Below are positions 1-64,000 of a stretch of DNA of 64,000 nt, in pieces. The notes beneath the pieces are model-generated. The model saw only the letters and a program-made list of their open reading frames with translations, searched no databases and was not told the origin of the DNA. Within the stretch, counting starts at the first letter, position 1. The number at the start of each line of letters is the position of its first letter. Both the position numbers and the translations under genes were made by a program. This stretch comes from Candidatus Omnitrophota bacterium (lineage in GTDB: Bacteria > Omnitrophota > Gorgyraeia > VGKH01). The stretch is from NCBI GenBank assembly GCA_016867135.1, contig VGKH01000002.1, forward strand, positions 6,312 through 70,311, given 5' to 3'.

Positions 1-485
1 TCTTAAGTGCGTCTAAACATGTCTCTGAAGCCATAATTTCCGTGGCTAGCCAGCACCACGAATGCGTCAACGGCAAGGGGTATCCTAAAAGATTAAAGGG
101 GCAAGAGATTAATGAGTGCGCAAAGATAGTGGCTGCAGCGGACTATTACGAGGCGCTTATGCATCCTCGCTCGCATAGGGAAAGGCTAAATCCCTATGAA
201 GCATTAAGGGTGTTAATAGAGAATAAAGAACGCTTTGATTACCGTGTTTTGAAGGTTTTAATCAAACAGATGGGCGTATATCCTATCGGAAGCCTGGTCC
301 AACTTAGTTCAGGGGAAATTGGTATCGTGGTAAAAACTAATAGCCAGTCCGCTTTAAGGCCCATAGTGAAGATTTTCTTTGATGCCCAAGGTAAAAGAGT
401 CGAGCAAGAAAAGAATATCGATTTAATAAAGTCTCCCACCATAGTTATTAAAAAACCAATCCAAGAAAAAGACCTAAATTTGTAA
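1..485 (+). CDS. HD-GYP domain protein, C-terminal part (5' end outside window; frame is open to position 3)
   Basis: HHE...GKGYP motif (HD-GYP signature) near start; ORF continues upstream without a stop. Confidence 0.7.
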   Translation, partial: LSASKHVSEAIISVASQHHECVNGKGYPKRLKGQEINECAKIVAAADYYEALMHPRSHRERLNPYEALRVLIENKERFDYRVLKVLIKQMGVYPIGSLVQLSSGEIGIVVKTNSQSALRPIVKIFFDAQGKRVEQEKNIDLIKSPTIVIKKPIQEKDLNL

Positions 486-503
486 AAATCGAGATTTATT
501 AAC

Positions 504-532
504 TTGACAGTCAGAATAAAATAACTTATTAT
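504..532 (+). promoter_or_regulatory. sigma70-like promoter TTGACA-N17-TATTAT upstream of peptidase/rSAM operon
   Basis: TTGACA 504-509, 17-nt spacer, TATTAT 527-532, 37 nt before the 569 start. Confidence 0.4.
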
Positions 533-568
533 AAGAAAAGAAGATAGGATATTTTAGTAATTTATCCG

Positions 569-1072
569 ATGGATAGCGTTGAGTTGATAAAACAGGCCGT
601 AGCTACTAAAGGCAAGGCCAATCTCTCCTTTAGCGGAAAAAGCATGCACCCAACCTTAAAAGATGCGATGGTCGTTACAATATCCCGCTTTTTGCCGGAA
701 TCCATAAGAGTTTCTGATATCATAGCCTACCAACAAAATAACCAGATAGTTGCCCACAGAGTCATAAAAATAATCAAAAATAATGGAGAAATTTCATTTA
801 TAACCAAGGGTGACAACCAGCCTTTTGGAGGAGTTAGCTTTGTCGGGCAAAAAGACTGCCTCGGAAAGATAAAGAATGCTTTTACTTCCAGTTTTTGCGA
901 AAAGAATATTTTAAATGAAAATTTATTATACAGGATGTCATACGTTTTAATAGGCAGGTTGTATTTATTTTATAGAGGCTTTATACGGCGCTACCTTCCT
1001 GAATTTTTAAGGATTATTATTCGGGGATTTGTCGGCAATGTTTATTTTTGTCTTCAAAAGTTATCAGCTTGA
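569..1072 (+). CDS. signal-peptidase-I-like (S26/S24 superfamily) serine peptidase, no N-terminal TM segment
   Basis: SGKSMHPTL (box B, Ser nucleophile), HRVIKI (box D-like with Lys), KGDNQPFGG (box E GDN); hydrophilic N-terminus. Confidence 0.55.
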   Translation: MDSVELIKQAVATKGKANLSFSGKSMHPTLKDAMVVTISRFLPESIRVSDIIAYQQNNQIVAHRVIKIIKNNGEISFITKGDNQPFGGVSFVGQKDCLGKIKNAFTSSFCEKNILNENLLYRMSYVLIGRLYLFYRGFIRRYLPEFLRIIIRGFVGNVYFCLQKLSA

Positions 1073-1082
1073 GAGGTAATTC

Positions 1083-3608
1083 ATGGTAACCCAAGTCATG
1101 CAGGAACAAAAAACGACACACTCTACGCTTAGTACGGTATATTTATATTTTTCCCAATATTGTAATTTAAGATGCCGTCACTGCTGGATAGACCCTAAGT
1201 TTGCCAAAGATAAGGCGCCTAAAAATGATGATATAGACATAAAGTCAATTATTTCTGCTTTAGAAGAATGCCGCCAGTTAGGGATGAATGCGGTTAAAGT
1301 GACCGGCGGCGAGCCTTTTCTCAGGGAAGATGTATTTGAACTTTTAGATTATTGTAAAAGTAAGAAAATACATTTAAGTTTTGAGACCAATGGCACTTTA
1401 ATTAAAGATGCCCATGCCCGCGCCTTGAAAGATGCCCGGGTGGGCTTGGTTGCTGTTTCTCTCGACGGCCCCAACGCCAAGATACATCAATTGCTAAGGG
1501 GCGTGGAAGATTCTTTTGACCAGGCAGTAGAAGGAATAAAGTCGCTCAAAGAATATGGTATCCATGTTCAAGTAATTATTTCGCTTTGGCGAAACAACAA
1601 AGATTATATCAAAGATACCATAGACTTATCCCGTTTGTTGGGCGTTAATTCGGTAAAGATAAATATTATTAGCAGTATTGCCAGAGCAGGTAAGCTTATG
1701 CAGGATAGCGAGATCTTAAGTGTTGAAGAAGTCATTGATTTTTATCAGGCATTAACTGGTCAACTGAGTAAAGAAACGCCGTTTGATGTTATTTTTGATA
1801 TTCCTCCGGCTTTTCGCTTCAAAGAAAATATCCAACAAGTAGATTCATGTTCTTGCGGTATCCACGGCATATTGGGCATATTGGGAGATGGAAAAATTTC
1901 CATTTGTGGGATAGGAAGTAGCCTGGATGCGCTTGTTTTAGGTAAAGTCGGACAGGATAGTATAAAGGACATCTGGAACAATCATCCAATCCTGGAGGAA
2001 ATCAGAGATAAAGTTCCTTATAAGTTAGAAGGAATTTGTGGTAAATGCAGTAAAAGATACTCTTGTTTGGGAAAATGTAGGGCTGAGGCTTATTATAATA
2101 GCAAAACATTTGTCTCCCCATTTTCATTTTGCCAACAGGCATACGAGCAAGGACTGTTCCCTGATTCTGCCATCAAGGAAGATTTAAAGACTAATAGATA
2201 CATAGCAAGAAATAATTGCGTAATTTCTTACCAAGATAACGGCGTAATTACAACCTGTCTTAGAAAGGGCCAGGATTATATCAAATTAGAAGGTTTTGAT
2301 GTTTGGCTTTGGGATCGATTAGGGAAAGTTGAGAAACTTTCTATTGCAGAAGTTGAATCTGAAGCCAGAAAATCTGGGATTTCTAAAGAAGGCGATAATG
2401 TTGAAAGAAAAATCGAAGACTTAATAAGATCTAATGTTGTTTCTTGTGTAGAAGAAACTATGGTTTGCAATCAAGATTTGGCGATCGACAGCAAGAAATT
2501 AAATAAGTATATGGCTATGCGCGATGCCTTGGTCAGGGAATTAAGCAGCGCCAAGAATTTCGGCAAAAAAGAGGATTTAAGCAATTTTCATCAAAACGCA
2601 GTTGAGACTATCGACGGGCATTTTGAAACCAAAGAAGTGACAGCTTCTCATTTGTTGCGTGAAAACAATCCGGCGTTGGGCGGATTAAATTACGGAGCCA
2701 AGCTTTTTGAGAAGGTCGAAAGCCTAAAGACAATAGAGAAAAACGCCAGAATTTTAGATGTGGGTTCGGGATTAGGGTTTACTTCCCGATCATTTTTACA
2801 ATCTCTGAAAGAGAAAAATCCCGATGTAGCAGCCAGCATAAGTTATATACTTTGCGATTTAACCTTTAAATTCTTGAAAAACCAAAAGAATCTCACTTCG
2901 GGATATCCTACAAGATTTATCCAGGCAAACGCCGAAGGCCCGCCGTTTAATAACAACAGTTTCGATATAATTCTTGCCAATGAAAACATCGCCGATTTTA
3001 CTTCGGTCAAGCTCAACAAGAAAGATGTTCTGGATTTCTTAGTTGGCAAGATTAAGCAAGAACATGTAGAAGACGCTTCAACAAGAAAGGCGCTAGAGTG
3101 GATAAAATCATCCTCAATTGACGTAAGCGACGCCCTTCCAGAATTCATATTTAATTTAGGGGCATTCGAGTTTATGAAGCAGATTAATCGGCTGCTAAAG
3201 GCTGGCGGCTTGGCTTTTGTTTGCGAATACGGAATCTTGCGGGGTTATCCCACCGCAGTGTATCTGCCGAATCACACCGAATATACCATACAATTTTCCC
3301 AGCTTATAAAATGCATAAAATCTTTAGGTATGGAGGTTGAGGTTCGTTCTCTTTTGGATTTTTTTGATTTTAATAAAGAAGAAGAGGTTGTCGACGAATG
3401 TTCCCTGAATTTTGTCTACGGAATTATGAAAAAAAACAATATCAATTTGCCGTATTTAGCCTATACTAAAGAAATGCTGGAAGAAAAAATAAACGGGAAT
3501 TTATTGTCTAATTTCAAGAATCTGAAATTTCTGAAGATCAGAGAAAAAATGGCTTGCATGAATATGGATACATTTTATGTTTTGTTAATTAGAAAAAAAG
3601 GAGGTTGA
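1083..3608 (+). CDS. radical SAM/SPASM-domain enzyme fused to a C-terminal class I SAM-dependent methyltransferase domain (841 aa)
   Basis: CNLRCRHC (CxxxCxxC) near N-terminus; Cys-rich SPASM-like region CSCG...CGKCSKRYSCLGKCRAEAY around aa 250-330; ILDVGSGLGFTS methyltransferase motif I around aa 560. Confidence 0.8.
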   Translation: MVTQVMQEQKTTHSTLSTVYLYFSQYCNLRCRHCWIDPKFAKDKAPKNDDIDIKSIISALEECRQLGMNAVKVTGGEPFLREDVFELLDYCKSKKIHLSFETNGTLIKDAHARALKDARVGLVAVSLDGPNAKIHQLLRGVEDSFDQAVEGIKSLKEYGIHVQVIISLWRNNKDYIKDTIDLSRLLGVNSVKINIISSIARAGKLMQDSEILSVEEVIDFYQALTGQLSKETPFDVIFDIPPAFRFKENIQQVDSCSCGIHGILGILGDGKISICGIGSSLDALVLGKVGQDSIKDIWNNHPILEEIRDKVPYKLEGICGKCSKRYSCLGKCRAEAYYNSKTFVSPFSFCQQAYEQGLFPDSAIKEDLKTNRYIARNNCVISYQDNGVITTCLRKGQDYIKLEGFDVWLWDRLGKVEKLSIAEVESEARKSGISKEGDNVERKIEDLIRSNVVSCVEETMVCNQDLAIDSKKLNKYMAMRDALVRELSSAKNFGKKEDLSNFHQNAVETIDGHFETKEVTASHLLRENNPALGGLNYGAKLFEKVESLKTIEKNARILDVGSGLGFTSRSFLQSLKEKNPDVAASISYILCDLTFKFLKNQKNLTSGYPTRFIQANAEGPPFNNNSFDIILANENIADFTSVKLNKKDVLDFLVGKIKQEHVEDASTRKALEWIKSSSIDVSDALPEFIFNLGAFEFMKQINRLLKAGGLAFVCEYGILRGYPTAVYLPNHTEYTIQFSQLIKCIKSLGMEVEVRSLLDFFDFNKEEEVVDECSLNFVYGIMKKNNINLPYLAYTKEMLEEKINGNLLSNFKNLKFLKIREKMACMNMDTFYVLLIRKKGG

Positions 3609-3609
3609 G

Positions 3610-3948
3610 TTGGGCAAAATAGGATCAGAAGGAAAGATTAAAAGAAAATATACCGAACCCTTGATTTTTGATATCGGCGGTCCTAGTTTGAACGTAGTGG
3701 GAGCTAGCGCTGTGTTATGTGCAGCTGGCTCTGGAGGTACCGCAAGATGTGGTTGCGGCGCAAGCGGTACTTATTCTCTATGCGGAACCGGGAGTAAAGT
3801 TGCCACATCTTGTGCAACCGGAGGTATATTCAACTCAAATAATAACTGCGGTGCAGGCAGCTCGGCTTCAAGATGTTGTAGCACTGGCTCTAGTGCTGGT
3901 ATCACCTGTTCTATTGGCAGCGGCGTTGGGGGGGTCACAGAGGTGTAA
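3610..3948 (+). CDS. candidate RiPP precursor peptide; TTG start 5 nt after AAAGGAGG; leader with ...LIFDIGG motif; 9-Cys Gly/Ser/Thr/Ala-rich core
   Basis: Strong SD 3598-3604; low-complexity core CAAGSGGTARCGCGASGTYSLCGTGSKVATSCATGG...CGAGSSASRCCSTGSSAGITCSIGSGVGG; sits between two rSAM/SPASM genes; codon-repetitive GC-rich DNA unlike surroundings. Confidence 0.65.
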   Translation: MGKIGSEGKIKRKYTEPLIFDIGGPSLNVVGASAVLCAAGSGGTARCGCGASGTYSLCGTGSKVATSCATGGIFNSNNNCGAGSSASRCCSTGSSAGITCSIGSGVGGVTEV

Positions 3949-4029
3949 GTTTAAAAAATAGATATTAATTTTTATTTGGTACATAATAGCCAATTAATTT
4001 CTAAATAATATAAATGGAATAAAAGAAAT

Positions 4030-5100
4030 ATGTATTCTGCCCCGCTTAATGTTTGTTTGCATATAACCAGTCGATGTAATTTGAGCTGTAAACACTGCCT
4101 TAACCGGGACCAGCCAGATTCCGAGCCTGATTTAACTACCGAAGAACTTATCAGCGTTATCGACCAGCTGGGCGAAGCAAGAGTTTTTCAGATAAGCATA
4201 TTCGGAGGCGAACCTTTAACCCATCCTGATTTTACTGTCGTGGTTGAACATCTCAATAAATATCCCTTTACACTTTCTTTAAATACCAATGCCACTTTAA
4301 TCGACCGCTCTATGGCTAAATGGCTAAAAAAACATAAAATAAGAGATGCTGTAGTTAGCTTTGATGGCTCTTGTCCTGAGATAATGGATAAAACCAGGGG
4401 CGAGGGTGTTTTTGCTAAAAATATCAAAGGCATAGAGGCGCTTTTGTCCGAAGGTATTTATGTTTTGCTTTCTGCCACTTTAACTAAAATAAATTATAAA
4501 GATGCAAGAGAAATGGTTTTGTTGGGCAAGAGATTAAAAGCCAATAAAATTCGTTTTAATCATGTATTTTTTGGTGGCAACGCCGCGTGTTTTATCAAAG
4601 AGGTTTATCTTTCCCCTGAACAGGAAAGAGAAGCTATAGAAGCGGTAGTCTCGGCAAATAAAGAATTTCCTGGCTTTATCGTTCAGGATAGCACCTATCT
4701 CAACCAGAAGGATAAATTAGAAGAAATGAAAGATTTCGAACCCGCTACAGATAAAATCACTGTTGCACCTTGCGGCGCCGCTTACCTTAAATGCGCCATA
4801 AGAGCAGATGGTTGGGTTATTCCTTGCGAGTTACTATGGGATGCTAAATGCGGCAATCTAAAGAATCAGAGTTTGACCGATATTTGGCAGAATTCCGAGA
4901 CTATGAATGAATTCAGAAGGCCGCTGGAATTAGATTTAAATGAAATACCTGAGTGCAAAGGCTGTAAATACCAATATATATGTTTTATCGGACACCGTTG
5001 TAACCCTTACTATTTTCCCGGCGGGGTTAAGGACCGTTCGGTTTATTGTTTGCTAGAGGGTAAAAAAGAGATGAGGAAGGTGGCTGATGTCGTTAAATAA
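4030..5100 (+). CDS. radical SAM/SPASM-domain peptide-modifying enzyme
   Basis: CNLSCKHC motif at N-terminus; C-terminal Cys cluster APCGAAYLKC...PCELLWDAKCGNL...CKGCKYQYICFIGHRCNPY typical of SPASM twitch/auxiliary clusters. Confidence 0.85.
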   Translation: MYSAPLNVCLHITSRCNLSCKHCLNRDQPDSEPDLTTEELISVIDQLGEARVFQISIFGGEPLTHPDFTVVVEHLNKYPFTLSLNTNATLIDRSMAKWLKKHKIRDAVVSFDGSCPEIMDKTRGEGVFAKNIKGIEALLSEGIYVLLSATLTKINYKDAREMVLLGKRLKANKIRFNHVFFGGNAACFIKEVYLSPEQEREAIEAVVSANKEFPGFIVQDSTYLNQKDKLEEMKDFEPATDKITVAPCGAAYLKCAIRADGWVIPCELLWDAKCGNLKNQSLTDIWQNSETMNEFRRPLELDLNEIPECKGCKYQYICFIGHRCNPYYFPGGVKDRSVYCLLEGKKEMRKVADVVK

Positions 5101-5356
5101 GAATCTTAAGGCGAACTCAAAGATAGTATTCCGAGAAGAAACAGATGATGCGCTTTTATTCGATCCTGATAGCGGAAATATAAAAGTTATCAATGAGACC
5201 GGAAAATTCATTTGGGCCAATTTAGACGGCAAAAACGATGAAGATTCCCTGGTAAAAAAGATTATGGATAAATTCGATATTTCCGACGAGCAAAAAGCCA
5301 GGGAAGATTTAGGTAAGTTCTTGGAAGATTTAAAAATACAGAAATTCTTGGAGTAA
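5087..5356 (+). CDS. PqqD-family protein (RiPP recognition element-like)
   Basis: 89 aa; DALLFDPDSGNIKVINETGKFIWANLDG pattern matches PqqD fold consensus (x-L-L-x-x-x-sG-x-x-x-LN-x-t-a-x-x-iW). Confidence 0.7.
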   Translation: MSLNKNLKANSKIVFREETDDALLFDPDSGNIKVINETGKFIWANLDGKNDEDSLVKKIMDKFDISDEQKAREDLGKFLEDLKIQKFLE

Positions 5357-5357
5357 G

Positions 5358-5621
5358 ATGAAGATAAAACAAGTAGAAGGCCTCCTTGTGGCTTCTTTTC
5401 CGAATAGTTCGGTAATATTTAATTGCAATAATCGCCGTTCTTATATATTGAACTATACAGCGTCTTTAATTTGGGATTTCTGTAAAAAGCCAAGAGATAT
5501 AGCTGAAATCGCCTGCTTCATTCATCGAAAATATGATTTAGTTTTATCAAAAGCACTCAGAGATGCCAGAAGTTTTGTTGCGCGACTTAAGAAAAGACAG
5601 CTTCTGTCTGTTGTCAGGTAG
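5358..5621 (+). CDS. second PqqD-like small protein
   Basis: 87 aa; SYILNYTASLIWDFCKKPRDIAEI resembles PqqD helix region; tandem with previous. Confidence 0.5.
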   Translation: MKIKQVEGLLVASFPNSSVIFNCNNRRSYILNYTASLIWDFCKKPRDIAEIACFIHRKYDLVLSKALRDARSFVARLKKRQLLSVVR

Positions 5622-5638
5622 CATAGAGAGAGACAACG

Positions 5639-6583
5639 GTGGGTTTATGTGCTTTTTTCATGAAGACCATAACTTTCAATATAGCCAATATTCCGTTATC
5701 GGTAAAATGTAGAGACGACGAAGCTCTACCGTCTTTATTCCAGCAATTCACAAGCACTGCCAAGAGACCAACTGATCGAACATGGCATTTAGAATCAGTA
5801 GGTATTAAGAAAAACAGATCCAATAAATTCCCTTCCTGTATTGCAAAGAAAATAAGCCCAATAGCAGAAAGATTTGGTTCCATCCGTAACTTTAGAGTTG
5901 ATTTAGAGAAGAAACAAAAGATTTTGTCTAGTGTTTATTCACAATTTCCGGAAGCGCTATCCGATATTTCCTTTTATTTTGACGAGCCAGTTGGAATAAA
6001 TACTAAAAAAAGAAAGATTAGGCATTTTTATACGAGCTCAACAGGATTTGATGAGATAAGGAAATTTGATTCCCGGCTGACTATTTTTGCCTATTCCCAA
6101 ATTTTAGCATCTTTAGAGGGGTTTCTTTTGCATTGCGCTTGCGTAGTAAAGAATAAAGACGCCTTTTTATTCTTTGCTAAATCAGGAGGAGGAAAATCCA
6201 CGGTTGCTAAGTTATCACGGCAATATACTGTTTTAGGAGACGATATAATTGCAGTTAGGAAAATAAACCATGATTTCGTAGCTTTTTCAACACCGTGGAA
6301 ACAAAAAAAGACTGCGAATAGACGAACCTTGTTTTCTGCTAGGATCAAAGCCGTTTTTTTCTTAAGAAAATCAAATAGAGTTTTATTTAAACCGTTAAAA
6401 TCGGATAAGGCATTAGTTAGATTTCTATCGCGATACATCCATTTCTTTTTGTATACTGAAAGGCCATTGGCAGATAAAATCTTTTTTACTGCAGCTGATT
6501 TCTTTAAGACAATCCCGGCTTACGAGATGCATTTTAGAAAATATGCAGATTTTTGGCCAAAGTTGGAGAAAATAATAAAATGA
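5639..6583 (+). CDS. HPr kinase-related P-loop protein (HprK C-terminal-domain-like)
   Basis: LLHCACVVKNKDAFLFFAKSGGGKSTVAKL...VLGDDIIAV resembles HprK C-domain Walker A and downstream Asp. Confidence 0.5.
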   Translation: MGLCAFFMKTITFNIANIPLSVKCRDDEALPSLFQQFTSTAKRPTDRTWHLESVGIKKNRSNKFPSCIAKKISPIAERFGSIRNFRVDLEKKQKILSSVYSQFPEALSDISFYFDEPVGINTKKRKIRHFYTSSTGFDEIRKFDSRLTIFAYSQILASLEGFLLHCACVVKNKDAFLFFAKSGGGKSTVAKLSRQYTVLGDDIIAVRKINHDFVAFSTPWKQKKTANRRTLFSARIKAVFFLRKSNRVLFKPLKSDKALVRFLSRYIHFFLYTERPLADKIFFTAADFFKTIPAYEMHFRKYADFWPKLEKIIK

Positions 6584-8340
6584 ACAAGCTTAACTTTAAG
6601 ATTATTTTGTCTTTTCTTAAATACTTAAAGCCATATTGGAAAAAAGAAGCTGTGGTTTGGCTTTTGAGTTTTGGAATAGCCGGGCTGTCTTTAGCTTATC
6701 CTTACATTGCCAAATTAGTTGTGGACAAGGCGTATCAGGAGAGAAACTGGACTTTATTTATTGAACTTTTGGTTACGGGAGGACTTGTATTTATAATTTC
6801 AAGTTTATTCCAGGTCGTGTCAAATTTCTTAAGAGAATACATAGATTTAAAGGTCCGCTTCGACCTGCAAAAAATTATATTCCAAAAAATAGAAAATTTG
6901 CCCTATAGCTTCTTCCAATTAAGGCCCACGGGAGAGTATATATATAAATCGCTTATTGAGAGCTCTCAGGTCTCCGACTTTATTACTTCTGTCGCCCCGG
7001 AGTTGTTTTATATTATCCCCAAATTCTTGTTGATATTCACCATTCTTTTCTTCATAAACTGGAAAATGGCTGTTTTTATTTTTGTTGTGGCGCCTGTTTT
7101 AAATATCCCGACATTTTTTATTGCGCGCAAGGTTAGAAAACAATCAGAGAAGTCGCTTAATAGTTCCCAGGACATATTGGAGACAGCCCGAGAATCATTT
7201 TCTAATATGCAATTGGTCAAGGTCTTTGGAAAAGAAAAGAAAGAAAACAGGCGTTTTGTGAAACAAATGATAAAAAATATTCGCTTAAGCATAATCAGCT
7301 TCAGATTGAACGCCTTCAGTTCTTTTCTAGAAAGCTGGGCTAATAAGTTGTTGCTTGGCCTGATAACTCTTTACGGCGGATACAACATTATCAAAGGCCA
7401 GATAAGTCTGGGCAGCTTTACCGCAATAATGCTTTATATAAATCAGCTGCTTGATTTGGAGAATTTGTTCGTTGGTTTTTTTGTGCACCGTCTTAATACG
7501 GGGCTTGTTTCCGTCCGGAGGCTTTCAGAGATTATGAATTCTTGGCCGCAAGAACTTGAAGATAAAAACACAAGGGCTATTTTACTGTCATCAGGAGAAA
7601 TAGAGTTTAGAGATGTCTCTTTCGGATATTATCCCAAGACGCCTATTTTAGAGCATATAAGTTTACATATAAAATCTGGTTCGTCAATTGGCCTGGTAGG
7701 AAACTCCGGCCGCGGCAAGACGACGCTCGTTAGTCTTATTGTAAAACTTTATCAAATTTCTGAAGGTGAAATCCTTGTCGATGGGCAGGATATTAACTTG
7801 ATAAAGAATAGCTCGCTTCGCCAGCAAATAGGAGTGGCATTGCAAAAGCCAATCTTGTGGAATGATACCATTCGAAACAATATAACATATAGTATTTTAA
7901 GCGCAACTGATGAGGAAGTTCTGCAGGCAGCAATGATTTCCTGCGCTTACGATTTTATCAAAGAGCTACCGCGAGGCTATAACACTATTATGGGAGAAGG
8001 GGCGGTGCGCCTTTCCGAAGGGCAGAAACAGAGGATTTCTTTAGCAAGGGCAATCATAAAAAAGCCAAAGATTTTAATTATAGATGAAGGCATGTCTTCG
8101 CTTGATTCTCAGACCGAGGACAGTATCATTGATAACATAAAAAAGGAGCTGAAAAACACAACCATGATTGTTATTTCCCACCGTTTATCCACAATAAAGA
8201 AGGTGGATAGGGTTTACTTTTTAGAAAAGAAAGATAAAATGAGTTTTGGCCATCACGAAGAGTTGCTACATCAAAATCCTCAATACAAAGAACTATTCGC
8301 TAGTCAGATAGAAGAAGAGCATATCAAAATAAAATCATAA
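6553..8340 (+). CDS. ABC transporter, fused permease/ATPase (type I exporter, peptide-export-like); no N-terminal C39 peptidase domain
   Basis: 6 predicted TM helices then Walker A GNSGRGKTT, signature LSEGQKQRISLARAI, Walker B ILIIDEGMSSLD, H-loop ISHRL. Confidence 0.85.
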   Translation: MAKVGENNKMNKLNFKIILSFLKYLKPYWKKEAVVWLLSFGIAGLSLAYPYIAKLVVDKAYQERNWTLFIELLVTGGLVFIISSLFQVVSNFLREYIDLKVRFDLQKIIFQKIENLPYSFFQLRPTGEYIYKSLIESSQVSDFITSVAPELFYIIPKFLLIFTILFFINWKMAVFIFVVAPVLNIPTFFIARKVRKQSEKSLNSSQDILETARESFSNMQLVKVFGKEKKENRRFVKQMIKNIRLSIISFRLNAFSSFLESWANKLLLGLITLYGGYNIIKGQISLGSFTAIMLYINQLLDLENLFVGFFVHRLNTGLVSVRRLSEIMNSWPQELEDKNTRAILLSSGEIEFRDVSFGYYPKTPILEHISLHIKSGSSIGLVGNSGRGKTTLVSLIVKLYQISEGEILVDGQDINLIKNSSLRQQIGVALQKPILWNDTIRNNITYSILSATDEEVLQAAMISCAYDFIKELPRGYNTIMGEGAVRLSEGQKQRISLARAIIKKPKILIIDEGMSSLDSQTEDSIIDNIKKELKNTTMIVISHRLSTIKKVDRVYFLEKKDKMSFGHHEELLHQNPQYKELFASQIEEEHIKIKS

Positions 8341-9545
8341 TGGTCAAGATATCTCAGTCAAAAGAGAATAAAGCTTGGTTTAGCTCCCAAACGATTAATT
8401 TTTTAACCTGTTGTAGCCGCACAATTATAGACGAAGAAGTTACAGGGAAAATAAAATCTTTAATAGCGCCTGATTTAGATTGGCCAGCCATAATTATAAA
8501 AGCCAAAAATCAAGGGGTGGCACAATTTTTATATTTCCACCTGGCAAAATTAGAAGAAGTTTGGTCGATTGTGCCCGATGAATTAAAAAAAGAACTAAGA
8601 GAATTTTATCATAGAATTTTAGCTAATAATTGGTTGATTCAAAACGAGCTTAAGAAAATAATCCCGTTATTAGATCGTGTTTGCATCGAAGTTATTGTTT
8701 TAAAAGGAGCAAGCCTTCTTGGGTCGGTATATAAAAATATAGCCTTTCGTCCGATGATCGATGTGGATTTATTGGTTAGAAAACAAGATCTGCCCAGGGC
8801 AAAAACTATTCTACATGATATAGGATATCGAAAGCCAGATTTTCTAGATCAACAGAGTTTGGAGAAATTCGGAGGAGAAATTCATCTTTATAAAAATGGA
8901 GGAGTTTTTCTAGATATTCATACGACTTTATCCCAGTATGAGCGTTTTGAGGATATTCTAAAAATCGATTCCGACGAAGAACTTTGGAATAAAACAAGAA
9001 GATTTAATAATGGTGAGGGCGAAATTAGGATGCTTGGGCCCGACCATCTGCTTATGCATTTATGTATGCATCAGGCATTGGCTCATTGGTTTGCTGGATT
9101 ATTTCGTTTCTGCGATCTTCGTGAAACCATTTTGGCTTATAAAGAAGAATTGGATTTTGAATATATAATAAAAAAAGCAAGAATATACAAGATAAATAAA
9201 ATTCTTTATTTTGCCCTTTCTTCTGTGCAGGAACTTTTTGGTCCGATATTGCCTCAAGATTTCTTAGCTAATCTGCAGTATAAACATAGGCTAACTATTA
9301 GTATAGGCTGTTTTCTTTTTAGAAAAAAGATCTTATCTTTACCTGACAAAGAAGTAGCATTTCGGAAATCTATAAATCAGTTGTTTTTGATGGATAATTT
9401 TTCAGACTTGCCTCAAATTATATTTAAAGGGTTTTTTCCTTCCGATGATTGGCTCAGGTATAGATATGGAGTCAGAAGTAGGATAAAATTATTTTTTTAC
9501 CGTTTAATCCACCCCTTCATTACAGCATTTAATATTCTTTCCTAA
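8340..9545 (+). CDS. uncharacterised nucleotidyltransferase-family protein (PF14907-like)
   Basis: FRPMIDVDLLVRKQD motif typical of this nucleotidyltransferase family; size ~400 aa. Confidence 0.5.
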   Translation: MVKISQSKENKAWFSSQTINFLTCCSRTIIDEEVTGKIKSLIAPDLDWPAIIIKAKNQGVAQFLYFHLAKLEEVWSIVPDELKKELREFYHRILANNWLIQNELKKIIPLLDRVCIEVIVLKGASLLGSVYKNIAFRPMIDVDLLVRKQDLPRAKTILHDIGYRKPDFLDQQSLEKFGGEIHLYKNGGVFLDIHTTLSQYERFEDILKIDSDEELWNKTRRFNNGEGEIRMLGPDHLLMHLCMHQALAHWFAGLFRFCDLRETILAYKEELDFEYIIKKARIYKINKILYFALSSVQELFGPILPQDFLANLQYKHRLTISIGCFLFRKKILSLPDKEVAFRKSINQLFLMDNFSDLPQIIFKGFFPSDDWLRYRYGVRSRIKLFFYRLIHPFITAFNILS

Positions 9546-9576
9546 CTCCTTCTTTGGCAAAAGTTTAAGTCTTTTC

Positions 9577-9605
9577 TTGACTTTAGGGTAATTATTAGAT
9601 ATATT
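9577..9605 (+). promoter_or_regulatory. sigma70-like promoter TTGACT-N17-TATATT ahead of EPS operon
   Basis: TTGACT 9577-9582, spacer 17, TATATT 9600-9605. Confidence 0.35.
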
Positions 9606-9634
9606 AAAAGGAAAGTATATATAATTTATTAATT

Positions 9635-10699
9635 ATGCATAAATTTATTAAGATTTATAGTAGAAGGTTTTTTCTGGTCATTTTTATTTCCATTTTTATT
9701 AGTTCTTGTTCAGCCGCAAAAAGACAACAGCAATTCTCCGCGGATTTAAGAAAAGCCGCATTAAAACTCGCCCAACAGGATAGTTTTCCCAAGAATGATT
9801 ATTATACAATCGACCAGGACGATATACTTGATATAACAGTATGGAAGTCTTTAGGCTCAAAAGAAGGAGAGGCGGAAAAGGAGTATTTTATTAACGATGG
9901 CGATCAATTGGAAATTTCTGTATGGCAATGGCCAGACCTTTTAAGAAACGTTGTCGTTCGTCCCGACGGGAAAATTTCTTTTCCTTTAGTAGGAGATATC
10001 CAGGCAAAGGGGAAAACTTTAACCGCATTGGATGATGAAATTACCGAGAAACTTTCTTCTTTTATTAAATCTCCCGAGGTTTCAGTAATGATAACAGCAT
10101 TTGGGGCAGAGCAAGAAGGTTTCTTAAAGCCGGAGATATCTTTTGTTAAAGTTAATGAGTTGAGCGCAGAGCAGGCAGTGGCTCCCGACGGTAATATTTA
10201 TTTGCCTTTAATCGGAGCGGTTCAGGCTTCCGGCTTAACGTTAAATCAATTAGGTTTGAAGATAAAGGATAGCGTCGCTCAATTTGTCCAGAATCCGGAA
10301 GTCTCGGTTACTATCAAACAATTCGGTGGTAGAAAACTTATTGTCTTGGGGGAAGTTACCGATCCGGGAGTATATCTTTTTACCGGGAAAGCGACTGTTT
10401 TGGAAGCCATCGGTTGGGCAGGGGGCTACACCAGAAACGCCGTTTTAAAAAACGTGCTTGTTATAAGGGGGAATTTATCTAAACCGGAAGTTTTTAATCT
10501 GAATTTGCGCAGTGTGCTGGATAAAAAAGATATGAGCCAGAACCTAGCAATTCAGGCAAGAGATGTAATATATGTTCCCAGGACTGTTGTTGCTGAAGTA
10601 AGCCATATTTTATCACAATTGCTTGGCCCTTTGACAAGTTCATCGAGCGCAGTTACTGCTATAAAGACTATCAGGACTGGGCCTAGCCCCAAGAAATAA
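9635..10699 (+). CDS. polysaccharide export outer-membrane lipoprotein (Wza/EpsA family; Poly_export + SLBB)
   Basis: Lipobox ISSC after signal peptide; repeated PDG..ISFPLVGDIQAKG / PDGNIYLPLIGAVQASG SLBB motifs. Confidence 0.8.
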   Translation: MHKFIKIYSRRFFLVIFISIFISSCSAAKRQQQFSADLRKAALKLAQQDSFPKNDYYTIDQDDILDITVWKSLGSKEGEAEKEYFINDGDQLEISVWQWPDLLRNVVVRPDGKISFPLVGDIQAKGKTLTALDDEITEKLSSFIKSPEVSVMITAFGAEQEGFLKPEISFVKVNELSAEQAVAPDGNIYLPLIGAVQASGLTLNQLGLKIKDSVAQFVQNPEVSVTIKQFGGRKLIVLGEVTDPGVYLFTGKATVLEAIGWAGGYTRNAVLKNVLVIRGNLSKPEVFNLNLRSVLDKKDMSQNLAIQARDVIYVPRTVVAEVSHILSQLLGPLTSSSSAVTAIKTIRTGPSPKK

Positions 10700-10700
10700 A

Positions 10701-12620
10701 ATGCCACAATACGAATTAAATATTCAAGATTATTTAAGAATCCTCCGGAAGAGAAAATGGATAATTTTTCTTACCATAATTTCTACTTTCGTTGGAACCA
10801 TAACTTACAACAATCTTCAAACTCCTGTCTATAGCGCTAGCGTCTCAATCAAGATAGAAGTGCGTCAAACCGCGATAGCCGCGCTTACTGAGACTATTTT
10901 AGGATACGGCTATGATGTATTGGCCACCGAGCAGAAAGTTATAACCGGCCGTCCCGTCGTGGAAGAGGCGGCAAGGCGCCTGGAGCTATTCTCCAAAAAT
11001 GCCTCGCAGGACGAAATTGATTTTATAGTAAGCGATATACAGGCCGGTTTGAATTCAATCACCGACCAGATTTCTTCAATTATTTTGCTAACTGTGGAAT
11101 CCGACCAGCCGAAAAAAGCCCGGGATATCGCCAATAAAATAGCAGAAGTTTACATCGAAGAGAACCTAAAACAGAGAAGCAAAGAGGCAACCCAGGTTAG
11201 AGATTTTATTGAGAAACAACTATCTGATGTGGAGACAAGACTACACGCTTCGGAAGATGCGTTGGCAAAATTCAGGGAGCAAGAAGCGGTTACCGGAGTG
11301 GCGGTGGGTCTGGAAAACCGCCTTGGAACATTAAAGGCGCAATTATCTGATTTATTAACTAAGGCAACCGAAAAACATCCCGACGTCCAGCGCTTGGAGG
11401 AACAAATCAAAGAAGCGGAGGACGAGCTAAAGAAACTTCCTCAGGCCGAACTGGAATTCGCCAGGCTTGAGCGCGACGTCAACGTCAATGAAAAGCTTTA
11501 TACAATGTTAAGGGAGAAATTTGAGGAGGCAAGGATTTCTGAGAAAGGAATGGTTTCTCAGGCAACGGTAGTCAATCCCGCGGTAGAGCCAAGAGTCCCT
11601 ATAAAACCAAACAAAAGATTCGCCGCGGTTGTGGGAGTAGTGGTGGGAATGATGCTAGGTTTGATTCTGGCATTTGTTACTGAGAGCTTGGACACATCTA
11701 TCGGAACAATAGAAGACGTTGAGAACTTGTTAAAAGTTCCAGTGTTGGCGATAATTCCTTCCATAAAGACGGAGGTCGCCGAAGAAAAACCTTGGTGGAA
11801 GCGGGGAATTTTTCCGCAAATGCAACAGACTAAAGAGGAGGAAAGAGAGGCGGCGCTCTCTGTGCTTTTTAAACCGCTATCTCAGATTGCCGAATCATAT
11901 AGGATATTAAGGACCAATCTTAAAATATCCGATACGAAAAAAGCTTTTCTTGTAACAAGCTGTGGGCCTCAAGAGGGAAAGACAACTGTTTTAGTGGGCC
12001 TAGGCATTACCTTGGCGCAGATGGGGATAAAGACGCTTCTAATCGATTCAGACCTCAGGCGTCCGTCGGTACATAAAAAACTCGGTATCACTAAAGAATC
12101 TGGAGTAAACGAGATCGTTAATAAGTCAATAACCTGGCAAGATGCGGTTAAAGGACTGCCGGATATTTTGATGGGAGAATTAGGCTTTGACGATGCGCTT
12201 AAGAATCCCGGATTAGACAATTTGAGCATAATTACTGCCGGTGCATCTTCTAACAATCCTTCAGAGTTATTGGGTTCAAAGACTATGGAGTCATTGCTAG
12301 CTGAATTCAGAGACAATTTTGACGTAATCTTGTTTGATTCTCCTCCCAGCTTGGCAATAACCGATGCCTCTGTGCTTGCGCCTTTGCTTGATGGGGTAGT
12401 AATTGTTTATGAGATGGGCAGGACCGCAAGGGCCGCGCTGTTAAGAGCAAAGGTTCAGTTAGAATCTGTCGGCGCAAATGTCCTAGGAGTGGCGCTTAAT
12501 CATATCAAGCCAGAAAGCGAAGTAGCAACTGGTTATTATCCATATTATTATCATTATAAATACAAATATGCCGAGAAGCAAAAGGAAGAAAAAGAATCTC
12601 ACCATCAGGAGTCTACATAA
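10701..12620 (+). CDS. polysaccharide co-polymerase/BY-tyrosine autokinase (Wzc-like: chain-length determinant + P-loop kinase + C-terminal Tyr cluster)
   Basis: N-terminal TM + Wzz-like coiled region; Walker A SCGPQEGKTT; Walker B VILFDSPP; C-terminal YYPYYYHYKYKY. Confidence 0.85.
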   Translation: MPQYELNIQDYLRILRKRKWIIFLTIISTFVGTITYNNLQTPVYSASVSIKIEVRQTAIAALTETILGYGYDVLATEQKVITGRPVVEEAARRLELFSKNASQDEIDFIVSDIQAGLNSITDQISSIILLTVESDQPKKARDIANKIAEVYIEENLKQRSKEATQVRDFIEKQLSDVETRLHASEDALAKFREQEAVTGVAVGLENRLGTLKAQLSDLLTKATEKHPDVQRLEEQIKEAEDELKKLPQAELEFARLERDVNVNEKLYTMLREKFEEARISEKGMVSQATVVNPAVEPRVPIKPNKRFAAVVGVVVGMMLGLILAFVTESLDTSIGTIEDVENLLKVPVLAIIPSIKTEVAEEKPWWKRGIFPQMQQTKEEEREAALSVLFKPLSQIAESYRILRTNLKISDTKKAFLVTSCGPQEGKTTVLVGLGITLAQMGIKTLLIDSDLRRPSVHKKLGITKESGVNEIVNKSITWQDAVKGLPDILMGELGFDDALKNPGLDNLSIITAGASSNNPSELLGSKTMESLLAEFRDNFDVILFDSPPSLAITDASVLAPLLDGVVIVYEMGRTARAALLRAKVQLESVGANVLGVALNHIKPESEVATGYYPYYYHYKYKYAEKQKEEKESHHQEST

Positions 12621-12646
12621 TAGGTCGTATTTCTTGATTATTTAAT

Positions 12647-12676
12647 AAAAGGGGATGTTTGTCCCCTTTTTGTTTT
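12647..12676 (+). terminator. rho-independent terminator after wzc-like gene
   Basis: AAAAGGGGA-tgtttg-TCCCCTTTT hairpin followed by TGTTTT. Confidence 0.55.
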
Positions 12677-12680
12677 CGCT

Positions 12681-14114
12681 ATGAGCCATAACAATTTCCT
12701 GAAAGAAAAATATAATTTTCTCACTACCAATTTTGGCCAGATGGATATTAGGGCATTGGCCTTGTTGCTGGTCCTGATAGCGTTTTCGGCAATTATCGGT
12801 TTTAAGATGGCGGCGTTTCATCCGCTTGTTCCGATAGCTCTTTTGGCCGCAGTTACGCTGGGAATAGCGACTTTAGTAAATACAAATCTGGGTTTAACGA
12901 TTTTGATTTTTTCAATGCTTCTATCCCCAGAAATACCTATAGCTCAAACTGTAGAGAGGGCTGTAACTGTCAGGATTGAAGATTTCTTGATTATCGCCGT
13001 ATTTTTCGCTTGGTTTGCCAAGACTGCGGTAAGGAAAGAGTTAGGTTTATTGCGCAAAACCCCGCTTAATAAGCCTATACTTGCTTATTTGGCTGTGAGT
13101 ATTTTTTCTACCGGGCTAGGGATAATGAGCGGGAATGTTAGCGCAAAAATCGGCTTCTTTTATATCCTTAAATACATAGAATTCTTTATGATATTTTTCC
13201 TTTTTGTGAATAATCTTGAGGACAAAAAACAGATTAAGACATTTATTTTCTGTTTTCTGTTGGTTTCTTTCATAATAGGAGTTTTGACCTATGCTCAGAT
13301 TGGAAGGATTGACCGTCCCACGGCGCCTTTTGAAGGAGCGCATCCCGAGCCGAATACCCTCGGAGGTTATTTAGTATTAACTTTAGCTACGGCGCTGGGA
13401 ATCTTGTTATATTCAAGCAATACAAACGTAAAGCTAATTTTACTTGGGCTAGTGTGTTTTAATTTTTACCCGCTCTTAATGACTCTTTCTAGAAGCTCTT
13501 ATTTGGCATTTGTCCTGCTTTATTTAATCTTAGTTTTCTTCTCAAGGAAACACAGGTTGATTTTGATTAGTCTTTTGGTTTTTGCTATTTTATTTTTACC
13601 ATTTTTTATACCCGAGAGAGCTAAAGACAGGGTTCTTTATACATTTAGTTACGGTTCTCATTACACTTTTGGCGGCGGGAAGATCAGGTTGGAGAAATCT
13701 GCTGCGGCAAGAGTTGAGACTTGGCAGAGCGCCATGGATTACTTGCAGAAAAAACCATTTTTTGGTTTTGGAGTAACAGGCGTACCTTTTATGGATTCTC
13801 AGTATGCGAGACTTTTGGCAGAAATCGGAATTTTCGGGTTTTTAATATTTCTTTGGTTGATTTTCGCGATAATAAAAAGCGCATGGTATATATTTAACAA
13901 TTCAACCGATTATTTCACTCAAGGCTTGAGCCTTGGTTTTTTGGGGGGTTTTGCGGGGATGTTGCTCATGGGATTAGCGGCGAATGTTTTTGTTATTGTA
14001 AGAATTTCTGAACCATTCTGGTTTTTGTGCGCCTGTGTTATGGCCTTATTTGATATTCAACCTATGCAGGCAGCTCCGGGAATCAAAAGGATGGACCATA
14101 CAGATTCAACTTAA
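12681..14114 (+). CDS. O-antigen ligase/polymerase-like polytopic membrane protein (Wzy_C-like)
   Basis: ~11 TM helices, periplasmic loop region, position in EPS locus. Confidence 0.5.
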   Translation: MSHNNFLKEKYNFLTTNFGQMDIRALALLLVLIAFSAIIGFKMAAFHPLVPIALLAAVTLGIATLVNTNLGLTILIFSMLLSPEIPIAQTVERAVTVRIEDFLIIAVFFAWFAKTAVRKELGLLRKTPLNKPILAYLAVSIFSTGLGIMSGNVSAKIGFFYILKYIEFFMIFFLFVNNLEDKKQIKTFIFCFLLVSFIIGVLTYAQIGRIDRPTAPFEGAHPEPNTLGGYLVLTLATALGILLYSSNTNVKLILLGLVCFNFYPLLMTLSRSSYLAFVLLYLILVFFSRKHRLILISLLVFAILFLPFFIPERAKDRVLYTFSYGSHYTFGGGKIRLEKSAAARVETWQSAMDYLQKKPFFGFGVTGVPFMDSQYARLLAEIGIFGFLIFLWLIFAIIKSAWYIFNNSTDYFTQGLSLGFLGGFAGMLLMGLAANVFVIVRISEPFWFLCACVMALFDIQPMQAAPGIKRMDHTDST

Positions 14115-14137
14115 ATATTTAATTAATAAATGGAGAT

Positions 14138-15589
14138 ATGGATCTAACCAATAGAGCAATAAAAGGGACATTCATTGTCGCAGGAAGCACTTATTTTATT
14201 GATTTAATTTCATTTGTTCGCTCTATAGTCTTGGCGAGGTTGCTTGTGCCGGAATATTTCGGAATTGTCGCCTTGGCGTCATTTTTCTTCAATTTAATCA
14301 GGCAGCTTAAAGAATTTAACCTAGATTCTGCGCTCATTTATAAACCCGATGCTTCAAAAGATGATTTTTCTACCCATTTTGTATTAAAGCTGCTTTTGGC
14401 TTTGCTGACTCTTTTTGTTATAGCCGCTATCTCTCCAATTTTGACAAGATTCTACGGACCGGATATCACAAAAATAATTTTGATATTTGCCTTTTTTTCC
14501 ATATTCCAAGAGGCTGCTGCTACTCCCCGCGTAGTCCTGGAAAAAGAGCTTTTATTTTCCCGGGTGGCCGTAATTAATATCGTAAAAGAAATAATCAAGA
14601 CGATTATTCCGATTGGCATGGTTTTTCTTGGATTTGGCTTATGGAGCTTGGTGGCAATGGCTGTTTTGGATATGTCTATCCCATTTTTTTGTTTTTTAAT
14701 AACTAGGACCTGGAGGCTCTCTTTTCGGTTAAGCAAAGAAAAGGCGATATGGTTTTTGAAATATAGTTCATATATGTGGATAGCCGGCTTATGCATAACT
14801 TTAATGTATGAATTTGATGATTTTCTCGTCGGTGTTATGGCGGGGATGGTTGCATTGGGGCTGTATGTCAAAGCCTATGATTTTTCTGAGCTACCCACCC
14901 AACTTGTAACGCATATCATAAATAGAGTAAGCTTACCGTTGTATTCTAAATTAAAAGATAATAAGGCTGAGCTTTCGCGGTCATTTAACAATTTCTTGTA
15001 TTTTATATTTAGATTAGCCCTTCCTTTGGCACTGGCGCTATTCATCGTGGCGCCGGAGTTTATCTATATTTTCTTAGGAGCAAAATGGGCCGGCGCAATA
15101 TTATTGTTAAGATTGTTAATCGTTTATTCTGTTTTGCGTTCGATTCAGGATGATTGTTCGGCTTTATTTTATGGGATAGGCAAGCCGAAAATTATGACTT
15201 ATGTCGTAACTGCTCAAGCGATAATAATGGTGGTCCTGGCGCCGTTTTTCGTTTATTTCTTTAAAGTAAATGGCGCCGCGATATTCGTAGATTTAATGAC
15301 GATAATAGGTATTATATTGATCTATAAGAATGTATCAGTTTTTGTCGATGTTGAATACAAAAAGAATTTTCTTGCTCCTATAGTCAGCGCGATAATTGGC
15401 TTGCTTGCAGTATTCATTTTTCTGCAAAATGTCTATATCCCGGGATTATTTATTCGTTTAATCGTTAAATTATTTTTGTTCGGTGCGATTTATACAAGCA
15501 TTCTTATTTTGCTTTCCAAGGATGAATTGTCGCATAAATTTAAATTTGTGTTTGAGATATTAAAGCCAGGTATGTTAAATAAAAAATAA
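14138..15589 (+). CDS. polysaccharide biosynthesis protein, MOP-superfamily flippase (Wzx-like)
   Basis: ~12-14 TM helices, N-terminal polysacc_synt-like pattern. Confidence 0.55.
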   Translation: MDLTNRAIKGTFIVAGSTYFIDLISFVRSIVLARLLVPEYFGIVALASFFFNLIRQLKEFNLDSALIYKPDASKDDFSTHFVLKLLLALLTLFVIAAISPILTRFYGPDITKIILIFAFFSIFQEAAATPRVVLEKELLFSRVAVINIVKEIIKTIIPIGMVFLGFGLWSLVAMAVLDMSIPFFCFLITRTWRLSFRLSKEKAIWFLKYSSYMWIAGLCITLMYEFDDFLVGVMAGMVALGLYVKAYDFSELPTQLVTHIINRVSLPLYSKLKDNKAELSRSFNNFLYFIFRLALPLALALFIVAPEFIYIFLGAKWAGAILLLRLLIVYSVLRSIQDDCSALFYGIGKPKIMTYVVTAQAIIMVVLAPFFVYFFKVNGAAIFVDLMTIIGIILIYKNVSVFVDVEYKKNFLAPIVSAIIGLLAVFIFLQNVYIPGLFIRLIVKLFLFGAIYTSILILLSKDELSHKFKFVFEILKPGMLNKK

Positions 15590-15640
15590 GATAATTTCTC
15601 TGCATTCTTAGATCGTTTTCAAAAGAAAGGATATTTAATT

Positions 15641-17125
15641 ATGGGTAGCGTTACCAAGAATTCAAAAAATAAGAAAATTGCTGCTTTGGTTGTGGGCGCG
15701 GGCGCGGCAGGGAAGCTTGTTTTAGACGAGATTAAAAGACATGGCAGCTTGAACTATACAATAATCGGTTTTGTCGACGACGATCCTAAAAAACAGAATG
15801 GACGTATTAATGGTATTCGCGTCTTGGGAAAGATTCAGCATATACCTCGTATAGTTAAGGCAAAGAAAATAAAAGAAATCGTCATCGCTATCCCCTCCGC
15901 GAGCGGTTTACAGAACAGAAGAATAGTCAATAAATGTGAAGAGGCAAAGGTTCCTTTTAGGATTATCCCCGGAATTTATGAGTTATTAAAGCGCGATACT
16001 GATGCGGGGTTGCTTAGAAGTGTTGAATTAGAAGATCTTATCAGGAGAAAGCCTGTAGATTTTGATTTGAATAGCATTCAATCGTACCTTACCCAAAGAA
16101 TAGTTTTAGTCTCTGGAGCAGGCGGTTCAATCGGCAGGGAACTTTGTCATCAAATATTTAAATTCAATCCAGCACAATTAATATTGCTGGACCATGAAGA
16201 AAATTCCCTGAATGATGTCTTTACTGAATTCAAAAATAAATTTCCAAAGTTTGATATTGTGCCTATTACTGGGAATATTTGCGAACGTAACAAGATAAAG
16301 ACAATAATTTCTTCATTTAAGCCAGATGTAGTCTTTCATAGCGCTGCCTATAAACATGTGCCGATGATGGAGTTAAACGTCGCCGAATGTATAAAAAACA
16401 ATGTTTTTGGTACATTGAGTATGGTCGAAGAGGCTAAAAAGGGCAACGTAAAACGGTTTGTTCTCATTTCTACGGATAAGGCAATAAAACCCACAAGCAT
16501 TATGGGCGCATCTAAGAGAATAGCCGAGATAATTGTCCAAGAGGCATCTCAAAATAGCAGGACTAATTTTAGTATAGTTAGGTTTGGGAATGTTTTGATT
16601 AGCCGGGGGAGCGTGGTGCCTTTGTTTGAAAAACAGATCAAAGAAAGACAGCCCATTACTATTACGCATAGTAAAATGACCAGATATTTTATGACTTTAT
16701 CGGAAGCTGCTCAGCTGGTTATACAGGCTGGGGCTTTAAGCAGAGGAGGAGAAATATTTGTTTTAGATATGGGTAAACCCGTCAAGATAGTAGATTTGGC
16801 TAAGGAAATGATCAAGCTTTCCGGTTTGACGCCCCACAAGGATATACCCATAATCTATACCGGCATGAGGCCGGGAGAAAGATTGAATGAGCCGCTTTAT
16901 AGTTTCTTGAAGGGATTGCAGCTTTCGCAGCAGAAAAGGATATTTATTGCTCCGTCTTTATCTGTAAACAGTAAAAGGCTTTTTTCTTCATTGAATAAAT
17001 TAAAGATCCCCGTATTTCTTGAAGATAAAGAAAGAATCTTAAGAGAGGTAAAGAATATTGTTCCTGGATATAAGCCCGCATTTTACGACAAGAAGATTGG
17101 CGATGCTAAGTGGGAAGCATTCTAG
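15641..17125 (+). CDS. CapD/PglF/WbpM-like NDP-sugar 4,6-dehydratase (polysaccharide biosynthesis protein)
   Basis: VLVSGAGGSIGRELCHQI Rossmann motif, YKH(V) catalytic region AAYKHVPMME, CoA-binding-like N-terminal domain. Confidence 0.85.
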   Translation: MGSVTKNSKNKKIAALVVGAGAAGKLVLDEIKRHGSLNYTIIGFVDDDPKKQNGRINGIRVLGKIQHIPRIVKAKKIKEIVIAIPSASGLQNRRIVNKCEEAKVPFRIIPGIYELLKRDTDAGLLRSVELEDLIRRKPVDFDLNSIQSYLTQRIVLVSGAGGSIGRELCHQIFKFNPAQLILLDHEENSLNDVFTEFKNKFPKFDIVPITGNICERNKIKTIISSFKPDVVFHSAAYKHVPMMELNVAECIKNNVFGTLSMVEEAKKGNVKRFVLISTDKAIKPTSIMGASKRIAEIIVQEASQNSRTNFSIVRFGNVLISRGSVVPLFEKQIKERQPITITHSKMTRYFMTLSEAAQLVIQAGALSRGGEIFVLDMGKPVKIVDLAKEMIKLSGLTPHKDIPIIYTGMRPGERLNEPLYSFLKGLQLSQQKRIFIAPSLSVNSKRLFSSLNKLKIPVFLEDKERILREVKNIVPGYKPAFYDKKIGDAKWEAF

Positions 17126-17934
17126 AAGCTCGGATGATGAGTAACGAAATCGAAAGGATTAAGAAAGTTTATCGTCTGCGTAAAGAAAGAGGGATTTTTT
17201 GGTCGCTCTTTAGGCCCGAGGTCCATTTCATGGACTTTGAATTGCAGAGGCAGTATCTGCGGGCGTTTAAAATATGCGGAGTAACCGAGGAAAATATCGG
17301 CACAAAGAAACTTCTAGATGCCGGTTGTGGGAGCGGAAGGTGGCTAAGATGGTTTCAGGATTTAGGCTTTAGAGAATTATTTGGGGTAGATATCCGAGAC
17401 CAAGAAATAAATGAAGCCCGCCAACTTAATCCCGGCATAAATTTCTATAATGCCAGCATATCCAGCTTGCCATTTGAGGATAATTATTTTGATTTTATTA
17501 TTTTGTCGGAAGTATTTTCTTCAATCTTAGAGGATAGGCTTATGGAAGATTCTGCTAAAGAACTTTTGCGAGTACTTGCTTTGGGAGGCGCGATATTATT
17601 TAACGACAATAATAAGAAAGCAGTTAAAAAAGCCAAGATCGAGAAAGAGCATTATTTGAGATATGTCAAAAAAGAGGATTTAATTAAGTTATTTCCTAGC
17701 TCTCAGATACACTTTTCGTCTTTTTTGGTTAATCCTTCTTTTACTGGAGTTTTGACTTCCGTTGTTAATAGGGGTTTGTTTAATTCTGTTTTTAGAAGGA
17801 TGCCCTTTGTCGGTAAGAATTTTAATAAACAAAAAGTTCTCATGCTTAAATTTCCTTACTGTCTTGTTGAGATGCTTAAGCGTTTTAATTTCTTTAATAT
17901 TCATATTTTCGCTGTTATAAGAAAAACCAGATGA
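17110..17934 (+). CDS. class I SAM-dependent methyltransferase
   Basis: LLDAGCGSGRWL motif I. Confidence 0.65.
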   Translation: MGSILEARMMSNEIERIKKVYRLRKERGIFWSLFRPEVHFMDFELQRQYLRAFKICGVTEENIGTKKLLDAGCGSGRWLRWFQDLGFRELFGVDIRDQEINEARQLNPGINFYNASISSLPFEDNYFDFIILSEVFSSILEDRLMEDSAKELLRVLALGGAILFNDNNKKAVKKAKIEKEHYLRYVKKEDLIKLFPSSQIHFSSFLVNPSFTGVLTSVVNRGLFNSVFRRMPFVGKNFNKQKVLMLKFPYCLVEMLKRFNFFNIHIFAVIRKTR

Positions 17935-20171
17935 GAAAAATAAATATTTTACACATTGCGGAAGATTTAAGCATCGGTGGTGTAGAGGAACTTTTTAGGA
18001 TTATCGTTACGGGGCTTGACCGAAAAAAGTATAACGTTTATGTCTGCTGTATCGAGGAGGGCGGCCAGACAGCAAAAGAATTGATAGAGGCAGGGATCAA
18101 GGTCGATATCCTGGGGATGAAATCTTATCATAATCTCTTTAATATTTTAAGACTAAAGAAATATATAAAAGAAAGAAAAATAGACATCATCCATTCACAT
18201 ATGTATTTTTCTAATACTTTCGCTAGAATTGCTGCAATTTTAGCCAGAACCCCAATTTTAATCTCTACCGCCTACAGCAGCTATTATGAATTCAAGAAAA
18301 GAAACATTTTGATGGCGCATTTTCTTTCGAAGTTTACCGATAGAATCATTGCCGTCTCAAATTCAATCAAAGAATTTACGGTCAAGCAACAAAAGATATC
18401 GGCTGATAAATTCACGGTTATCCATGATTGCGCCAGCACAGAAAAATTTTCTAAAGATATTGATTCCTTTTTAGTAAAAAGAGGCCTGGGCATTGATTCC
18501 GATTATTCGGTCGTTGGTTGCGTGGCCAGGCTGAATATCGTTAAAGGTCATAGTTATCTTATTCAAGCGGCTGCAGAAGTTTTAAAAATAGATCCTAAAG
18601 TTAAGTTCTTGCTTGTGGGTGACGGTCCCCTGAAAGACGAACTCCAGGAATTATCAGCCCATTTGGGAATAAAAGATAACATTATTTTTACAGGTTCCCG
18701 TCGGGAAATTCCTGAAATGGTTTCTGCAATGGACATATTTGTTCTTCCGTCAGCCTTAAGAGAAGGCTGTCCGCTTTCTATTCTAGAAGCCATGGCGATG
18801 TCTAGGCCGGTTATTGCCTCACGATTAGGTGGTATCCCGGAGGAGGTTGAAGATGGGAAAAGCGGGATTCTCGTTACTCCTAAAGACTCGAAGGCTTTAG
18901 CCGATGCAATCATTAAATTATTATCCGATAAAAAACTAGCTAAAGAAATGGGAAGGGAAGGACGCAAGATTTTTGAGGAAAAATTTTCCCAAGAAACAAT
19001 GTTAAGAAAACTAGAATCACTTTATGACGAGCTATCCGCAAAAAAGTTAGCAAAAAGAATTCTCTATGTGGATATTCATGGCGACATTTGGGGAGGAGGC
19101 CAATTCAGTTTATTAAGTATTTTGGAAAGGATCGATAAAACTTATCTTAAACCTGTTGTTGTTTTGCCTTATGAAGGCAATCTATCCAAGAAAATTAGAG
19201 AGATGGGTATAGAGGCGCAAATTATCCCTTTCGGTTCAATCAAGAATACAAATATTGTTATTAATTTATTTTCAGTAATAAGATTCTATTCGTTGATTAA
19301 AAAGAAAAAGATTAATTTAATTCACATAAATGCTCTTCGGCCGATGTTTTATGCTGGTATTGCTGCAAAGATTGCGGGGGTGCCTGTGATATGGCATGCC
19401 CGCGATTTAAGGGCTGCGAAGTCGATAGACAGGTTATTGAGCAATTTTGCAGTCCATGTTATTGCCATATCTAAAATAGTAGCTGGCAGATTCCCTTGGT
19501 ATCGAGAAAAACCAAGCCGCCTGTCAATAATTTATAACGGAATCGATATAGACAAATTTAGTCCAAGGCCGAAAGAAGTCAGGATTCTTAATGAATTTGG
19601 CATAGATAGGGATGCTGCCGTGGTGGGCTTAATAGGCCATATTGAGCCTCGTAAGGGCCATGCTGCCTTCTTGCAAGCGGCATCAAAGGTGCTGCTTAAA
19701 TTTCCCAAAACAAAATTCTTGATTGTAGGAAAAGATTCAACAGAAGGTAGAATATATCAGCAAGAGCTTGAATCTTTAGTTAATAAATTAAATATAAAAG
19801 ATAATGTTATTCTTGCCGGAAACAGACAAGATATAACTGAAATTATATCAATAATGGATTTAATTATTTGCCCTTTTAAGGACGAAGCTTTCGGCAGGGT
19901 GGTTATTGAAGCCATGGCAATGGCAAAGCCGGTTATCGGATACAGAAGCGGAGCTTTGCCTGAATTAATTAAAGAAAGAGAAACAGGGTTGCTTGTTGAT
20001 ACGGATAGGGCAGACTTATTGGCAGATGCAATTATAGATTTGCTAGAACACAAAGACAAATCTACGAAATTCGGAGCGGCTGGTCGTAAAATAGTAGAAG
20101 AAAGATTTAATGTAAAAACTACAGTAGATATGATTGAGGATGTTTATATCCAGATATTACATAAACATTAA
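17931..20171 (+). CDS. tandem double-domain glycosyltransferase family 4 (GT4-GT4 fusion, 746 aa)
   Basis: Two repeats of GT4 C-terminal pattern (…REGCPLSILEAMAMSRPVIASRLGGIPE… and …EAFGRVVIEAMAMAKPVIGYRSGALPE…). Confidence 0.8.
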   Translation: MRKINILHIAEDLSIGGVEELFRIIVTGLDRKKYNVYVCCIEEGGQTAKELIEAGIKVDILGMKSYHNLFNILRLKKYIKERKIDIIHSHMYFSNTFARIAAILARTPILISTAYSSYYEFKKRNILMAHFLSKFTDRIIAVSNSIKEFTVKQQKISADKFTVIHDCASTEKFSKDIDSFLVKRGLGIDSDYSVVGCVARLNIVKGHSYLIQAAAEVLKIDPKVKFLLVGDGPLKDELQELSAHLGIKDNIIFTGSRREIPEMVSAMDIFVLPSALREGCPLSILEAMAMSRPVIASRLGGIPEEVEDGKSGILVTPKDSKALADAIIKLLSDKKLAKEMGREGRKIFEEKFSQETMLRKLESLYDELSAKKLAKRILYVDIHGDIWGGGQFSLLSILERIDKTYLKPVVVLPYEGNLSKKIREMGIEAQIIPFGSIKNTNIVINLFSVIRFYSLIKKKKINLIHINALRPMFYAGIAAKIAGVPVIWHARDLRAAKSIDRLLSNFAVHVIAISKIVAGRFPWYREKPSRLSIIYNGIDIDKFSPRPKEVRILNEFGIDRDAAVVGLIGHIEPRKGHAAFLQAASKVLLKFPKTKFLIVGKDSTEGRIYQQELESLVNKLNIKDNVILAGNRQDITEIISIMDLIICPFKDEAFGRVVIEAMAMAKPVIGYRSGALPELIKERETGLLVDTDRADLLADAIIDLLEHKDKSTKFGAAGRKIVEERFNVKTTVDMIEDVYIQILHKH

Positions 20172-20182
20172 TAGAGTTAGGA

Positions 20183-21610
20183 ATGAATAGAACGCATAAA
20201 ATAGCCCAAAACACATTTTTTCTTATCGCTGCCCAGATATTTAATATCGCGGGGCGCCTTTTATTTTCTATCTTTTTAGTAAGATATTTAGGCGCAATCA
20301 ATCTGGGGCATATTTCTATCGCTATCGCTATTATTGAATTGTTCCATATCATAACAGATTTTGGTTTAGGAATAGTCGCCACCAGAGAGATAGCCCAGGA
20401 TAAGGCCAGGGTGTCCCAATATTTTGGGGTTATGCTTGGTTTAAAATTCATGCTTGCATTGGTTGCTTCTTTATTGGTTTTCGCTATTGTACGCATTGCC
20501 CCATATAGCAGCCAAGTAAGAATTGCAGTCTACATTATGATACCTTCCATATTTTTTAATTCGTTATTTACTTCTTTTATTTGCATTTTTAGGGCGCATG
20601 AGAATATGCAGCATGAAAGTTTGATTTCTTTATCGTCTAGTTTTATTTATATATTACTAGGATTTTTTGCAATCTATTTAAAATTAGGCATATTTTTTAT
20701 TGCCGCGCTGACAACTATGTCGGCGCTGGTTAATTTATGCATGGCTGCAATAATATATCGCGTCAAATATCAGGCCGTTAAATTAATCTTTGATAAGGAA
20801 TTTGCGCAAAAACTATTCAAAACTTCTCTTCCAATAGGAGTTGGCATAATTTTGGCTATGGCATTAAGCCGGTTAGACGTGATTTTACTTTCTCTTTTGA
20901 AAGGAGCGAATGAAGTAGGATTATACTCGGCAGCCTACAGGTTGATTGTAACATTTTTATTTGTGCCGTATTATCTTGCCACTTCGATGTTCCCAGTAAT
21001 GTCAGATTGGCAGAAGCAGGAAAAAACAGAAGAGCTAAAAGTCTTAGTGGAAAAGATAATCAGGTTTTCGATGATTTTTATCATTCCTGTTGCGGTATTT
21101 TTTTCTCTTGTCTCTGGAAAATTAATAGTGATATTGTATGGGAACAGTTTCTCTGCTAGCGGCCCCATATTAGCTTTATTGCTGTGGTATCTTGTCGCGG
21201 CGTTTCCAGCTTTTATACTGACGCACCTTTTATTTCTTTCCCATGCCAAGGAATACGCGCTTTTTTATTTGATAGCCCTTTTAGTAAATGTGGTTTCAAA
21301 TTTACTGCTTATACCTGTTTTGGGTATGACAGCCGTGGCAATCAACGCGATAATAAGTGTCTTAATTATAGATTTTCTTTCTTACCATAGGATTTATACA
21401 AGGCTTATTAAATTGAATATAGTAAAACCGATAATTTTGCCGTTAGTCGCGTCATTGGGAATAGTTATCTTGGTTTTTAGTTTTAAGACCTTGAATATTC
21501 TTTATTTGTTATTTTATTCAATAACACTTTATTTTCTGATACTTTATTTGATTAGAGGTTTAACCAGGCAAGATATCATATTTTTCAAAGGGATTATTCG
21601 TTTAAAATAA
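20183..21610 (+). CDS. MOP-superfamily polysaccharide flippase (Wzx-like), second copy
   Basis: 12-14 TM helices; hydrophobic throughout. Confidence 0.55.
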   Translation: MNRTHKIAQNTFFLIAAQIFNIAGRLLFSIFLVRYLGAINLGHISIAIAIIELFHIITDFGLGIVATREIAQDKARVSQYFGVMLGLKFMLALVASLLVFAIVRIAPYSSQVRIAVYIMIPSIFFNSLFTSFICIFRAHENMQHESLISLSSSFIYILLGFFAIYLKLGIFFIAALTTMSALVNLCMAAIIYRVKYQAVKLIFDKEFAQKLFKTSLPIGVGIILAMALSRLDVILLSLLKGANEVGLYSAAYRLIVTFLFVPYYLATSMFPVMSDWQKQEKTEELKVLVEKIIRFSMIFIIPVAVFFSLVSGKLIVILYGNSFSASGPILALLLWYLVAAFPAFILTHLLFLSHAKEYALFYLIALLVNVVSNLLLIPVLGMTAVAINAIISVLIIDFLSYHRIYTRLIKLNIVKPIILPLVASLGIVILVFSFKTLNILYLLFYSITLYFLILYLIRGLTRQDIIFFKGIIRLK

Positions 21611-21613
21611 AAT

Positions 21614-22453
21614 ATGCAGATGCAAGAAGATAATTTTAAAAGAGGTTCAATTTCCCATTGGGAAAAAGATTGGGCAGGTAAAAAAGCCGCCTTTAGCCTA
21701 ACGAAACCAGTTGATGATTGGAATTATTTTGATGTTTTTAGAGCAGAGTATCTAGAAAAAATGCTTTTAAGTGATAAAAATATTCTTTGTTTAGAATGTG
21801 GTTGTGGCACCGCCAGTACTTCGGTATATTTTGCCAGCAAAGGCGTAAAGACAATTATGTTAGATGCTTCAATTTCGGCCTTAAAAATCGCAAGTGAGAA
21901 TTTTAGTAATCACAATCTAAAAGGAGAATTTGTAAACGGAAATATGGAATGCCTTCCTTTCGCAGATGATAAATTTGATTTGGTGATGAGTTTTGGCGTG
22001 CTTGAACATTTTGAAAATATGTCCTTGGCCATCAAAGAAATGGTTAGAATCTTAAAGCCCGATGGAATTTTCTTCGCCGCAGTGTCTCCAAAAAAATATT
22101 CTATACAATTGGCGGGGAATTTAATAAATACTTTGATGAGGTTTATTTATAATCTTAAGCATCTGCGTTTTAGGGATGCTTTTTTAAATAGCTATCCTGC
22201 TGCTCCCGGATTTTATGAAAATTCTTTTTCGTCTGCTCAATACGTTAAAGTTATGGAGAAATGCGGGTTAAAAAATGTAAAATTATCGGGCTCAAGGCCA
22301 TTCCCGAGCCTAAACATACTTCCTTCTATGTTTAAGATTTATATTGTGTTTATGAAAATGCTGAAGCCTTTGCATCTGTTGTTTGAAATGCATACCTCTA
22401 AGTTTACAGAACTATGGGGAGTCGAATGGAGTATAATCGGAGCTAAAAAATAA
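21614..22453 (+). CDS. class I SAM-dependent methyltransferase
   Basis: LECGCGTAS motif I; LKPDGIFF motif. Confidence 0.65.
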   Translation: MQMQEDNFKRGSISHWEKDWAGKKAAFSLTKPVDDWNYFDVFRAEYLEKMLLSDKNILCLECGCGTASTSVYFASKGVKTIMLDASISALKIASENFSNHNLKGEFVNGNMECLPFADDKFDLVMSFGVLEHFENMSLAIKEMVRILKPDGIFFAAVSPKKYSIQLAGNLINTLMRFIYNLKHLRFRDAFLNSYPAAPGFYENSFSSAQYVKVMEKCGLKNVKLSGSRPFPSLNILPSMFKIYIVFMKMLKPLHLLFEMHTSKFTELWGVEWSIIGAKK

Positions 22454-22456
22454 AAT

Positions 22457-23620
22457 ATGAAGATAGGGATAGACGCAAGATTAGTCCCATATGAGAAAAA
22501 AGAGGGCATGGCTTTTTACGCCATGCATCTTGTCGAGAATTTGCCCAGAGTCGATAATATAAATGAGTACTTATTCTTTTATAATATATTCTTGCAGGGA
22601 GATAAAAGATTTATTCCTGATTTTTCCGGGTGCAAGAACGCATTGAATAAAATCTTTTGGATTCCGGGAAGGGTTTTGGATACTTTTTGGACAAGATTTA
22701 ATTTTCCTTCGATAGAATCTTTCTTGGGTAGGGTAGATTTATTTCATACTCTAGCTTTTACTTCATTACCGCCATATTTCTATCTTCCCCCGCAGAACAA
22801 AGGCAAAAGGGTCGTCACGATTCATGATATTTTTCCTTTGTTGTTTCCGGATCGGGCTAAAGATACATTTAATATAAAAGAATGTGCTCAAGGTTTAAGG
22901 AATGTAGTCAAAAAAGCCGATGCGATTATCTGCGTATCGAAATCGGAACAGAGAGATTTGATAGAATTTACCGGAATACCTGAGAACAAAACTTATGCGG
23001 CGTATCTTGGCTTAAGTGAGGATTTTTGTAAGATAAATGACCAAGAGAAGATAAGAGCCGTAGTTGATAAGTACCGTATAAAGGGCGGGTATATATTGAC
23101 CGTTTCTCATTTGGACCATAAGAAGAATTTGGTTAATTTGATTAAGGCGTTCGCTTTGTTTAGAAAAGAATATAATTTTAAATTAGTGATTACCGGAAAT
23201 AAAGGGGACGCTACCAGCGAGGTCTTTGAAACGATAGTAAAATTAGGATTATCCGAAGAGATTATTTATCTTGGCTATGTTGAGAGGGAGGATGTTGTAA
23301 TTTTGTTGAATGCTGCGGAGCTTTTTGTATTTCCTTCTTTCTATGAATCTTTTGGTTTTCCTAACCTAGAAGCCATGAAATGCGAGACGCCGGTTGTGAC
23401 TTCTAATATTGCGGCAATGCAGGAATTAGTAGGGGATGCGGGAATGCTCGCAGACCCTCACAGCCCGGAAAGCATTGCAGAGGCAATGACAAAGGTTGTA
23501 AGCGATAAGAATCTTCGCGATGTATTAATCTCGCGAGGCAAAGAAAAGGTAAAGGCGTTCAGCTGGGAGAAAACCGCAAGGGATACTGTTGAAATTTATA
23601 GAAAGGTATTAGGAAGCTAA
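22457..23620 (+). CDS. glycosyltransferase family 4
   Basis: C-terminal FVFPSFYESFGFPNLEAMKCETPVVTSN GT4 signature. Confidence 0.75.
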   Translation: MKIGIDARLVPYEKKEGMAFYAMHLVENLPRVDNINEYLFFYNIFLQGDKRFIPDFSGCKNALNKIFWIPGRVLDTFWTRFNFPSIESFLGRVDLFHTLAFTSLPPYFYLPPQNKGKRVVTIHDIFPLLFPDRAKDTFNIKECAQGLRNVVKKADAIICVSKSEQRDLIEFTGIPENKTYAAYLGLSEDFCKINDQEKIRAVVDKYRIKGGYILTVSHLDHKKNLVNLIKAFALFRKEYNFKLVITGNKGDATSEVFETIVKLGLSEEIIYLGYVEREDVVILLNAAELFVFPSFYESFGFPNLEAMKCETPVVTSNIAAMQELVGDAGMLADPHSPESIAEAMTKVVSDKNLRDVLISRGKEKVKAFSWEKTARDTVEIYRKVLGS

Positions 23621-24822
23621 TGGATCTGCGTAAATATACGGGGCAAATAAAATCCAGGCCTATAAGAAGGCTGGCGCGTCTAATGAGAAAAATCGCTTTT
23701 CATGTTATGAATTTCTTCGGCGCAATCTTGTTTTTTTTGCTTAGATTGGTACGGATAATACCTTTCCCGCAAAACTTAGAAAAAGATAAAATACATAAAA
23801 TATTGATAGCAAGGCCGGATATGATTGGCGATGTGGTGTTGGCTACACCGCTTATAAAAGCTTGCAGGGATAATTTTCCGGACGCGCATATCGCCATGCT
23901 GGTATCTGAGCTGACTAAAGATTTGGTTCTGAAGAACCCGTATCTTGATGAGGTTATTGTTACAAAAGGTATCGGTATTAAGAATTTAATTAGAGATAGA
24001 GATACGATTAAATCTATTAGGAAAGAACGATTTGATTTGGCATTTGTTCTTTTTTCTGCATTTTCTTGTAATCTTTTTGTTTTTTTAAGCGGGGTAACTC
24101 ATCGGATAGGCTATGGGGATAGAGGAAGTAAATTTTTATTAACAAAGTCGCTCAGCCGAGATGACCTCCAATTAGATATTGTGCATAATATAGATTTAAA
24201 TTTGAATCTTCTGAAAGCAATAGGAGGGAAGGTAGAATCTAAGCAGCTATATGTAAGCGTTTATGGGGAATCCGAAGCTAGGGCCTCAAGCTTTTTTCAA
24301 GAGCATGGCTTAGGTGTAAGCGACATGGTGGTTTTGATTCATCCCGGTTCCAGAAAAAAATATCAGCGTTGGCCAGTTTCTAGTTTTTCTAAGCTCGCAG
24401 ATAGATTAATCGATGAGCTAAAGGCAAAAATTATATTGCTAAGCGGGCCGTTAGACGGAGAAGTGGTAAAAAGTGTAGTTAGCCAGATGCGCAATTATCC
24501 TGTTGTTGCTTCGGGTCTAGGCTTAAGAGATGCAATATCTTTGATTAAAAAATGCGATTTATATATCGGGCACTCTACCGGGACAACGCATATCGCAGAC
24601 GCTCTGGGCAAAACGGCCATAATGATTATGGGCTTCTTGAAATCCTGGGACGGCCCGGGGGCATGGGGGCTCACTCATCATGGAAGCATCAATGTTTTTA
24701 AGGATATAGGTTGTCCATATTGCGTTCCATCGGAATGCAGAAATTATCCCTGCTTGTCAGAAATCAAGGTGGAAGAAGTATTTGATGCTGCCAAGCAACA
24801 GATAGATAAGATTAAGAAATAG
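23620..24822 (+). CDS. glycosyltransferase family 9 (heptosyltransferase-like)
   Basis: ILIARPDMIGDVVLATPLIKA N-terminal GT9 motif; HPGS...W motif. Confidence 0.7.
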   Translation: MDLRKYTGQIKSRPIRRLARLMRKIAFHVMNFFGAILFFLLRLVRIIPFPQNLEKDKIHKILIARPDMIGDVVLATPLIKACRDNFPDAHIAMLVSELTKDLVLKNPYLDEVIVTKGIGIKNLIRDRDTIKSIRKERFDLAFVLFSAFSCNLFVFLSGVTHRIGYGDRGSKFLLTKSLSRDDLQLDIVHNIDLNLNLLKAIGGKVESKQLYVSVYGESEARASSFFQEHGLGVSDMVVLIHPGSRKKYQRWPVSSFSKLADRLIDELKAKIILLSGPLDGEVVKSVVSQMRNYPVVASGLGLRDAISLIKKCDLYIGHSTGTTHIADALGKTAIMIMGFLKSWDGPGAWGLTHHGSINVFKDIGCPYCVPSECRNYPCLSEIKVEEVFDAAKQQIDKIKK

Positions 24823-24842
24823 ATAATTAGCTTAAAACATAT

Positions 24843-25565
24843 ATGTTGAATGAATCAAAAGACTTCAAGAAATTTTATGATGATAATATCCTTGCAGAGG
24901 GCAGGGAATATCAGATAGAGAGATATTATGAACCCAAAGAAGTATATAATCAAAGAAGAATTAGCATTGTTCTAGAAAAGTTAGCTCCTCGGAAAAATGA
25001 GAGAGTTCTTGATATCGGATGCGGCGTCGGAACGTTTGCTTTTCATTCATCAAAAACCGGGGCAGTAGTTTACGGAGTTGATTATTCTTTTGAATCTATC
25101 AAAATGGCGAAAAATTTAGTGGAAAGGTACAATACTCCGATCAAAGCTAAGTTTGTAGTGGCAGATGCAACTAAGATTCCTTTTGGAGATTCTAGTTTTG
25201 ATAAAATAATTTCCGCAGATTTTATTGAGCATATATCTTATGAAGAAAAAGATAATCTTCTCAAAGAAATATATCGCCTGCTTAAGCCTGGTGGAGCCGG
25301 GGCAATATTCTCTCCTAATGCCACCAGGGAAAAGATCGGTAATATTTATTGGAGACTAAGAAATAAAATATTCGGGGATAAAATTCCTTATGATGTGTTG
25401 CATTTCGGCCTAACTAATAAATATGCTTTTGAAGCTATTTTAAAAAAACATCAATTTAAATTTAAGCTTGTATACGAAGATACCACAAGGCCCTTTTTAG
25501 CAAGGATTCCTTTACTGAGAAATTTCTTAGCCTTGTATCTACTGTGGATGATAAAGAAAAGTTAA
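24843..25565 (+). CDS. class I SAM-dependent methyltransferase
   Basis: VLDIGCGVGTFAF motif I, LLKPGG motif. Confidence 0.7.
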   Translation: MLNESKDFKKFYDDNILAEGREYQIERYYEPKEVYNQRRISIVLEKLAPRKNERVLDIGCGVGTFAFHSSKTGAVVYGVDYSFESIKMAKNLVERYNTPIKAKFVVADATKIPFGDSSFDKIISADFIEHISYEEKDNLLKEIYRLLKPGGAGAIFSPNATREKIGNIYWRLRNKIFGDKIPYDVLHFGLTNKYAFEAILKKHQFKFKLVYEDTTRPFLARIPLLRNFLALYLLWMIKKS

Positions 25566-25590
25566 TAAATTATTTAAGAACGGATTAAAC

Positions 25591-27447
25591 ATGTGTGGAA
25601 TCTGCGGGATAGTTGGTAAATACGATAAGCAACTTCTGGAGAAGATGTGCGATGCGATGGTGCATCGCGGTCCGGATTCCGACGGTATCTTCTCGGGAAC
25701 AGACATGGGTTTAGGCATAAGACGGTTAAGGATCATAGATTTAGAAACCGGCGACCAGCCAATCCATAACGAGAATAAGAACCTTTGGATTGTGCTAAAC
25801 GGCGAGATTTATAATTACAAAGAATTAAAGGAAGGGCTCATAAAAAAAGGCCATAGATTTTATACCAAAACCGATACGGAAGTTATTTTACATCTTTATG
25901 AAGAATATAAAGATGATTGCGTAGATTTTTTACGCGGCATGTTTTCTTTTGCGATATGGGATTCTGATAAAAAGAGGTTATTTTTGGCCCGCGACAGAGT
26001 TGGGATAAAACCTTTGTATTACAGTTTTAATAATGGAAGATTTATTTTTGCATCTGAACTGAAAGCTATCTTAAAAGACGAATCAGCCGTAAAATCAATT
26101 GATTCAGAGTCGTTGGAATATTATCTGACATTCCTTTACATCCCCGCTCCGTTTACGATTTTTAAGTCAGTAAGAAAACTTCCTCCCGCCCATATCTTAA
26201 CCATGCAGGATGGCATTATAAAAATCCGTCGCTACTGGAAATTAGATTTTTACCATGACAAAATCGAGGCGGAAGACGATTACGTTGAAAAAATTAAGTC
26301 AATGCTTGAAGAAGTTACTAAGCTTCATATGGTTAGCGACGTACCGATAGGCGCTTTATTAAGCGGCGGACTTGATTCAAGCGCCGTTGTCGCTCTTATG
26401 AGTGAGTTTACACAGCATCCGATAAAGACTTTTTCAATTGGTTTTGAAGAAAAATTTTCATCTTATAATGAGCTGGAATTCTCGCGATTGGTCGCCAAAC
26501 AATTCGGCACAGAACATCACGAATTCATAATCAAGCCCAACATAATTGAGACGTTGCCTAAAATAATCCAATATTTAGAAGAACCATTCGCCGATTCTTC
26601 GGCTATTTTAAATTATTTGATTTGTAAGGAGGCAAAGAAATTTGTTACCGTAGGATTAACCGGCATAGGAGGCGACGAGATTTTCGGCGGTTACCCGCGC
26701 TATTTAGGGCTTATGGTTGATGAACATTATCAAAGGTTCCCCAGGTTTTTGCGGGCGGCCCTAAGCGGGTTCTCGGGGTTTATTCCCCAGACTACGGATA
26801 GCCAGAATATCGGAGGCAGGCTTTCTCGGTTTTTCAAGGGATCTTGCGCAAATACAAATCAAAGATACTTAAGTTGGTTGACGTATTTTGATGCAGTTAT
26901 GAAATCGGAACTTCTAAATCAAGAAGTAACAGTCAGGAATTACATCCATAATGATTATCTTAATGAATTAGAAACTAGCGATTTTATTGATAAAGCAAGC
27001 TACATGGATATAAACACTTACCTTCCCGACGATCTTTTGATTATGGCCGATAGAATGTCTATGGCGAATTCTTTTGAATTAAGGGTGCCATTATGCGACC
27101 ACAAGTTAATGGAGCTTTGCGCGGGCATTCCTTTTTCGGTAAAGTTAAAGGGTTTAAAATTAAAAAGCCTTTTTAAGAAGACGCTGAATAATGTTTTGCC
27201 TCAAGAGGTAATTAATAAAAGAAAGCAGGGCTTTATGGTTCCTCTGGCTGATTGGTTAAAAGAAGACCTGAGGGATTTTGTCAAAGATTCCCTCAGCAAC
27301 GAAGCGATAAAAAAGAGAGGATATTTTAATCCGGAATATGTTTCCGAAGTCCTGGATCTGCATTTTAAAGGCAAAAAGGTGCTAACCCACCAAATCTGGG
27401 CTTTGTTAGTTTTTGAATTGTGGGCGCAAAAATATTTAGATAGCTAA
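25591..27447 (+). CDS. asnB: asparagine synthetase (glutamine-hydrolysing) family amidotransferase
   Basis: MCGICGIVG N-terminal Cys nucleophile; SGGLDSS PP-loop. Confidence 0.85.
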   Translation: MCGICGIVGKYDKQLLEKMCDAMVHRGPDSDGIFSGTDMGLGIRRLRIIDLETGDQPIHNENKNLWIVLNGEIYNYKELKEGLIKKGHRFYTKTDTEVILHLYEEYKDDCVDFLRGMFSFAIWDSDKKRLFLARDRVGIKPLYYSFNNGRFIFASELKAILKDESAVKSIDSESLEYYLTFLYIPAPFTIFKSVRKLPPAHILTMQDGIIKIRRYWKLDFYHDKIEAEDDYVEKIKSMLEEVTKLHMVSDVPIGALLSGGLDSSAVVALMSEFTQHPIKTFSIGFEEKFSSYNELEFSRLVAKQFGTEHHEFIIKPNIIETLPKIIQYLEEPFADSSAILNYLICKEAKKFVTVGLTGIGGDEIFGGYPRYLGLMVDEHYQRFPRFLRAALSGFSGFIPQTTDSQNIGGRLSRFFKGSCANTNQRYLSWLTYFDAVMKSELLNQEVTVRNYIHNDYLNELETSDFIDKASYMDINTYLPDDLLIMADRMSMANSFELRVPLCDHKLMELCAGIPFSVKLKGLKLKSLFKKTLNNVLPQEVINKRKQGFMVPLADWLKEDLRDFVKDSLSNEAIKKRGYFNPEYVSEVLDLHFKGKKVLTHQIWALLVFELWAQKYLDS

Positions 27448-27450
27448 GAT

Positions 27451-28659
27451 ATGAATATTTTAGAAATAACAGAGGTATTTTATCCGGTTGTGGGAGGAGC
27501 AGGAAAGATAGTTTATCTTTCGTCCTCCGGTTTGGTCAAGAGAGGACATAAGGTTTCTATCATTACAAGAAAAGATAAGGGCCTAAAAGAAAATGAGTTT
27601 ATATCTGGGATAGATATTTATAGGGTAAATTGGTTCAATAATTTTTTTGCTTTAGCTGTTTCTTTTTTTAATATCGTAAACTTTGTGCGGAGTTTTTTGA
27701 GAAAAAATAATCCGGATTTGATTGTGTTCAATCAGCCTTTCTCAGCTTTTTCTGCTTTATGTGTCCGAGATTTAGCCAAGATATCTAAAATATATCGTTA
27801 CCATTCTTCGTGGTTTGAGGAATTCAAAGTCAAAAACAATATTCAAGAAGTTAAAATAAGTAAGCCTTTAAATATTTTAAAATGGATTATTCTTAGCCCT
27901 GTATTTTTTATAATGAAAGCCGTAGAGAGTTTTGCGCTTAAGCATTCAGATGCTATAATTGTGGCTAGCCAATATTCCAAAGAAAAATTAATCAGATTTT
28001 ACAAGATGGATGGAAACAGAATCCACATAATCCCCGGTTGCGTTGATACAGATGTTTTTAAGCCGACTGAAAACAAGCAGGATTTAAGAAAGCAGTTAAA
28101 TATGCCCCAGGATAGATTCATCTTGGTGACTGCCAGGAACCTCGTCCCAAGGATGGGGATCGATAATTTAATCTATGCCTTTTGTTCCCTGTCTAAAACA
28201 TATAAGGATTTATACTTAATAATTATCGGAGAGGGAAGGCTTAAGATCAAGTTACAAAAATTAGTTGGAAAGCTTTCGCTAGATAATCTTGTAAAATTCA
28301 CGGGGCAACTCAAGGAGCAGGATTTGGTTAAGCATTACCAGGCAAGCGATTTGTTTATCCTGCCCACCAAATATATTGAACATTTTGGCTTGGTAAGTAT
28401 TGAGGCTTTGGCATCGGGGATTCCCGTATTGGGAACTCCCGTCGGAGGAACAATAGAGATATTGGATGAATTTAACCGTGAATTTCTTTTTGAAGGCACA
28501 GATGCGGAAGCCATAGCCAAAGGAACAGGGAAGTTTCTCGATACTTTTAAAGGCGTTTATTCAAAAGAAAAATGCAGAGAATTTGCTATGAATCGGTATT
28601 CTTTGGATAAAATCATTACCCGGACAGAAAGAATATTCTTGGAGAATATTAAGAAATGA
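27451..28659 (+). CDS. glycosyltransferase family 4
   Basis: FILPTKYIEHFGLVSIEALASGIPVLGTPVGG. Confidence 0.75.
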   Translation: MNILEITEVFYPVVGGAGKIVYLSSSGLVKRGHKVSIITRKDKGLKENEFISGIDIYRVNWFNNFFALAVSFFNIVNFVRSFLRKNNPDLIVFNQPFSAFSALCVRDLAKISKIYRYHSSWFEEFKVKNNIQEVKISKPLNILKWIILSPVFFIMKAVESFALKHSDAIIVASQYSKEKLIRFYKMDGNRIHIIPGCVDTDVFKPTENKQDLRKQLNMPQDRFILVTARNLVPRMGIDNLIYAFCSLSKTYKDLYLIIIGEGRLKIKLQKLVGKLSLDNLVKFTGQLKEQDLVKHYQASDLFILPTKYIEHFGLVSIEALASGIPVLGTPVGGTIEILDEFNREFLFEGTDAEAIAKGTGKFLDTFKGVYSKEKCREFAMNRYSLDKIITRTERIFLENIKK

Positions 28660-29828
28660 GCGAGAAGGAAAAAACAAAGATAAAAGTTTTGCATATTCAT
28701 ACCCGTGGAGTAATCGGCGGCTCGGGCACAAATACATTATTGACCATGATGAGCCTGCCCAAGGATAGATATCAGACCGAACTCGCCTGCGGTTCCGAGG
28801 GTCCATTGGTAGAAGAGGCAAAGAAAAATAATTTGACGCTTAATATGATTACCCACTTAACAAACAGGATAAATATTTTTTATGATTTGTTGGCTTTGAT
28901 CGAGTTGATAATCTTGATAAACAAGAAAGATTTTCAGATTGTGCATACCCATAATTCAAAAGCGGGCATACTTGGCCGGGCCGCTGCTAATATTTGTCGG
29001 GTTCCCATAATCATCCATACTCAGCATAGCTGTGTATTTAAGTACGGGACATTAAATTATTTTCAGAAGAAATTTTATTACTTTTTGGAGCTGGTTTCGG
29101 CGAGATTCACAGACAAGATAATTTATATATCTGAATCATTACGGCAGGAATTTATCAAAGCAAACATTAGCAGGCAAGAGAATTCGGTTTCTATTTATAG
29201 CGGTATAGAAGTCGAGAAATTCAGAATAAATATAAATATTACCGAGAAAAAACAAGTTTTGGGACTAAGCAAAGATGATTTTATCGTGGGTGTAGTAAGC
29301 CGTCTAGAAGAAGGCAAGGGTAATGACTATGTCATCGAAGCCATCCCGAAAGTTGCTCAACATGTAAGCGGGATAAAATTCATTTTTGTCGGAGAAGGGG
29401 AGCTAAAAGAAGATTTGGAAAAACTTTCTCAGAAACTAGGGGTTCAGGATAAGATATTATTTTTGGGCCCGAGGCAAGATGTCCCGGAGTTATTGCAGGT
29501 TTTTGATATTGTCTGTTTGGCATCTTTATACGAAGGCATGGGAAGAGTTTTATTAGAGGCTCAAGCTGCGGGAAAACCGGTCGTGGCCACCAAAATAGGC
29601 GGCATTATTGATGTAGTTAGCGAAAATAAAACCGGATTTTTAGTTTCTCCTCGGGACACCGATGCTTTATCGCAGGCAATAATAAGGCTGGCCCAAGACC
29701 ATAATTTAAGGAAGCAGATGTCTGAAGAAGCAAGAAGATTTGTTGATTATAGGTTTTCCAGTGCTAAAATGGTAGTTGATATTTTGAATGTTTACGAGGA
29801 GCTGGTTTTTAAGAATATAAGATTATGA
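28656..29828 (+). CDS. glycosyltransferase family 4
   Basis: CLASLYEGMGRVLLEAQAAGKPVVATKIGG. Confidence 0.8.
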   Translation: MSEKEKTKIKVLHIHTRGVIGGSGTNTLLTMMSLPKDRYQTELACGSEGPLVEEAKKNNLTLNMITHLTNRINIFYDLLALIELIILINKKDFQIVHTHNSKAGILGRAAANICRVPIIIHTQHSCVFKYGTLNYFQKKFYYFLELVSARFTDKIIYISESLRQEFIKANISRQENSVSIYSGIEVEKFRININITEKKQVLGLSKDDFIVGVVSRLEEGKGNDYVIEAIPKVAQHVSGIKFIFVGEGELKEDLEKLSQKLGVQDKILFLGPRQDVPELLQVFDIVCLASLYEGMGRVLLEAQAAGKPVVATKIGGIIDVVSENKTGFLVSPRDTDALSQAIIRLAQDHNLRKQMSEEARRFVDYRFSSAKMVVDILNVYEELVFKNIRL

Positions 29829-30643
29829 TAAACGCCTTAACGGTTGACCTTGAAGAATGGTACCATATAAGCGGGATAGATGATTATTTAAAGAATGCGG
29901 ACCTCAACAAATATGCCAACAGGGCCTTTAATAACACCATGAGACTATTAGATATATTTAGAGAGGCGAAAGCCAAAGCTACGTTTTTTGTTTTGGGATG
30001 TATCGCAGAGCGGTTCCCCGAGCTTATCAGAAGGATGGATCAGGAAGGCCACGAGATTGCAACGCACGGTTTTAATCACGACGTAATTTATAAACAGACT
30101 CCGGAAGAGTTTTCAAAAAATCTTAAGGATGCAATTTCGCTTTTAAGTGGTATAATAAATAAGAGAATAATTGGTTTTCGCGCTCCGGATTTTTCTATTA
30201 CCGAAAAATCTCTATGGGCGCTGGATATTTTAGTAAGCCAAGGGATAAAATACGATTGCAGCGTTTTCCCGGTTAAGCATCCTCGATATGGGATGCCGAA
30301 GGCCGGACGTTTTCCGTATAAAATAAAAGACGGTCTAGTAGAATTTCCTCCTTCGACATACAGAATTCTTAATTACAATCTGCCCGTGGGAGGAGGAGCA
30401 TATTTAAGAATTTTTCCTTATTGGGTTATAAAAGCGGCGTTAAGATCGCTAAATAAAGAAAATAAGCCCGCAAACATTTATATTCATCCTTGGGAAGTTG
30501 ATCCTGATCAGCCGCGGATCAAGATGCCAATATCAAGGCATTTGGTGCATTATGCAAATTTAGATAAGGCAGAGAAGAAAATAAGGACTTTAGTCAGAGA
30601 CTTTCAATTTTCCACAGTTAAGGAGGTATTGGGCATTGTTTGA
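29825..30643 (+). CDS. polysaccharide deacetylase family protein (CE4-like, PEP-CTERM-locus subtype)
   Basis: LTVDLEEWYH N-terminal motif; HGFNHD; DUF3473-like C-terminus. Confidence 0.65.
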   Translation: MINALTVDLEEWYHISGIDDYLKNADLNKYANRAFNNTMRLLDIFREAKAKATFFVLGCIAERFPELIRRMDQEGHEIATHGFNHDVIYKQTPEEFSKNLKDAISLLSGIINKRIIGFRAPDFSITEKSLWALDILVSQGIKYDCSVFPVKHPRYGMPKAGRFPYKIKDGLVEFPPSTYRILNYNLPVGGGAYLRIFPYWVIKAALRSLNKENKPANIYIHPWEVDPDQPRIKMPISRHLVHYANLDKAEKKIRTLVRDFQFSTVKEVLGIV

Positions 30644-31280
30644 GACAAGTAAAGTAAGAACATTTTTTCAGGGAAGGGTAGAAAAATACGATAGCATCTA
30701 CGATAAGGATAAAAAGCTAATTTGGAAATGGCTTGATTTTATATTTCGCCGCTCGATTCAGATACGTTTCGGGCTTACATTAAAAGAGTGCGAAGATATA
30801 AAGGATAAAAAAATCCTCGATATCGGCTGCGGCCCGGGGATGTATATGATTAACTTGGCAAAAAGACAGCCGAAGAAGATCGTGGCATTGGATTTTTCCG
30901 AGGAGATGTTAAATAAAGCCAAAAAGTTAGCAAGAGACAAAGGGGTAATCGAGATCTGCCAATTTGTCAATTCAGATTTTAGGAGATACGTTCCGGATGA
31001 TAAATTTGATATTTGTCTGGCGATAGGGCTATTCGATTACTTGGAAAATCCTCTTGAGGTATTGAAGAAGATCAGGAGCATATGCCTGGGGAAGGCGATA
31101 ATTAGTTTTCCCGCCAAGTGGAGGCTAAGAAATATTGTTAGAGTGATTCGTCTGAAACTTTTAGGTTGTCCGGTTTATTTTTATACGCTAAAGCAAGTAA
31201 AGGATTTATTGACTAAAAGCGGTTTCGGTGACGCTAAGATTATTACCGTTGACAGGGATTATTTGGTAATCGCAAAATAA
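30636..31280 (+). CDS. class I SAM-dependent methyltransferase
   Basis: ILDIGCGPGMY motif I. Confidence 0.7.
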   Translation: MFETSKVRTFFQGRVEKYDSIYDKDKKLIWKWLDFIFRRSIQIRFGLTLKECEDIKDKKILDIGCGPGMYMINLAKRQPKKIVALDFSEEMLNKAKKLARDKGVIEICQFVNSDFRRYVPDDKFDICLAIGLFDYLENPLEVLKKIRSICLGKAIISFPAKWRLRNIVRVIRLKLLGCPVYFYTLKQVKDLLTKSGFGDAKIITVDRDYLVIAK

Positions 31281-31289
31281 AATCAGAAT

Positions 31290-32363
31290 ATGAGCTATAA
31301 AAATTCCTTTTTAGTTTTAATAATTTCTTTTGGCCTGTCTTTTTTTCTCACGCCATTTTTTATCAAGATTGCCAACAGATTTAAATTAGTTGATACTCCT
31401 AGCTCCAGAAAACTGCACGAAAAACCCACTCCGACTCTAGGTGGGATAGTTATCTTTATTGCTTTTAGCATAGCTGTTTTAGTCGTACTGGCCTTGGATC
31501 AAAATTTCAGCAACGCCCTGTTGATGAATCTGCCAGGCCTTCTTATAGGTAGCTTTGCATTAGTAATTTTTGGAGTTTTACACGATACAAGAGATATGCC
31601 TGCTTCGGTCAAGCTTTTCGGCCAGATAATGGTCGCCCTGATTGTTTTTTTATCAGGCATCAGAGTAGAATCTATAACTAACCCTTTTGGCGGAGAGATA
31701 ACATTATTTTATCCTCTGAGCTTTATTGTAACAATTGTTTGGATAGTCGCGTTGATCAATGCTATAAATTTGATTGACGGTTTAGATGGATTAGCCGCAG
31801 GAATTACAGTAATAGGCTCGACAGTTATGCTGGTAATCGCATTATTTAAGAATGATATTGTTTCTGCTTTGCTATGCTTAGCTTTAATTGGAAGTTGTCT
31901 GGGGTTTTTAAGATATAATTTTTACCCAGCCAAAATTTTTATGGGCGATGCAGGCAGCATGTTCTTAGGGCTTGTCTTAGGAGTGATTTCTATCCAAGGC
32001 ATAAATAAAATGGCTATCACCGTAGCCTTGTTGATACCGATTACTGTTTTGGCTATCCCAATTTATGATACCGCGCTTTCAATATTCAGAAGATTACTTT
32101 CCAGTAGAGATATTTTCAAGCCCGACAGAGAACATATCCATTACAGATTATTAAGTATGGGCGTGACGCACAAGCATGTGGTTATGCTGCTTTATTTCAT
32201 CGGCGTCTATTTTGGTATTATGGCTTTCCTGTTTATTCTCATCCCGATAGAATTTGCCTTTATTCTTCTAGTACTTTTATCCATGGGAGTTTTTATGGGG
32301 ATAAAAGCTATAGGATTTATTGAACGAAGACTTAAATCCCCTCGGCAACGCAATGAATCATAA
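31290..32363 (+). CDS. undecaprenyl-phosphate N-acetylhexosamine-1-phosphate transferase (WecA/MraY family priming glycosyltransferase)
   Basis: [44 protein letters not shown] motifs; ~10 TM. Confidence 0.85.
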
Positions 32364-33792
32364 AATAATAGCTTCTTTTATTTTTCTCTCCATATTTTTT
32401 ATTTCCACTAATTCTACCGCTCAGGCTTATGAACATGTCCCAGCCGCTATCCATATCCAAACTAATATCAGCGATGGAGCATACTCTTTTGAAGAAATCG
32501 TAAAGCAGGCTAAAGAAAAGAACATCCAGGTATTAATATTCTCCGACACAGCATTGAGGAGATGGGAATATGGCGTAAGGCCCCTAGAAAATATCATAAA
32601 AAGAAGGGTAGAGCATTCTTCCGTATTTAGATTCGGCATAGCAAAATATCTGGCGGCAATAAAGAATCTCCAAGATAAATACCCCGCAATAGTTTTTGTG
32701 CCCGCGGTTGAAGTTGTGCCATTTTATTATTGGCAAGGTAATTTCTTAGGCGAAGACCTGACTTTGTATAACTGGCACAAACAGATGCTGGTCATCGGGA
32801 TGGAAAAAGCAAGCGACTATAGATATCTGCCAATTATAGCAAATTATAGTTTGTTGCCTTTGTATAAAGGTAATATCATTAGGCTTTGGCCGCTACTGAT
32901 TATTTTCTCGGGGATTTTTTTAATAATAAAATTCAAGAAAAAAATTGCTTACAGGAATTATGGTTATTTATTCTTGCTTCTTGGTGTTATTTTTTTGGTC
33001 AATAATATGCAATTTAGTGTTTCCCGATTTAACGCCTACAGCAAAGACAAGAGGACAAAACCTTATCAGGATTTGATAGATTATGCAACAAGAAGAGGCG
33101 GCCTTGTATTTTGGTGCCATCCAGAAGCTGAGAATCTTGACAGGGTAAAAGGGGTTAATGTTTGCACGTTCCCTTATAAAGAAGAATTGAAATATGCGCA
33201 AAATTACACCGGTTCGGCTGTGATGTTTGATAAGAATCGTTCCATCGCCAGGGTGGACGATATTTGGGATGAGATTCTTTTGGCTCATTGCTTGGGCAAA
33301 AGGGCGCCAATTTGGGTGATAGGAGAGATAGATTACCACGGAGATCAAAAGGATTTATCCAGAATCCAGACTATGCTCCTGCTTAATAGCTTGACAGAAA
33401 ACGATGTTATCAGGGCATTAAAAAACGGCATGATGTACGCAAAATTAAATAATCTCACAAATGATTTCAGCCTGGATAAATTTGTAATCTCCGACGGAGA
33501 AAACAATACATTTGGTTTGATGGGGCAAGAGATCGAAATAAATTCCAGGCCAGAGGTTATTATTGAAACTTCTTGCAGCAATGCGCCAGAGGAGCCGATA
33601 GAGATACGGTTGGTAAGGAACGGAAAATTGATTCAAACATTTAACAGCGAATCTTCGAATTTCAGAGTTAAATACCAAGATGACTATTTTTCGCCTGGTG
33701 AAAAGATTTATTATCGGATAATGATAAAAAGCGGTAATAATTTTTATCAGGTTATTTCCAATCCTATTTTTGTGAGATTTGTTTCAAAATAG
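32320..33792 (+). CDS. hypothetical exported/membrane protein with possible PHP-like domain
   Basis: Signal peptide; [19 protein letters not shown] resembles PHP motif I with His->Gln substitution; central TM pair. Confidence 0.3.
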
Positions 33793-33831
33793 TGAAGTAC
33801 TATGTCCTAACGGTAGCAGCATCTTTTTTAT

Positions 33832-33960
33832 GGTTCCGACGCTCCCCGATGATTCTGTCGGGATTCCGTACTGAAAACGTCGGAGCCTTCGGAGGTCGGA
33901 ACCCCGACCCAGAATGCCAATCATCCATGCTCTTACGGACGTGGCATTCTGGCGTCGGGG
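33832..33960. other. GC-rich multi-hairpin element (candidate structured ncRNA, leader or small inverted-repeat element)
   Basis: 9-bp helix 33832-33840/33895-33903 (GGTTCCGAC/GTCGGAACC); 17-bp bulged helix 33902-33918/33943-33960; repeated CCGAC/GTCGG units; UUCG-type loop. Confidence 0.3.
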
Positions 33961-34026
33961 CAAAACTCTTGAAGTTTCTATTGATAATTTCAAAGGTTAT
34001 ACTATAATCTTTTTTAAAGGATAAAA

Positions 34027-34845
34027 ATGTACGAAGCTTATTGGGGATTAAAAGAAAAGCCATTTGAGAATACTCCCGACCCGCGGTTTCTGTACCATTC
34101 TTCTCAGCACGAGGAGGGGCTCTACAGATTACTTTACGCTGTTAAGGAACAGAAGGGAGCGGCGTTAATGACCGGGGTTTTTGGTTGCGGAAAGACTCTC
34201 CTGGGAAGGACCATGCTTCGGGAGTTAAGTAAAGACATATACAGGGTTGGGTATATAAGCAATCCCCAGTTGTCTTACTTGGAGCTTTTGATGGCCGTTG
34301 CGACATCTTTAGGGGTAAGCGGCCTGCCTTCAAAAAAGACTGAGGTATTAACTAATGTTGTCTTGGATGAAATGAATAAGGTTCTGCAAAACAACATGAA
34401 GGATGGCAAAAAGACAGTGGTGATTATAGACGAAGCCCATGTCATAGAGGACAAAGAGGTCTGGGAGGGCTTAAGGCTTTTATTGAATTTTCAATTAGAG
34501 GATAGATTTCTCTTAACCCTGCTTCTGTTAGGTCAACCCGAGTTAAAAGAAAGTATAGATAACAACAAGCAATTTTCCCAAAGAGTTGCCATAAGATGCC
34601 ATCTTGGCCATATGAATCAGGAAGATACTCATAATTATATATTGCACAGGTTAAAGATAGCAGGCAGGGAAGAGCACATTTTTTCGGAAGGCGCCCTTAA
34701 GGCGATTCACGAGAAATCCGGCGGCATACCCCGTAGGATAAACCATATCTGCGACCTTGCGCTCCTGACAGGCTTCGGTAGAAAACTGACCAATATCGAC
34801 GAGAAAGTCGTCTCAGAGGTGACCAAGGACCTAGAAGGCGAGTAA
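34027..34845 (+). CDS. ExeA/GspA-like AAA ATPase (putative secretion ATPase, PEP-CTERM-locus type)
   Basis: Walker A GVFGCGKT; Walker B VVIIDEAH; ExeA-like N-terminal YEAYWGL..PF. Confidence 0.75.
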   Translation: MYEAYWGLKEKPFENTPDPRFLYHSSQHEEGLYRLLYAVKEQKGAALMTGVFGCGKTLLGRTMLRELSKDIYRVGYISNPQLSYLELLMAVATSLGVSGLPSKKTEVLTNVVLDEMNKVLQNNMKDGKKTVVIIDEAHVIEDKEVWEGLRLLLNFQLEDRFLLTLLLLGQPELKESIDNNKQFSQRVAIRCHLGHMNQEDTHNYILHRLKIAGREEHIFSEGALKAIHEKSGGIPRRINHICDLALLTGFGRKLTNIDEKVVSEVTKDLEGE

Positions 34846-34931
34846 TCCTACCGAATTCATAGTCACATTGATCAAAATTAACCAAACAGGCAAAGCCGCG
34901 GTACCTTTTACTACCTTTGACGTTTTCGATG

Positions 34932-36725
34932 TTAAGGGTAGTCCTCCGATTTTTTATTTTTTATTTTATACAATATTATAGATTCTTTCCGGTATATCTC
35001 GTTATAATTAAAATCAATATTTGTTTTTAATTTTTTTTCCGTGTCTAAACTATCTATTAAAACATAATCTTCGCCTGAATCAGTTCCTGCTATTGAATAT
35101 TTCTCTCTGCTTGAGACAATTATGGCAATGCGAACAGGAACGCTTATGGAAGCATTTAAGGGAACAAAAGAAAGAGCCTCTTTTACCTCCTTGATATATG
35201 CCGTATCTCTTTTACATTTTCCGTGTTCAAGCCATGTATATGATTGAACAATGGTACAAGAAAGGATGAATATAGAGAGCAATAACTGTAGTTTGTGCTC
35301 GGTAAGCTGAAGATATTTTTTATTGGAAGCAAAATAAGAAATTTTTTTGATCCCTTGTATAGTGCCTATTAAAATAAAACAGGAAAGGGTGGTATTATAA
35401 TGCCATATAGGTGAGAACATATTTGAGTTGCAGGCCAGAAGATTAATCATAAGCTCTGGCAATCCAAGAATAGTTGCCGAACCTAATAAAGCAGGTAGCA
35501 ATCCCAGGGAAAAAAAGAACAAAAGAATAGGTTTTAAGATATGCCAATGTGCTATATTCGAATTTAAAAGTAGCTGGGCGATCGGTGTTAAAGGCCCGCC
35601 GTTATTTTCTATCAAGAAAATCTTTTTTAAATAAACAAAATACCAAGCTGAATCACTATGGGGCTGATATAATTCCTGAAAATAATTTATTATTCCCATT
35701 GAAGCGATGAACCACGTAATTCCTATCAGGATAGGATACGCGATCCATACAATACCCCTCTTTTTTAAAAATGCGTAGCAGCCAAACATCACGGCAAGGA
35801 ATGCCAAGGTTTCTTTTATTGAAACAGTAATTAATAAGAAAATAAAAAAAGGTATGATTTTTTTCTTTTGAAAGAAATAGAATGTAAATAATATAAAGAA
35901 TGGAGCATAGCCCATTTCGTGCGGAGGCGTAAAGTTCTGCCCAACTATATATGGGAACAGCAAAAAAGTAACGACTAGAGGCAAGGCGCTGGTTTGTTTT
36001 AGGATATCTTTTGTAATTAGATAAAAGGGGATTGCGGAAAGCGATAATAACATTATTTTTAATACAAGCAAAGTAAGCGGATGGGGAAATAAATAATAAA
36101 AAGGGACAAGAAGGAGAAAAAACAAAGAGTTATGGCATGCAAAGTGAGAGCCATAGGTGGAATTTAGGAATAATTTACCATGTATAGTATTCCAGAATAT
36201 TTGGTTAAAAAGACCAAAATCCTTCGGGTTGAAGAAGTCAAGGGCATCGAATATGCATATGCTTATGTAGCTAAAAATAAAAAAGTATAAAATAATGATA
36301 ATTAATAATGCAATCTTTTCCTTGCGCGGGTCGCTCTCCATGTTTAAGTTTTTTCTATAAAATAATATTTTATAGAAAACTATTTGAGTTGCAAATACCA
36401 CTAGAAAAGGCATCAGTATCGTGATATTGGTTTTTTGCACTGACCAGAAAGATAGAAGAATGATAGGAAGAAGAATAATTAAAGAGTAGGCTAGATTATG
36501 TTTTTTTTGGATCAGGCCCGGGGAAATAAAAATGAAAATTAACAAGCAAAATATCAAAAATAATAAAAACGATGATAAAAAATAGTTGCCAAAGATGAAT
36601 CTCAATAAATTATTGGTAAAAGAGGCGGACAAAAGGAAGTCAAAAATAACAAACCAAAGTGGCATGATAAAAATTAAGTGTTTTGCTGGAACTAATTTGG
36701 TTAGTTCTTTTAGCCTTGAATTCAT
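34932..36725 (-). CDS. large polytopic membrane protein (GT-C/DUF2079-like), function unknown
   Basis: 597 aa, >12 TM helices, only sizeable minus-strand gene in window. Confidence 0.4.
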   Translation of the reverse strand: MNSRLKELTKLVPAKHLIFIMPLWFVIFDFLLSASFTNNLLRFIFGNYFLSSFLLFLIFCLLIFIFISPGLIQKKHNLAYSLIILLPIILLSFWSVQKTNITILMPFLVVFATQIVFYKILFYRKNLNMESDPRKEKIALLIIIILYFFIFSYISICIFDALDFFNPKDFGLFNQIFWNTIHGKLFLNSTYGSHFACHNSLFFLLLVPFYYLFPHPLTLLVLKIMLLSLSAIPFYLITKDILKQTSALPLVVTFLLFPYIVGQNFTPPHEMGYAPFFILFTFYFFQKKKIIPFFIFLLITVSIKETLAFLAVMFGCYAFLKKRGIVWIAYPILIGITWFIASMGIINYFQELYQPHSDSAWYFVYLKKIFLIENNGGPLTPIAQLLLNSNIAHWHILKPILLFFFSLGLLPALLGSATILGLPELMINLLACNSNMFSPIWHYNTTLSCFILIGTIQGIKKISYFASNKKYLQLTEHKLQLLLSIFILSCTIVQSYTWLEHGKCKRDTAYIKEVKEALSFVPLNASISVPVRIAIIVSSREKYSIAGTDSGEDYVLIDSLDTEKKLKTNIDFNYNEIYRKESIILYKIKNKKSEDYP

Positions 36726-36932
36726 CGTGATTATATTATATACTAAGTCAATATTATTGCAATATTGATTTTAGCACTTTTTAATTTGGTAATCGTTTAT
36801 TTTCCAAGATGTTAATAAGGCCCTATATTCTAAAAAGTGTAAAATGGATATAAAATCTTTTTCTACTTATGCTAATTCTTGCATAATAAATTACATCAGT
36901 CTCAAGGAATAATTTAAAATAATATTTTAGCT

Positions 36933-37745
36933 ATGTCCAAAAATAATATATTTTTTTCAATTATTATTCCTTCCCATAATGAGGGCGGGTGTATCGCTAC
37001 GACCTGCAAGGCTATTATCTCGCGGTTTGCGCTAGAGAATATCACTGATTATGAAATTTTAGTGGTTAATGATAATAGTAATGATCATACAGAGCGGATT
37101 TTAAAGGAGCTTTGCGTAAAATATCCCGTAATGCGTTATGTCAATAATACTGCGCCTCGCGGTTTCGGGTTTGCAGTGCGTAAAGGGTTGGAAGAATTCT
37201 ATGGTGATACTATAGTAGTTGTGATGGCTGATCTTTCTGATTCTCCCGATGATATACTAGCGTATTACAGGGAATTGAAAAAAGGCGCGGAGTGCGTATT
37301 TGGTTCTCGGTTTATCAAAGGGGCGCATATCCACGGTTATCCAGTGCACAAATATGTACTCAATCGTATGGCTAATTTTTTTATTAAGCTGCTTTTTACT
37401 TTAGATCACAATGATATTACAAACGCTTTTAAGGCTTATAGAAGAGAGGTTATCGACGGTATGCAGCCTTTGCTTTCGTACCATTTTAATCTGACCGTAG
37501 AAATGCCGCTAAAGGCAATAGTGCGCGGCTATAATTACGTGACGATTCCGATTTCATGGACTAACCGCTCAGTTGGCGTATCCAAACTCAAGATAAAGGA
37601 AATGGGGAGCCGTTATCTTTTTATTGTCTTATATGTTTGGCTGGAGAAGTCGCTATCCAGAGGAGATTATATGCGTAAAACCAGGTCGATGAAAAAAACA
37701 AACCCCGATGTTTGCCCGCCATCGGGCAGGCCCACTTGTCGTTAG
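36933..37745 (+). CDS. glycosyltransferase family 2 (Dpm1/ArnC-like polyprenyl-phosphate sugar transferase)
   Basis: FSIIIPSHNEGGCI GT2 N-terminal motif; DxD-like VVMADLSD. Confidence 0.8.
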   Translation: MSKNNIFFSIIIPSHNEGGCIATTCKAIISRFALENITDYEILVVNDNSNDHTERILKELCVKYPVMRYVNNTAPRGFGFAVRKGLEEFYGDTIVVVMADLSDSPDDILAYYRELKKGAECVFGSRFIKGAHIHGYPVHKYVLNRMANFFIKLLFTLDHNDITNAFKAYRREVIDGMQPLLSYHFNLTVEMPLKAIVRGYNYVTIPISWTNRSVGVSKLKIKEMGSRYLFIVLYVWLEKSLSRGDYMRKTRSMKKTNPDVCPPSGRPTCR

Positions 37746-37784
37746 GTAAGCTTGCCATTTGAGCATTCCGAAAGATTGACTTTT

Positions 37785-37813
37785 TGCCATTTTTATGGTA
37801 TACTTTATTTTGT
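37785..37813 (+). promoter_or_regulatory. candidate promoter TTGACT-N17-TATACT with no annotated ORF downstream
   Basis: 37785 TTGACT, 17-nt spacer, TATACT 37808-37813. Confidence 0.3.
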
Positions 37814-37934
37814 ATTAATAAAAGACTCCATTATAGGAGAATAGGGTAGTTTTAAACGGTATTATATTATTTATAAGTAACATAAGTATTGGCTAGCTTT
37901 AGCGTTATATTCTAATAGCAAGACAAAAGATAAA

Positions 37935-37968
37935 CCTATTCTTAATACGGAGAATAGGTTTTTTATTT
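37935..37968 (+). terminator. intrinsic terminator hairpin CCTATTCT-taatacgg-AGAATAGG + T-run
   Basis: 8-bp perfect stem followed by TTTTTTATTT. Confidence 0.5.
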
Positions 37969-37970
37969 AC

Positions 37971-37999
37971 TTGACAACAGAAATATTAGGTGCTAAAAT
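37971..37999 (+). promoter_or_regulatory. strong sigma70-like promoter with extended -10 (TTGACA-N17-TGnTAAAAT) for pilin gene
   Basis: TTGACA 37971-76, 17-nt spacer, TG at 37991-92, TAAAAT 37994-99. Confidence 0.5.
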
Positions 38000-38177
38000 A
38001 CACACTTAAGTTTGGCTTGTGGCTTCTTTGAAAGCTTGGATCTTTGAGCAAAGCGGAATTAGACGAAAGTCTTGAAGCGACAGCGTGCAGGCATTATAGT
38101 TAAAATCATAATTTCGTTTGGCCAAAGAGAGAGCCGAAGAAAAAGTCAAATCTAAAGCCTGGAAGGAGGCTAGTAAA

Positions 38178-38591
38178 ATGAAAAAGAATAAGAGAGGTTT
38201 CACATTGGTTGAAATCATGATAGTTGTAGCAATTATCGCTCTCTTAGCTGCAATAGCAATTCCTAACTTGCTAAGGGCAAGATTGACTGCCGCGCAAGCT
38301 AGCGCGCAGGCAACCTTAAGGACAATCTCTACTGCTATGGAGTCTTATGCTGCAGGGCATCAAGGTAATTACCCTCTCACAGATGAAATTGAAGCTGATT
38401 TAGTGAACGTTACTCCACCTTATCTAAACGAGAATTATTGCGACGACGCAATCCGTAATTTGTATACCTTTGATTGTACTTCGACTGCTGGCGGCTATTC
38501 GATAGTTGCAAATCCCCAATCCACAACAGGCGGTATTGTTTACACGATTACCACAGGAGGAGTTTTGACTCCGGGTTCTCCGCAGCAGTAA
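38178..38591 (+). CDS. type IV pilin/pseudopilin (prepilin-type N-terminal methylation domain); probably the major pilin
   Basis: MKKNKRG|FTLVEIMIVVAIIALLAAIAIP class III signal; RBS GGAAGGAGG; flanked by strong promoter and hairpin terminator. Confidence 0.8.
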   Translation: MKKNKRGFTLVEIMIVVAIIALLAAIAIPNLLRARLTAAQASAQATLRTISTAMESYAAGHQGNYPLTDEIEADLVNVTPPYLNENYCDDAIRNLYTFDCTSTAGGYSIVANPQSTTGGIVYTITTGGVLTPGSPQQ

Positions 38592-38622
38592 ACTATCATG
38601 GTGTAAAGTTATTTTACACTTA

Positions 38623-38660
38623 AGAATGGGCGAAGATAGTTATCTTCGCCCATTCTTCTT
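38623..38660 (+). terminator. long perfect hairpin after pilin gene (terminator-like)
   Basis: AAGAATGGGCGAAGATA-gt-TATCTTCGCCCATTCTT inverted repeat then TCTT. Confidence 0.45.
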
Positions 38661-38686
38661 AAAGGAGCGTATAAGACTCTAATATT

Positions 38687-48221: not shown

Positions 48222-48796
48222 TAGAGATAAATTTATTACCTCAGGAATTAAGAAAAAAAGAATCAAATTTCAAACTGCCGTTTCCCAAGGAGAATCTTAT
48301 TTTATTTGGCGGGGCAATTCTAGTCTTGCTTATTCTGATTCATTTAATTTTGATGGGCGCCTTGGCAGCAAAGAAGGTCAAATACCTTGGTTTGAATATG
48401 GAGTGGCAGAAGATATTACCAGAGAAAAACAAGATTGATTCTTTGAAAGGCGAACAGAAAGAAATTACCGAGAAAATTAAGTCGATAGATAAATTAACTA
48501 AAAAAGGAAGAATAAGCTGGGCTAAGAAATTAAACGTAATAAGCGATGTTTTGCCTCAAGGGGTTTGGGTAAGGCGTGTCAATTTTATCGGAACGGCGTT
48601 AACTATCGAAGGAAGTTCCGTGTCTTTAAGAGGCGAAGAGGTAATACTGGTTAACAAATTTGCTTCTGCCCTTAAGAATAGTGCTAATTTTTATTCTGAT
48701 TTTAAAGATGTAGAAGTCGGTTCAATAAAGAGACGTCAGATCAAAAATATAGAAGTCGCCGATTTTGTTTTGCTGGCCACTGTAAAAGAAAAATGA
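48218..48796 (+). CDS. pilN: type IV pilus assembly protein PilN
   Basis: MIEINLLPQELRKKE start, single TM, coiled coil. Confidence 0.8.
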   Translation: MIEINLLPQELRKKESNFKLPFPKENLILFGGAILVLLILIHLILMGALAAKKVKYLGLNMEWQKILPEKNKIDSLKGEQKEITEKIKSIDKLTKKGRISWAKKLNVISDVLPQGVWVRRVNFIGTALTIEGSSVSLRGEEVILVNKFASALKNSANFYSDFKDVEVGSIKRRQIKNIEVADFVLLATVKEK

Positions 48797-49383
48797 AGAA
48801 AAAGAATATTGATTTCTTAAAGAAAATAGATTTGCAAAAACATGCAAAATTAATTTTAGGTGTTGCCGCAGCATTGTTGTTGCTTTTAGATTTTACTTTA
48901 ATTATGAGGCCACAGATTAAATGGTTAAAAGACTTTAACCCCAAGATAAGCGAACTCAGGAATAATATCGACCAAACTCGTAGAGACATGGCATTGCTTA
49001 AACACATTGAAGAGGCTTCGCAGAGTTCCAGGAAGAAAATGTCAGACATAGAAAAGCGCGTGCCACAGGAAGAAGATATCCCAATGATTCTGCAGGACAT
49101 ATCCAGCGCCGCTAACAATTCAATGATAAAGATATTGCAGATTAGGCCCGTGAAGGAAGAAAAAGAAGTCGCGCTCAAGACTCCCTCTGGGCAATACTAT
49201 CGCATACCTATTTCCATAGAAGCGAAAGGCAGTTATCATCTATTTGGGAAATTCTTGAGCGTATTGGAAAATAGCGAAATTTTTATGAGCGTTAGCAATT
49301 TAGAGATAACTTCAAGCGACAGGGATTACAAAAAGCATAATATAAATTTGGTAATTAACACTTTTATTTTTAAAAGCAAATGA
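48793..49383 (+). CDS. pilO: type IV pilus assembly protein PilO
   Basis: single TM + coiled coil + C-terminal domain, operon position. Confidence 0.7.
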   Translation: MKKKNIDFLKKIDLQKHAKLILGVAAALLLLLDFTLIMRPQIKWLKDFNPKISELRNNIDQTRRDMALLKHIEEASQSSRKKMSDIEKRVPQEEDIPMILQDISSAANNSMIKILQIRPVKEEKEVALKTPSGQYYRIPISIEAKGSYHLFGKFLSVLENSEIFMSVSNLEITSSDRDYKKHNINLVINTFIFKSK

Positions 49384-49739
49384 AAAGAAGAATTTTGATA
49401 ATATTAGGGGCTTTATTATGTTGCGCTAGTCTTATGGCTGCCGAGGAAAAAGAAGAGACTTTTGTTTACGACAGCAAGGGGAGGCGCGATCCATTTTTAT
49501 CCTTGGTTAGCCCCGAAGGCTACTTAATAAATGTTGAGCCTTTTAGCGACGCTTCGGAAGTTAATCTAGAGGGTATCATCTATGACCCAAGCGGAAAATC
49601 ATTTGCTATCATAAACACCCAAGTTGTAAAAAACGGAGATAAGATAGGTCTCTTCGAGGTCTTGAAGATTGAAGAAAACAAAGTTATCTTATTAAAGGAT
49701 GCGGAAAGATTTGAAATTGAATTGAAGGAGGGGCGTTAA
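49380..49739 (+). CDS. pilP: pilus assembly protein PilP-like lipoprotein
   Basis: signal peptide with Cys (LLCCAS), DPF motif, beta-sandwich-like C-term; between pilO and pilQ. Confidence 0.55.
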   Translation: MKRRILIILGALLCCASLMAAEEKEETFVYDSKGRRDPFLSLVSPEGYLINVEPFSDASEVNLEGIIYDPSGKSFAIINTQVVKNGDKIGLFEVLKIEENKVILLKDAERFEIELKEGR

Positions 49740-51145
49740 TGAAGAAATTATTCTTCTTATTATTTTTTGTATTAAGTTGCAGTTTTTTAATGGCCCAAGA
49801 TGAGGCGACAAGCGACTCTCAGGTCCAGTCCTCACCCGAAGCTCAACCAGATACGCAAAAAGAAGTACTTATTCAGGTTGAATCGGAAGTTAAGCCGGGA
49901 AATGTTACATTGGATTTTCGCGATGCCGACATCCGCAATGTTCTTAGGATCCTATCTTATAAAAGTGGCGTTAATATTATTGTCGGTCCAGAGGTCACAG
50001 GATTAGTTACGATCCAGCTTACCGATGTTCCCTGGGAAACGGCTCTCGATGTAATTTTAAGGACTTACGGTTATGGCTACGAGCGAAAAGGCAATATTAT
50101 AACCGTTACGACTTTCGAGAAATTGTCAGAGCAAAGAAGATTAGAGCAAGAATTAAAGGCGCAGGAGCCTTTAGTTACGGAAGTTTTCACTTTGAATTTC
50201 GCTAAGGCGGAGGCTGTTGTGGGGTCGATTAAGGAAATGCTTACTACTAGAGGGAGAGTGAATTTTGATAACCGCACCAATACAGTAATGGTTACTGATA
50301 GCATTAGCAATATTGATAGAATAAAACAAATAGTGCCAACTTTGGATGCGGTAACGCCGCAGGTTTTAATCGAGACAAAGATTATCAAGACTACCCTGAC
50401 CGATACCGAGAACCTCGGAGTCGACTGGACAGCGCAGATAACCGTTTCCGGAGCCCAGCATCCTACGATTTGGCCATTTGGTAGCGAGAAAAGTAACTTC
50501 TCTGAAGATTATTTGCCCGATGCATTTCCCGCAACTACCGCTGTTGATGGTACAGGCAGCGGAAGATTCAGATACGGGACGCTTGATTTTGCTTCGTTGC
50601 AAGCAGTTTTGCAAGTGTTGTCAACCAGAACCGACACCAATATATTGTCTAATCCCCGCATTGTAACATTAGATAATCAGGCGGCAAATATTATCGTGGG
50701 TAAAAAATATCCCCAGCCACAATATACCTACAATGCCGAACAGGCCAAGATGCAGGTTTCGGGCTGGGAATATTTAGATATCGGGATAATTCTTAATGTT
50801 ACACCGCACGTAAATAAAGCCGGTTTTGTAACTTTGGATATTGCGCCGCAGGTTTCTGATATTGATAGTTTTGCCACGGTTGAAGGTACTTCCATGCCGA
50901 TATTGACCACTGAACAGGCCAAAACCCAGGTCATGATTAAAGACGGAGAGACTTTAGTTATCGCAGGATTAATTAAGGACCAAGTCAGTAATACCAAGAA
51001 CAAAATTCCAATTTTAGGGGATATACCATTAATAGGTTTATTATTTAAGAAAAAAACGGACACAAAGCAAAAAACTGATCTTTTAATCTTCATAACTCCC
51101 CATATCATTACTCCGGTTATGGCTGCGGAGTCACCAGAAGCCTAG
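49739..51145 (+). CDS. pilQ: type IV pilus secretin PilQ
   Basis: Secretin N-domains (VTLDFRDADIRNVLRIL), C-terminal secretin core IPILGDIPLIGLLFKKK...LLIFITPHII. Confidence 0.85.
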   Translation: MKKLFFLLFFVLSCSFLMAQDEATSDSQVQSSPEAQPDTQKEVLIQVESEVKPGNVTLDFRDADIRNVLRILSYKSGVNIIVGPEVTGLVTIQLTDVPWETALDVILRTYGYGYERKGNIITVTTFEKLSEQRRLEQELKAQEPLVTEVFTLNFAKAEAVVGSIKEMLTTRGRVNFDNRTNTVMVTDSISNIDRIKQIVPTLDAVTPQVLIETKIIKTTLTDTENLGVDWTAQITVSGAQHPTIWPFGSEKSNFSEDYLPDAFPATTAVDGTGSGRFRYGTLDFASLQAVLQVLSTRTDTNILSNPRIVTLDNQAANIIVGKKYPQPQYTYNAEQAKMQVSGWEYLDIGIILNVTPHVNKAGFVTLDIAPQVSDIDSFATVEGTSMPILTTEQAKTQVMIKDGETLVIAGLIKDQVSNTKNKIPILGDIPLIGLLFKKKTDTKQKTDLLIFITPHIITPVMAAESPEA

Positions 51146-51211
51146 CTTATTAGCTTTCTAGTGTTTTGGAGATTAAAGCAATGGTGATTGCAGAAGTCCT
51201 GCTAATTTAGA

Positions 51212-52483
51212 ATGTCAAAAGAAATACTTATAAATATAAAAGAAAAAACCAAGAGGATTGCCGTAGTAAAAAATAACCTTCTAGAAGAATTTTATTTGGA
51301 GGTTATTAGCGAGGAATCCATATTGGGCAATGTCTATAAGGGGATAGTGCGTTCTTTGGTTCCTTCTATAGATGCGGCTTTTGTCGATATCGGCCAGGCT
51401 AGAAACGGTTTTCTTGATTTAGGCGAATTGACAAACCCGCTCGTAGAAGAGGAGCTGAAAGAGCAGGTATCCAAGGTTGATATCTACGATAGAAAAGATA
51501 ATGTTAATAGGTATAAAGTGGGCGATGAAGTAATGGTCCAAGTCGTAAAAGAGGCGTTTGGCACCAAGGGGCCCAGGCTTACCACTCACGTCAGCCTTCC
51601 TGGCAGATATTTGGTTTTGATGCCTTTGGACAGGAATATCGGTATTTCTCGAAGGATAAACGATCATAAAGAAAGAGATAGATTAAGATCTATATTGGGG
51701 AAGATAAATTTCCTTAAAAATACGGGCATAATTGTTCGTACCGTGGCTCAAGGAAAAACAAACAGAGATCTTATAAGAGACGGTAGCTTTCTTGTCAAGA
51801 CTTGGCGAGATATAAAAAAGAGGAATTTGAGGCAGAAAGCCCCTTCGCCTGTGCATAAAGAATATGGCATCCTTTTCAAGGTATTAAGGGATATATTTTC
51901 CGAGGATATGGAGAAGGTAACAATTGATTCAAAGCGCGAATACATCAATGTTTTTAGGTTTGTCAGGACTTTTCTAGGCGGCCATTTTGCAAGAAAAGTA
52001 AGGTTCTACAGGGAAGGCGTTCCGCTATTTGAATTAAAAAATATTGAAGATCAAATCAAGAAGCTTTATGAAAAAAGAGTTTTTCTAAAAAGTGGAGCCT
52101 ATATTGTTATTGAACCGACGGAAGGCTTAACTGTTATAGATGTAAATAGCGGCAGATTTACTTCTAAGGCAAGTCCTGAGAAGGCGGCATTTATGGTTAA
52201 TTTAGAGGCGGCCAGAGAAGCTGCCAGGCAATTACGCCTGCGGGATATCGGCGGGATAATTGTTATCGATTTTATTGATATGGATGAGGAATCGAATCAG
52301 CGGCAAGTGCTTAACGCATTCAAAGAAGCCTTAAGCCAGGACAGGGCCAAGACAGATGTTCTAGGTATATCCAAACTCGGGCTGGTGGAGATGACCAGGG
52401 CAAGAACCAGCCGATCCATAGAATCCAAGTACTATAAAATTTGTCCTTACTGCGAAGGTAGGGGTAAGCTTAAAATAGATTGA
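51212..52483 (+). CDS. rng: ribonuclease G/E family (Rng/CafA-like)
   Basis: S1 domain GNVYKGIVRSLVPSIDAAFVDIG; DNase I-like region; C-terminal Zn-link CPYCEGRG. Confidence 0.85.
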   Translation: MSKEILINIKEKTKRIAVVKNNLLEEFYLEVISEESILGNVYKGIVRSLVPSIDAAFVDIGQARNGFLDLGELTNPLVEEELKEQVSKVDIYDRKDNVNRYKVGDEVMVQVVKEAFGTKGPRLTTHVSLPGRYLVLMPLDRNIGISRRINDHKERDRLRSILGKINFLKNTGIIVRTVAQGKTNRDLIRDGSFLVKTWRDIKKRNLRQKAPSPVHKEYGILFKVLRDIFSEDMEKVTIDSKREYINVFRFVRTFLGGHFARKVRFYREGVPLFELKNIEDQIKKLYEKRVFLKSGAYIVIEPTEGLTVIDVNSGRFTSKASPEKAAFMVNLEAAREAARQLRLRDIGGIIVIDFIDMDEESNQRQVLNAFKEALSQDRAKTDVLGISKLGLVEMTRARTSRSIESKYYKICPYCEGRGKLKID

Positions 52484-52507
52484 CAGGCAAATAAAACTGA
52501 GTATAAT
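52480..52507 (+). promoter_or_regulatory. sigma70-like promoter TTGACA-N16-TATAAT upstream of rplU
   Basis: TTGACA 52480-85, TATAAT 52502-07. Confidence 0.4.
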
Positions 52508-52565
52508 TTTTTGATATTTACCCAAGGTTTAAAACTAATATTTATCAACGATTTAGGAGGAGACA

Positions 52566-52883
52566 ATGTACGCAATAGTTAAGATTGGCGCAAGACAATA
52601 CAAAGTCGCCGAGGGCGATATTATTGAAGTGGAGAAGCTTGAAGCCAAAAAAGAAAAATCTACCACTTTAGACAATGTGCTTTTAGTCAAAGACAAAAAA
52701 GAAGTCAAAATAGGACAGCCGTATTTAAAGGATGTTAAGGTGACGGCTGAGGTCCTGGGTGATTTTAAGGCCAAAAAGGTTATTTCTTATAAATATCGAA
52801 GAAGACGCGCCTCTTCCGACTGGAAGAAGGGCCATAGGCAGCAGCTGACGCGGCTAAAAATAGACAAGATAGTCTCTAAATAA
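52566..52883 (+). CDS. rplU: 50S ribosomal protein L21
   Basis: MYAIVKIGARQYKV...YRRRR...GHRQ. Confidence 0.9.
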   Translation: MYAIVKIGARQYKVAEGDIIEVEKLEAKKEKSTTLDNVLLVKDKKEVKIGQPYLKDVKVTAEVLGDFKAKKVISYKYRRRRASSDWKKGHRQQLTRLKIDKIVSK

Positions 52884-52887
52884 GGCG

Positions 52888-53859
52888 ATGCCTTTCGTTG
52901 ATGAAGCAAAGATTTATATTAATGGCGGGCACGGCGGCAAAGGTTGTAGGAGTTTTGATAGGTCGCTCTATTTTAAGCATCCCAAACCCAATGGCGGCAA
53001 TGGTGGCCACGGCGGGGATGTAGTTGTCATTGCCGATAATAAGATTCATACCCTCCTGGATTATAAATATCAACAACATTTCTCTGCCCCTTCCGGTGGC
53101 CACGGCGGCAGCAATAATAAACAGGGCAGAGACGGCCAAGATTGCATAATTAAAGTACCCCTGGGTACTAACGTCATTGATTTTGAAACAGGGTATCTTT
53201 TGCGCGATTTAGAGGAGCATGGCCAGAAGGTAATTGTTGCCAAGGGCGGCGCTGGCGGTACGGGTAATAATAATGCCCGAGTAGTAGGCGAGGGAAAGCC
53301 CGGAGAGAAAAGAACCTTAAAACTTGAAGTAAAACTAATAGCCGACATTGGTATTGTCGGATTTCCTAATGCGGGAAAATCTACTTTGATATCGTGCCTA
53401 ACGAATGCCAGGCCTAAGATTGCAAGCTATCCTTTTACCACCAAAGCCCCGGTTTTGGGCAATTTAGAGATAGATGATACAATTATGACGATTGCGGATT
53501 TGCCGGGCTTGATCGAAGGTGCCCATGAAGGCAGGGGCTTAGGAGACAGATTTCTAAAACACGTAGAGAAAACCAGGATACTGATTCATCTTATAGATAT
53601 CTCTGGAGTGGCAAGCGAACCCATAAAGAATTATCAGGCCTTAAACAAAGAATTGAAATTTTATAGCGGGGCTCTTTCAGCAAAAAAGCAAATAATCGTG
53701 GCAAATAAGATGGATTTGCCCGACTCAAAGAATAATTTGGAGGAATTTAAGAAAGTAATAAAGAAAAGAATTTATCCTATATCGGCTTTAGAAAAGCGGG
53801 GGATAGAAGAGTTATTAAAAGCAATAAAGAAAGAATATGAGAAGACAATTTCCGCATAA
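52888..53859 (+). CDS. obg: GTPase Obg/CgtA
   Basis: FVDEAKIYINGG, Gly-rich Obg fold, G-domain GIVGFPNAGKST, DLPG. Confidence 0.9.
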   Translation: MPFVDEAKIYINGGHGGKGCRSFDRSLYFKHPKPNGGNGGHGGDVVVIADNKIHTLLDYKYQQHFSAPSGGHGGSNNKQGRDGQDCIIKVPLGTNVIDFETGYLLRDLEEHGQKVIVAKGGAGGTGNNNARVVGEGKPGEKRTLKLEVKLIADIGIVGFPNAGKSTLISCLTNARPKIASYPFTTKAPVLGNLEIDDTIMTIADLPGLIEGAHEGRGLGDRFLKHVEKTRILIHLIDISGVASEPIKNYQALNKELKFYSGALSAKKQIIVANKMDLPDSKNNLEEFKKVIKKRIYPISALEKRGIEELLKAIKKEYEKTISA

Positions 53860-54922
53860 GATAAAAAGGATAGTTGTAAAAGTCGGATCAAGCATGCTGG
53901 CATCCAGCCACGGCGGATTGGATAACAAGATTATCGAGGAGCTAGTTAACCAGATTTGTTCGCTAGCCGCATCCGGAAAAGAAGTAATCTTGGTTTCCTC
54001 CGGAGCCATCGCTTCTGGCTTGGCCGAGATGGGATTAAAGGTAAGGCCGCAGGATTTATCCAGCTTGCAGGCAGCAGCTTCTATCGGCCAGAGCATATTG
54101 ATGCAAAGGTATAATGATTATTTCAAGAAAAATAAAGTTTCTTGCGCTCAAGTGTTGCTTACCTGGGAAGATTTCTGTCAGCGCCAACGCTATCTGAATG
54201 CAAGAAATACCGTAGCTAGGCTTCTAGAATATAAAATAGTACCGATTATCAATGAAAACGATGCAGTTTCAACCGATGAGATTAAATTCGGGGATAACGA
54301 TAAGCTTTCCGCTTTGGTAGCTAATTTATCCGAGGCCGATTTGTTGGTTTTACTTTCCGATGTTGATGGGCTATATCGGACGAAAAAAGACGATATCATT
54401 TCGGTGGTTGAACAATTAACCGATGAAATCAAAAAGCTAGCCAAAGGCACTGATAAAAAATTTATTTCCCGCGGTGGAATGATTTCAAAATTAGAAGCCG
54501 CAGAGATTGTTATGCATGCAGGGATTCCTTGCGTAATCGCAAACGGAAAGACTAAAGGCAATCTCTTGAAGATTTTAGAAGGCCAGGATATCGGAACTTT
54601 GTTTTTGCCGAAAGAGGATAAACTTATTGCTCGGGATAGATGGATTGCATTCGGGGCAAAAACCAAGGGCAAGATTATCGTTGATGACGGAGCGAAAGGT
54701 GCATTGATAAAACAGGGCAAAAGCCTTCTTTGCCCCGGGGTGGTAGATTTAGAGGGTAAATTTACAGCTGGCGATATGGTTTCCGTCGTCGATAAAAACC
54801 ATAAAGAATTTGCCAGGGGAATATGCAATTATTCTTCAGCAGAGCTTAAAAACATCAAAGGCTGTAAGGGCAAAGAAGAAGTTATTCATAGGGACGATTT
54901 AGTTATTACCGTTAAGGAATAA
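53837..54922 (+). CDS. proB: glutamate 5-kinase with PUA domain
   Basis: KRIVVKVGSS... AAK family; C-terminal PUA. Confidence 0.9.
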   Translation: MRRQFPHKIKRIVVKVGSSMLASSHGGLDNKIIEELVNQICSLAASGKEVILVSSGAIASGLAEMGLKVRPQDLSSLQAAASIGQSILMQRYNDYFKKNKVSCAQVLLTWEDFCQRQRYLNARNTVARLLEYKIVPIINENDAVSTDEIKFGDNDKLSALVANLSEADLLVLLSDVDGLYRTKKDDIISVVEQLTDEIKKLAKGTDKKFISRGGMISKLEAAEIVMHAGIPCVIANGKTKGNLLKILEGQDIGTLFLPKEDKLIARDRWIAFGAKTKGKIIVDDGAKGALIKQGKSLLCPGVVDLEGKFTAGDMVSVVDKNHKEFARGICNYSSAELKNIKGCKGKEEVIHRDDLVITVKE

Positions 54923-54923
54923 G

Positions 54924-56180
54924 ATGGAGCTTAAGAAAAAGATTATAACTATGGCAAAAGATGCCCAAGAGGCTTCAAGAGAACTTGCTTTGGCTTCTGC
55001 CAAGTTAAAAAATAAGGCCTTAGTTTCCATGGCCAAGTCTTTAAAGGCAAATAAAAGTTTTATTTTATCGCAGAATAGAAAAGATATAGCCAATGCCCAT
55101 AAAAAAGGAATGAGAGGTTCTTTAATTGACCGCTTGATGCTAAATGACAAACGCCTAAATGAAATGAGCCGGTCTTTGATGCAGGTTGCTGCGTTGAAAG
55201 ATTACGTCGGAGAAACTATTAAATCGTGGAGGCGGCCCAACGGCTTATTAATTTCTAAAGTTCGTGTTCCAATCGGAGTTATCGCGATTATTTATGAAGC
55301 CAGGCCCAATGTCACCTCAGACTGCATAGGATTATGCCTAAAATCTTCTAACAGCGTAATCCTGAAGGGCGGATCGGAAGCGCTCAATTCAAACATAGCA
55401 ATTTACAAAGTTCTCAAAAATGCGGCCCGGAGATTTAAAATCCCTCTTAATGCAATAAATCTGATTGATACAGCTGATAGGAAGGCAATTGATATCTTGT
55501 TGAAGCTTAATAATTATATTGATTTGGTTATTCCTCGAGGAGGGGAAAGCCTGATACGCAGCGTCGCCGCTAAATCAAAGATCCCCGTGGTAAAACATTA
55601 CAAAGGAATTTGCCATACTTACGTTGATAAATACGCCGATATGGATACGGCTTTAAATGTGAGCTTTAACGCTAAGGTCCAGCGGCCATCGGTCTGTAAT
55701 GCCATGGAGACGCTGTTGGTGCATAGGGATATTGCAAAAAGATTTTTGCCGGGAATGGCCAAAAGATTTATAGCCGCAGGCGTTGAGCTTCGCGGTTGTG
55801 AGAAAACCAGGAAGATTATCAAGGGCATAAAAAAGGCGACCAATAAAGATTGGATCACAGAATATCTTGATCTTATTCTTTCGATTAAGGTCGTTGATAG
55901 CCTTGATGATGCGATAAATCATATAAATACATTTGGTTCTAAGCATTCGGATGCGATAATTACCGAGAATAAAAATAATGCATCGGAATTCTTGAAACGC
56001 ATTGATTCCGCCGCAGTTTTTGTTAATGCCTCTACACGTTTTACCGACGGATATCAATTTGGATTAGGCGCAGAGATAGGCATAAGTACGGAAAAACTGC
56101 ATGCCAGAGGACCAATGGCCTTGGAAGAATTATCTACCTATAAATATGCCATTACAGGCGACGGTCAAATAAGACAATGA
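54924..56180 (+). CDS. proA: gamma-glutamyl phosphate reductase
   Basis: aldehyde dehydrogenase-like, catalytic Cys region NASTRFTDG. Confidence 0.9.
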   Translation: MELKKKIITMAKDAQEASRELALASAKLKNKALVSMAKSLKANKSFILSQNRKDIANAHKKGMRGSLIDRLMLNDKRLNEMSRSLMQVAALKDYVGETIKSWRRPNGLLISKVRVPIGVIAIIYEARPNVTSDCIGLCLKSSNSVILKGGSEALNSNIAIYKVLKNAARRFKIPLNAINLIDTADRKAIDILLKLNNYIDLVIPRGGESLIRSVAAKSKIPVVKHYKGICHTYVDKYADMDTALNVSFNAKVQRPSVCNAMETLLVHRDIAKRFLPGMAKRFIAAGVELRGCEKTRKIIKGIKKATNKDWITEYLDLILSIKVVDSLDDAINHINTFGSKHSDAIITENKNNASEFLKRIDSAAVFVNASTRFTDGYQFGLGAEIGISTEKLHARGPMALEELSTYKYAITGDGQIRQ

Positions 56181-56758
56181 AACGTATCGGAATTTTTGGC
56201 GGGACATTTGACCCAATCCACAACGGTCACATTATGATTGCGGAAGAGGTATTTAAGGAATTAAATTTAGACAAGATCATTTTTGTCCCTGCGAATATCC
56301 CCCCGCATAAATTACATATAAAGATCGCCAATGCCCAAGATCGATACAACATGACAAAATTGGCTGTCGATTACAACGATAATTTTGAGGTTTCAGATAT
56401 AGAGCTTAAACGCCAAGGTCCGTCGTATTCAATCGATACGATAAATGAACTTAAGGAAAATATCAAGCAAGATGCGGAGTTTTATTTTATCATCGGTTCC
56501 GATAGCATTCCGGAGTTAAGATACTGGAAGGATTTTAATAAGTTATTAAAGATTGTAAAATTCGTCGTTGTAAATAGGCCGCGGCACGGCTTTAAAGGGG
56601 TGCCTCCTGGAGCATTAAGGATACAGTTAAGAGGCATGGATATTTCTTCTTCAAAAATAAGAAATAGGATAAAAGAGGCCGAATCGGTAGATTCTTTGGT
56701 GCCCGAAGAGGTAAAACAATACATAACTAAACAAGGGTTGTATAAAAATGAAAAATAA
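56177..56758 (+). CDS. nadD: nicotinate-nucleotide adenylyltransferase
   Basis: IGIFGGTFDPIHNGH (H/T-x-G-H). Confidence 0.85.
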   Translation: MKRIGIFGGTFDPIHNGHIMIAEEVFKELNLDKIIFVPANIPPHKLHIKIANAQDRYNMTKLAVDYNDNFEVSDIELKRQGPSYSIDTINELKENIKQDAEFYFIIGSDSIPELRYWKDFNKLLKIVKFVVVNRPRHGFKGVPPGALRIQLRGMDISSSKIRNRIKEAESVDSLVPEEVKQYITKQGLYKNEK

Positions 56759-57398
56759 GATTTTGATCGCGCCCTCTATACTGGCTGCTGATTTTGCAAG
56801 ATTAAAAGATGAAATTCAAGCGGTTGAATCTGCCGGAGCAGATTTAATCCATATCGATGTTATGGATGGGAATTTTGTCCCAAATATTACTATCGGGCCT
56901 TGCGTTATAAAGGATATTAGGAAGATAACCAAGCTGCCTTTAATCTCGCATTTAATGATAGCCGATCCTTTTAAATATGCAGATGATTTTTTCAATGCCG
57001 GCTCAGATGCTATAAGCGTGCATATCGAAGCTATAAAACCTGAAGATTTCAAGGCCAATGCGCCAAAAATCAAGAACATGAAAAGAAAAATCGGTATTGC
57101 CTTAAATCCCCCGACAAAATTATCTGCAATCAAAAATTTAGTGGATTTAGCCGATTTTGTTTTGGTCATGTCGGTTAACCCGGGTTTTAGCGGCCAGAGT
57201 TTTATTCCAGATGTAGTCCCCAAGATTAAAGAACTCAGGAAATTCTATTCAGGCGATATTGAGGTAGACGGTGGAATAAATGATAAAAATGCCAAGTTGG
57301 TTTTAGATGCTGGGGCCAACATTTTGGCTGCAGCCAGTTTTATTTTTCAGGCAAAAGACAAAAAAGACGCAATAGAAAGGTTAAGAAATGCAAAATAA
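56748..57398 (+). CDS. rpe: ribulose-phosphate 3-epimerase
   Basis: IAPSILAADFARL...HIDVMDGNFVPN. Confidence 0.9.
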   Translation: MKNKILIAPSILAADFARLKDEIQAVESAGADLIHIDVMDGNFVPNITIGPCVIKDIRKITKLPLISHLMIADPFKYADDFFNAGSDAISVHIEAIKPEDFKANAPKIKNMKRKIGIALNPPTKLSAIKNLVDLADFVLVMSVNPGFSGQSFIPDVVPKIKELRKFYSGDIEVDGGINDKNAKLVLDAGANILAAASFIFQAKDKKDAIERLRNAK

Positions 57399-58794
57399 AG
57401 ACATCAAATTTGGTACAGACGGTTGGCGGGGAGTAATCTCCGATAATTTTACATTTAAGAATGTTAGGGTTGTCGCTCAGGCGATCAGCGATTGGATAGA
57501 AAAAGATTTTTCTAACAAAAATGTCGTCGTAGGTTATGATACCAGATTTCTTTCCGGCGAATATGCCGAGCTTGTCAGCAGAGTAATGGCAGCAAACGGA
57601 ATAAAGGTTTTATTATCCAACAGGGCAGTTCCTACTCCCGCAGTAAGTCTTATTACCAGAGAAAAACATCTCTGTGCCGGAATCATGATAACGGCAAGCC
57701 ATAATCCGGCTCAATTTAATGGAATAAAAATAAAAGTCGCAACTGGCGGCGCAGCCCCGGAAGAAGTCACTAAAAAAGTTGAGAAGCTGCTTTTTAAGTC
57801 CAAAGTAAAAGACATCAGTCTGGAAGAAGCGGTTTCTAAAAACAAAATTAAGATAATTGATATTACAAAAACATATCTAAATTTTATCCGTTCCTACGTT
57901 GACCTTAAAGCACTTAAGAATTCTAAATTCAGAGTTTTGGTTGACGCGATGTATGGCAGCGGTGATAGTTTTATCGGTGAAATACTTAAACCAACGAAGA
58001 TAAAAGTAGAATTCTTAAGAAATAATATCAATCCTTCTTTTGACGGAAGGCAACCAGAGCCGGTAGCAGAGAATCTTGGAGTGTTGCTTTCTAAAATGAA
58101 GAAAGAGAAATTTGATATTGGTTTGGTTCTCGACGGAGATGCCGACAGGATTGCCGCGGCCGCACCCGGGGGAGAATTTGTCAGCCCACAGAGGATTATC
58201 GGGCTTTTGGCTCTACATTTAATCGAAGACAGGCGCTACAGAGGCGGCATGGTAAAGACCATAGCTGGAAGTAACTTGCATGATAATATCGCCAGGTATT
58301 TTTCCCGGAAACTTTACGAAACTCCCGTAGGTTTTAAGTATATCTCGGAATTAATGACCACAAAAGATATCCTAATCGGCGGAGAAGAGGCAGGCGGAAT
58401 AGGATTCAAAAACTATATCCCTGAAAGAGACGGCACCTTGGCCGGGTTATTGCTTTTAGAGATGCTGGCGTATAGAAAAAAGACTTTTAAGGTAGTAATC
58501 AAGGAGATGGAGACGAAATTCGGGAAATATTATTACCTGAGAGACGATTTGAAATTGAAAGATAAAGCTCCAGATGTTTTAAGGTTAAGGTCCACTAAAA
58601 AGATTCTAGGCAGGAAAGTTGTAGAAATTAAAGATTACGACGGTATAAAGTTGATTTGTGACGACGGAAGCTGGCTTATGCTTAGAGCTTCAGGCACTGA
58701 ACCGTTGGTTAGAGTTTATTCAGAGTCAAAATCCTTGGCCAAAGCAAAGAAATTGTTAGAAGAAGGAAGCAAATTAATTAACAGCTTAAAATAG
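57388..58794 (+). CDS. phosphoglucomutase/phosphomannomutase family protein
   Basis: FGTDGWRG; active-site TASHNPAQFNG; Mg loop DGDADR. Confidence 0.8.
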   Translation: MQNKDIKFGTDGWRGVISDNFTFKNVRVVAQAISDWIEKDFSNKNVVVGYDTRFLSGEYAELVSRVMAANGIKVLLSNRAVPTPAVSLITREKHLCAGIMITASHNPAQFNGIKIKVATGGAAPEEVTKKVEKLLFKSKVKDISLEEAVSKNKIKIIDITKTYLNFIRSYVDLKALKNSKFRVLVDAMYGSGDSFIGEILKPTKIKVEFLRNNINPSFDGRQPEPVAENLGVLLSKMKKEKFDIGLVLDGDADRIAAAAPGGEFVSPQRIIGLLALHLIEDRRYRGGMVKTIAGSNLHDNIARYFSRKLYETPVGFKYISELMTTKDILIGGEEAGGIGFKNYIPERDGTLAGLLLLEMLAYRKKTFKVVIKEMETKFGKYYYLRDDLKLKDKAPDVLRLRSTKKILGRKVVEIKDYDGIKLICDDGSWLMLRASGTEPLVRVYSESKSLAKAKKLLEEGSKLINSLK

Positions 58795-59384
58795 TGCTTT
58801 ATACCGTATCGCGTTTTTTTATTATTTTGTTTGGTAAGATATTCTTCCGTTTAGCAGCAAGGGGAAAAGCGAATATTCCTAAAGATGGCGCTTTTATTTT
58901 AGCCAGTAACCATGTGAGTAATCTTGACCCTCTTATGCTGGGCGCAGCCTGCTCTAGAAAACTAGGCTACATGTCGAAGGAAGAATTATTCAAGAATCCG
59001 CTTTTAGCTTTTTGGTTGCGTAATGTAAACGCCTTTCCTGTAAAAAGGCAAGTTCACGACGTGGGAGCTATAAGAGAGGCATTGAAGAAGTTAAAAGGCG
59101 GAGAGCCGCTTTTGATGTTTCCCGAAGGCGGGCGTAGCTTGGACGGCGAATTTTCAGATGCACAGCCCGGTGTCGGCATGTTAGCCATGCATACATCGGT
59201 ACCGATTTTGCCAGCTTTTATTAAAGGTTCGAAAAAAGCAATGGCAAAAGGTGAGCATAAAATCCGTTTTAATAAGATAGTTGTGATTTTCGGCAAAAAG
59301 TTTTATTTAGATAAGAATCAAACATACGAAGAGGCAGCAAATTACATAAAAAACGAAATAATCGCGTTGGGCGAGAGCGCGTAA
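58794..59384 (+). CDS. plsC: 1-acyl-sn-glycerol-3-phosphate acyltransferase (PlsC family)
   Basis: NHVSNLD (HX4D) and FPEGGRS motifs. Confidence 0.75.
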   Translation: MLYTVSRFFIILFGKIFFRLAARGKANIPKDGAFILASNHVSNLDPLMLGAACSRKLGYMSKEELFKNPLLAFWLRNVNAFPVKRQVHDVGAIREALKKLKGGEPLLMFPEGGRSLDGEFSDAQPGVGMLAMHTSVPILPAFIKGSKKAMAKGEHKIRFNKIVVIFGKKFYLDKNQTYEEAANYIKNEIIALGESA

Positions 59385-59449
59385 AATATATCTTGCCAAT
59401 TAATTTATTTTTTAGTACAATACACATTCTAAAAAATAAATAAAGAAAG

Positions 59450-61015
59450 GTGGAATTGTTAATGGTAGAAGAGAAAAAAGATACATCACTAGAAGAACTT
59501 TACAATCAATCCTTAAAGAATATTAAGGAAGGACAGATTGTAAAGGGGAAAATCGTTAGTATTACAGGAGGTGATGTATTAGTTGATATCGGTTACAAAT
59601 CAGAAGGTGTAATTCCTTTAAGAGAATTTCCCGGTTCCGATAAGATAGCTGTCGGTCAGGAAACCGATGTTTTGGTCGAGATGAAGGAAGACGACGACGG
59701 CAGAATAGTGCTTTCCAAGGAAAAAGCTGACAAAATAAGAGGCTGGAGAAAACTGGTTGATGATTTTAATGAAAATACCCTAGTAGAAGGGAAAATCAGA
59801 AAGAAAGTTAAAGGCGGTTTTATCGTCGATGTTTTTGGTGCCGATGGTTTTCTTCCCATGTCACTTTCATCATTCAAGAATATGACCGATGATGAGATTA
59901 TCAATAAGAATTTTAAGTTTCATGTGACTAAGCTTAATAAGATTCGTCACTCTTTGATACTTTCTCGTCGGGATGCTTTGCAGAAAGAGAAGGAATTAAC
60001 CAAGGGAAAACTTTGGGATAGTTTAGAAGTTGGAAAGGTTCGTAGTGGTACTGTTAAAGGTATTACCGATTTTGGAGCCTTTATTGACCTTGGCGGGATA
60101 GACGGATTGTTGCACATCACAGATATGAGCTGGTCAAGAATATCTCATCCTTCCGAACTTGTAGCTATTGGCGATAAGATAGATGTTGTTATCTTAGGTT
60201 TCGATAAAGATGCATCAAAGATATCTTTGGGATTAAAGCAAAGGACGCCAGATCCTTGGCAGGAAGTCGAAAATAAATTCCCCATGGGCTCAAGAGTAAA
60301 AGGAAAAGTTGTAAACATTATGCCTTACGGAGTTTTTATCGAACTTGAAAAAGGCATTGAGGGCCTGGTCCATTATACTGAGATGTCTTGGCAAAAAAGA
60401 ACGGTTAACCCGCAAGAGATGTTTGCGATAGGCGATATCGTTGAAGTCCAAGTTTTGAACATTGATAGAGAAGCAAAAAGGATTTCTTTAAGCGTAAAGC
60501 AACTCGAGTCTAATCCGTGGTTAGAGGCAGAGAAGAAATTCCCCGTCGGAAGTTTAGTTACTGGCAAGGTAAGAGGTTTTACGGATTACGGGGCCTTTGT
60601 CGAACTAGATGAAAACCTGGAAGGGATGATCCATATTTCCGATATGTCTTGGACCAAGAAAATTAATCACCCGCAGGATATTTTCAGGAAGGGCCAAAAG
60701 ATTGAGCTAAAGATTTTGTCTGTCGATGTAGAAAACAGAAAGATTTCTTTAGGTCTAAAGCAGCTTACCGATAGCCCCTGGCCGGAGATAGCCAAGAAAT
60801 ATCCGATCGGGATGGCCTTGGATTCGGAAGTAGTTCAAATTACTAGCTTCGGAGTATTTGTTAAAATAGAGGAAGATCTTGAAGGATTGGTTTATTCCTC
60901 CGAGATAGATAAAGAAGCTATGGCAGCGCTAAAGCCTCAAGATAAACTAAAGGTAAAAGTTATAAAAGTAGACGTCGAGCAGATGAAGATCGGCTTAAGC
61001 TCAAAAAATGAGTAA
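59450..61015 (+). CDS. rpsA: 30S ribosomal protein S1 (multiple S1 domains)
   Basis: Repeated S1 domain pattern (G.V.G.V..I..FGAF..L..G.EGL.H.S). Confidence 0.9.
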   Translation: MELLMVEEKKDTSLEELYNQSLKNIKEGQIVKGKIVSITGGDVLVDIGYKSEGVIPLREFPGSDKIAVGQETDVLVEMKEDDDGRIVLSKEKADKIRGWRKLVDDFNENTLVEGKIRKKVKGGFIVDVFGADGFLPMSLSSFKNMTDDEIINKNFKFHVTKLNKIRHSLILSRRDALQKEKELTKGKLWDSLEVGKVRSGTVKGITDFGAFIDLGGIDGLLHITDMSWSRISHPSELVAIGDKIDVVILGFDKDASKISLGLKQRTPDPWQEVENKFPMGSRVKGKVVNIMPYGVFIELEKGIEGLVHYTEMSWQKRTVNPQEMFAIGDIVEVQVLNIDREAKRISLSVKQLESNPWLEAEKKFPVGSLVTGKVRGFTDYGAFVELDENLEGMIHISDMSWTKKINHPQDIFRKGQKIELKILSVDVENRKISLGLKQLTDSPWPEIAKKYPIGMALDSEVVQITSFGVFVKIEEDLEGLVYSSEIDKEAMAALKPQDKLKVKVIKVDVEQMKIGLSSKNE

Positions 61016-61020
61016 TCTTT

Positions 61021-62199
61021 ATGCACAAGATGTCTGTAGAAGAGCAATTAAGAATTATTAAACGCGGCAGCGTTGAGATTATTTCCGAAGAAGACCTCAG
61101 ATCCCGCCTAGAAGATAGCCAAAGAAAAAGAATGCCTTTAAATATAAAGGCTGGTTTTGATCCTACCGCTCCAGATATTCATCTTGGCCACACAGTGTTA
61201 CTAAAAAAACTTCGGACTTTCCAGGACCTTGGTCATACAGTATTCTTCCTTATAGGAGACTTTACGGCCCAGATAGGTGATCCTTCTGGCAGGGATCAGG
61301 CCCGCATCAAGATGAATAAGGAAGAAATCAAGAAAAACGCCGCTACTTACAAGAAACAGGTATTTAAAATATTAGAAGAAAGAAAGACCAAGGTTGTATT
61401 TAACAGTTCCTGGCTATCTAAGATTGATTTACAGAAGATATTAGAGCTTTCTTCATTTGTTACCGTAGCCCAGATGTTGGCCAGGGCAGATTTTAAACAG
61501 CGCTTCGAAGAACAAAAAGAGATAAGCATCTTAGAATTTCTCTACCCATTGTTACAGGCCTACGATTCGGTTTATTTAAAAGCAGATGTTGAGCTAGGTG
61601 GAACAGACCAGAAATTTAATCTTCTTATGGGAAGGCAGCTTCAGATTGCCTGCGGTCAGAAGCCGCAGACCATAATCATGACGCCGCTTTTAGAAGGAAC
61701 AGATGGCGTAAATAAGATGAGTAAGTCTTTAGGTAATTATATCGGGATAAATGAACAGCCTAGCCAGATTTTTGGTAAGACTATGTCTATTCCCGATGCG
61801 CTTATGTATAGATATTTCGAGGTACTTACCGATGTGGACTTGGAACAGACAAAGAAGCTTCCTCCTATGCAGGCAAAGAAAAATCTAGCCAAAATTTTTA
61901 TCGAGAGATTTCATGATAGGGGCCAGGCTCTTAAGGCAGAAGAGGAATTCAATAACATTTTCAGCAAGCGCAAAACTCCTTCAGATTTAGAGAGTTACCA
62001 GATTGACAAAGAGATTAGTTTGTGTGAAGTTCTCGTAAAAAGCTCCCTTGCTACCTCAGGTAATGAGGCCAGAAGGCTTATAAAACAGGGAGCGGTTACT
62101 ATAGATGAAAAGAAAATATTAGATGTGAACTATATAATAAAAGAGGGTGGGATTTTAAAAGCAGGAAAACGGCGTTTTTTAAAGATTGTCAGAACGTAA
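61021..62199 (+). CDS. tyrS: tyrosine--tRNA ligase
   Basis: DIHLGH (HIGH) and KMSKS motifs; C-terminal S4 domain. Confidence 0.9.
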   Translation: MHKMSVEEQLRIIKRGSVEIISEEDLRSRLEDSQRKRMPLNIKAGFDPTAPDIHLGHTVLLKKLRTFQDLGHTVFFLIGDFTAQIGDPSGRDQARIKMNKEEIKKNAATYKKQVFKILEERKTKVVFNSSWLSKIDLQKILELSSFVTVAQMLARADFKQRFEEQKEISILEFLYPLLQAYDSVYLKADVELGGTDQKFNLLMGRQLQIACGQKPQTIIMTPLLEGTDGVNKMSKSLGNYIGINEQPSQIFGKTMSIPDALMYRYFEVLTDVDLEQTKKLPPMQAKKNLAKIFIERFHDRGQALKAEEEFNNIFSKRKTPSDLESYQIDKEISLCEVLVKSSLATSGNEARRLIKQGAVTIDEKKILDVNYIIKEGGILKAGKRRFLKIVRT

Positions 62200-62300
62200 T
62201 TAAATTTTTCAACATTTCTCCTAAAAAAATCTTTCCAAATTCCTTCATTTTTCCGTTTTTTATATAACTGAAGCGTTTTCATAAAATTATGAATTTTTTC

Positions 62301-62329
62301 TTGACAAAAATGGGGTAATCGAATATACT
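62301..62329 (+). promoter_or_regulatory. sigma70-like promoter TTGACA-N17-TATACT upstream of tRNA-Thr
   Basis: TTGACA 62301-06, TATACT 62324-29. Confidence 0.4.
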
Positions 62330-62346
62330 TAAACATTTACATAGCC

Positions 62347-62422
62347 TGCCCCTGTAGCTCAGTCGGCAGAGCACGTCCTTGGTAAGGACGGGGTCATCGG
62401 TTCAATTCCGATCGGGGGCTCC
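62347..62422 (+). tRNA. tRNA-Thr (anticodon GGT)
   Basis: 76-nt cloverleaf, 7-bp acceptor stem, anticodon loop TTGGTAA, TPsiC arm GGTTCAATTCC, encoded CCA. Confidence 0.9.
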
Positions 62423-62465
62423 AGAGGAAAATTTTTGTCGTTTTTATAAGCCAAAGTAGTTTATA

Positions 62466-62615
62466 ATGAGAGAATTAATAACTTTAGAATGCACGGTTTG
62501 TCGACGGAGAAATTACAATTCGACAAAAGATAAAAAGAAAAAACCGGCGAAATTGGAGATTAAAAAATTTTGCCGATTCTGCAGAAAGCATACTCTGCAC
62601 AAAGAATTAAAATAA
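62466..62615 (+). CDS. rpmG: 50S ribosomal protein L33 (49 aa; below ORF-track size cutoff)
   Basis: MRELITLECTVCRRRNYNSTKDKKKKPAKLEIKKFCRFCRKHTLHKELK: two CxxC pairs, classic L33; position between tRNA-Thr and tRNA-Trp. Confidence 0.85.
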   Translation: MRELITLECTVCRRRNYNSTKDKKKKPAKLEIKKFCRFCRKHTLHKELK

Positions 62616-62648
62616 AATTTTTGCATCGTTGGTTTTTCTCTATTTTTT

Positions 62649-62721
62649 AGGAGCGTCGGTTAACGGTAAACCACCGGTCTCCAAAACCGGGACTGCGGGT
62701 TCAATTCCTGCCGCTCCTGCC
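62649..62721 (+). tRNA. tRNA-Trp (anticodon CCA)
   Basis: 73-nt cloverleaf, anticodon loop CTCCAAA, conserved position upstream of secE. Confidence 0.9.
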
Positions 62722-62743
62722 AATTGATCAAAACAATAAAATT

Positions 62744-62929
62744 ATGTTTGATAAGGTCGGGAAATTCTTTTTGGAGGTTAAGGTTGAGTTAAGCAAAGTT
62801 TCTTGGCCAACGCGTCAGGAGCTTATCGCTTCAACTTGGTTAATTATAATCATGACGGTTTTACTTGCCGCCTATATAGGTTTGGTTGATTTGGTTCTTT
62901 CTAAGCTATTAGGAATATTGGTAAAATGA
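62744..62929 (+). CDS. secE: preprotein translocase subunit SecE
   Basis: 61 aa, single C-terminal TM; position tRNA-Trp-secE-nusG. Confidence 0.8.
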   Translation: MFDKVGKFFLEVKVELSKVSWPTRQELIASTWLIIIMTVLLAAYIGLVDLVLSKLLGILVK

Positions 62930-63453
62930 AGAAATGGTATGTTCTACATACTCAGACAGGTTCTGAGGAAAAGGTTAAATCTGGTATCGAAAACAAGATT
63001 AGCTCTAGCGGTTTGAATGATTTGGTTGGCGAAGTAGTAATTCCTACCGAACAGGTTTCAGAGATACGCGGCGGTAAGAAAAATATTTCCCGCAGAAAAT
63101 TCTTCCCTGGATATATTTTGATCAATATGGATTTGACGGAAAAGAGCTGGTATCTGATCAAGACTACTCCGGGAATAACAGGTTTTATCGGAGCTGGACG
63201 AAAGCCGACTGCTCTTACAGAGGCAGAAGTAGACAATATATTAAAAAGGACTCGCGAGACCGAATCAAAACCGAGCCCGAAAGTCATATTTGAAGCTGGC
63301 GAGGCTGTAAGAATAACAGAAGGTCCTTTTACTAATTTTAACGGTACTATCGAAGAAATCACTCCTACAAGAGGAAAACTTAAAGTCGGAGTTTCGATAT
63401 TTGGCAGAGTGACTCCCGTGGAATTAGAGTATTGGCAAGTGGAGAAAATATAA
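62926..63453 (+). CDS. nusG: transcription termination/antitermination factor NusG
   Basis: WYVLHTQTGSEEKV NGN domain; C-terminal KOW. Confidence 0.9.
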   Translation: MKKWYVLHTQTGSEEKVKSGIENKISSSGLNDLVGEVVIPTEQVSEIRGGKKNISRRKFFPGYILINMDLTEKSWYLIKTTPGITGFIGAGRKPTALTEAEVDNILKRTRETESKPSPKVIFEAGEAVRITEGPFTNFNGTIEEITPTRGKLKVGVSIFGRVTPVELEYWQVEKI

Positions 63454-63918
63454 ATGGCAAAAAAGATAACTGCTCAAATTAAACTATACGTCCCGGCTGG
63501 ACAGGCCAATCCGGCGCCACCGGTCGGCCCTGCCCTAGGTCAACACGGAGTCAACATCATGATGTTTTGCAAGCAGTTTAACGAGAAAACTAAGGGCAAA
63601 GAGGGTTTAATTTTACCTGCGGTGATCAATGTTTATGAGGATAAGACTTTTGATTTTATAATCAAAACTCCCCCTTCGTCTGTTTTGATAAAAAGGGCTG
63701 CGAATTTGGCAAAGGCTTCGGGTAAAACTGGAAAAGAAAAGATTGGTTCCATTACAAAAGAACAGGTAGAAAGTATCGCCAAGCAAAAATTGCAGGATTT
63801 GAATACTAATGATTTGAAATCCGCAATAAAAATTGTTGAAGGCACTGCCCGCAGCATGGGAATAGAAGTAGTTTTAGAGGCTAAAAAAGTAGAAAATACC
63901 CCAAAAGAAAATGAATAG
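63454..63918 (+). CDS. rplK: 50S ribosomal protein L11
   Basis: [34 protein letters not shown]. Confidence 0.95.
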
Positions 63919-64000
63919 CCATAGTAAACGTTATAGAGAATCAGAAAAAAACTTAGATAGAAATAAAAGTTATAATTTCGCAGAGGCGATTTCTATTCTA
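63911..64000 (+). CDS. rplA: 50S ribosomal protein L1, N-terminal 30 aa (3' end outside window)
   Basis: [30 protein letters not shown] matches L1 N-terminus; overlaps rplK stop. Confidence 0.7.

Follow-up and report, generated by a model that had tools for sequence, protein, structure and literature searches.

The window analysed here is a 64,000-nt stretch of DNA from an uncultivated Candidatus Omnitrophota bacterium. Near its start, nine genes on the + strand form a single RiPP operon spanning positions 569–9545 (Table 1). Translational coupling is evident at the junctions, with a 14-nt overlap between a radical-SAM (rSAM) gene and the gene for the first PqqD-type RRE (RRE1), just 1 nt separating RRE1 from RRE2, one ATGA overlap and one TAATG overlap. 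An earlier, sequence-only reading had flagged four ORFs, all of which we recover at the same positions and on the same strand. Homologues of each occur at 40–70% identity and in identical order on other Omnitrophota contigs, and this conserved order, together with the coupled junctions, indicates real genes rather than chance ORFs. The segment singled out by that reading (5087–9545) is nevertheless too narrow, as its genes are the tailoring and export half of the operon, and the functional unit is 569–9545. For the exporter, ATG 6580, which overlaps the stop codon of the preceding gene as ATGA, is the most likely start, in place of TTG 6553; the preceding gene itself may begin at ATG 5660, in line with its homologues, and not at GTG 5639. 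The promoter-like site upstream is weak evidence, since consensus matches across the region do not, in total, exceed those in shuffled controls. The polysaccharide genes that follow open a glycan locus extending over at least ~30 kb.

Table 1. Features of the operon and its surroundings (window positions).
Feature	Coordinates	Strand	Basis or remark
Promoter-like site TTGACA-17-TATTAT	504..532	+	11/12 consensus match; in 83-nt gap before first operon gene
Archaeal-type signal peptidase	569..1072	+	TIGR02228 63.8 bits, cutoff 51.85
rSAM/SPASM enzyme (ScmF-like), fused to class I SAM methyltransferase	1083..3608	+	TIGR04251, PF04055, PF13186, Methyltransf_11/25
Precursor peptide, 112 aa, TTG start	3610..3948	+	GGAGG Shine-Dalgarno 3600–3604; homologous ORFs at same position
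rSAM/SPASM enzyme (ScmE-like)	4030..5100	+	TIGR04250, PF04055, PF13186
RRE1, PqqD family, ScmD type, 89 aa	5087..5356	+	PF05402, TIGR04248
RRE2, PqqD family, lasso-B1 type, 87 aa	5358..5621	+	PF05402, lasso_PqqD_Bac
ScmC-family P-loop protein, HprK/PEPCK fold, 314 aa	5639..6583	+	start perhaps 5660
MsbA-like ABC exporter, permease + ATPase	6580..8340	+	ABC_membrane, ABC_tran; best NCBIfam match TIGR02203
PF14907 (NTP_transf_5) nucleotidyltransferase-fold enzyme, 401 aa	8340..9545	+	PF14907
Polysaccharide export/assembly genes (context only)	9635..15589	+	Wza 9635–10699, Wzc-like 10701–12620, Wzy_C 12681–14114, flippase 14138–15589

The upstream half of the operon encodes a peptidase, a precursor and two rSAM/SPASM enzymes. 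The signal peptidase, overlooked by the sequence-only reading, carries a triad of S25 (SGKSMHPT), H63 (AHRV) and D82 (KGDN) that is invariant in seven homologues and matches the catalytic residues S29/H68/D93 of LppS from the linear polyphosphorylated peptides of Bacillota (LPPs, LppA/K/B/S/D/N; Popov et al., Nat Commun 2026, PMC13381572). The ScmF-like part of the first rSAM enzyme (~aa 1–365; TIGR04251 338.8 bits, cutoff 400) is followed by a methyltransferase at ~aa 540–720, a fusion limited to the window and lineage L004, the proteins of other lineages being 365–381 aa long; the ScmE-like enzyme scores 167 bits with TIGR04250 (cutoff 400). The precursor has no Pfam or NCBIfam match, and homologues are found at the equivalent position in L004, L006, L010, L012, L008, L014 and L018. 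Its leader contains a YxxP motif (YTEPLI, aa 14–19), a conserved G-x-[S/T]-x junction follows (GASA, aa 31–34), and nine Cys recur through the core with a ~10-residue period in CxxG repeats. Candidate precursors in nine lineages bear a [Y/F]xxPx[LIV] leader motif, the type through which lasso and LPP leaders bind RREs. The cores are rich in Cys and Ser/Thr, with 13–22 Ser and Thr after the first Cys.

Both tandem PqqD-like ORFs noticed earlier encode true PqqD-type RREs, with PF05402 scores of 53.2 bits for RRE1 and 41.7 bits for RRE2 (gathering score 23.4), so that RRE2 lies well above threshold and is no marginal member. RRE1 scores 58.4 bits with TIGR04248 (ScmD; cutoff 100), and the best NCBIfam match of RRE2 is lasso_PqqD_Bac at 35.8 bits (cutoff 80).

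The P-loop protein downstream had been read as an HprK-like kinase, and its fold and Walker motif agree: KSGGGKST lies at aa 181–188 and LGDD at aa 199–202, the kinase residues H165, GK[ST]T and D201-D202 are conserved, and the fold is that of HPr kinase/PEPCK, as near to PEPCK as to HprK. The family, however, is ScmC (TIGR04249/PF27840; 45 bits with TIGR04249, cutoff 125). We rejected membership in the HprK-related kinases A and B, as TIGR04352 gives 14.7 bits (cutoff 200, E = 0.012) and TIGR04355 does not match. There is likewise no significant match to PF07475 or TIGR00679, and a PDB sequence search returned sub-threshold P-loop matches only; taken by itself, the sequence offers no link to HprK. 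Among 61 sampled relatives, 55 match TIGR04249, 38 the HprK-related B model, 29 the HprK-related A model and six bona fide HPr(Ser) kinase, and the family thus grades continuously into the HprK-related models. The N-terminal half (aa 1–140) is limited to a small subfamily. We propose that this protein is a peptide Ser/Thr kinase and the counterpart of LppK; the precedent invoked earlier, phosphorylation of RiPPs by HprK-like kinases, is real (PMC6993621, PMC13381572), and the equivalent D158/D159 pair of PsmK is essential (PMC6993621).

The last protein of the operon was correctly placed in PF14907 (E = 2e-47; 162 bits, gathering score 31.2); it has a Pol-beta nucleotidyltransferase fold with DVDLLV at aa 141–146 and a conserved D141-x-D143, and it is the counterpart of PsmN and LppN. 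PsmN, the one characterised relative, depends on its D134/D136 pair and is required for addition of a hexose onto phosphate (PMC6993621). It showed no activity in vitro, and no activity of LppN was detected in a heterologous host (PMC13381572). The suggested AMPylation or nucleotidylation is therefore without precedent in this family, and any decoration of the phosphorylated peptide would more plausibly follow PsmN.

The gene set recurs in ~15 independent metagenomic lineages, in which the ScmC-like and PF14907 proteins are co-conserved with PqqD and rSAM genes, as the sequence-only reading anticipated. The full gene order is kept in the window, L004, L006, L010, L012, L008, L014 and L021, and ScmC and PF14907 co-occur in 15 of the 16 lineages with enough flanking sequence. 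Natural domain fusions, namely PqqD with ScmC (P0063), ScmC with an S24 peptidase (P0159), rSAM with ScmC (P0042 and P0047) and RRE1 with the ScmE-like enzyme, tie the parts of the operon together. Polysaccharide genes adjoin the set in six lineages (window, L004, L006, L010, L012 and L021) and also lie downstream in the partial contig L022.

The reading we favour, and hold to be reasonably likely, is that the operon joins two modules, a SynChlorMet-type rSAM cassette and an LPP-type phosphopeptide module, whose product is probably a Cys-rich, cross-linked, phosphorylated and secreted peptide. Gene identities, folds, conserved catalytic residues, the operon layout, co-conservation and domain fusions are observed directly; each chemical step set out below, the pairing of RREs with enzymes, the phospho-acceptor and the cleavage site are deduced by homology or analogy. 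The first module would consist of the two rSAM/SPASM enzymes and RRE1, which most likely cross-link the ~10-residue CxxG repeats of the precursor through Cys-derived thioethers; the fused methyltransferase would add methyl groups. In the second module, RRE2 would bind the YxxP leader, and the ScmC-family kinase would phosphorylate Ser/Thr, our best guess for the site being the conserved G-x-[S/T] just ahead of the first Cys. The PF14907 enzyme may then decorate the phosphate further, by analogy to PsmN with a sugar, possibly drawn from the adjacent glycan locus. Once the RRE presents the leader, the signal peptidase would cut it off, and the product would leave through the MsbA-like pump, which has no C39 peptidase domain among its Pfam and NCBIfam matches.

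We propose RRE1 as the partner of the rSAM enzymes and RRE2 as that of the kinase, the leader peptidase or both, the latter only tentatively. The RRE2 profile lies nearer to lasso B1 proteins (TbiB1 1.7e-7, TfuB1 1e-6, PbaB1 9.9e-6) than to LppB (0.005), which the RRE1 profile matches better (2e-4). In L012, L008 and L014 RRE2 has an rSAM gene on either side, so it could instead serve the ScmF-like enzyme. The first alternative of the sequence-only reading, in which RRE2 would be a superfluous or degenerating copy of RRE1 with no function of its own, we find barely credible. The genes do adjoin and are similar in length, and RRE2 has the lower PF05402 score, but the proteins share only 23% identity, and RRE2 orthologues occur in six lineages at 37–54% identity with 11 invariant positions, including the recognition-type residues N32/W39/D69. 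L006 carries a copy that had not been called as a gene (9754–10026), and at L016 and L018, both distant loci, an RRE1-type protein is again accompanied by an RRE2-type one. Moreover, the RRE1 orthologue is an N-terminal fusion on the ScmE-like enzyme in L012, L008, L014 and L021, whereas RRE2 is free-standing in every lineage that has it, which argues against decay. The two are thus an old, unlike pair in which RRE2 represents a conserved, distinct RRE lineage.

Two further alternatives concern the set as a whole. Phosphorylation might be a transient processing signal, the mature product being merely cross-linked and methylated: the kinase would mark the modified precursor for the signal peptidase, or activate Ser/Thr whose elimination gives dehydro-residues that react with the many Cys, and the PF14907 enzyme would work on something else or remove or turn over the phosphate. 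HprK/P itself combines kinase and phosphorylase activity, and the abundance of Cys and Ser/Thr in the cores and the inactivity of LppN would fit such a role. We nonetheless consider it unlikely, as phosphates stay on the cleaved or mature peptide in both characterised systems, no lyase or lanthionine cyclase appears among the Pfam and NCBIfam matches of the operon, the two rSAM/SPASM enzymes already cover the Cys chemistry, and the co-conservation of ScmC and PF14907 argues that they share one substrate. Much less probable still is a role in the neighbouring polysaccharide machinery, for instance in sugar-phosphate or lipid-carrier chemistry, for the ScmC-like protein, the exporter, the PF14907 enzyme and the S24/S26-type peptidase, which would then merely adjoin the peptide cassette. 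Lipids and glycolipids are indeed exported by MsbA-type pumps, the PEPCK-like fold is one of small-molecule kinases, and the operon heads the glycan locus, an adjacency that recurs as described above. LPP clusters, too, lie inside capsule loci (PMC13381572). However, polysaccharide genes are absent beside the set in L008 (flanked by pyrimidine genes), L016 (Rnf genes) and L018 (none nearby), ScmC is fused to PqqD, peptidase and rSAM domains, the RRE-gene junctions are translationally coupled, and LppK and LppS act experimentally on peptide.

The two-module reading can be set against several known systems. Like HPr kinase/phosphorylase and ATP-dependent PEP carboxykinase, the ScmC-like protein has the motif order H...GxxGxGK[ST]...DD, but it differs from them in its family matches, its subfamily-specific N-terminal half and a gene context of peptide maturation rather than carbon catabolite control. 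Paeninodin/pseudomycoidin-type lasso systems (PadeK/PsmK and PsmN; PMC6993621) share the P-loop kinase with a DD metal site, the PF14907-type DxD enzyme, whose fold comes nearest to solved ANT(2'')-type nucleotidyltransferases (4xje for both PsmN and the protein here), and B1 proteins closest to RRE2; in contrast, our operon has no macrolactam synthetase or B2 cysteine peptidase, its precursor is far longer and Cys-rich, and lasso kinases, among the 48 of 126 columns listed (PMC13381572), are apparently typed TIGR00679 rather than ScmC. The SynChlorMet cassette (TIGR04248–TIGR04251, that is ScmD, ScmC, ScmE and ScmF; PF27840 for ScmC) has the same composition of two rSAM/SPASM enzymes, PqqD and ScmC, and the best NCBIfam match of all four components is the corresponding Scm model, although every score falls below its equivalog cutoff (45/125 for ScmC, 58/100 for ScmD, 167/400 for ScmE and 339/400 for ScmF) and the operon adds the peptidase, exporter, PF14907 enzyme, second RRE and methyltransferase fusion. 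A literature search by cassette names found no publication or experiment on the cassette or the operon, so the link from ScmC to a proven peptide kinase is drawn here and not in the annotation.

The LPP family would provide that link. All five LPP core parts, namely peptidase, RRE, kinase, exporter and PF14907 enzyme, are present and match that paper's models (TIGR02228, PqqD, TIGR04249, TIGR02203 and NTP_transf_5), and the long precursor with a YxxPx[LV] leader motif and the setting in a polysaccharide locus are likewise shared. LppK polyphosphorylates Ser3, and the 'HprK kinase' class of LPP clusters (n=152) comprises 67 TIGR04249 (ScmC, ~44%), 65 TIGR04352 and 11 TIGR04355 matches (PMC13381572, Supplementary Data 2). 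The experimental locus of P. alginolyticus encodes two kinases, typed TIGR04249 and TIGR00679; since, among the 48 of 126 columns listed, every locus with a TIGR00679 match has a lasso cyclase as well (PMC13381572), LppK is most likely the ScmC-type kinase. Unlike LPPs, stated to be restricted to Bacillota (PMC13381572), the operon belongs to Omnitrophota, and its precursor shows neither the remainder of the leader consensus (HQxIxFETxxS) nor a conserved Ser3 acceptor in the core, which is built of Cys-periodic repeats. The operon also adds two rSAM/SPASM enzymes, a methyltransferase and a second RRE, which makes a linear product unlikely, and would thus join in one operon two peptide-tailoring machineries previously described separately.

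The four reading frames singled out in the sequence-only reading, two PqqD-like proteins, a protein with the motif KSGGGKST and a PF14907 protein with the motif DVDLLV, are present as described and belong to an operon in which we see a module of the type that makes linear polyphosphorylated peptides (LPP, known from Bacillota) combined with a SynChlorMet-type radical-SAM cassette. The host is a Candidatus Omnitrophota bacterium; neither part has been reported from that phylum, and the chemistry is wholly inferred. The sequence-only reading left out the signal peptidase at the head of the operon, and it is through this peptidase that the set connects with the LPP family. The genes are translationally coupled at their junctions: the ATG of the first PqqD-type protein (RRE1) lies 14 nt inside the preceding radical-SAM gene, that of the second (RRE2) lies 1 nt past the RRE1 stop, the exporter ATG (6580) shares ATGA with the ScmC stop, and the ATG of the PF14907 gene overlaps the exporter stop as TAATG. 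The top promoter-like site on the + strand (504–532, 11 of 12 matches) is directly ahead of the first gene, and is weak evidence because the promoter and terminator scan gave overall no excess over shuffled background. At gathering score, Rfam yielded no RNA family in window positions 1–16000. Almost every gene of the 64-kb window lies on the + strand, and the GC skew is positive throughout. Genes identical to those of the window occur on Logan metagenome contigs, and every named homologue comes from an Omnitrophota MAG. Positions 42–485 hold the 3′ portion of a gene for an HD_5 (HD-GYP-like) protein, which starts before the window; the full gene (375–393 aa) is directly upstream of the operon in the homologous loci L001, L002, L004 and L006, and its product may regulate the peptide and polysaccharide locus in a c-di-GMP-linked way.

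Genes of the operon, in window coordinates
Feature	Position	Strand	Length
Peptidase	569-1072	+	167 aa
ScmF-like rSAM~methyltransferase	1083-3608	+	841 aa
Precursor	3610-3948	+	112 aa
ScmE-like rSAM	4030-5100	+	356 aa
RRE1	5087-5356	+	89 aa
RRE2	5358-5621	+	87 aa
ScmC-like protein	5639-6583	+	314 aa
Exporter	6553/6580-8340	+	595/586 aa
PF14907 enzyme	8340-9545	+	401 aa

The protein carrying KSGGGKST (residues 181–188) is best placed in the ScmC family. Its best and sole significant NCBIfam match is ScmC (TIGR04249, E = 6.5e-12, 45.4 bits, below the cutoff of 125), and PF27840 ‘ScmC’, a model that our local Pfam copy did not return, is the precomputed database annotation of this protein and of each of its 32 homologues. 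The earlier description of this protein as HprK-related holds at the superfamily level, by fold and by motif order, and does not extend to the named kinase families: HprK-related kinase A (TIGR04352) reached only 14.7 bits against a cutoff of 200 (E = 0.012, P-loop only), and neither HprK-related kinase B (TIGR04355) nor HPr(Ser) kinase (PF07475, TIGR00679) gave a match at E ≤ 10. A weak P-loop match to PEPCK was also found (E = 0.0015). Searching PDB chains with the ScmC profile yielded nothing beyond sub-threshold P-loop matches, and fold searches were needed; in these the structure matched the HprK catalytic domain and PEPCK, with histidine, Walker A and DD in the same order, other matches at 4.7 or below, and Foldseek in agreement. 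H165, G185-K186-(S/T)-T188 and D201-D202 are invariant in the family and follow the HprK order, and the DD pair is the counterpart of a PsmK metal site at which mutation inactivates this lasso kinase. The family is large: an exhaustive profile search retrieved 16,347 representative clusters (E ≤ 1e-3), with wide conservation limited to the C-terminal P-loop half. Among 61 sampled relatives, TIGR04249 was matched by 55, HprK_rel_B by 38, HprK_rel_A by 29 and the true HPr(Ser) kinase model TIGR00679 by six (best E 6e-6).

The peptidase matches TIGR02228 at 63.8 bits, above the cutoff of 51.85, and its Ser/His/Asp triad (S25, H63, D82), invariant in seven homologues, matches the catalytic residues of the LPP peptidase LppS; the best model for the exporter is TIGR02203. 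Membership of the last protein of the operon in PF14907 was confirmed (E = 2e-47, above the 31.2-bit gathering threshold): DVDLLV spans residues 141–146, the invariant residues are K122-G123, D141-x-D143 (the DxD motif), H244 and D259, and the predicted structure (pLDDT 85.5) is a Pol-beta-type nucleotidyltransferase. The PDB entry 4xje was one of two templates found by the pseudomycoidin authors for their PF14907-like protein PsmN (PMC6993621). AMPylation had been suggested as a possible activity of such nucleotidyltransferases. In the pseudomycoidin pathway, PsmK phosphorylates the C-terminal Ser, and PsmN, with essential D134/D136, is needed for the phosphate to receive hexose additions of +162 Da (PMC6993621); PsmN activity was never obtained in vitro. 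By analogy with PsmN, a comparison made, as for PsmK, LppK, LppS and LppN, through reported residues and models, the enzyme here likely adds hexose to phosphate and does not AMPylate.

Both small proteins are indeed PqqD-like (PF05402, 53.2 bits for RRE1 and 41.7 for RRE2 against a gathering threshold of 23.4), and their profiles match the solved RREs TbiB1, TfuB1, PbaB1 and LppB (for RRE2, 1.7e-7, 1e-6, 9.9e-6 and 0.005, respectively). Polyubiquitin matches in a phmmer search of RRE1 against the PDB were artefacts of many weak repeats. The suggestion that the second protein is a decayed duplicate of the first was not borne out, as RRE2 is a distinct RRE with 23% identity to RRE1. The best NCBIfam match of RRE1 is ScmD, below cutoff, and that of RRE2 is the Bacillota lasso B1 model. 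In the distant loci L016 and L018, the tandem PqqD genes are likewise one RRE2-type and one RRE1-type by our own HMMs (48.7/15.7 and 22.0/61.3 bits in L016; 40.0/24.9 and 16.2/57.5 bits in L018), so that the pair is old and unlike, neither recent nor decaying. The RRE1 gene overlaps the ScmE-like gene, and in L012, L008, L014 and L021 the RRE1 orthologue is built into the ScmE-like radical-SAM enzyme as its N-terminal domain; on the basis of these fusions, the assignment of RRE1 to the radical-SAM enzyme is well supported. RRE2 is always discrete, and if the operon is read as a merger of two systems with one RRE each, RRE2 would most naturally be the partner of the kinase and peptidase. Against this assignment, the RRE1 profile scores better than that of RRE2 against LppB, and RRE2 lies between both radical-SAM genes in three lineages. 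The conserved, unlike pair offers a naturally occurring example in which two recognition proteins would share one leader; pathway discrimination, which the LPP study examined between clusters (PMC13381572), here becomes an issue within one operon. In L006, a 90-aa RRE2 orthologue directly upstream of ScmC (9754–10026) escaped the gene caller, and a third, non-SPASM radical-SAM gene (8583–9719, 378 aa) lies between RRE1 and RRE2.

In the window, the ScmF-like enzyme carries a fused class I methyltransferase (aa about 365–841, with a 170-aa linker), an arrangement limited to the window and L004 lineages; the L006 enzyme has no methyltransferase. A PqqD-like segment noticed by eye in the linker (aa about 372–460) was rejected as a third RRE, with no Pfam PqqD match at E ≤ 1 and less than 2 bits from the RRE1 and RRE2 HMMs.

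The precursor gene starts with TTG, 5 nt past GGAGG, and its product has no family match among Pfam and NCBIfam models. Homologous ORFs occupy the equivalent position in L004, L006, L010, L012, L008, L014 and L018, and share a basic N-terminus and a Y-x-x-P-x-[LIV] motif (here YTEPLI, aa 14–19), the motif by which RREs bind lasso and LPP leaders (PMC13381572). A conserved G-x-[S/T]-x stands directly ahead of the first Cys (here GASA, aa 31–34), and the cores contain 7–10 Cys at a spacing of 9–12 residues, mostly as CxxG; the L014 precursor is longer (185 aa) with more Cys. These Cys-periodic decapeptide repeats behind a YxxP leader provide candidate precursors for this type of cassette. Three cleavage points would be compatible with the six aligned sequences: behind the conserved Gly, behind the S/T (LPP cleavage falls after a Thr, PMC13381572), or behind the small residue that comes next, in line with the classical -3/-1 rule. 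Scanning the window for [KR]..[YW]xxPx[LIVF] followed by at least four Cys revealed no second precursor, only the known gene and one implausible minus-strand match. In L016, a candidate precursor (9001–9210) with the leader motif FQAPKI adjoins a ScmC, PqqD, PqqD, S24 and PF14907 set and has a Ser/Thr/Pro/Gly-rich core without Cys, and the kinase module is therefore not confined to Cys-rich cores.

The expectation that the kinase-like and PF14907 proteins are co-conserved with radical-SAM and PqqD genes was borne out. The full order peptidase, rSAM, precursor, rSAM, RRE1, RRE2, ScmC, ABC exporter, PF14907 is kept in the window, L004, L006 and L010, and with rearrangements in L012, L008, L014 and L021; PF14907 is in the locus in 15 of the 16 lineages with enough flank (the exception being L023), counts that describe about 16 lineages and are not a census. 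Pattern-based genome and metagenome scans, which rely on a single conserved peptide pattern, gave few loci (4 and 8). Natural fusions of PqqD to ScmC, of ScmC to an S24 peptidase and of radical-SAM to ScmC support a functional coupling of the parts. The PqqD~ScmC fusion is P0063 (353 aa, L015 138–1199), and the ScmC~S24/SpI peptidase fusion is P0159 (485 aa, L017 735–2192), with PF14907 genes directly after it. In P0042 and P0047 (769 and 790 aa), a radical-SAM domain, HxsC-like by NCBIfam, is fused to a full-length ScmC-like domain, and L014 has a radical-SAM~ScmC fusion (4829–7138) within an otherwise standard cluster of S24 peptidase, rSAM, PqqD, PqqD~rSAM/SPASM, precursor, fusion, ABC exporter and PF14907. 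Two further features lie on the L008 contig (1–5773 and 5834–7138): a second, divergent set with PF14907, S24 peptidase, ScmC, PqqD, a 43-aa ORF (WVEPKI) and rSAM, and an inserted IS (DDE_Tnp_1) that separates the ScmF-like gene of the main set from RRE2. Outside Omnitrophota and Bacillota, an Acidimicrobiia MAG (L013, 7599–10618) contains a weak syntenic trio of PqqD, PF14907 and ScmC-like genes, at E values of only 1e-5 to 1e-7.

Polysaccharide export genes begin at 9635, and in six lineages, as well as on the partial contig L022, the operon is followed by polysaccharide genes. None follow it in L008, L016 or L018, and the module is therefore self-contained. In the window, 15641–29828 is a long co-directional glycan locus with a Polysacc_synt_2-type dehydratase (by its L006 orthologue), three separate class I methyltransferases, four GT4 glycosyltransferases (one a 746-aa double GT4), one GT9 and a second flippase. 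This locus also contains, 16 kb from the operon, an AsnB-type asparagine synthase (25591–27447, GATase_7 and Asn_synthase, 343 bits); its GATase domain is intact, and we do not regard it as a likely lasso cyclase, although both are of one superfamily. Such clusters recur at the start of exopolysaccharide loci in two distant phyla, which points tentatively to capsule or biofilm biology. A more novel proposal, which we regard as improbable, is that the product is a thioether-stapled repeat peptide with a phosphodiester-linked glycan, in which the PF14907 enzyme would join a sugar, or the growing polysaccharide of the adjacent locus, to the kinase-installed phosphate, and the peptide would act as an exopolysaccharide primer, anchor or organiser and not as an antibiotic. 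If true, the LPP/ScmC/PF14907 module would be a widespread, cross-phylum system coupling peptide to polysaccharide.

The LPP family was described in Bacillota by Popov et al. 2026 (PMC13381572). Its precursors have 35–200 aa and a YxxP-containing leader, and its clusters sit inside capsule loci; LppK adds several phosphates to core Ser3, LppS cuts the leader off, LppB is required, a precursor without phosphate is a poor cleavage substrate, and LppN showed no activity (PMC13381572). The models used there, TIGR02228 for the peptidase, NTP_transf_5 for the transferase and TIGR02203/TIGR02204 for the pump (PMC13381572), recover the LPP core set here, as SpI peptidase, discrete RRE, HprK-like kinase, MsbA-like exporter and NTP_transf_5 are found in one operon. 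For the kinase class, Supplementary Data 2 gives TIGR04249 67, TIGR04352 65 and TIGR04355 11 (PMC13381572). The experimental P. alginolyticus locus is entered with one TIGR04249-type and one TIGR00679-type kinase, and in 48 of the 126 columns of Supplementary Data 2, TIGR00679 occurs only in loci with a lasso cyclase as well (PMC13381572); from this table, and not from a statement of its authors, we infer that LppK is a ScmC-type kinase.

The operon departs from the LPP family in its leader, where only YxxPx[LIV] is common to the consensus YxxPxVLxHQxIxFETxxS, with HQ, FET and a conserved Ser at +3 (the LPP phospho-acceptor Ser3) all missing, and in linearity, as it encodes two rSAM/SPASM enzymes and a core with periodic Cys. 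Nor is it a lasso cluster, there being no macrolactam synthetase (an Asn-synthase homologue) and no B2 transglutaminase-type leader peptidase within 569–9545. The SynChlorMet composition is present with all four components below cutoff (ScmC 45.4 bits against 125, ScmD 58.4 against 100, ScmE 167.3 against 400 and ScmF 338.8 against 400), and by these scores the cassette is related to SynChlorMet and not a member of it. Literature searches on SynChlorMet, ScmC, TIGR04248–04251 and PF27840 found nothing relevant, and those on Omnitrophota and RiPPs nothing specific. SynChlorMet is a computationally defined, uncharacterised system in which ScmC is a ‘conserved hypothetical’ protein, and the link to the Ser polyphosphorylation by LppK shown in 2026 gives ScmC-family proteins a testable role. 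The published LPP description covers neither an LPP-type module outside Bacillota, seen here in Omnitrophota with a distant match in an Acidimicrobiia MAG, nor its combination with radical-SAM chemistry.

Follow-up and report, generated by a model that had tools for sequence, protein, structure and literature searches.

A GC-rich, hairpin-forming island between two genes

The window, by which we mean the whole 64-kb stretch of DNA that was analysed, contains a 234-nt spacer between a PHP-like gene and an ExeA-like ATPase gene (Table 1), both of them as described in a preliminary description of the locus. That description placed a GC-rich, hairpin-rich island within AT-rich DNA at 33832-33960, and the observation holds. 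The GC content of the island is 59.7%, compared with 38.2% across the whole 64-kb window, and a GC-island scan identified it as the sole non-coding island of at least 55% GC in the window, tRNA region aside; ARAGORN found just tRNA-Thr and tRNA-Trp, both distant from the island. The island folds in RNAfold at -67.0 kcal/mol on the plus strand (shuffled sequences -43.6 +/- 4.2, z -5.55, 0 of 200 as good) and at -69.4 kcal/mol on the minus strand (z -6.11), and the entire spacer gives z-scores of -5.2 and -6.1. Two highly stable hairpins lie 39 nt past the stop codon of the PHP-like gene.

The helices that had been picked out by eye are largely recovered. The 9-bp helix GGUUCCGAC/GUCGGAACC (33832-40 with 33895-903) and the CCCGA...UCGGG hairpin (33846-62) were both found, as was the long bulged helix, whose limits we recast as 33902-19 with 33942-60, with C33953 bulged and a loop of 22 nt; C33902-C33903 are contested between this helix and the 9-bp one. 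CCGAC/GTCGG units do recur, though six times rather than five (33836, 33857, 33879, 33895, 33904 and 33954), against a background density of 1.1 per kb in the window. The CUUCGG sequence at 33887-92 is present; in the family consensus it caps the hairpin concerned (P1, below) as a UUC triloop or pentaloop and not as a classic C(UUCG)G tetraloop. The overlapping reading frames noted on both strands correspond to three spurious ORFs (33792-34007 on the plus strand; 33784-33993 and 33800-34063 on the minus strand).

Table 1. Coordinates of the element, its parts and its neighbours in the window.
Feature	Position	Strand	Basis or remark
PHP/CehA-McbA-like metallohydrolase gene	32320-33792		Upstream neighbour of the element
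Whole inserted element, 168 nt	33793-33960	+	Empty-site comparison; covariance model R1
Terminal motif (G)TGAA and short spacer	33793-33799	+	Conserved end
Decayed P0 hairpin, CTATGTCC-TAAC-GGTAGCAG	33800-33819	+	Comparison with intact P0 elsewhere
T-rich linker, CATCTTTTTTATGG	33820-33833	+	Family alignments
P1, first bulged palindrome, TTCCGAC-G-CTCC ... GGAG-GTCGGAA	33834-33901	+	Split by the nested fragment
42-nt nested fragment in the P1 apical loop, window-specific	33846-33887	-	Inverted degenerate partial self-copy of the P1 to P2 5' segment
P2, second bulged palindrome, CCCCGAC-CCAG-AATGCCA ... TGGCATT-CTGG-C-GTCGGGG	33902-33960	+	Inverted relative to P1
Flanking CAAAA, target-site DNA outside the element	33961-33965	+	Also seen in L248 and L006, at their empty sites
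Promoter-like site of the ATPase gene, TTGATA-16-TATAAT	33981-34008	+	11/12 consensus matches; outside the element
TIGR03015-like ExeA/PEP-CTERM-system ATPase gene	34027-34845		Downstream neighbour of the element

The island is part of a clean insertion

Orthologous loci in three relatives (L006, L007 and L248-L250) share the PHP-to-ATPase gene order and the promoter with the window, encode ATPases 85-95% identical to that of the window (those of L248-L250 fall in the same 90% protein cluster), and lack the element, their spacers being 65-72 nt long. The empty site in L248-L250 reads AAAATAG^CAAAACTCTTGAAG; to the left and right of the 168-nt insert its flanks match the window exactly, and the junction in the closest relative, L248, is AAAATAG^CAAAAC. 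This exact empty site therefore defines the element as a clean 168-nt insertion. The previously proposed right end, 33960, stands, while the left limit moves from 33832 to 33793. Covariance model R1, built for the family described below, matches 33789-33969 (126.8 bits, E 4e-33), and the boundary is ambiguous by a single G (TAG|TGAAG...GTCGGGG|CAAAA or TA|GTGAAG...GTCGGG|GCAAAA).

Comparison of the filled window with empty L248 reveals no target-site duplication (TSD), and the ends, TGAAG... and ...GTCGGGG, are not terminal inverted repeats (TIRs). In 11 of 12 copies GTCGGGG is succeeded by N-AAA (TTTN^ when read from the other strand), a sequence that pre-exists in the empty site. The filled/empty comparison covers this one site; when a second was sought at the DJ-1/rpsU locus, L253 proved identical to L228. 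In this lineage only, the element was inserted, or imported by recombination, precisely into the gap that separates the PHP-like stop codon from the ATPase promoter. A recombination breakpoint falls at the same site, so that homologous recombination with a donor, rather than transposition into this spot, may have brought the element here.

These comparisons bear directly on the earlier proposal of a cis-regulatory RNA, that is, a leader or riboswitch of the downstream ATPase gene. The element does lie upstream of that gene on the same strand, and its four CCGAC/GTCGG arms permit alternative pairings. However, the near-consensus ATPase promoter sits downstream of the element and is conserved in element-free L006, L007 and L248, no copy is found upstream of about 75 other ATPase homologue loci, a GC-island scan upstream of 80 ATPase homologues detected no equivalent element, and other copies are antisense to, or lie ahead of, unrelated genes. 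Presence/absence and context already contradict this reading, which we consider scarcely credible.

A family of dispersed repeats in Omnitrophota

Homologues of the element occur at 11 other distinct loci (R1 scores 73-152 bits), recovered by a 19-mer metagenome scan and six-frame peptide searches, and the loci that bear a taxon name are all from Omnitrophota. Since the exact 19-mer recovered 9 of the 12 loci, the invariance of the core is partly built in by the search. Another 4 of the 13 19-mer matches (L224 and L230-L232) were set aside as fortuitous hits to coding DNA of high GC content. Six-frame peptides of ten copies, used in a profile search, yielded only one new locus, L251. Four loci come from one groundwater metagenome. 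The copy L234 corresponds to locus tag FJZ10_05300 and lies on another contig than the window, whose genes are FJZ10_00700 and neighbours; the shared FJZ10 tag indicates that both belong to the same MAG, which holds at least two copies, 84% identical. With copies 76-93% identical to one another, most insertions are old.

Additional copies had been named as the sign of a repeat element as opposed to a regulatory RNA, and they do exist, at low copy number. The window itself contains a single copy, even with filters off, and blastn and nhmmer searches with the element, covering the window plus 85 loci, returned strain-identical copies only. An R1 search of ~540 kb from 80 other loci (about half labelled Omnitrophota) found no copy, blastn in distant mode against plasmids and phages gave no match, and scans of viral contigs with one 14-mer and three structured patterns yielded chance matches only.

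The genes next to the other copies are unrelated and include exbD/tonB-like genes, a DEAD helicase, endonuclease III, an RRM protein with a Na/Ca exchanger, rpsU and DJ-1, Flp pilins, PilZ and MoxR. The element shares the strand of its flanking genes at 5 loci and runs opposite to them at 6. At all 11 loci the genes on either side of it are co-directional, and it abuts the stop codon TAG in the window and in L222. We conclude with considerable confidence that the island is a dispersed, insertion-polymorphic repeat. Among the options raised previously, a miniature inverted-repeat element thus comes closest, although the lack of TIRs and TSDs sets it apart from a classical MITE.

Conserved architecture of the element

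A canonical family copy is 101-129 nt long and consists, in order, of a (G)TGAA end, a hairpin (P0) with a T-run and two further hairpins (P1 and P2), after which comes the N-AAA flank. TGAA or a close variant opens the element in 8 of 12 aligned copies and is kept even in L251, where P0 is deleted. P0 is a GC hairpin of variable sequence; outside the window its 7-8 bp covary and fold at -9.4 to -16.5 kcal/mol. P1 and P2 are two inverted copies of one imperfect bulged palindrome with the core CCGAC-G-C...G-GTCGG and a sequence-conserved base. In the canonical copy P1 reads TTCCGAC-G-C...G-GTCGGAA and P2 CCCCGAC-C...G-C-GTCGGGG, such that CCGAC-[G]-C...G-GTCGG, bulge included, is common to P1 and the reverse complement of P2. 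The same comparison in the window (TTCCGAC-G-CTCC..GGAG-GTCGGAA against CCCCGAC-G-CCAG..CTGG-GTCGGGG) likewise leaves the core and the bulged G in common.

The structure is supported across the family, in which 91.8% of cells pair, compared with 28-51% in slid controls. There are 8 pairs with double changes, a number reached by 3 of 500 shuffles, and the observed covariation score was reached by 0 of 500. The 7-bp base of P1 is invariant in 11 of 11 copies, and its upper pair 67-117 shows one compensatory change (L228) and two C.A mismatches. The basal 11 bp of P2 are nearly invariant, and its distal pairs 137-179, 138-178 and 139-177 covary (AAU/AUU, UCC/GGA, AAA/UUU). Both palindromes are highly stable, the L222 core folding at -56 kcal/mol (z -9.5). 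Counts of G.U and A.C (about 5 vs 4) favour neither strand, which fits selection on DNA hairpins.

The copy in the window has degenerated. Its P0 folds at -0.8 kcal/mol, no better than shuffles, and differs from an L222-type sequence at five positions, all GC to AT. The 42-nt inverted partial copy nested in the P1 loop (its placement, 33844-85 or 33846-87, is ambiguous through a repeated CC) is absent from 11 of 11 other copies. The reverse complement of this fragment aligns to TCCGACG..CGGAA(T/C)CCCGA..CAGAAT of the element, most closely to the variant in L234, which belongs to the same MAG (score 27 vs 12.7 +/- 2.1 for shuffles, 0 of 2000 as good).

The conserved stems could in principle be read as a cluster of double-stranded DNA binding sites for a dimeric protein, for example of nucleoid or partition type, comprising a GGTCGG-AACC-CCGACC palindrome and two outer half-sites. 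The invariant core is indeed a 6+4+6 inverted repeat, the four YYCCGAC half-sites alternate in orientation, and an orientation-independent function fits the 5:6 strand split. Against this, the outer half-sites are spaced about 20 to 60 bp, varying with P2 length, the covariation in distal P2 and P0 argues for hairpins and not duplex sites, and the clean 168-nt insertion shows that the whole block moves as a unit. We regard a binding-site cluster as very improbable.

RNA-level explanations

In intact copies P0 and the T-rich linker resemble an intrinsic terminator on the plus strand, and the family could be a portable 3'-UTR module, either a terminator or a set of mRNA-stabilising hairpins, that is selected by the host and spread by recombination. 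The 7-8-bp GC hairpin ahead of a U-rich run, the great stability of P1 and P2, the location between co-directional genes, the abutted stop codons and the recombination breakpoint at the insertion site would all suit such a module. It is unlikely nonetheless: at 6 of 11 loci the element is antisense to its flanking genes, an orientation in which no hairpin precedes a U-run; in the window copy P0 is lost and a terminator scan found no terminator-like site; terminators do not need a pair of invariant stem sequences across genomes of 37-53% GC; and relatives manage without the element at the window locus.

A multi-copy gene for a structured non-coding RNA is a second possibility, either a small RNA or the RNA partner of a protein, such as an omega-RNA-like relic of an IS200/IS605 right end read from the minus strand, with its TTCA end next to flanking 'guide' DNA. 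Both the extreme folding z-scores and the compensatory changes seen in P0 and in distal P2 speak for an RNA, the sequence-invariant stems fit recognition by a protein, and the minus-strand order (TTTN target, hairpins, last hairpin, NTTCA and flank) resembles that of transposon-end RNAs. The element is absent from Rfam, which leaves room for an undescribed family: Rfam 15 gave no match in the window at gathering score, nothing credible for the window copy at E<=10 and nothing for nine other copies at E<=1. Core motifs of the hammerhead and of group II intron domain 5 were absent on comparison by eye. However, neither strand has a conserved promoter or terminator bounding the unit, a conserved single-stranded seed is absent, wobble statistics are strand-neutral, no TnpB or IscB-like gene adjoins any of the 12 loci, and the window copy tolerates both the 42-nt insertion and the loss of P0. 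We consider a non-coding RNA gene improbable. The 6S/SRP-like small RNA of the preliminary description finds no support either, given the Rfam result, the orthologous loci without the element and the presence of at least two diverged copies in one MAG; taken as a whole, the interpretation in that description is partly supported.

A probable non-autonomous mobile element

The island is probably a copy of a mobile DNA element that is non-autonomous, GC-rich, low in copy number and dispersed in Omnitrophota genomes, and it looks like selfish mobile DNA, not an RNA switch for the neighbouring gene. It is best read as an element of the REP/REPIN or IS200/IS605-end type, with a mobilising enzyme that we infer. 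The likeliest mechanism, which we advance tentatively, is single-strand 'peel-and-paste' by an HUH/Y1 tyrosine transposase (IS200/IS605 TnpA or REP-associated RAYT) that would act in trans. The lack of TIRs and TSDs, the sub-terminal hairpins, the apparently preferred short target TTTN^ (opposite strand) and the paired inverted palindromes point to such an enzyme. Local effects are probably neutral to mild: the hairpins could protect the 3' end of the upstream mRNA or impede read-through, and the ATPase gene keeps its own promoter despite the insertion.

A RAYT-like gene (PF01797, 26.8 bits, cutoff 23; NF047646, 64.8 bits) has one copy (L240-242) 44 nt beyond its 3' end, on that side only. Three other RAYT homologue loci (L243, L244-246 and L247; 61-66% identical) have no copy within 7-17 kb, the remaining copies have no RAYT, TnpA or TnpB gene nearby, and the RAYT protein gave no tblastn match in the window. 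An autonomous parent, that is, a tnpA/tnpB element with these ends, was not found in the limited search space of the 12 loci, the plasmid and phage collections and the viral contigs. These negative results weigh against the mobile-element reading, as do a copy number that is low for a REP or REPIN, the missing GTAG tag and the age of most insertions.

A more far-reaching version of the proposal is that the family is a new class of hairpin element, spread across Omnitrophota and mobilised on single-stranded DNA, in which the conserved P1/P2 pair serves for recognition by an uncharacterised HUH/Y1 enzyme, or else, more speculatively, the minus-strand, omega-RNA-like partner of a transposon-derived protein, with its ...TTCA end beside flanking DNA. 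This seems doubtful to us. If either were true, the family would not be inert junk: it would represent a nucleic-acid module with a function, domesticated and equipped in addition with a portable terminator.

Comparison with known repeat families

Several features recall the REP/BIME/REPIN-RAYT systems of E. coli, Pseudomonas and Stenotrophomonas. REPs take the form of bulged palindromes, frequently paired as inverted dimers (PMC3733652, PMC8266576), and the present elements are likewise extragenic and located between co-directional genes, with GC-rich imperfect palindromes, an asymmetric bulge and an inverted pair (P1 resembling the reverse complement of P2), no TIRs or TSDs, presence/absence polymorphism in close relatives, and one copy beside a RAYT-family gene. 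TnpA_REP, however, depends on a GTAG (or CGTC) tetranucleotide that is conserved and unpaired at the palindrome foot (PMC8266576, PMC3733652). The GTAG tag is absent here, and ATGG (5 copies) or ATAG (1) precedes P1 in just 6 of 11 copies, the four bases being AAAG, GTCT, GGGG, GCTG, GAAA or AATG otherwise. REP/REPIN families also comprise tens to hundreds of copies per genome, compared with at least two in MAG FJZ10, and the RAYT gene there is single-copy and flanked by cognate repeats, whereas 3 of the 4 RAYT loci examined here are without a copy. The present elements further differ in their third hairpin with T-run, in the conserved TGAA terminus, and in having directly abutted units that each fold on themselves rather than pair with each other. 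As far as could be seen, the eight phyla that PMC3733652 gives for tagged REPs do not include Omnitrophota.

The CGTC-tagged REP superfamily (Di Nocera et al. 2013, PMC3733652) was considered separately, as CGTC/GACG tetranucleotides occur on the outer side of each palindrome (GACG-CTCC..., ...CTGG-CGTC) in a dimer of head-to-head type. CGTC-REPs have a CCA tail, loops of 4-5 nt, an 8-9-bp stem starting with A-T pairs and, at its end, CGTC as an unpaired tag. In the present family CGTC extends over the bulge and into the paired base of the stem, and there is no agreement in stems, loops or tails. Membership was rejected on stem, loop and tag geometry.

IS200/IS605 elements have no TIRs or TSDs, require hairpins at their ends and enter on the 3' side of a tetra- or pentanucleotide (PMC7290912). 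The present family shares with these ends, and with palindrome-associated transposable elements (PATEs), the lack of TIRs and TSDs, hairpins near both ends and a candidate short target, TTTN^ on one strand. No autonomous IS with matching ends was found, and P2 extends right up to the terminus, leaving no gap of about 10 nt. The end hairpins of IS608 have the same sequence in direct orientation, whereas the conserved hairpins here are inverted and adjacent, and P0 is not conserved in sequence. The left-end hairpin with its T-run may recall the terminator hairpin of IS200.

TIR-type MITEs (Correia/CREE, ERIC, RUP, MITEAba12) are similarly 100-170 bp long, intergenic, structured when transcribed and insertion-polymorphic, and can alter the 3' ends of genes. 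They possess TIRs and TSDs because DDE transposases mobilise them, and the element here has neither. Rickettsia palindromic elements (RPEs) are also palindromic repeats that can sit inside the ends of ORFs, but they are typically in-frame within genes and Rickettsia-specific, and there is no sequence relationship.

Implications for Omnitrophota genomes

Omnitrophota is an uncultured phylum known almost solely from MAGs, and a literature search found no account of interspersed repeats in it. This family of ~125-nt structured repeats is previously undescribed and now has a covariance model, exact ends and one filled/empty site. Consequences for the biology of the window locus are small, as the ATPase gene retains its own promoter. 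More broadly, the family explains a class of GC-rich, 'structured RNA-like' islands in AT-rich genomes, which GC-based screens for ncRNA will pick up and which are false positives in hunts for riboswitches, and the element can serve as a marker of strain-level variation and recombination breakpoints in MAGs. It also offers a test case for whether RAYT/Y1 enzymes can mobilise repeats without a GTAG tag.

The family further accounts for spurious or extended ORFs. The N-terminal extension of FJZ10_05300 is an ORF call of this kind, and in L251 and L229/L238 the coding sequences for PilZ and endonuclease III, respectively, continue into the element at their C-terminal ends.

The GC-rich island is real, and longer than first drawn

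Genes of the window lie nearly all on the + strand and are separated by very short spacers (positions 1-62200), and those scanned around the element are of polysaccharide/glycan type (GT4/WecA-like, GT2, methyltransferase, DUF2079 and PEP-CTERM-type ATPase). The 234-nt spacer between the PHP-like and ATPase genes is an outlier among these solely because of the element's insertion. The segment 33832-33960 has a GC content of 59.7%, compared with 38.2% for the whole window, and was the sole non-coding island of at least 55% GC in a GC-island scan of the window, the tRNA region excepted. Its RNA fold reaches -67.0 kcal/mol on the + strand (z -5.55) and -69.4 kcal/mol on the - strand (z -6.11), with 0 of 200 shuffles as good in either case; all three helices of the preliminary description are present. 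CCGAC/GTCGG units recur densely, as had been described, though there are six in 129 nt rather than five (1.1 per kb in the window). As a structure, the island is thus real and statistically solid, but the limits first assigned to it were too narrow, its true extent being set by comparison with an empty site (see table).

Features of the element, its family and the surrounding loci (window coordinates unless a locus is named; family anatomy read on the window + strand from alignments A2 and A3)
Feature	Location	Strand	Description
PHP/CehA-McbA-like metallohydrolase gene	32320-33792	+	upstream neighbour of element
Element, window copy	33793-33960		168-nt insertion
Near-consensus sigma-70-type promoter	33981-34008	+	TTGATA-16-TATAAT; 19 nt before ATPase start codon, downstream of element
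TIGR03015-like ExeA/PEP-CTERM-system ATPase gene	34027-34845	+	downstream neighbour of element
tRNA-Thr(GGT)	62348-62423
tRNA-Trp(CCA)	62649-62722		226 nt after tRNA-Thr
Left end		+	(G)TGAA and a few bases
P0		+	7-8-bp GC hairpin, UAAC or UUAC loop, then T-rich linker; sequence variable, pairing kept
P1		+	TTCCGAC-G-CYCC, 3-nt loop, GGRG-GTCGGAA; 7-bp base invariant in 11/11 copies
P2		+	CCCCGAC-CCAG, variable-length distal stem, CTGG-C-GTCGGGG; abuts P1 directly
Right flank		+	N-AAA(A) in 11/12 copies
Tandem small genes	L234 784-2337		several; Flp/Tad-pilin-like N-termini (AQS[IV]IEYA[IV]LL), followed by a very Cys-rich protein (>690 aa)
FJZ10_05300 (P0002)	L234 2804-4099		called with ~85-residue N-terminal extension across element; true start likely at 3059, ATGAATAAT
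PilZ protein P0163	L251 16-375		last ~30 residues and stop element-encoded, ends ...SGSGFRPPKERRNYK
Palindromes upstream of RAYT-like gene	L240 9699-9960		GGGCAATTTTTGCC, GCGCAAAATCTCT, TCCCAAATTTTGAATA; three different, perfect, 13-16 bp, A/T-run cores
Palindromes within RAYT-like genes	L240 10260-10292, 10385-10413; L243 10252-10282		GTAG-headed, REP-like

The element is a clean insertion missing from relatives

Searching genomes with the ATPase protein yielded 80 loci, most of them from Candidatus Omnitrophota. In the comparison loci L006 and L007, whose ATPase proteins are 95% and 85% identical to that of the window, the PHP-like to ATPase order is kept with spacers of just 65-72 nt and without the element. 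Three further loci (L248-L250), obtained via a member of the ATPase's 90% protein cluster and sharing 94% DNA identity with the window on the ATPase side, carry an empty site reading ...TTTGTTTCAAAATAG^CAAAACTCTTGAAGTTTCTATTGATAA..., which matches the window on both sides of the 168-nt block; since both flanks are the same, the element is a clean insertion, its boundary uncertain by one G. Set against this empty site, the window shows no target-site duplication (TSD), and the element's termini, TGAAG... and ...GTCGGGG, are not terminal inverted repeats (TIRs).

Identity between the window and L248 changes abruptly (window 32360-34845 compared). The PHP-like gene shares ~60-88% DNA identity with L248 per 60-nt bin (~75% overall), and for the spacer together with most of the ATPase gene the figures are ~92-100% per bin and ~96% overall. 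This step falls exactly at the insertion site and so marks a recombination breakpoint coinciding with the element, which, judging from these alignments, may have been brought in on a recombined segment rather than transposed into this very site.

A cis-regulatory RNA for the ATPase gene had been among the first proposals. The ATPase promoter, however, lies beyond the element and is kept in L006, L007 and L248, relatives that have the promoter without the element. The Rfam search suggested at the outset gave no match for the element at the gathering thresholds of Rfam 15, nothing credible for the window copy at E<=10, and no match at E<=1 for nine homologous copies. On these grounds we reject the element as an ATPase leader or a described RNA. 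The proposal of a repeat element, also made initially, has been borne out by dispersed copies at other loci: the element is a repeat, not a regulatory RNA.

Copies are dispersed among unrelated neighbours

Further copies, for which BLASTN had been recommended, do exist at other loci and were found by other searches; within the window BLASTN finds a single copy, and no second one is detected by the family covariance model R1 (139 positions, 37 pairs), whether its filters are left at default or switched off. An exact scan of metagenome contigs with the 19-mer GGTCGGAACCCCGACCCAG, where helices 1 and 3 meet, returned 13 loci, nine of which (L220-L223, L225-L229) align far past the 19-mer. When a six-frame translation of a canonical copy was searched against a protein database, spurious or extended ORFs led to two more loci (L234 and L251/L252); L225 was obtained in full as L240-L242. 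With each orthologous pair taken as one, the distinct loci, the window among them, number 12 and have R1 scores of 73-152 bits, and no additional R1 match appeared beyond the known loci in the 610 kb scanned. Plasmid, phage and viral-contig collections contained no match. Because the metagenome scan missed three records that contain the 19-mer (Ga0194111_10031084, Ga0194113_10038688 and OBEQ010528510), the collection is not exhaustive and copy counts are lower bounds. A 132-aa database protein, P0164, has the element-encoded peptide KVPTLLRRSEPRPRKP upstream of a prepilin-like N-terminus, GVTMIELVMTILV, a sequence arrangement that implies a putative additional copy upstream of a pilin gene.

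Where the source supplies a taxon name, it is always Omnitrophota (the window and L234 [FJZ10], L228 [Omnitrophica WOR_2] and L223). The window genes (FJZ10_00700 and neighbours) and L234 (FJZ10_05300) share a locus-tag prefix, so at least two copies reside in one metagenome-assembled genome; they are 84% identical and lie in different contexts and opposite orientations. Despite the common prefix, GC is 46% at L234 and 38% in the window, which may reflect a binning problem or a compositional island. A single groundwater metagenome is the source of L221, L222, L242 and L251/252. The family is dispersed and insertion-polymorphic.

At each of the other 11 loci the genes on either side of the element run in one direction and have no function in common: exbD and a tonB-like gene, a DEAD-box helicase and a small EF-Tu-domain-2-like protein, endonuclease III and a downstream gene, an RRM protein and a Na/Ca exchanger, rpsU and DJ-1, Flp-type pilins and a 347-aa protein, RAYT and MoxR, two PilZ genes, and a WYL-helicase. 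Five loci (window, L222, L229, L226, L220/223) carry the element on the strand of the neighbouring genes, and six (L234, L221, L240, L251, L227, L228) carry it on the opposite strand. Gene calls extend into the element: besides the PilZ and FJZ10_05300 calls (see table), ~45 residues are added by the element to the endonuclease III call P0001 (L229/L238). As a newly recognised family of interspersed repeats from a phylum that is poorly known, it is of use for annotation and for the hygiene of ncRNA screens.

Pairing is conserved across the family

The pairing of the three hairpins (P0, P1 and P2, in order on the + strand) is constrained, and two stem bases are constrained in sequence. Paired cells make up 91.8% of the alignment, compared with 28-51% for slid partners; double changes occur at eight pairs, a number reached by 3 of 500 shuffles, and the covariation score is reached by none of 500. 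P0 changes on both sides at pairs 13-39, 14-38, 15-37 and 19-33, with folding energies of about -9 to -16.5 kcal/mol, and distal pairs of P2 covary (AAU/AUU, UCC/GGA, AAA/UUU). Wobbles favour neither strand (about five G.U on + versus four A.C, that is, G.U on -). When reverse-complemented, P2 matches P1 in a core, CCGAC-[G]-C ... G-GTCGG, whose extra G falls on the same side in both, so the conserved module consists of a single bulged palindrome present twice in inverted orientation. Invariance of the 19-mer is partly made by the search, as 9 of the 12 loci were found by it; among the peptide-found loci, one base of it is changed in L234 (AATCCCGAC, giving a U.G pair on +) and none in L251. 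Since CAAAA is already present in the window's empty site, the right flank lies outside the element and probably reflects a preferred target (TTTN^ when read on the opposite strand).

The copy in the window is degenerate. Compared with the L222-type hairpin, its P0 is altered at five positions, in each case from GC to AT, and folds at -0.8 kcal/mol, with shuffles equally good; the family's terminator-like P0 is predicted to be non-functional here. The window copy alone has 42 extra nucleotides (33846-33887) in the P1 apical loop. Their reverse complement aligns to the element's own P1 to P2 5' part (TCCGACG..CGGAATCCCGA..CAGAAT), best to the L234 variant from the same genome (score 27 versus 12.7 +/- 2.1 for shuffles, 0/2000 as good). 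This nested inverted fragment is the source of the CCCGA...UCGGG hairpin and of two of the six CCGAC/GTCGG units. The PHP-like stop codon abuts the element, two stable hairpins begin 39 nt downstream of that stop, and the ATPase promoter is retained 20 nt past the element. By analogy with REPs, the two hairpins could shield the upstream mRNA 3' end or hamper read-through.

Relation to REP-like repeats and a candidate mobilising enzyme

We assign the element to no named family. It is closest to REP/BIME/REPIN repeats and derivatives of IS200/IS605 ends (PATEs), but lacks the GTAG/CGTC tag that defines REPs and shows no high copy number in the sequences scanned, and classical MITEs are defined by a TIR and TSD that it does not have. 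It also carries an extra hairpin with a T-run and a fixed TGAA terminus. TnpA_REP recognises REPs, which are bulged palindromes that often form inverted dimers (PMC8266576, PMC3733652, PMC3116915), and IS200/IS605 elements, which have neither TIRs nor TSDs, require end hairpins and integrate 3' of a tetra- or pentanucleotide (PMC7290912). Dispersal, constrained hairpins, the absence of TIR and TSD and a conserved A-rich flank are hallmarks of single-stranded DNA movement by an HUH/Y1 transposase, from which we infer that the element would have moved in this way. That it is a mobile-type dispersed repeat is probable; mobilisation by a Y1/RAYT enzyme is a tentative, testable proposal, to which we give somewhat less than even weight.

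In L240-L242, a RAYT-like gene encoding 196 aa is followed, 44 nt past its stop codon, by a complete copy of the element in the opposite orientation to the gene. The gene scores 26.8 bits with PF01797 (cutoff 23) and 64.8 bits, below the cutoff of 80, with NF047646 (REP-associated tyrosine transposase). We put the chance of such adjacency at ~1-5%, a rough estimate rather than a computed value, based on ~24 neighbours and ~1-5 such genes per genome. Weight on this enzyme is held down because three RAYT homologue loci (L243, L244-246, L247; 61-66% identity) have no copy within 7-17 kb, the L240-L242 copy sits on one side of the gene only, the element bears no GTAG tag, the searches turned up no autonomous parent and copy number appears low.

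The RAYT-like gene is preceded by a 346-nt spacer holding three palindromes unrelated to the studied element (see table). Other palindromes, perfect and in frame (GTAGGGAAYGGTTT / AAACCRTTCCCTAC), occur inside the RAYT-like genes between the HUH and Tyr motifs, where they encode the repeated peptide VGNGLKPFPT.
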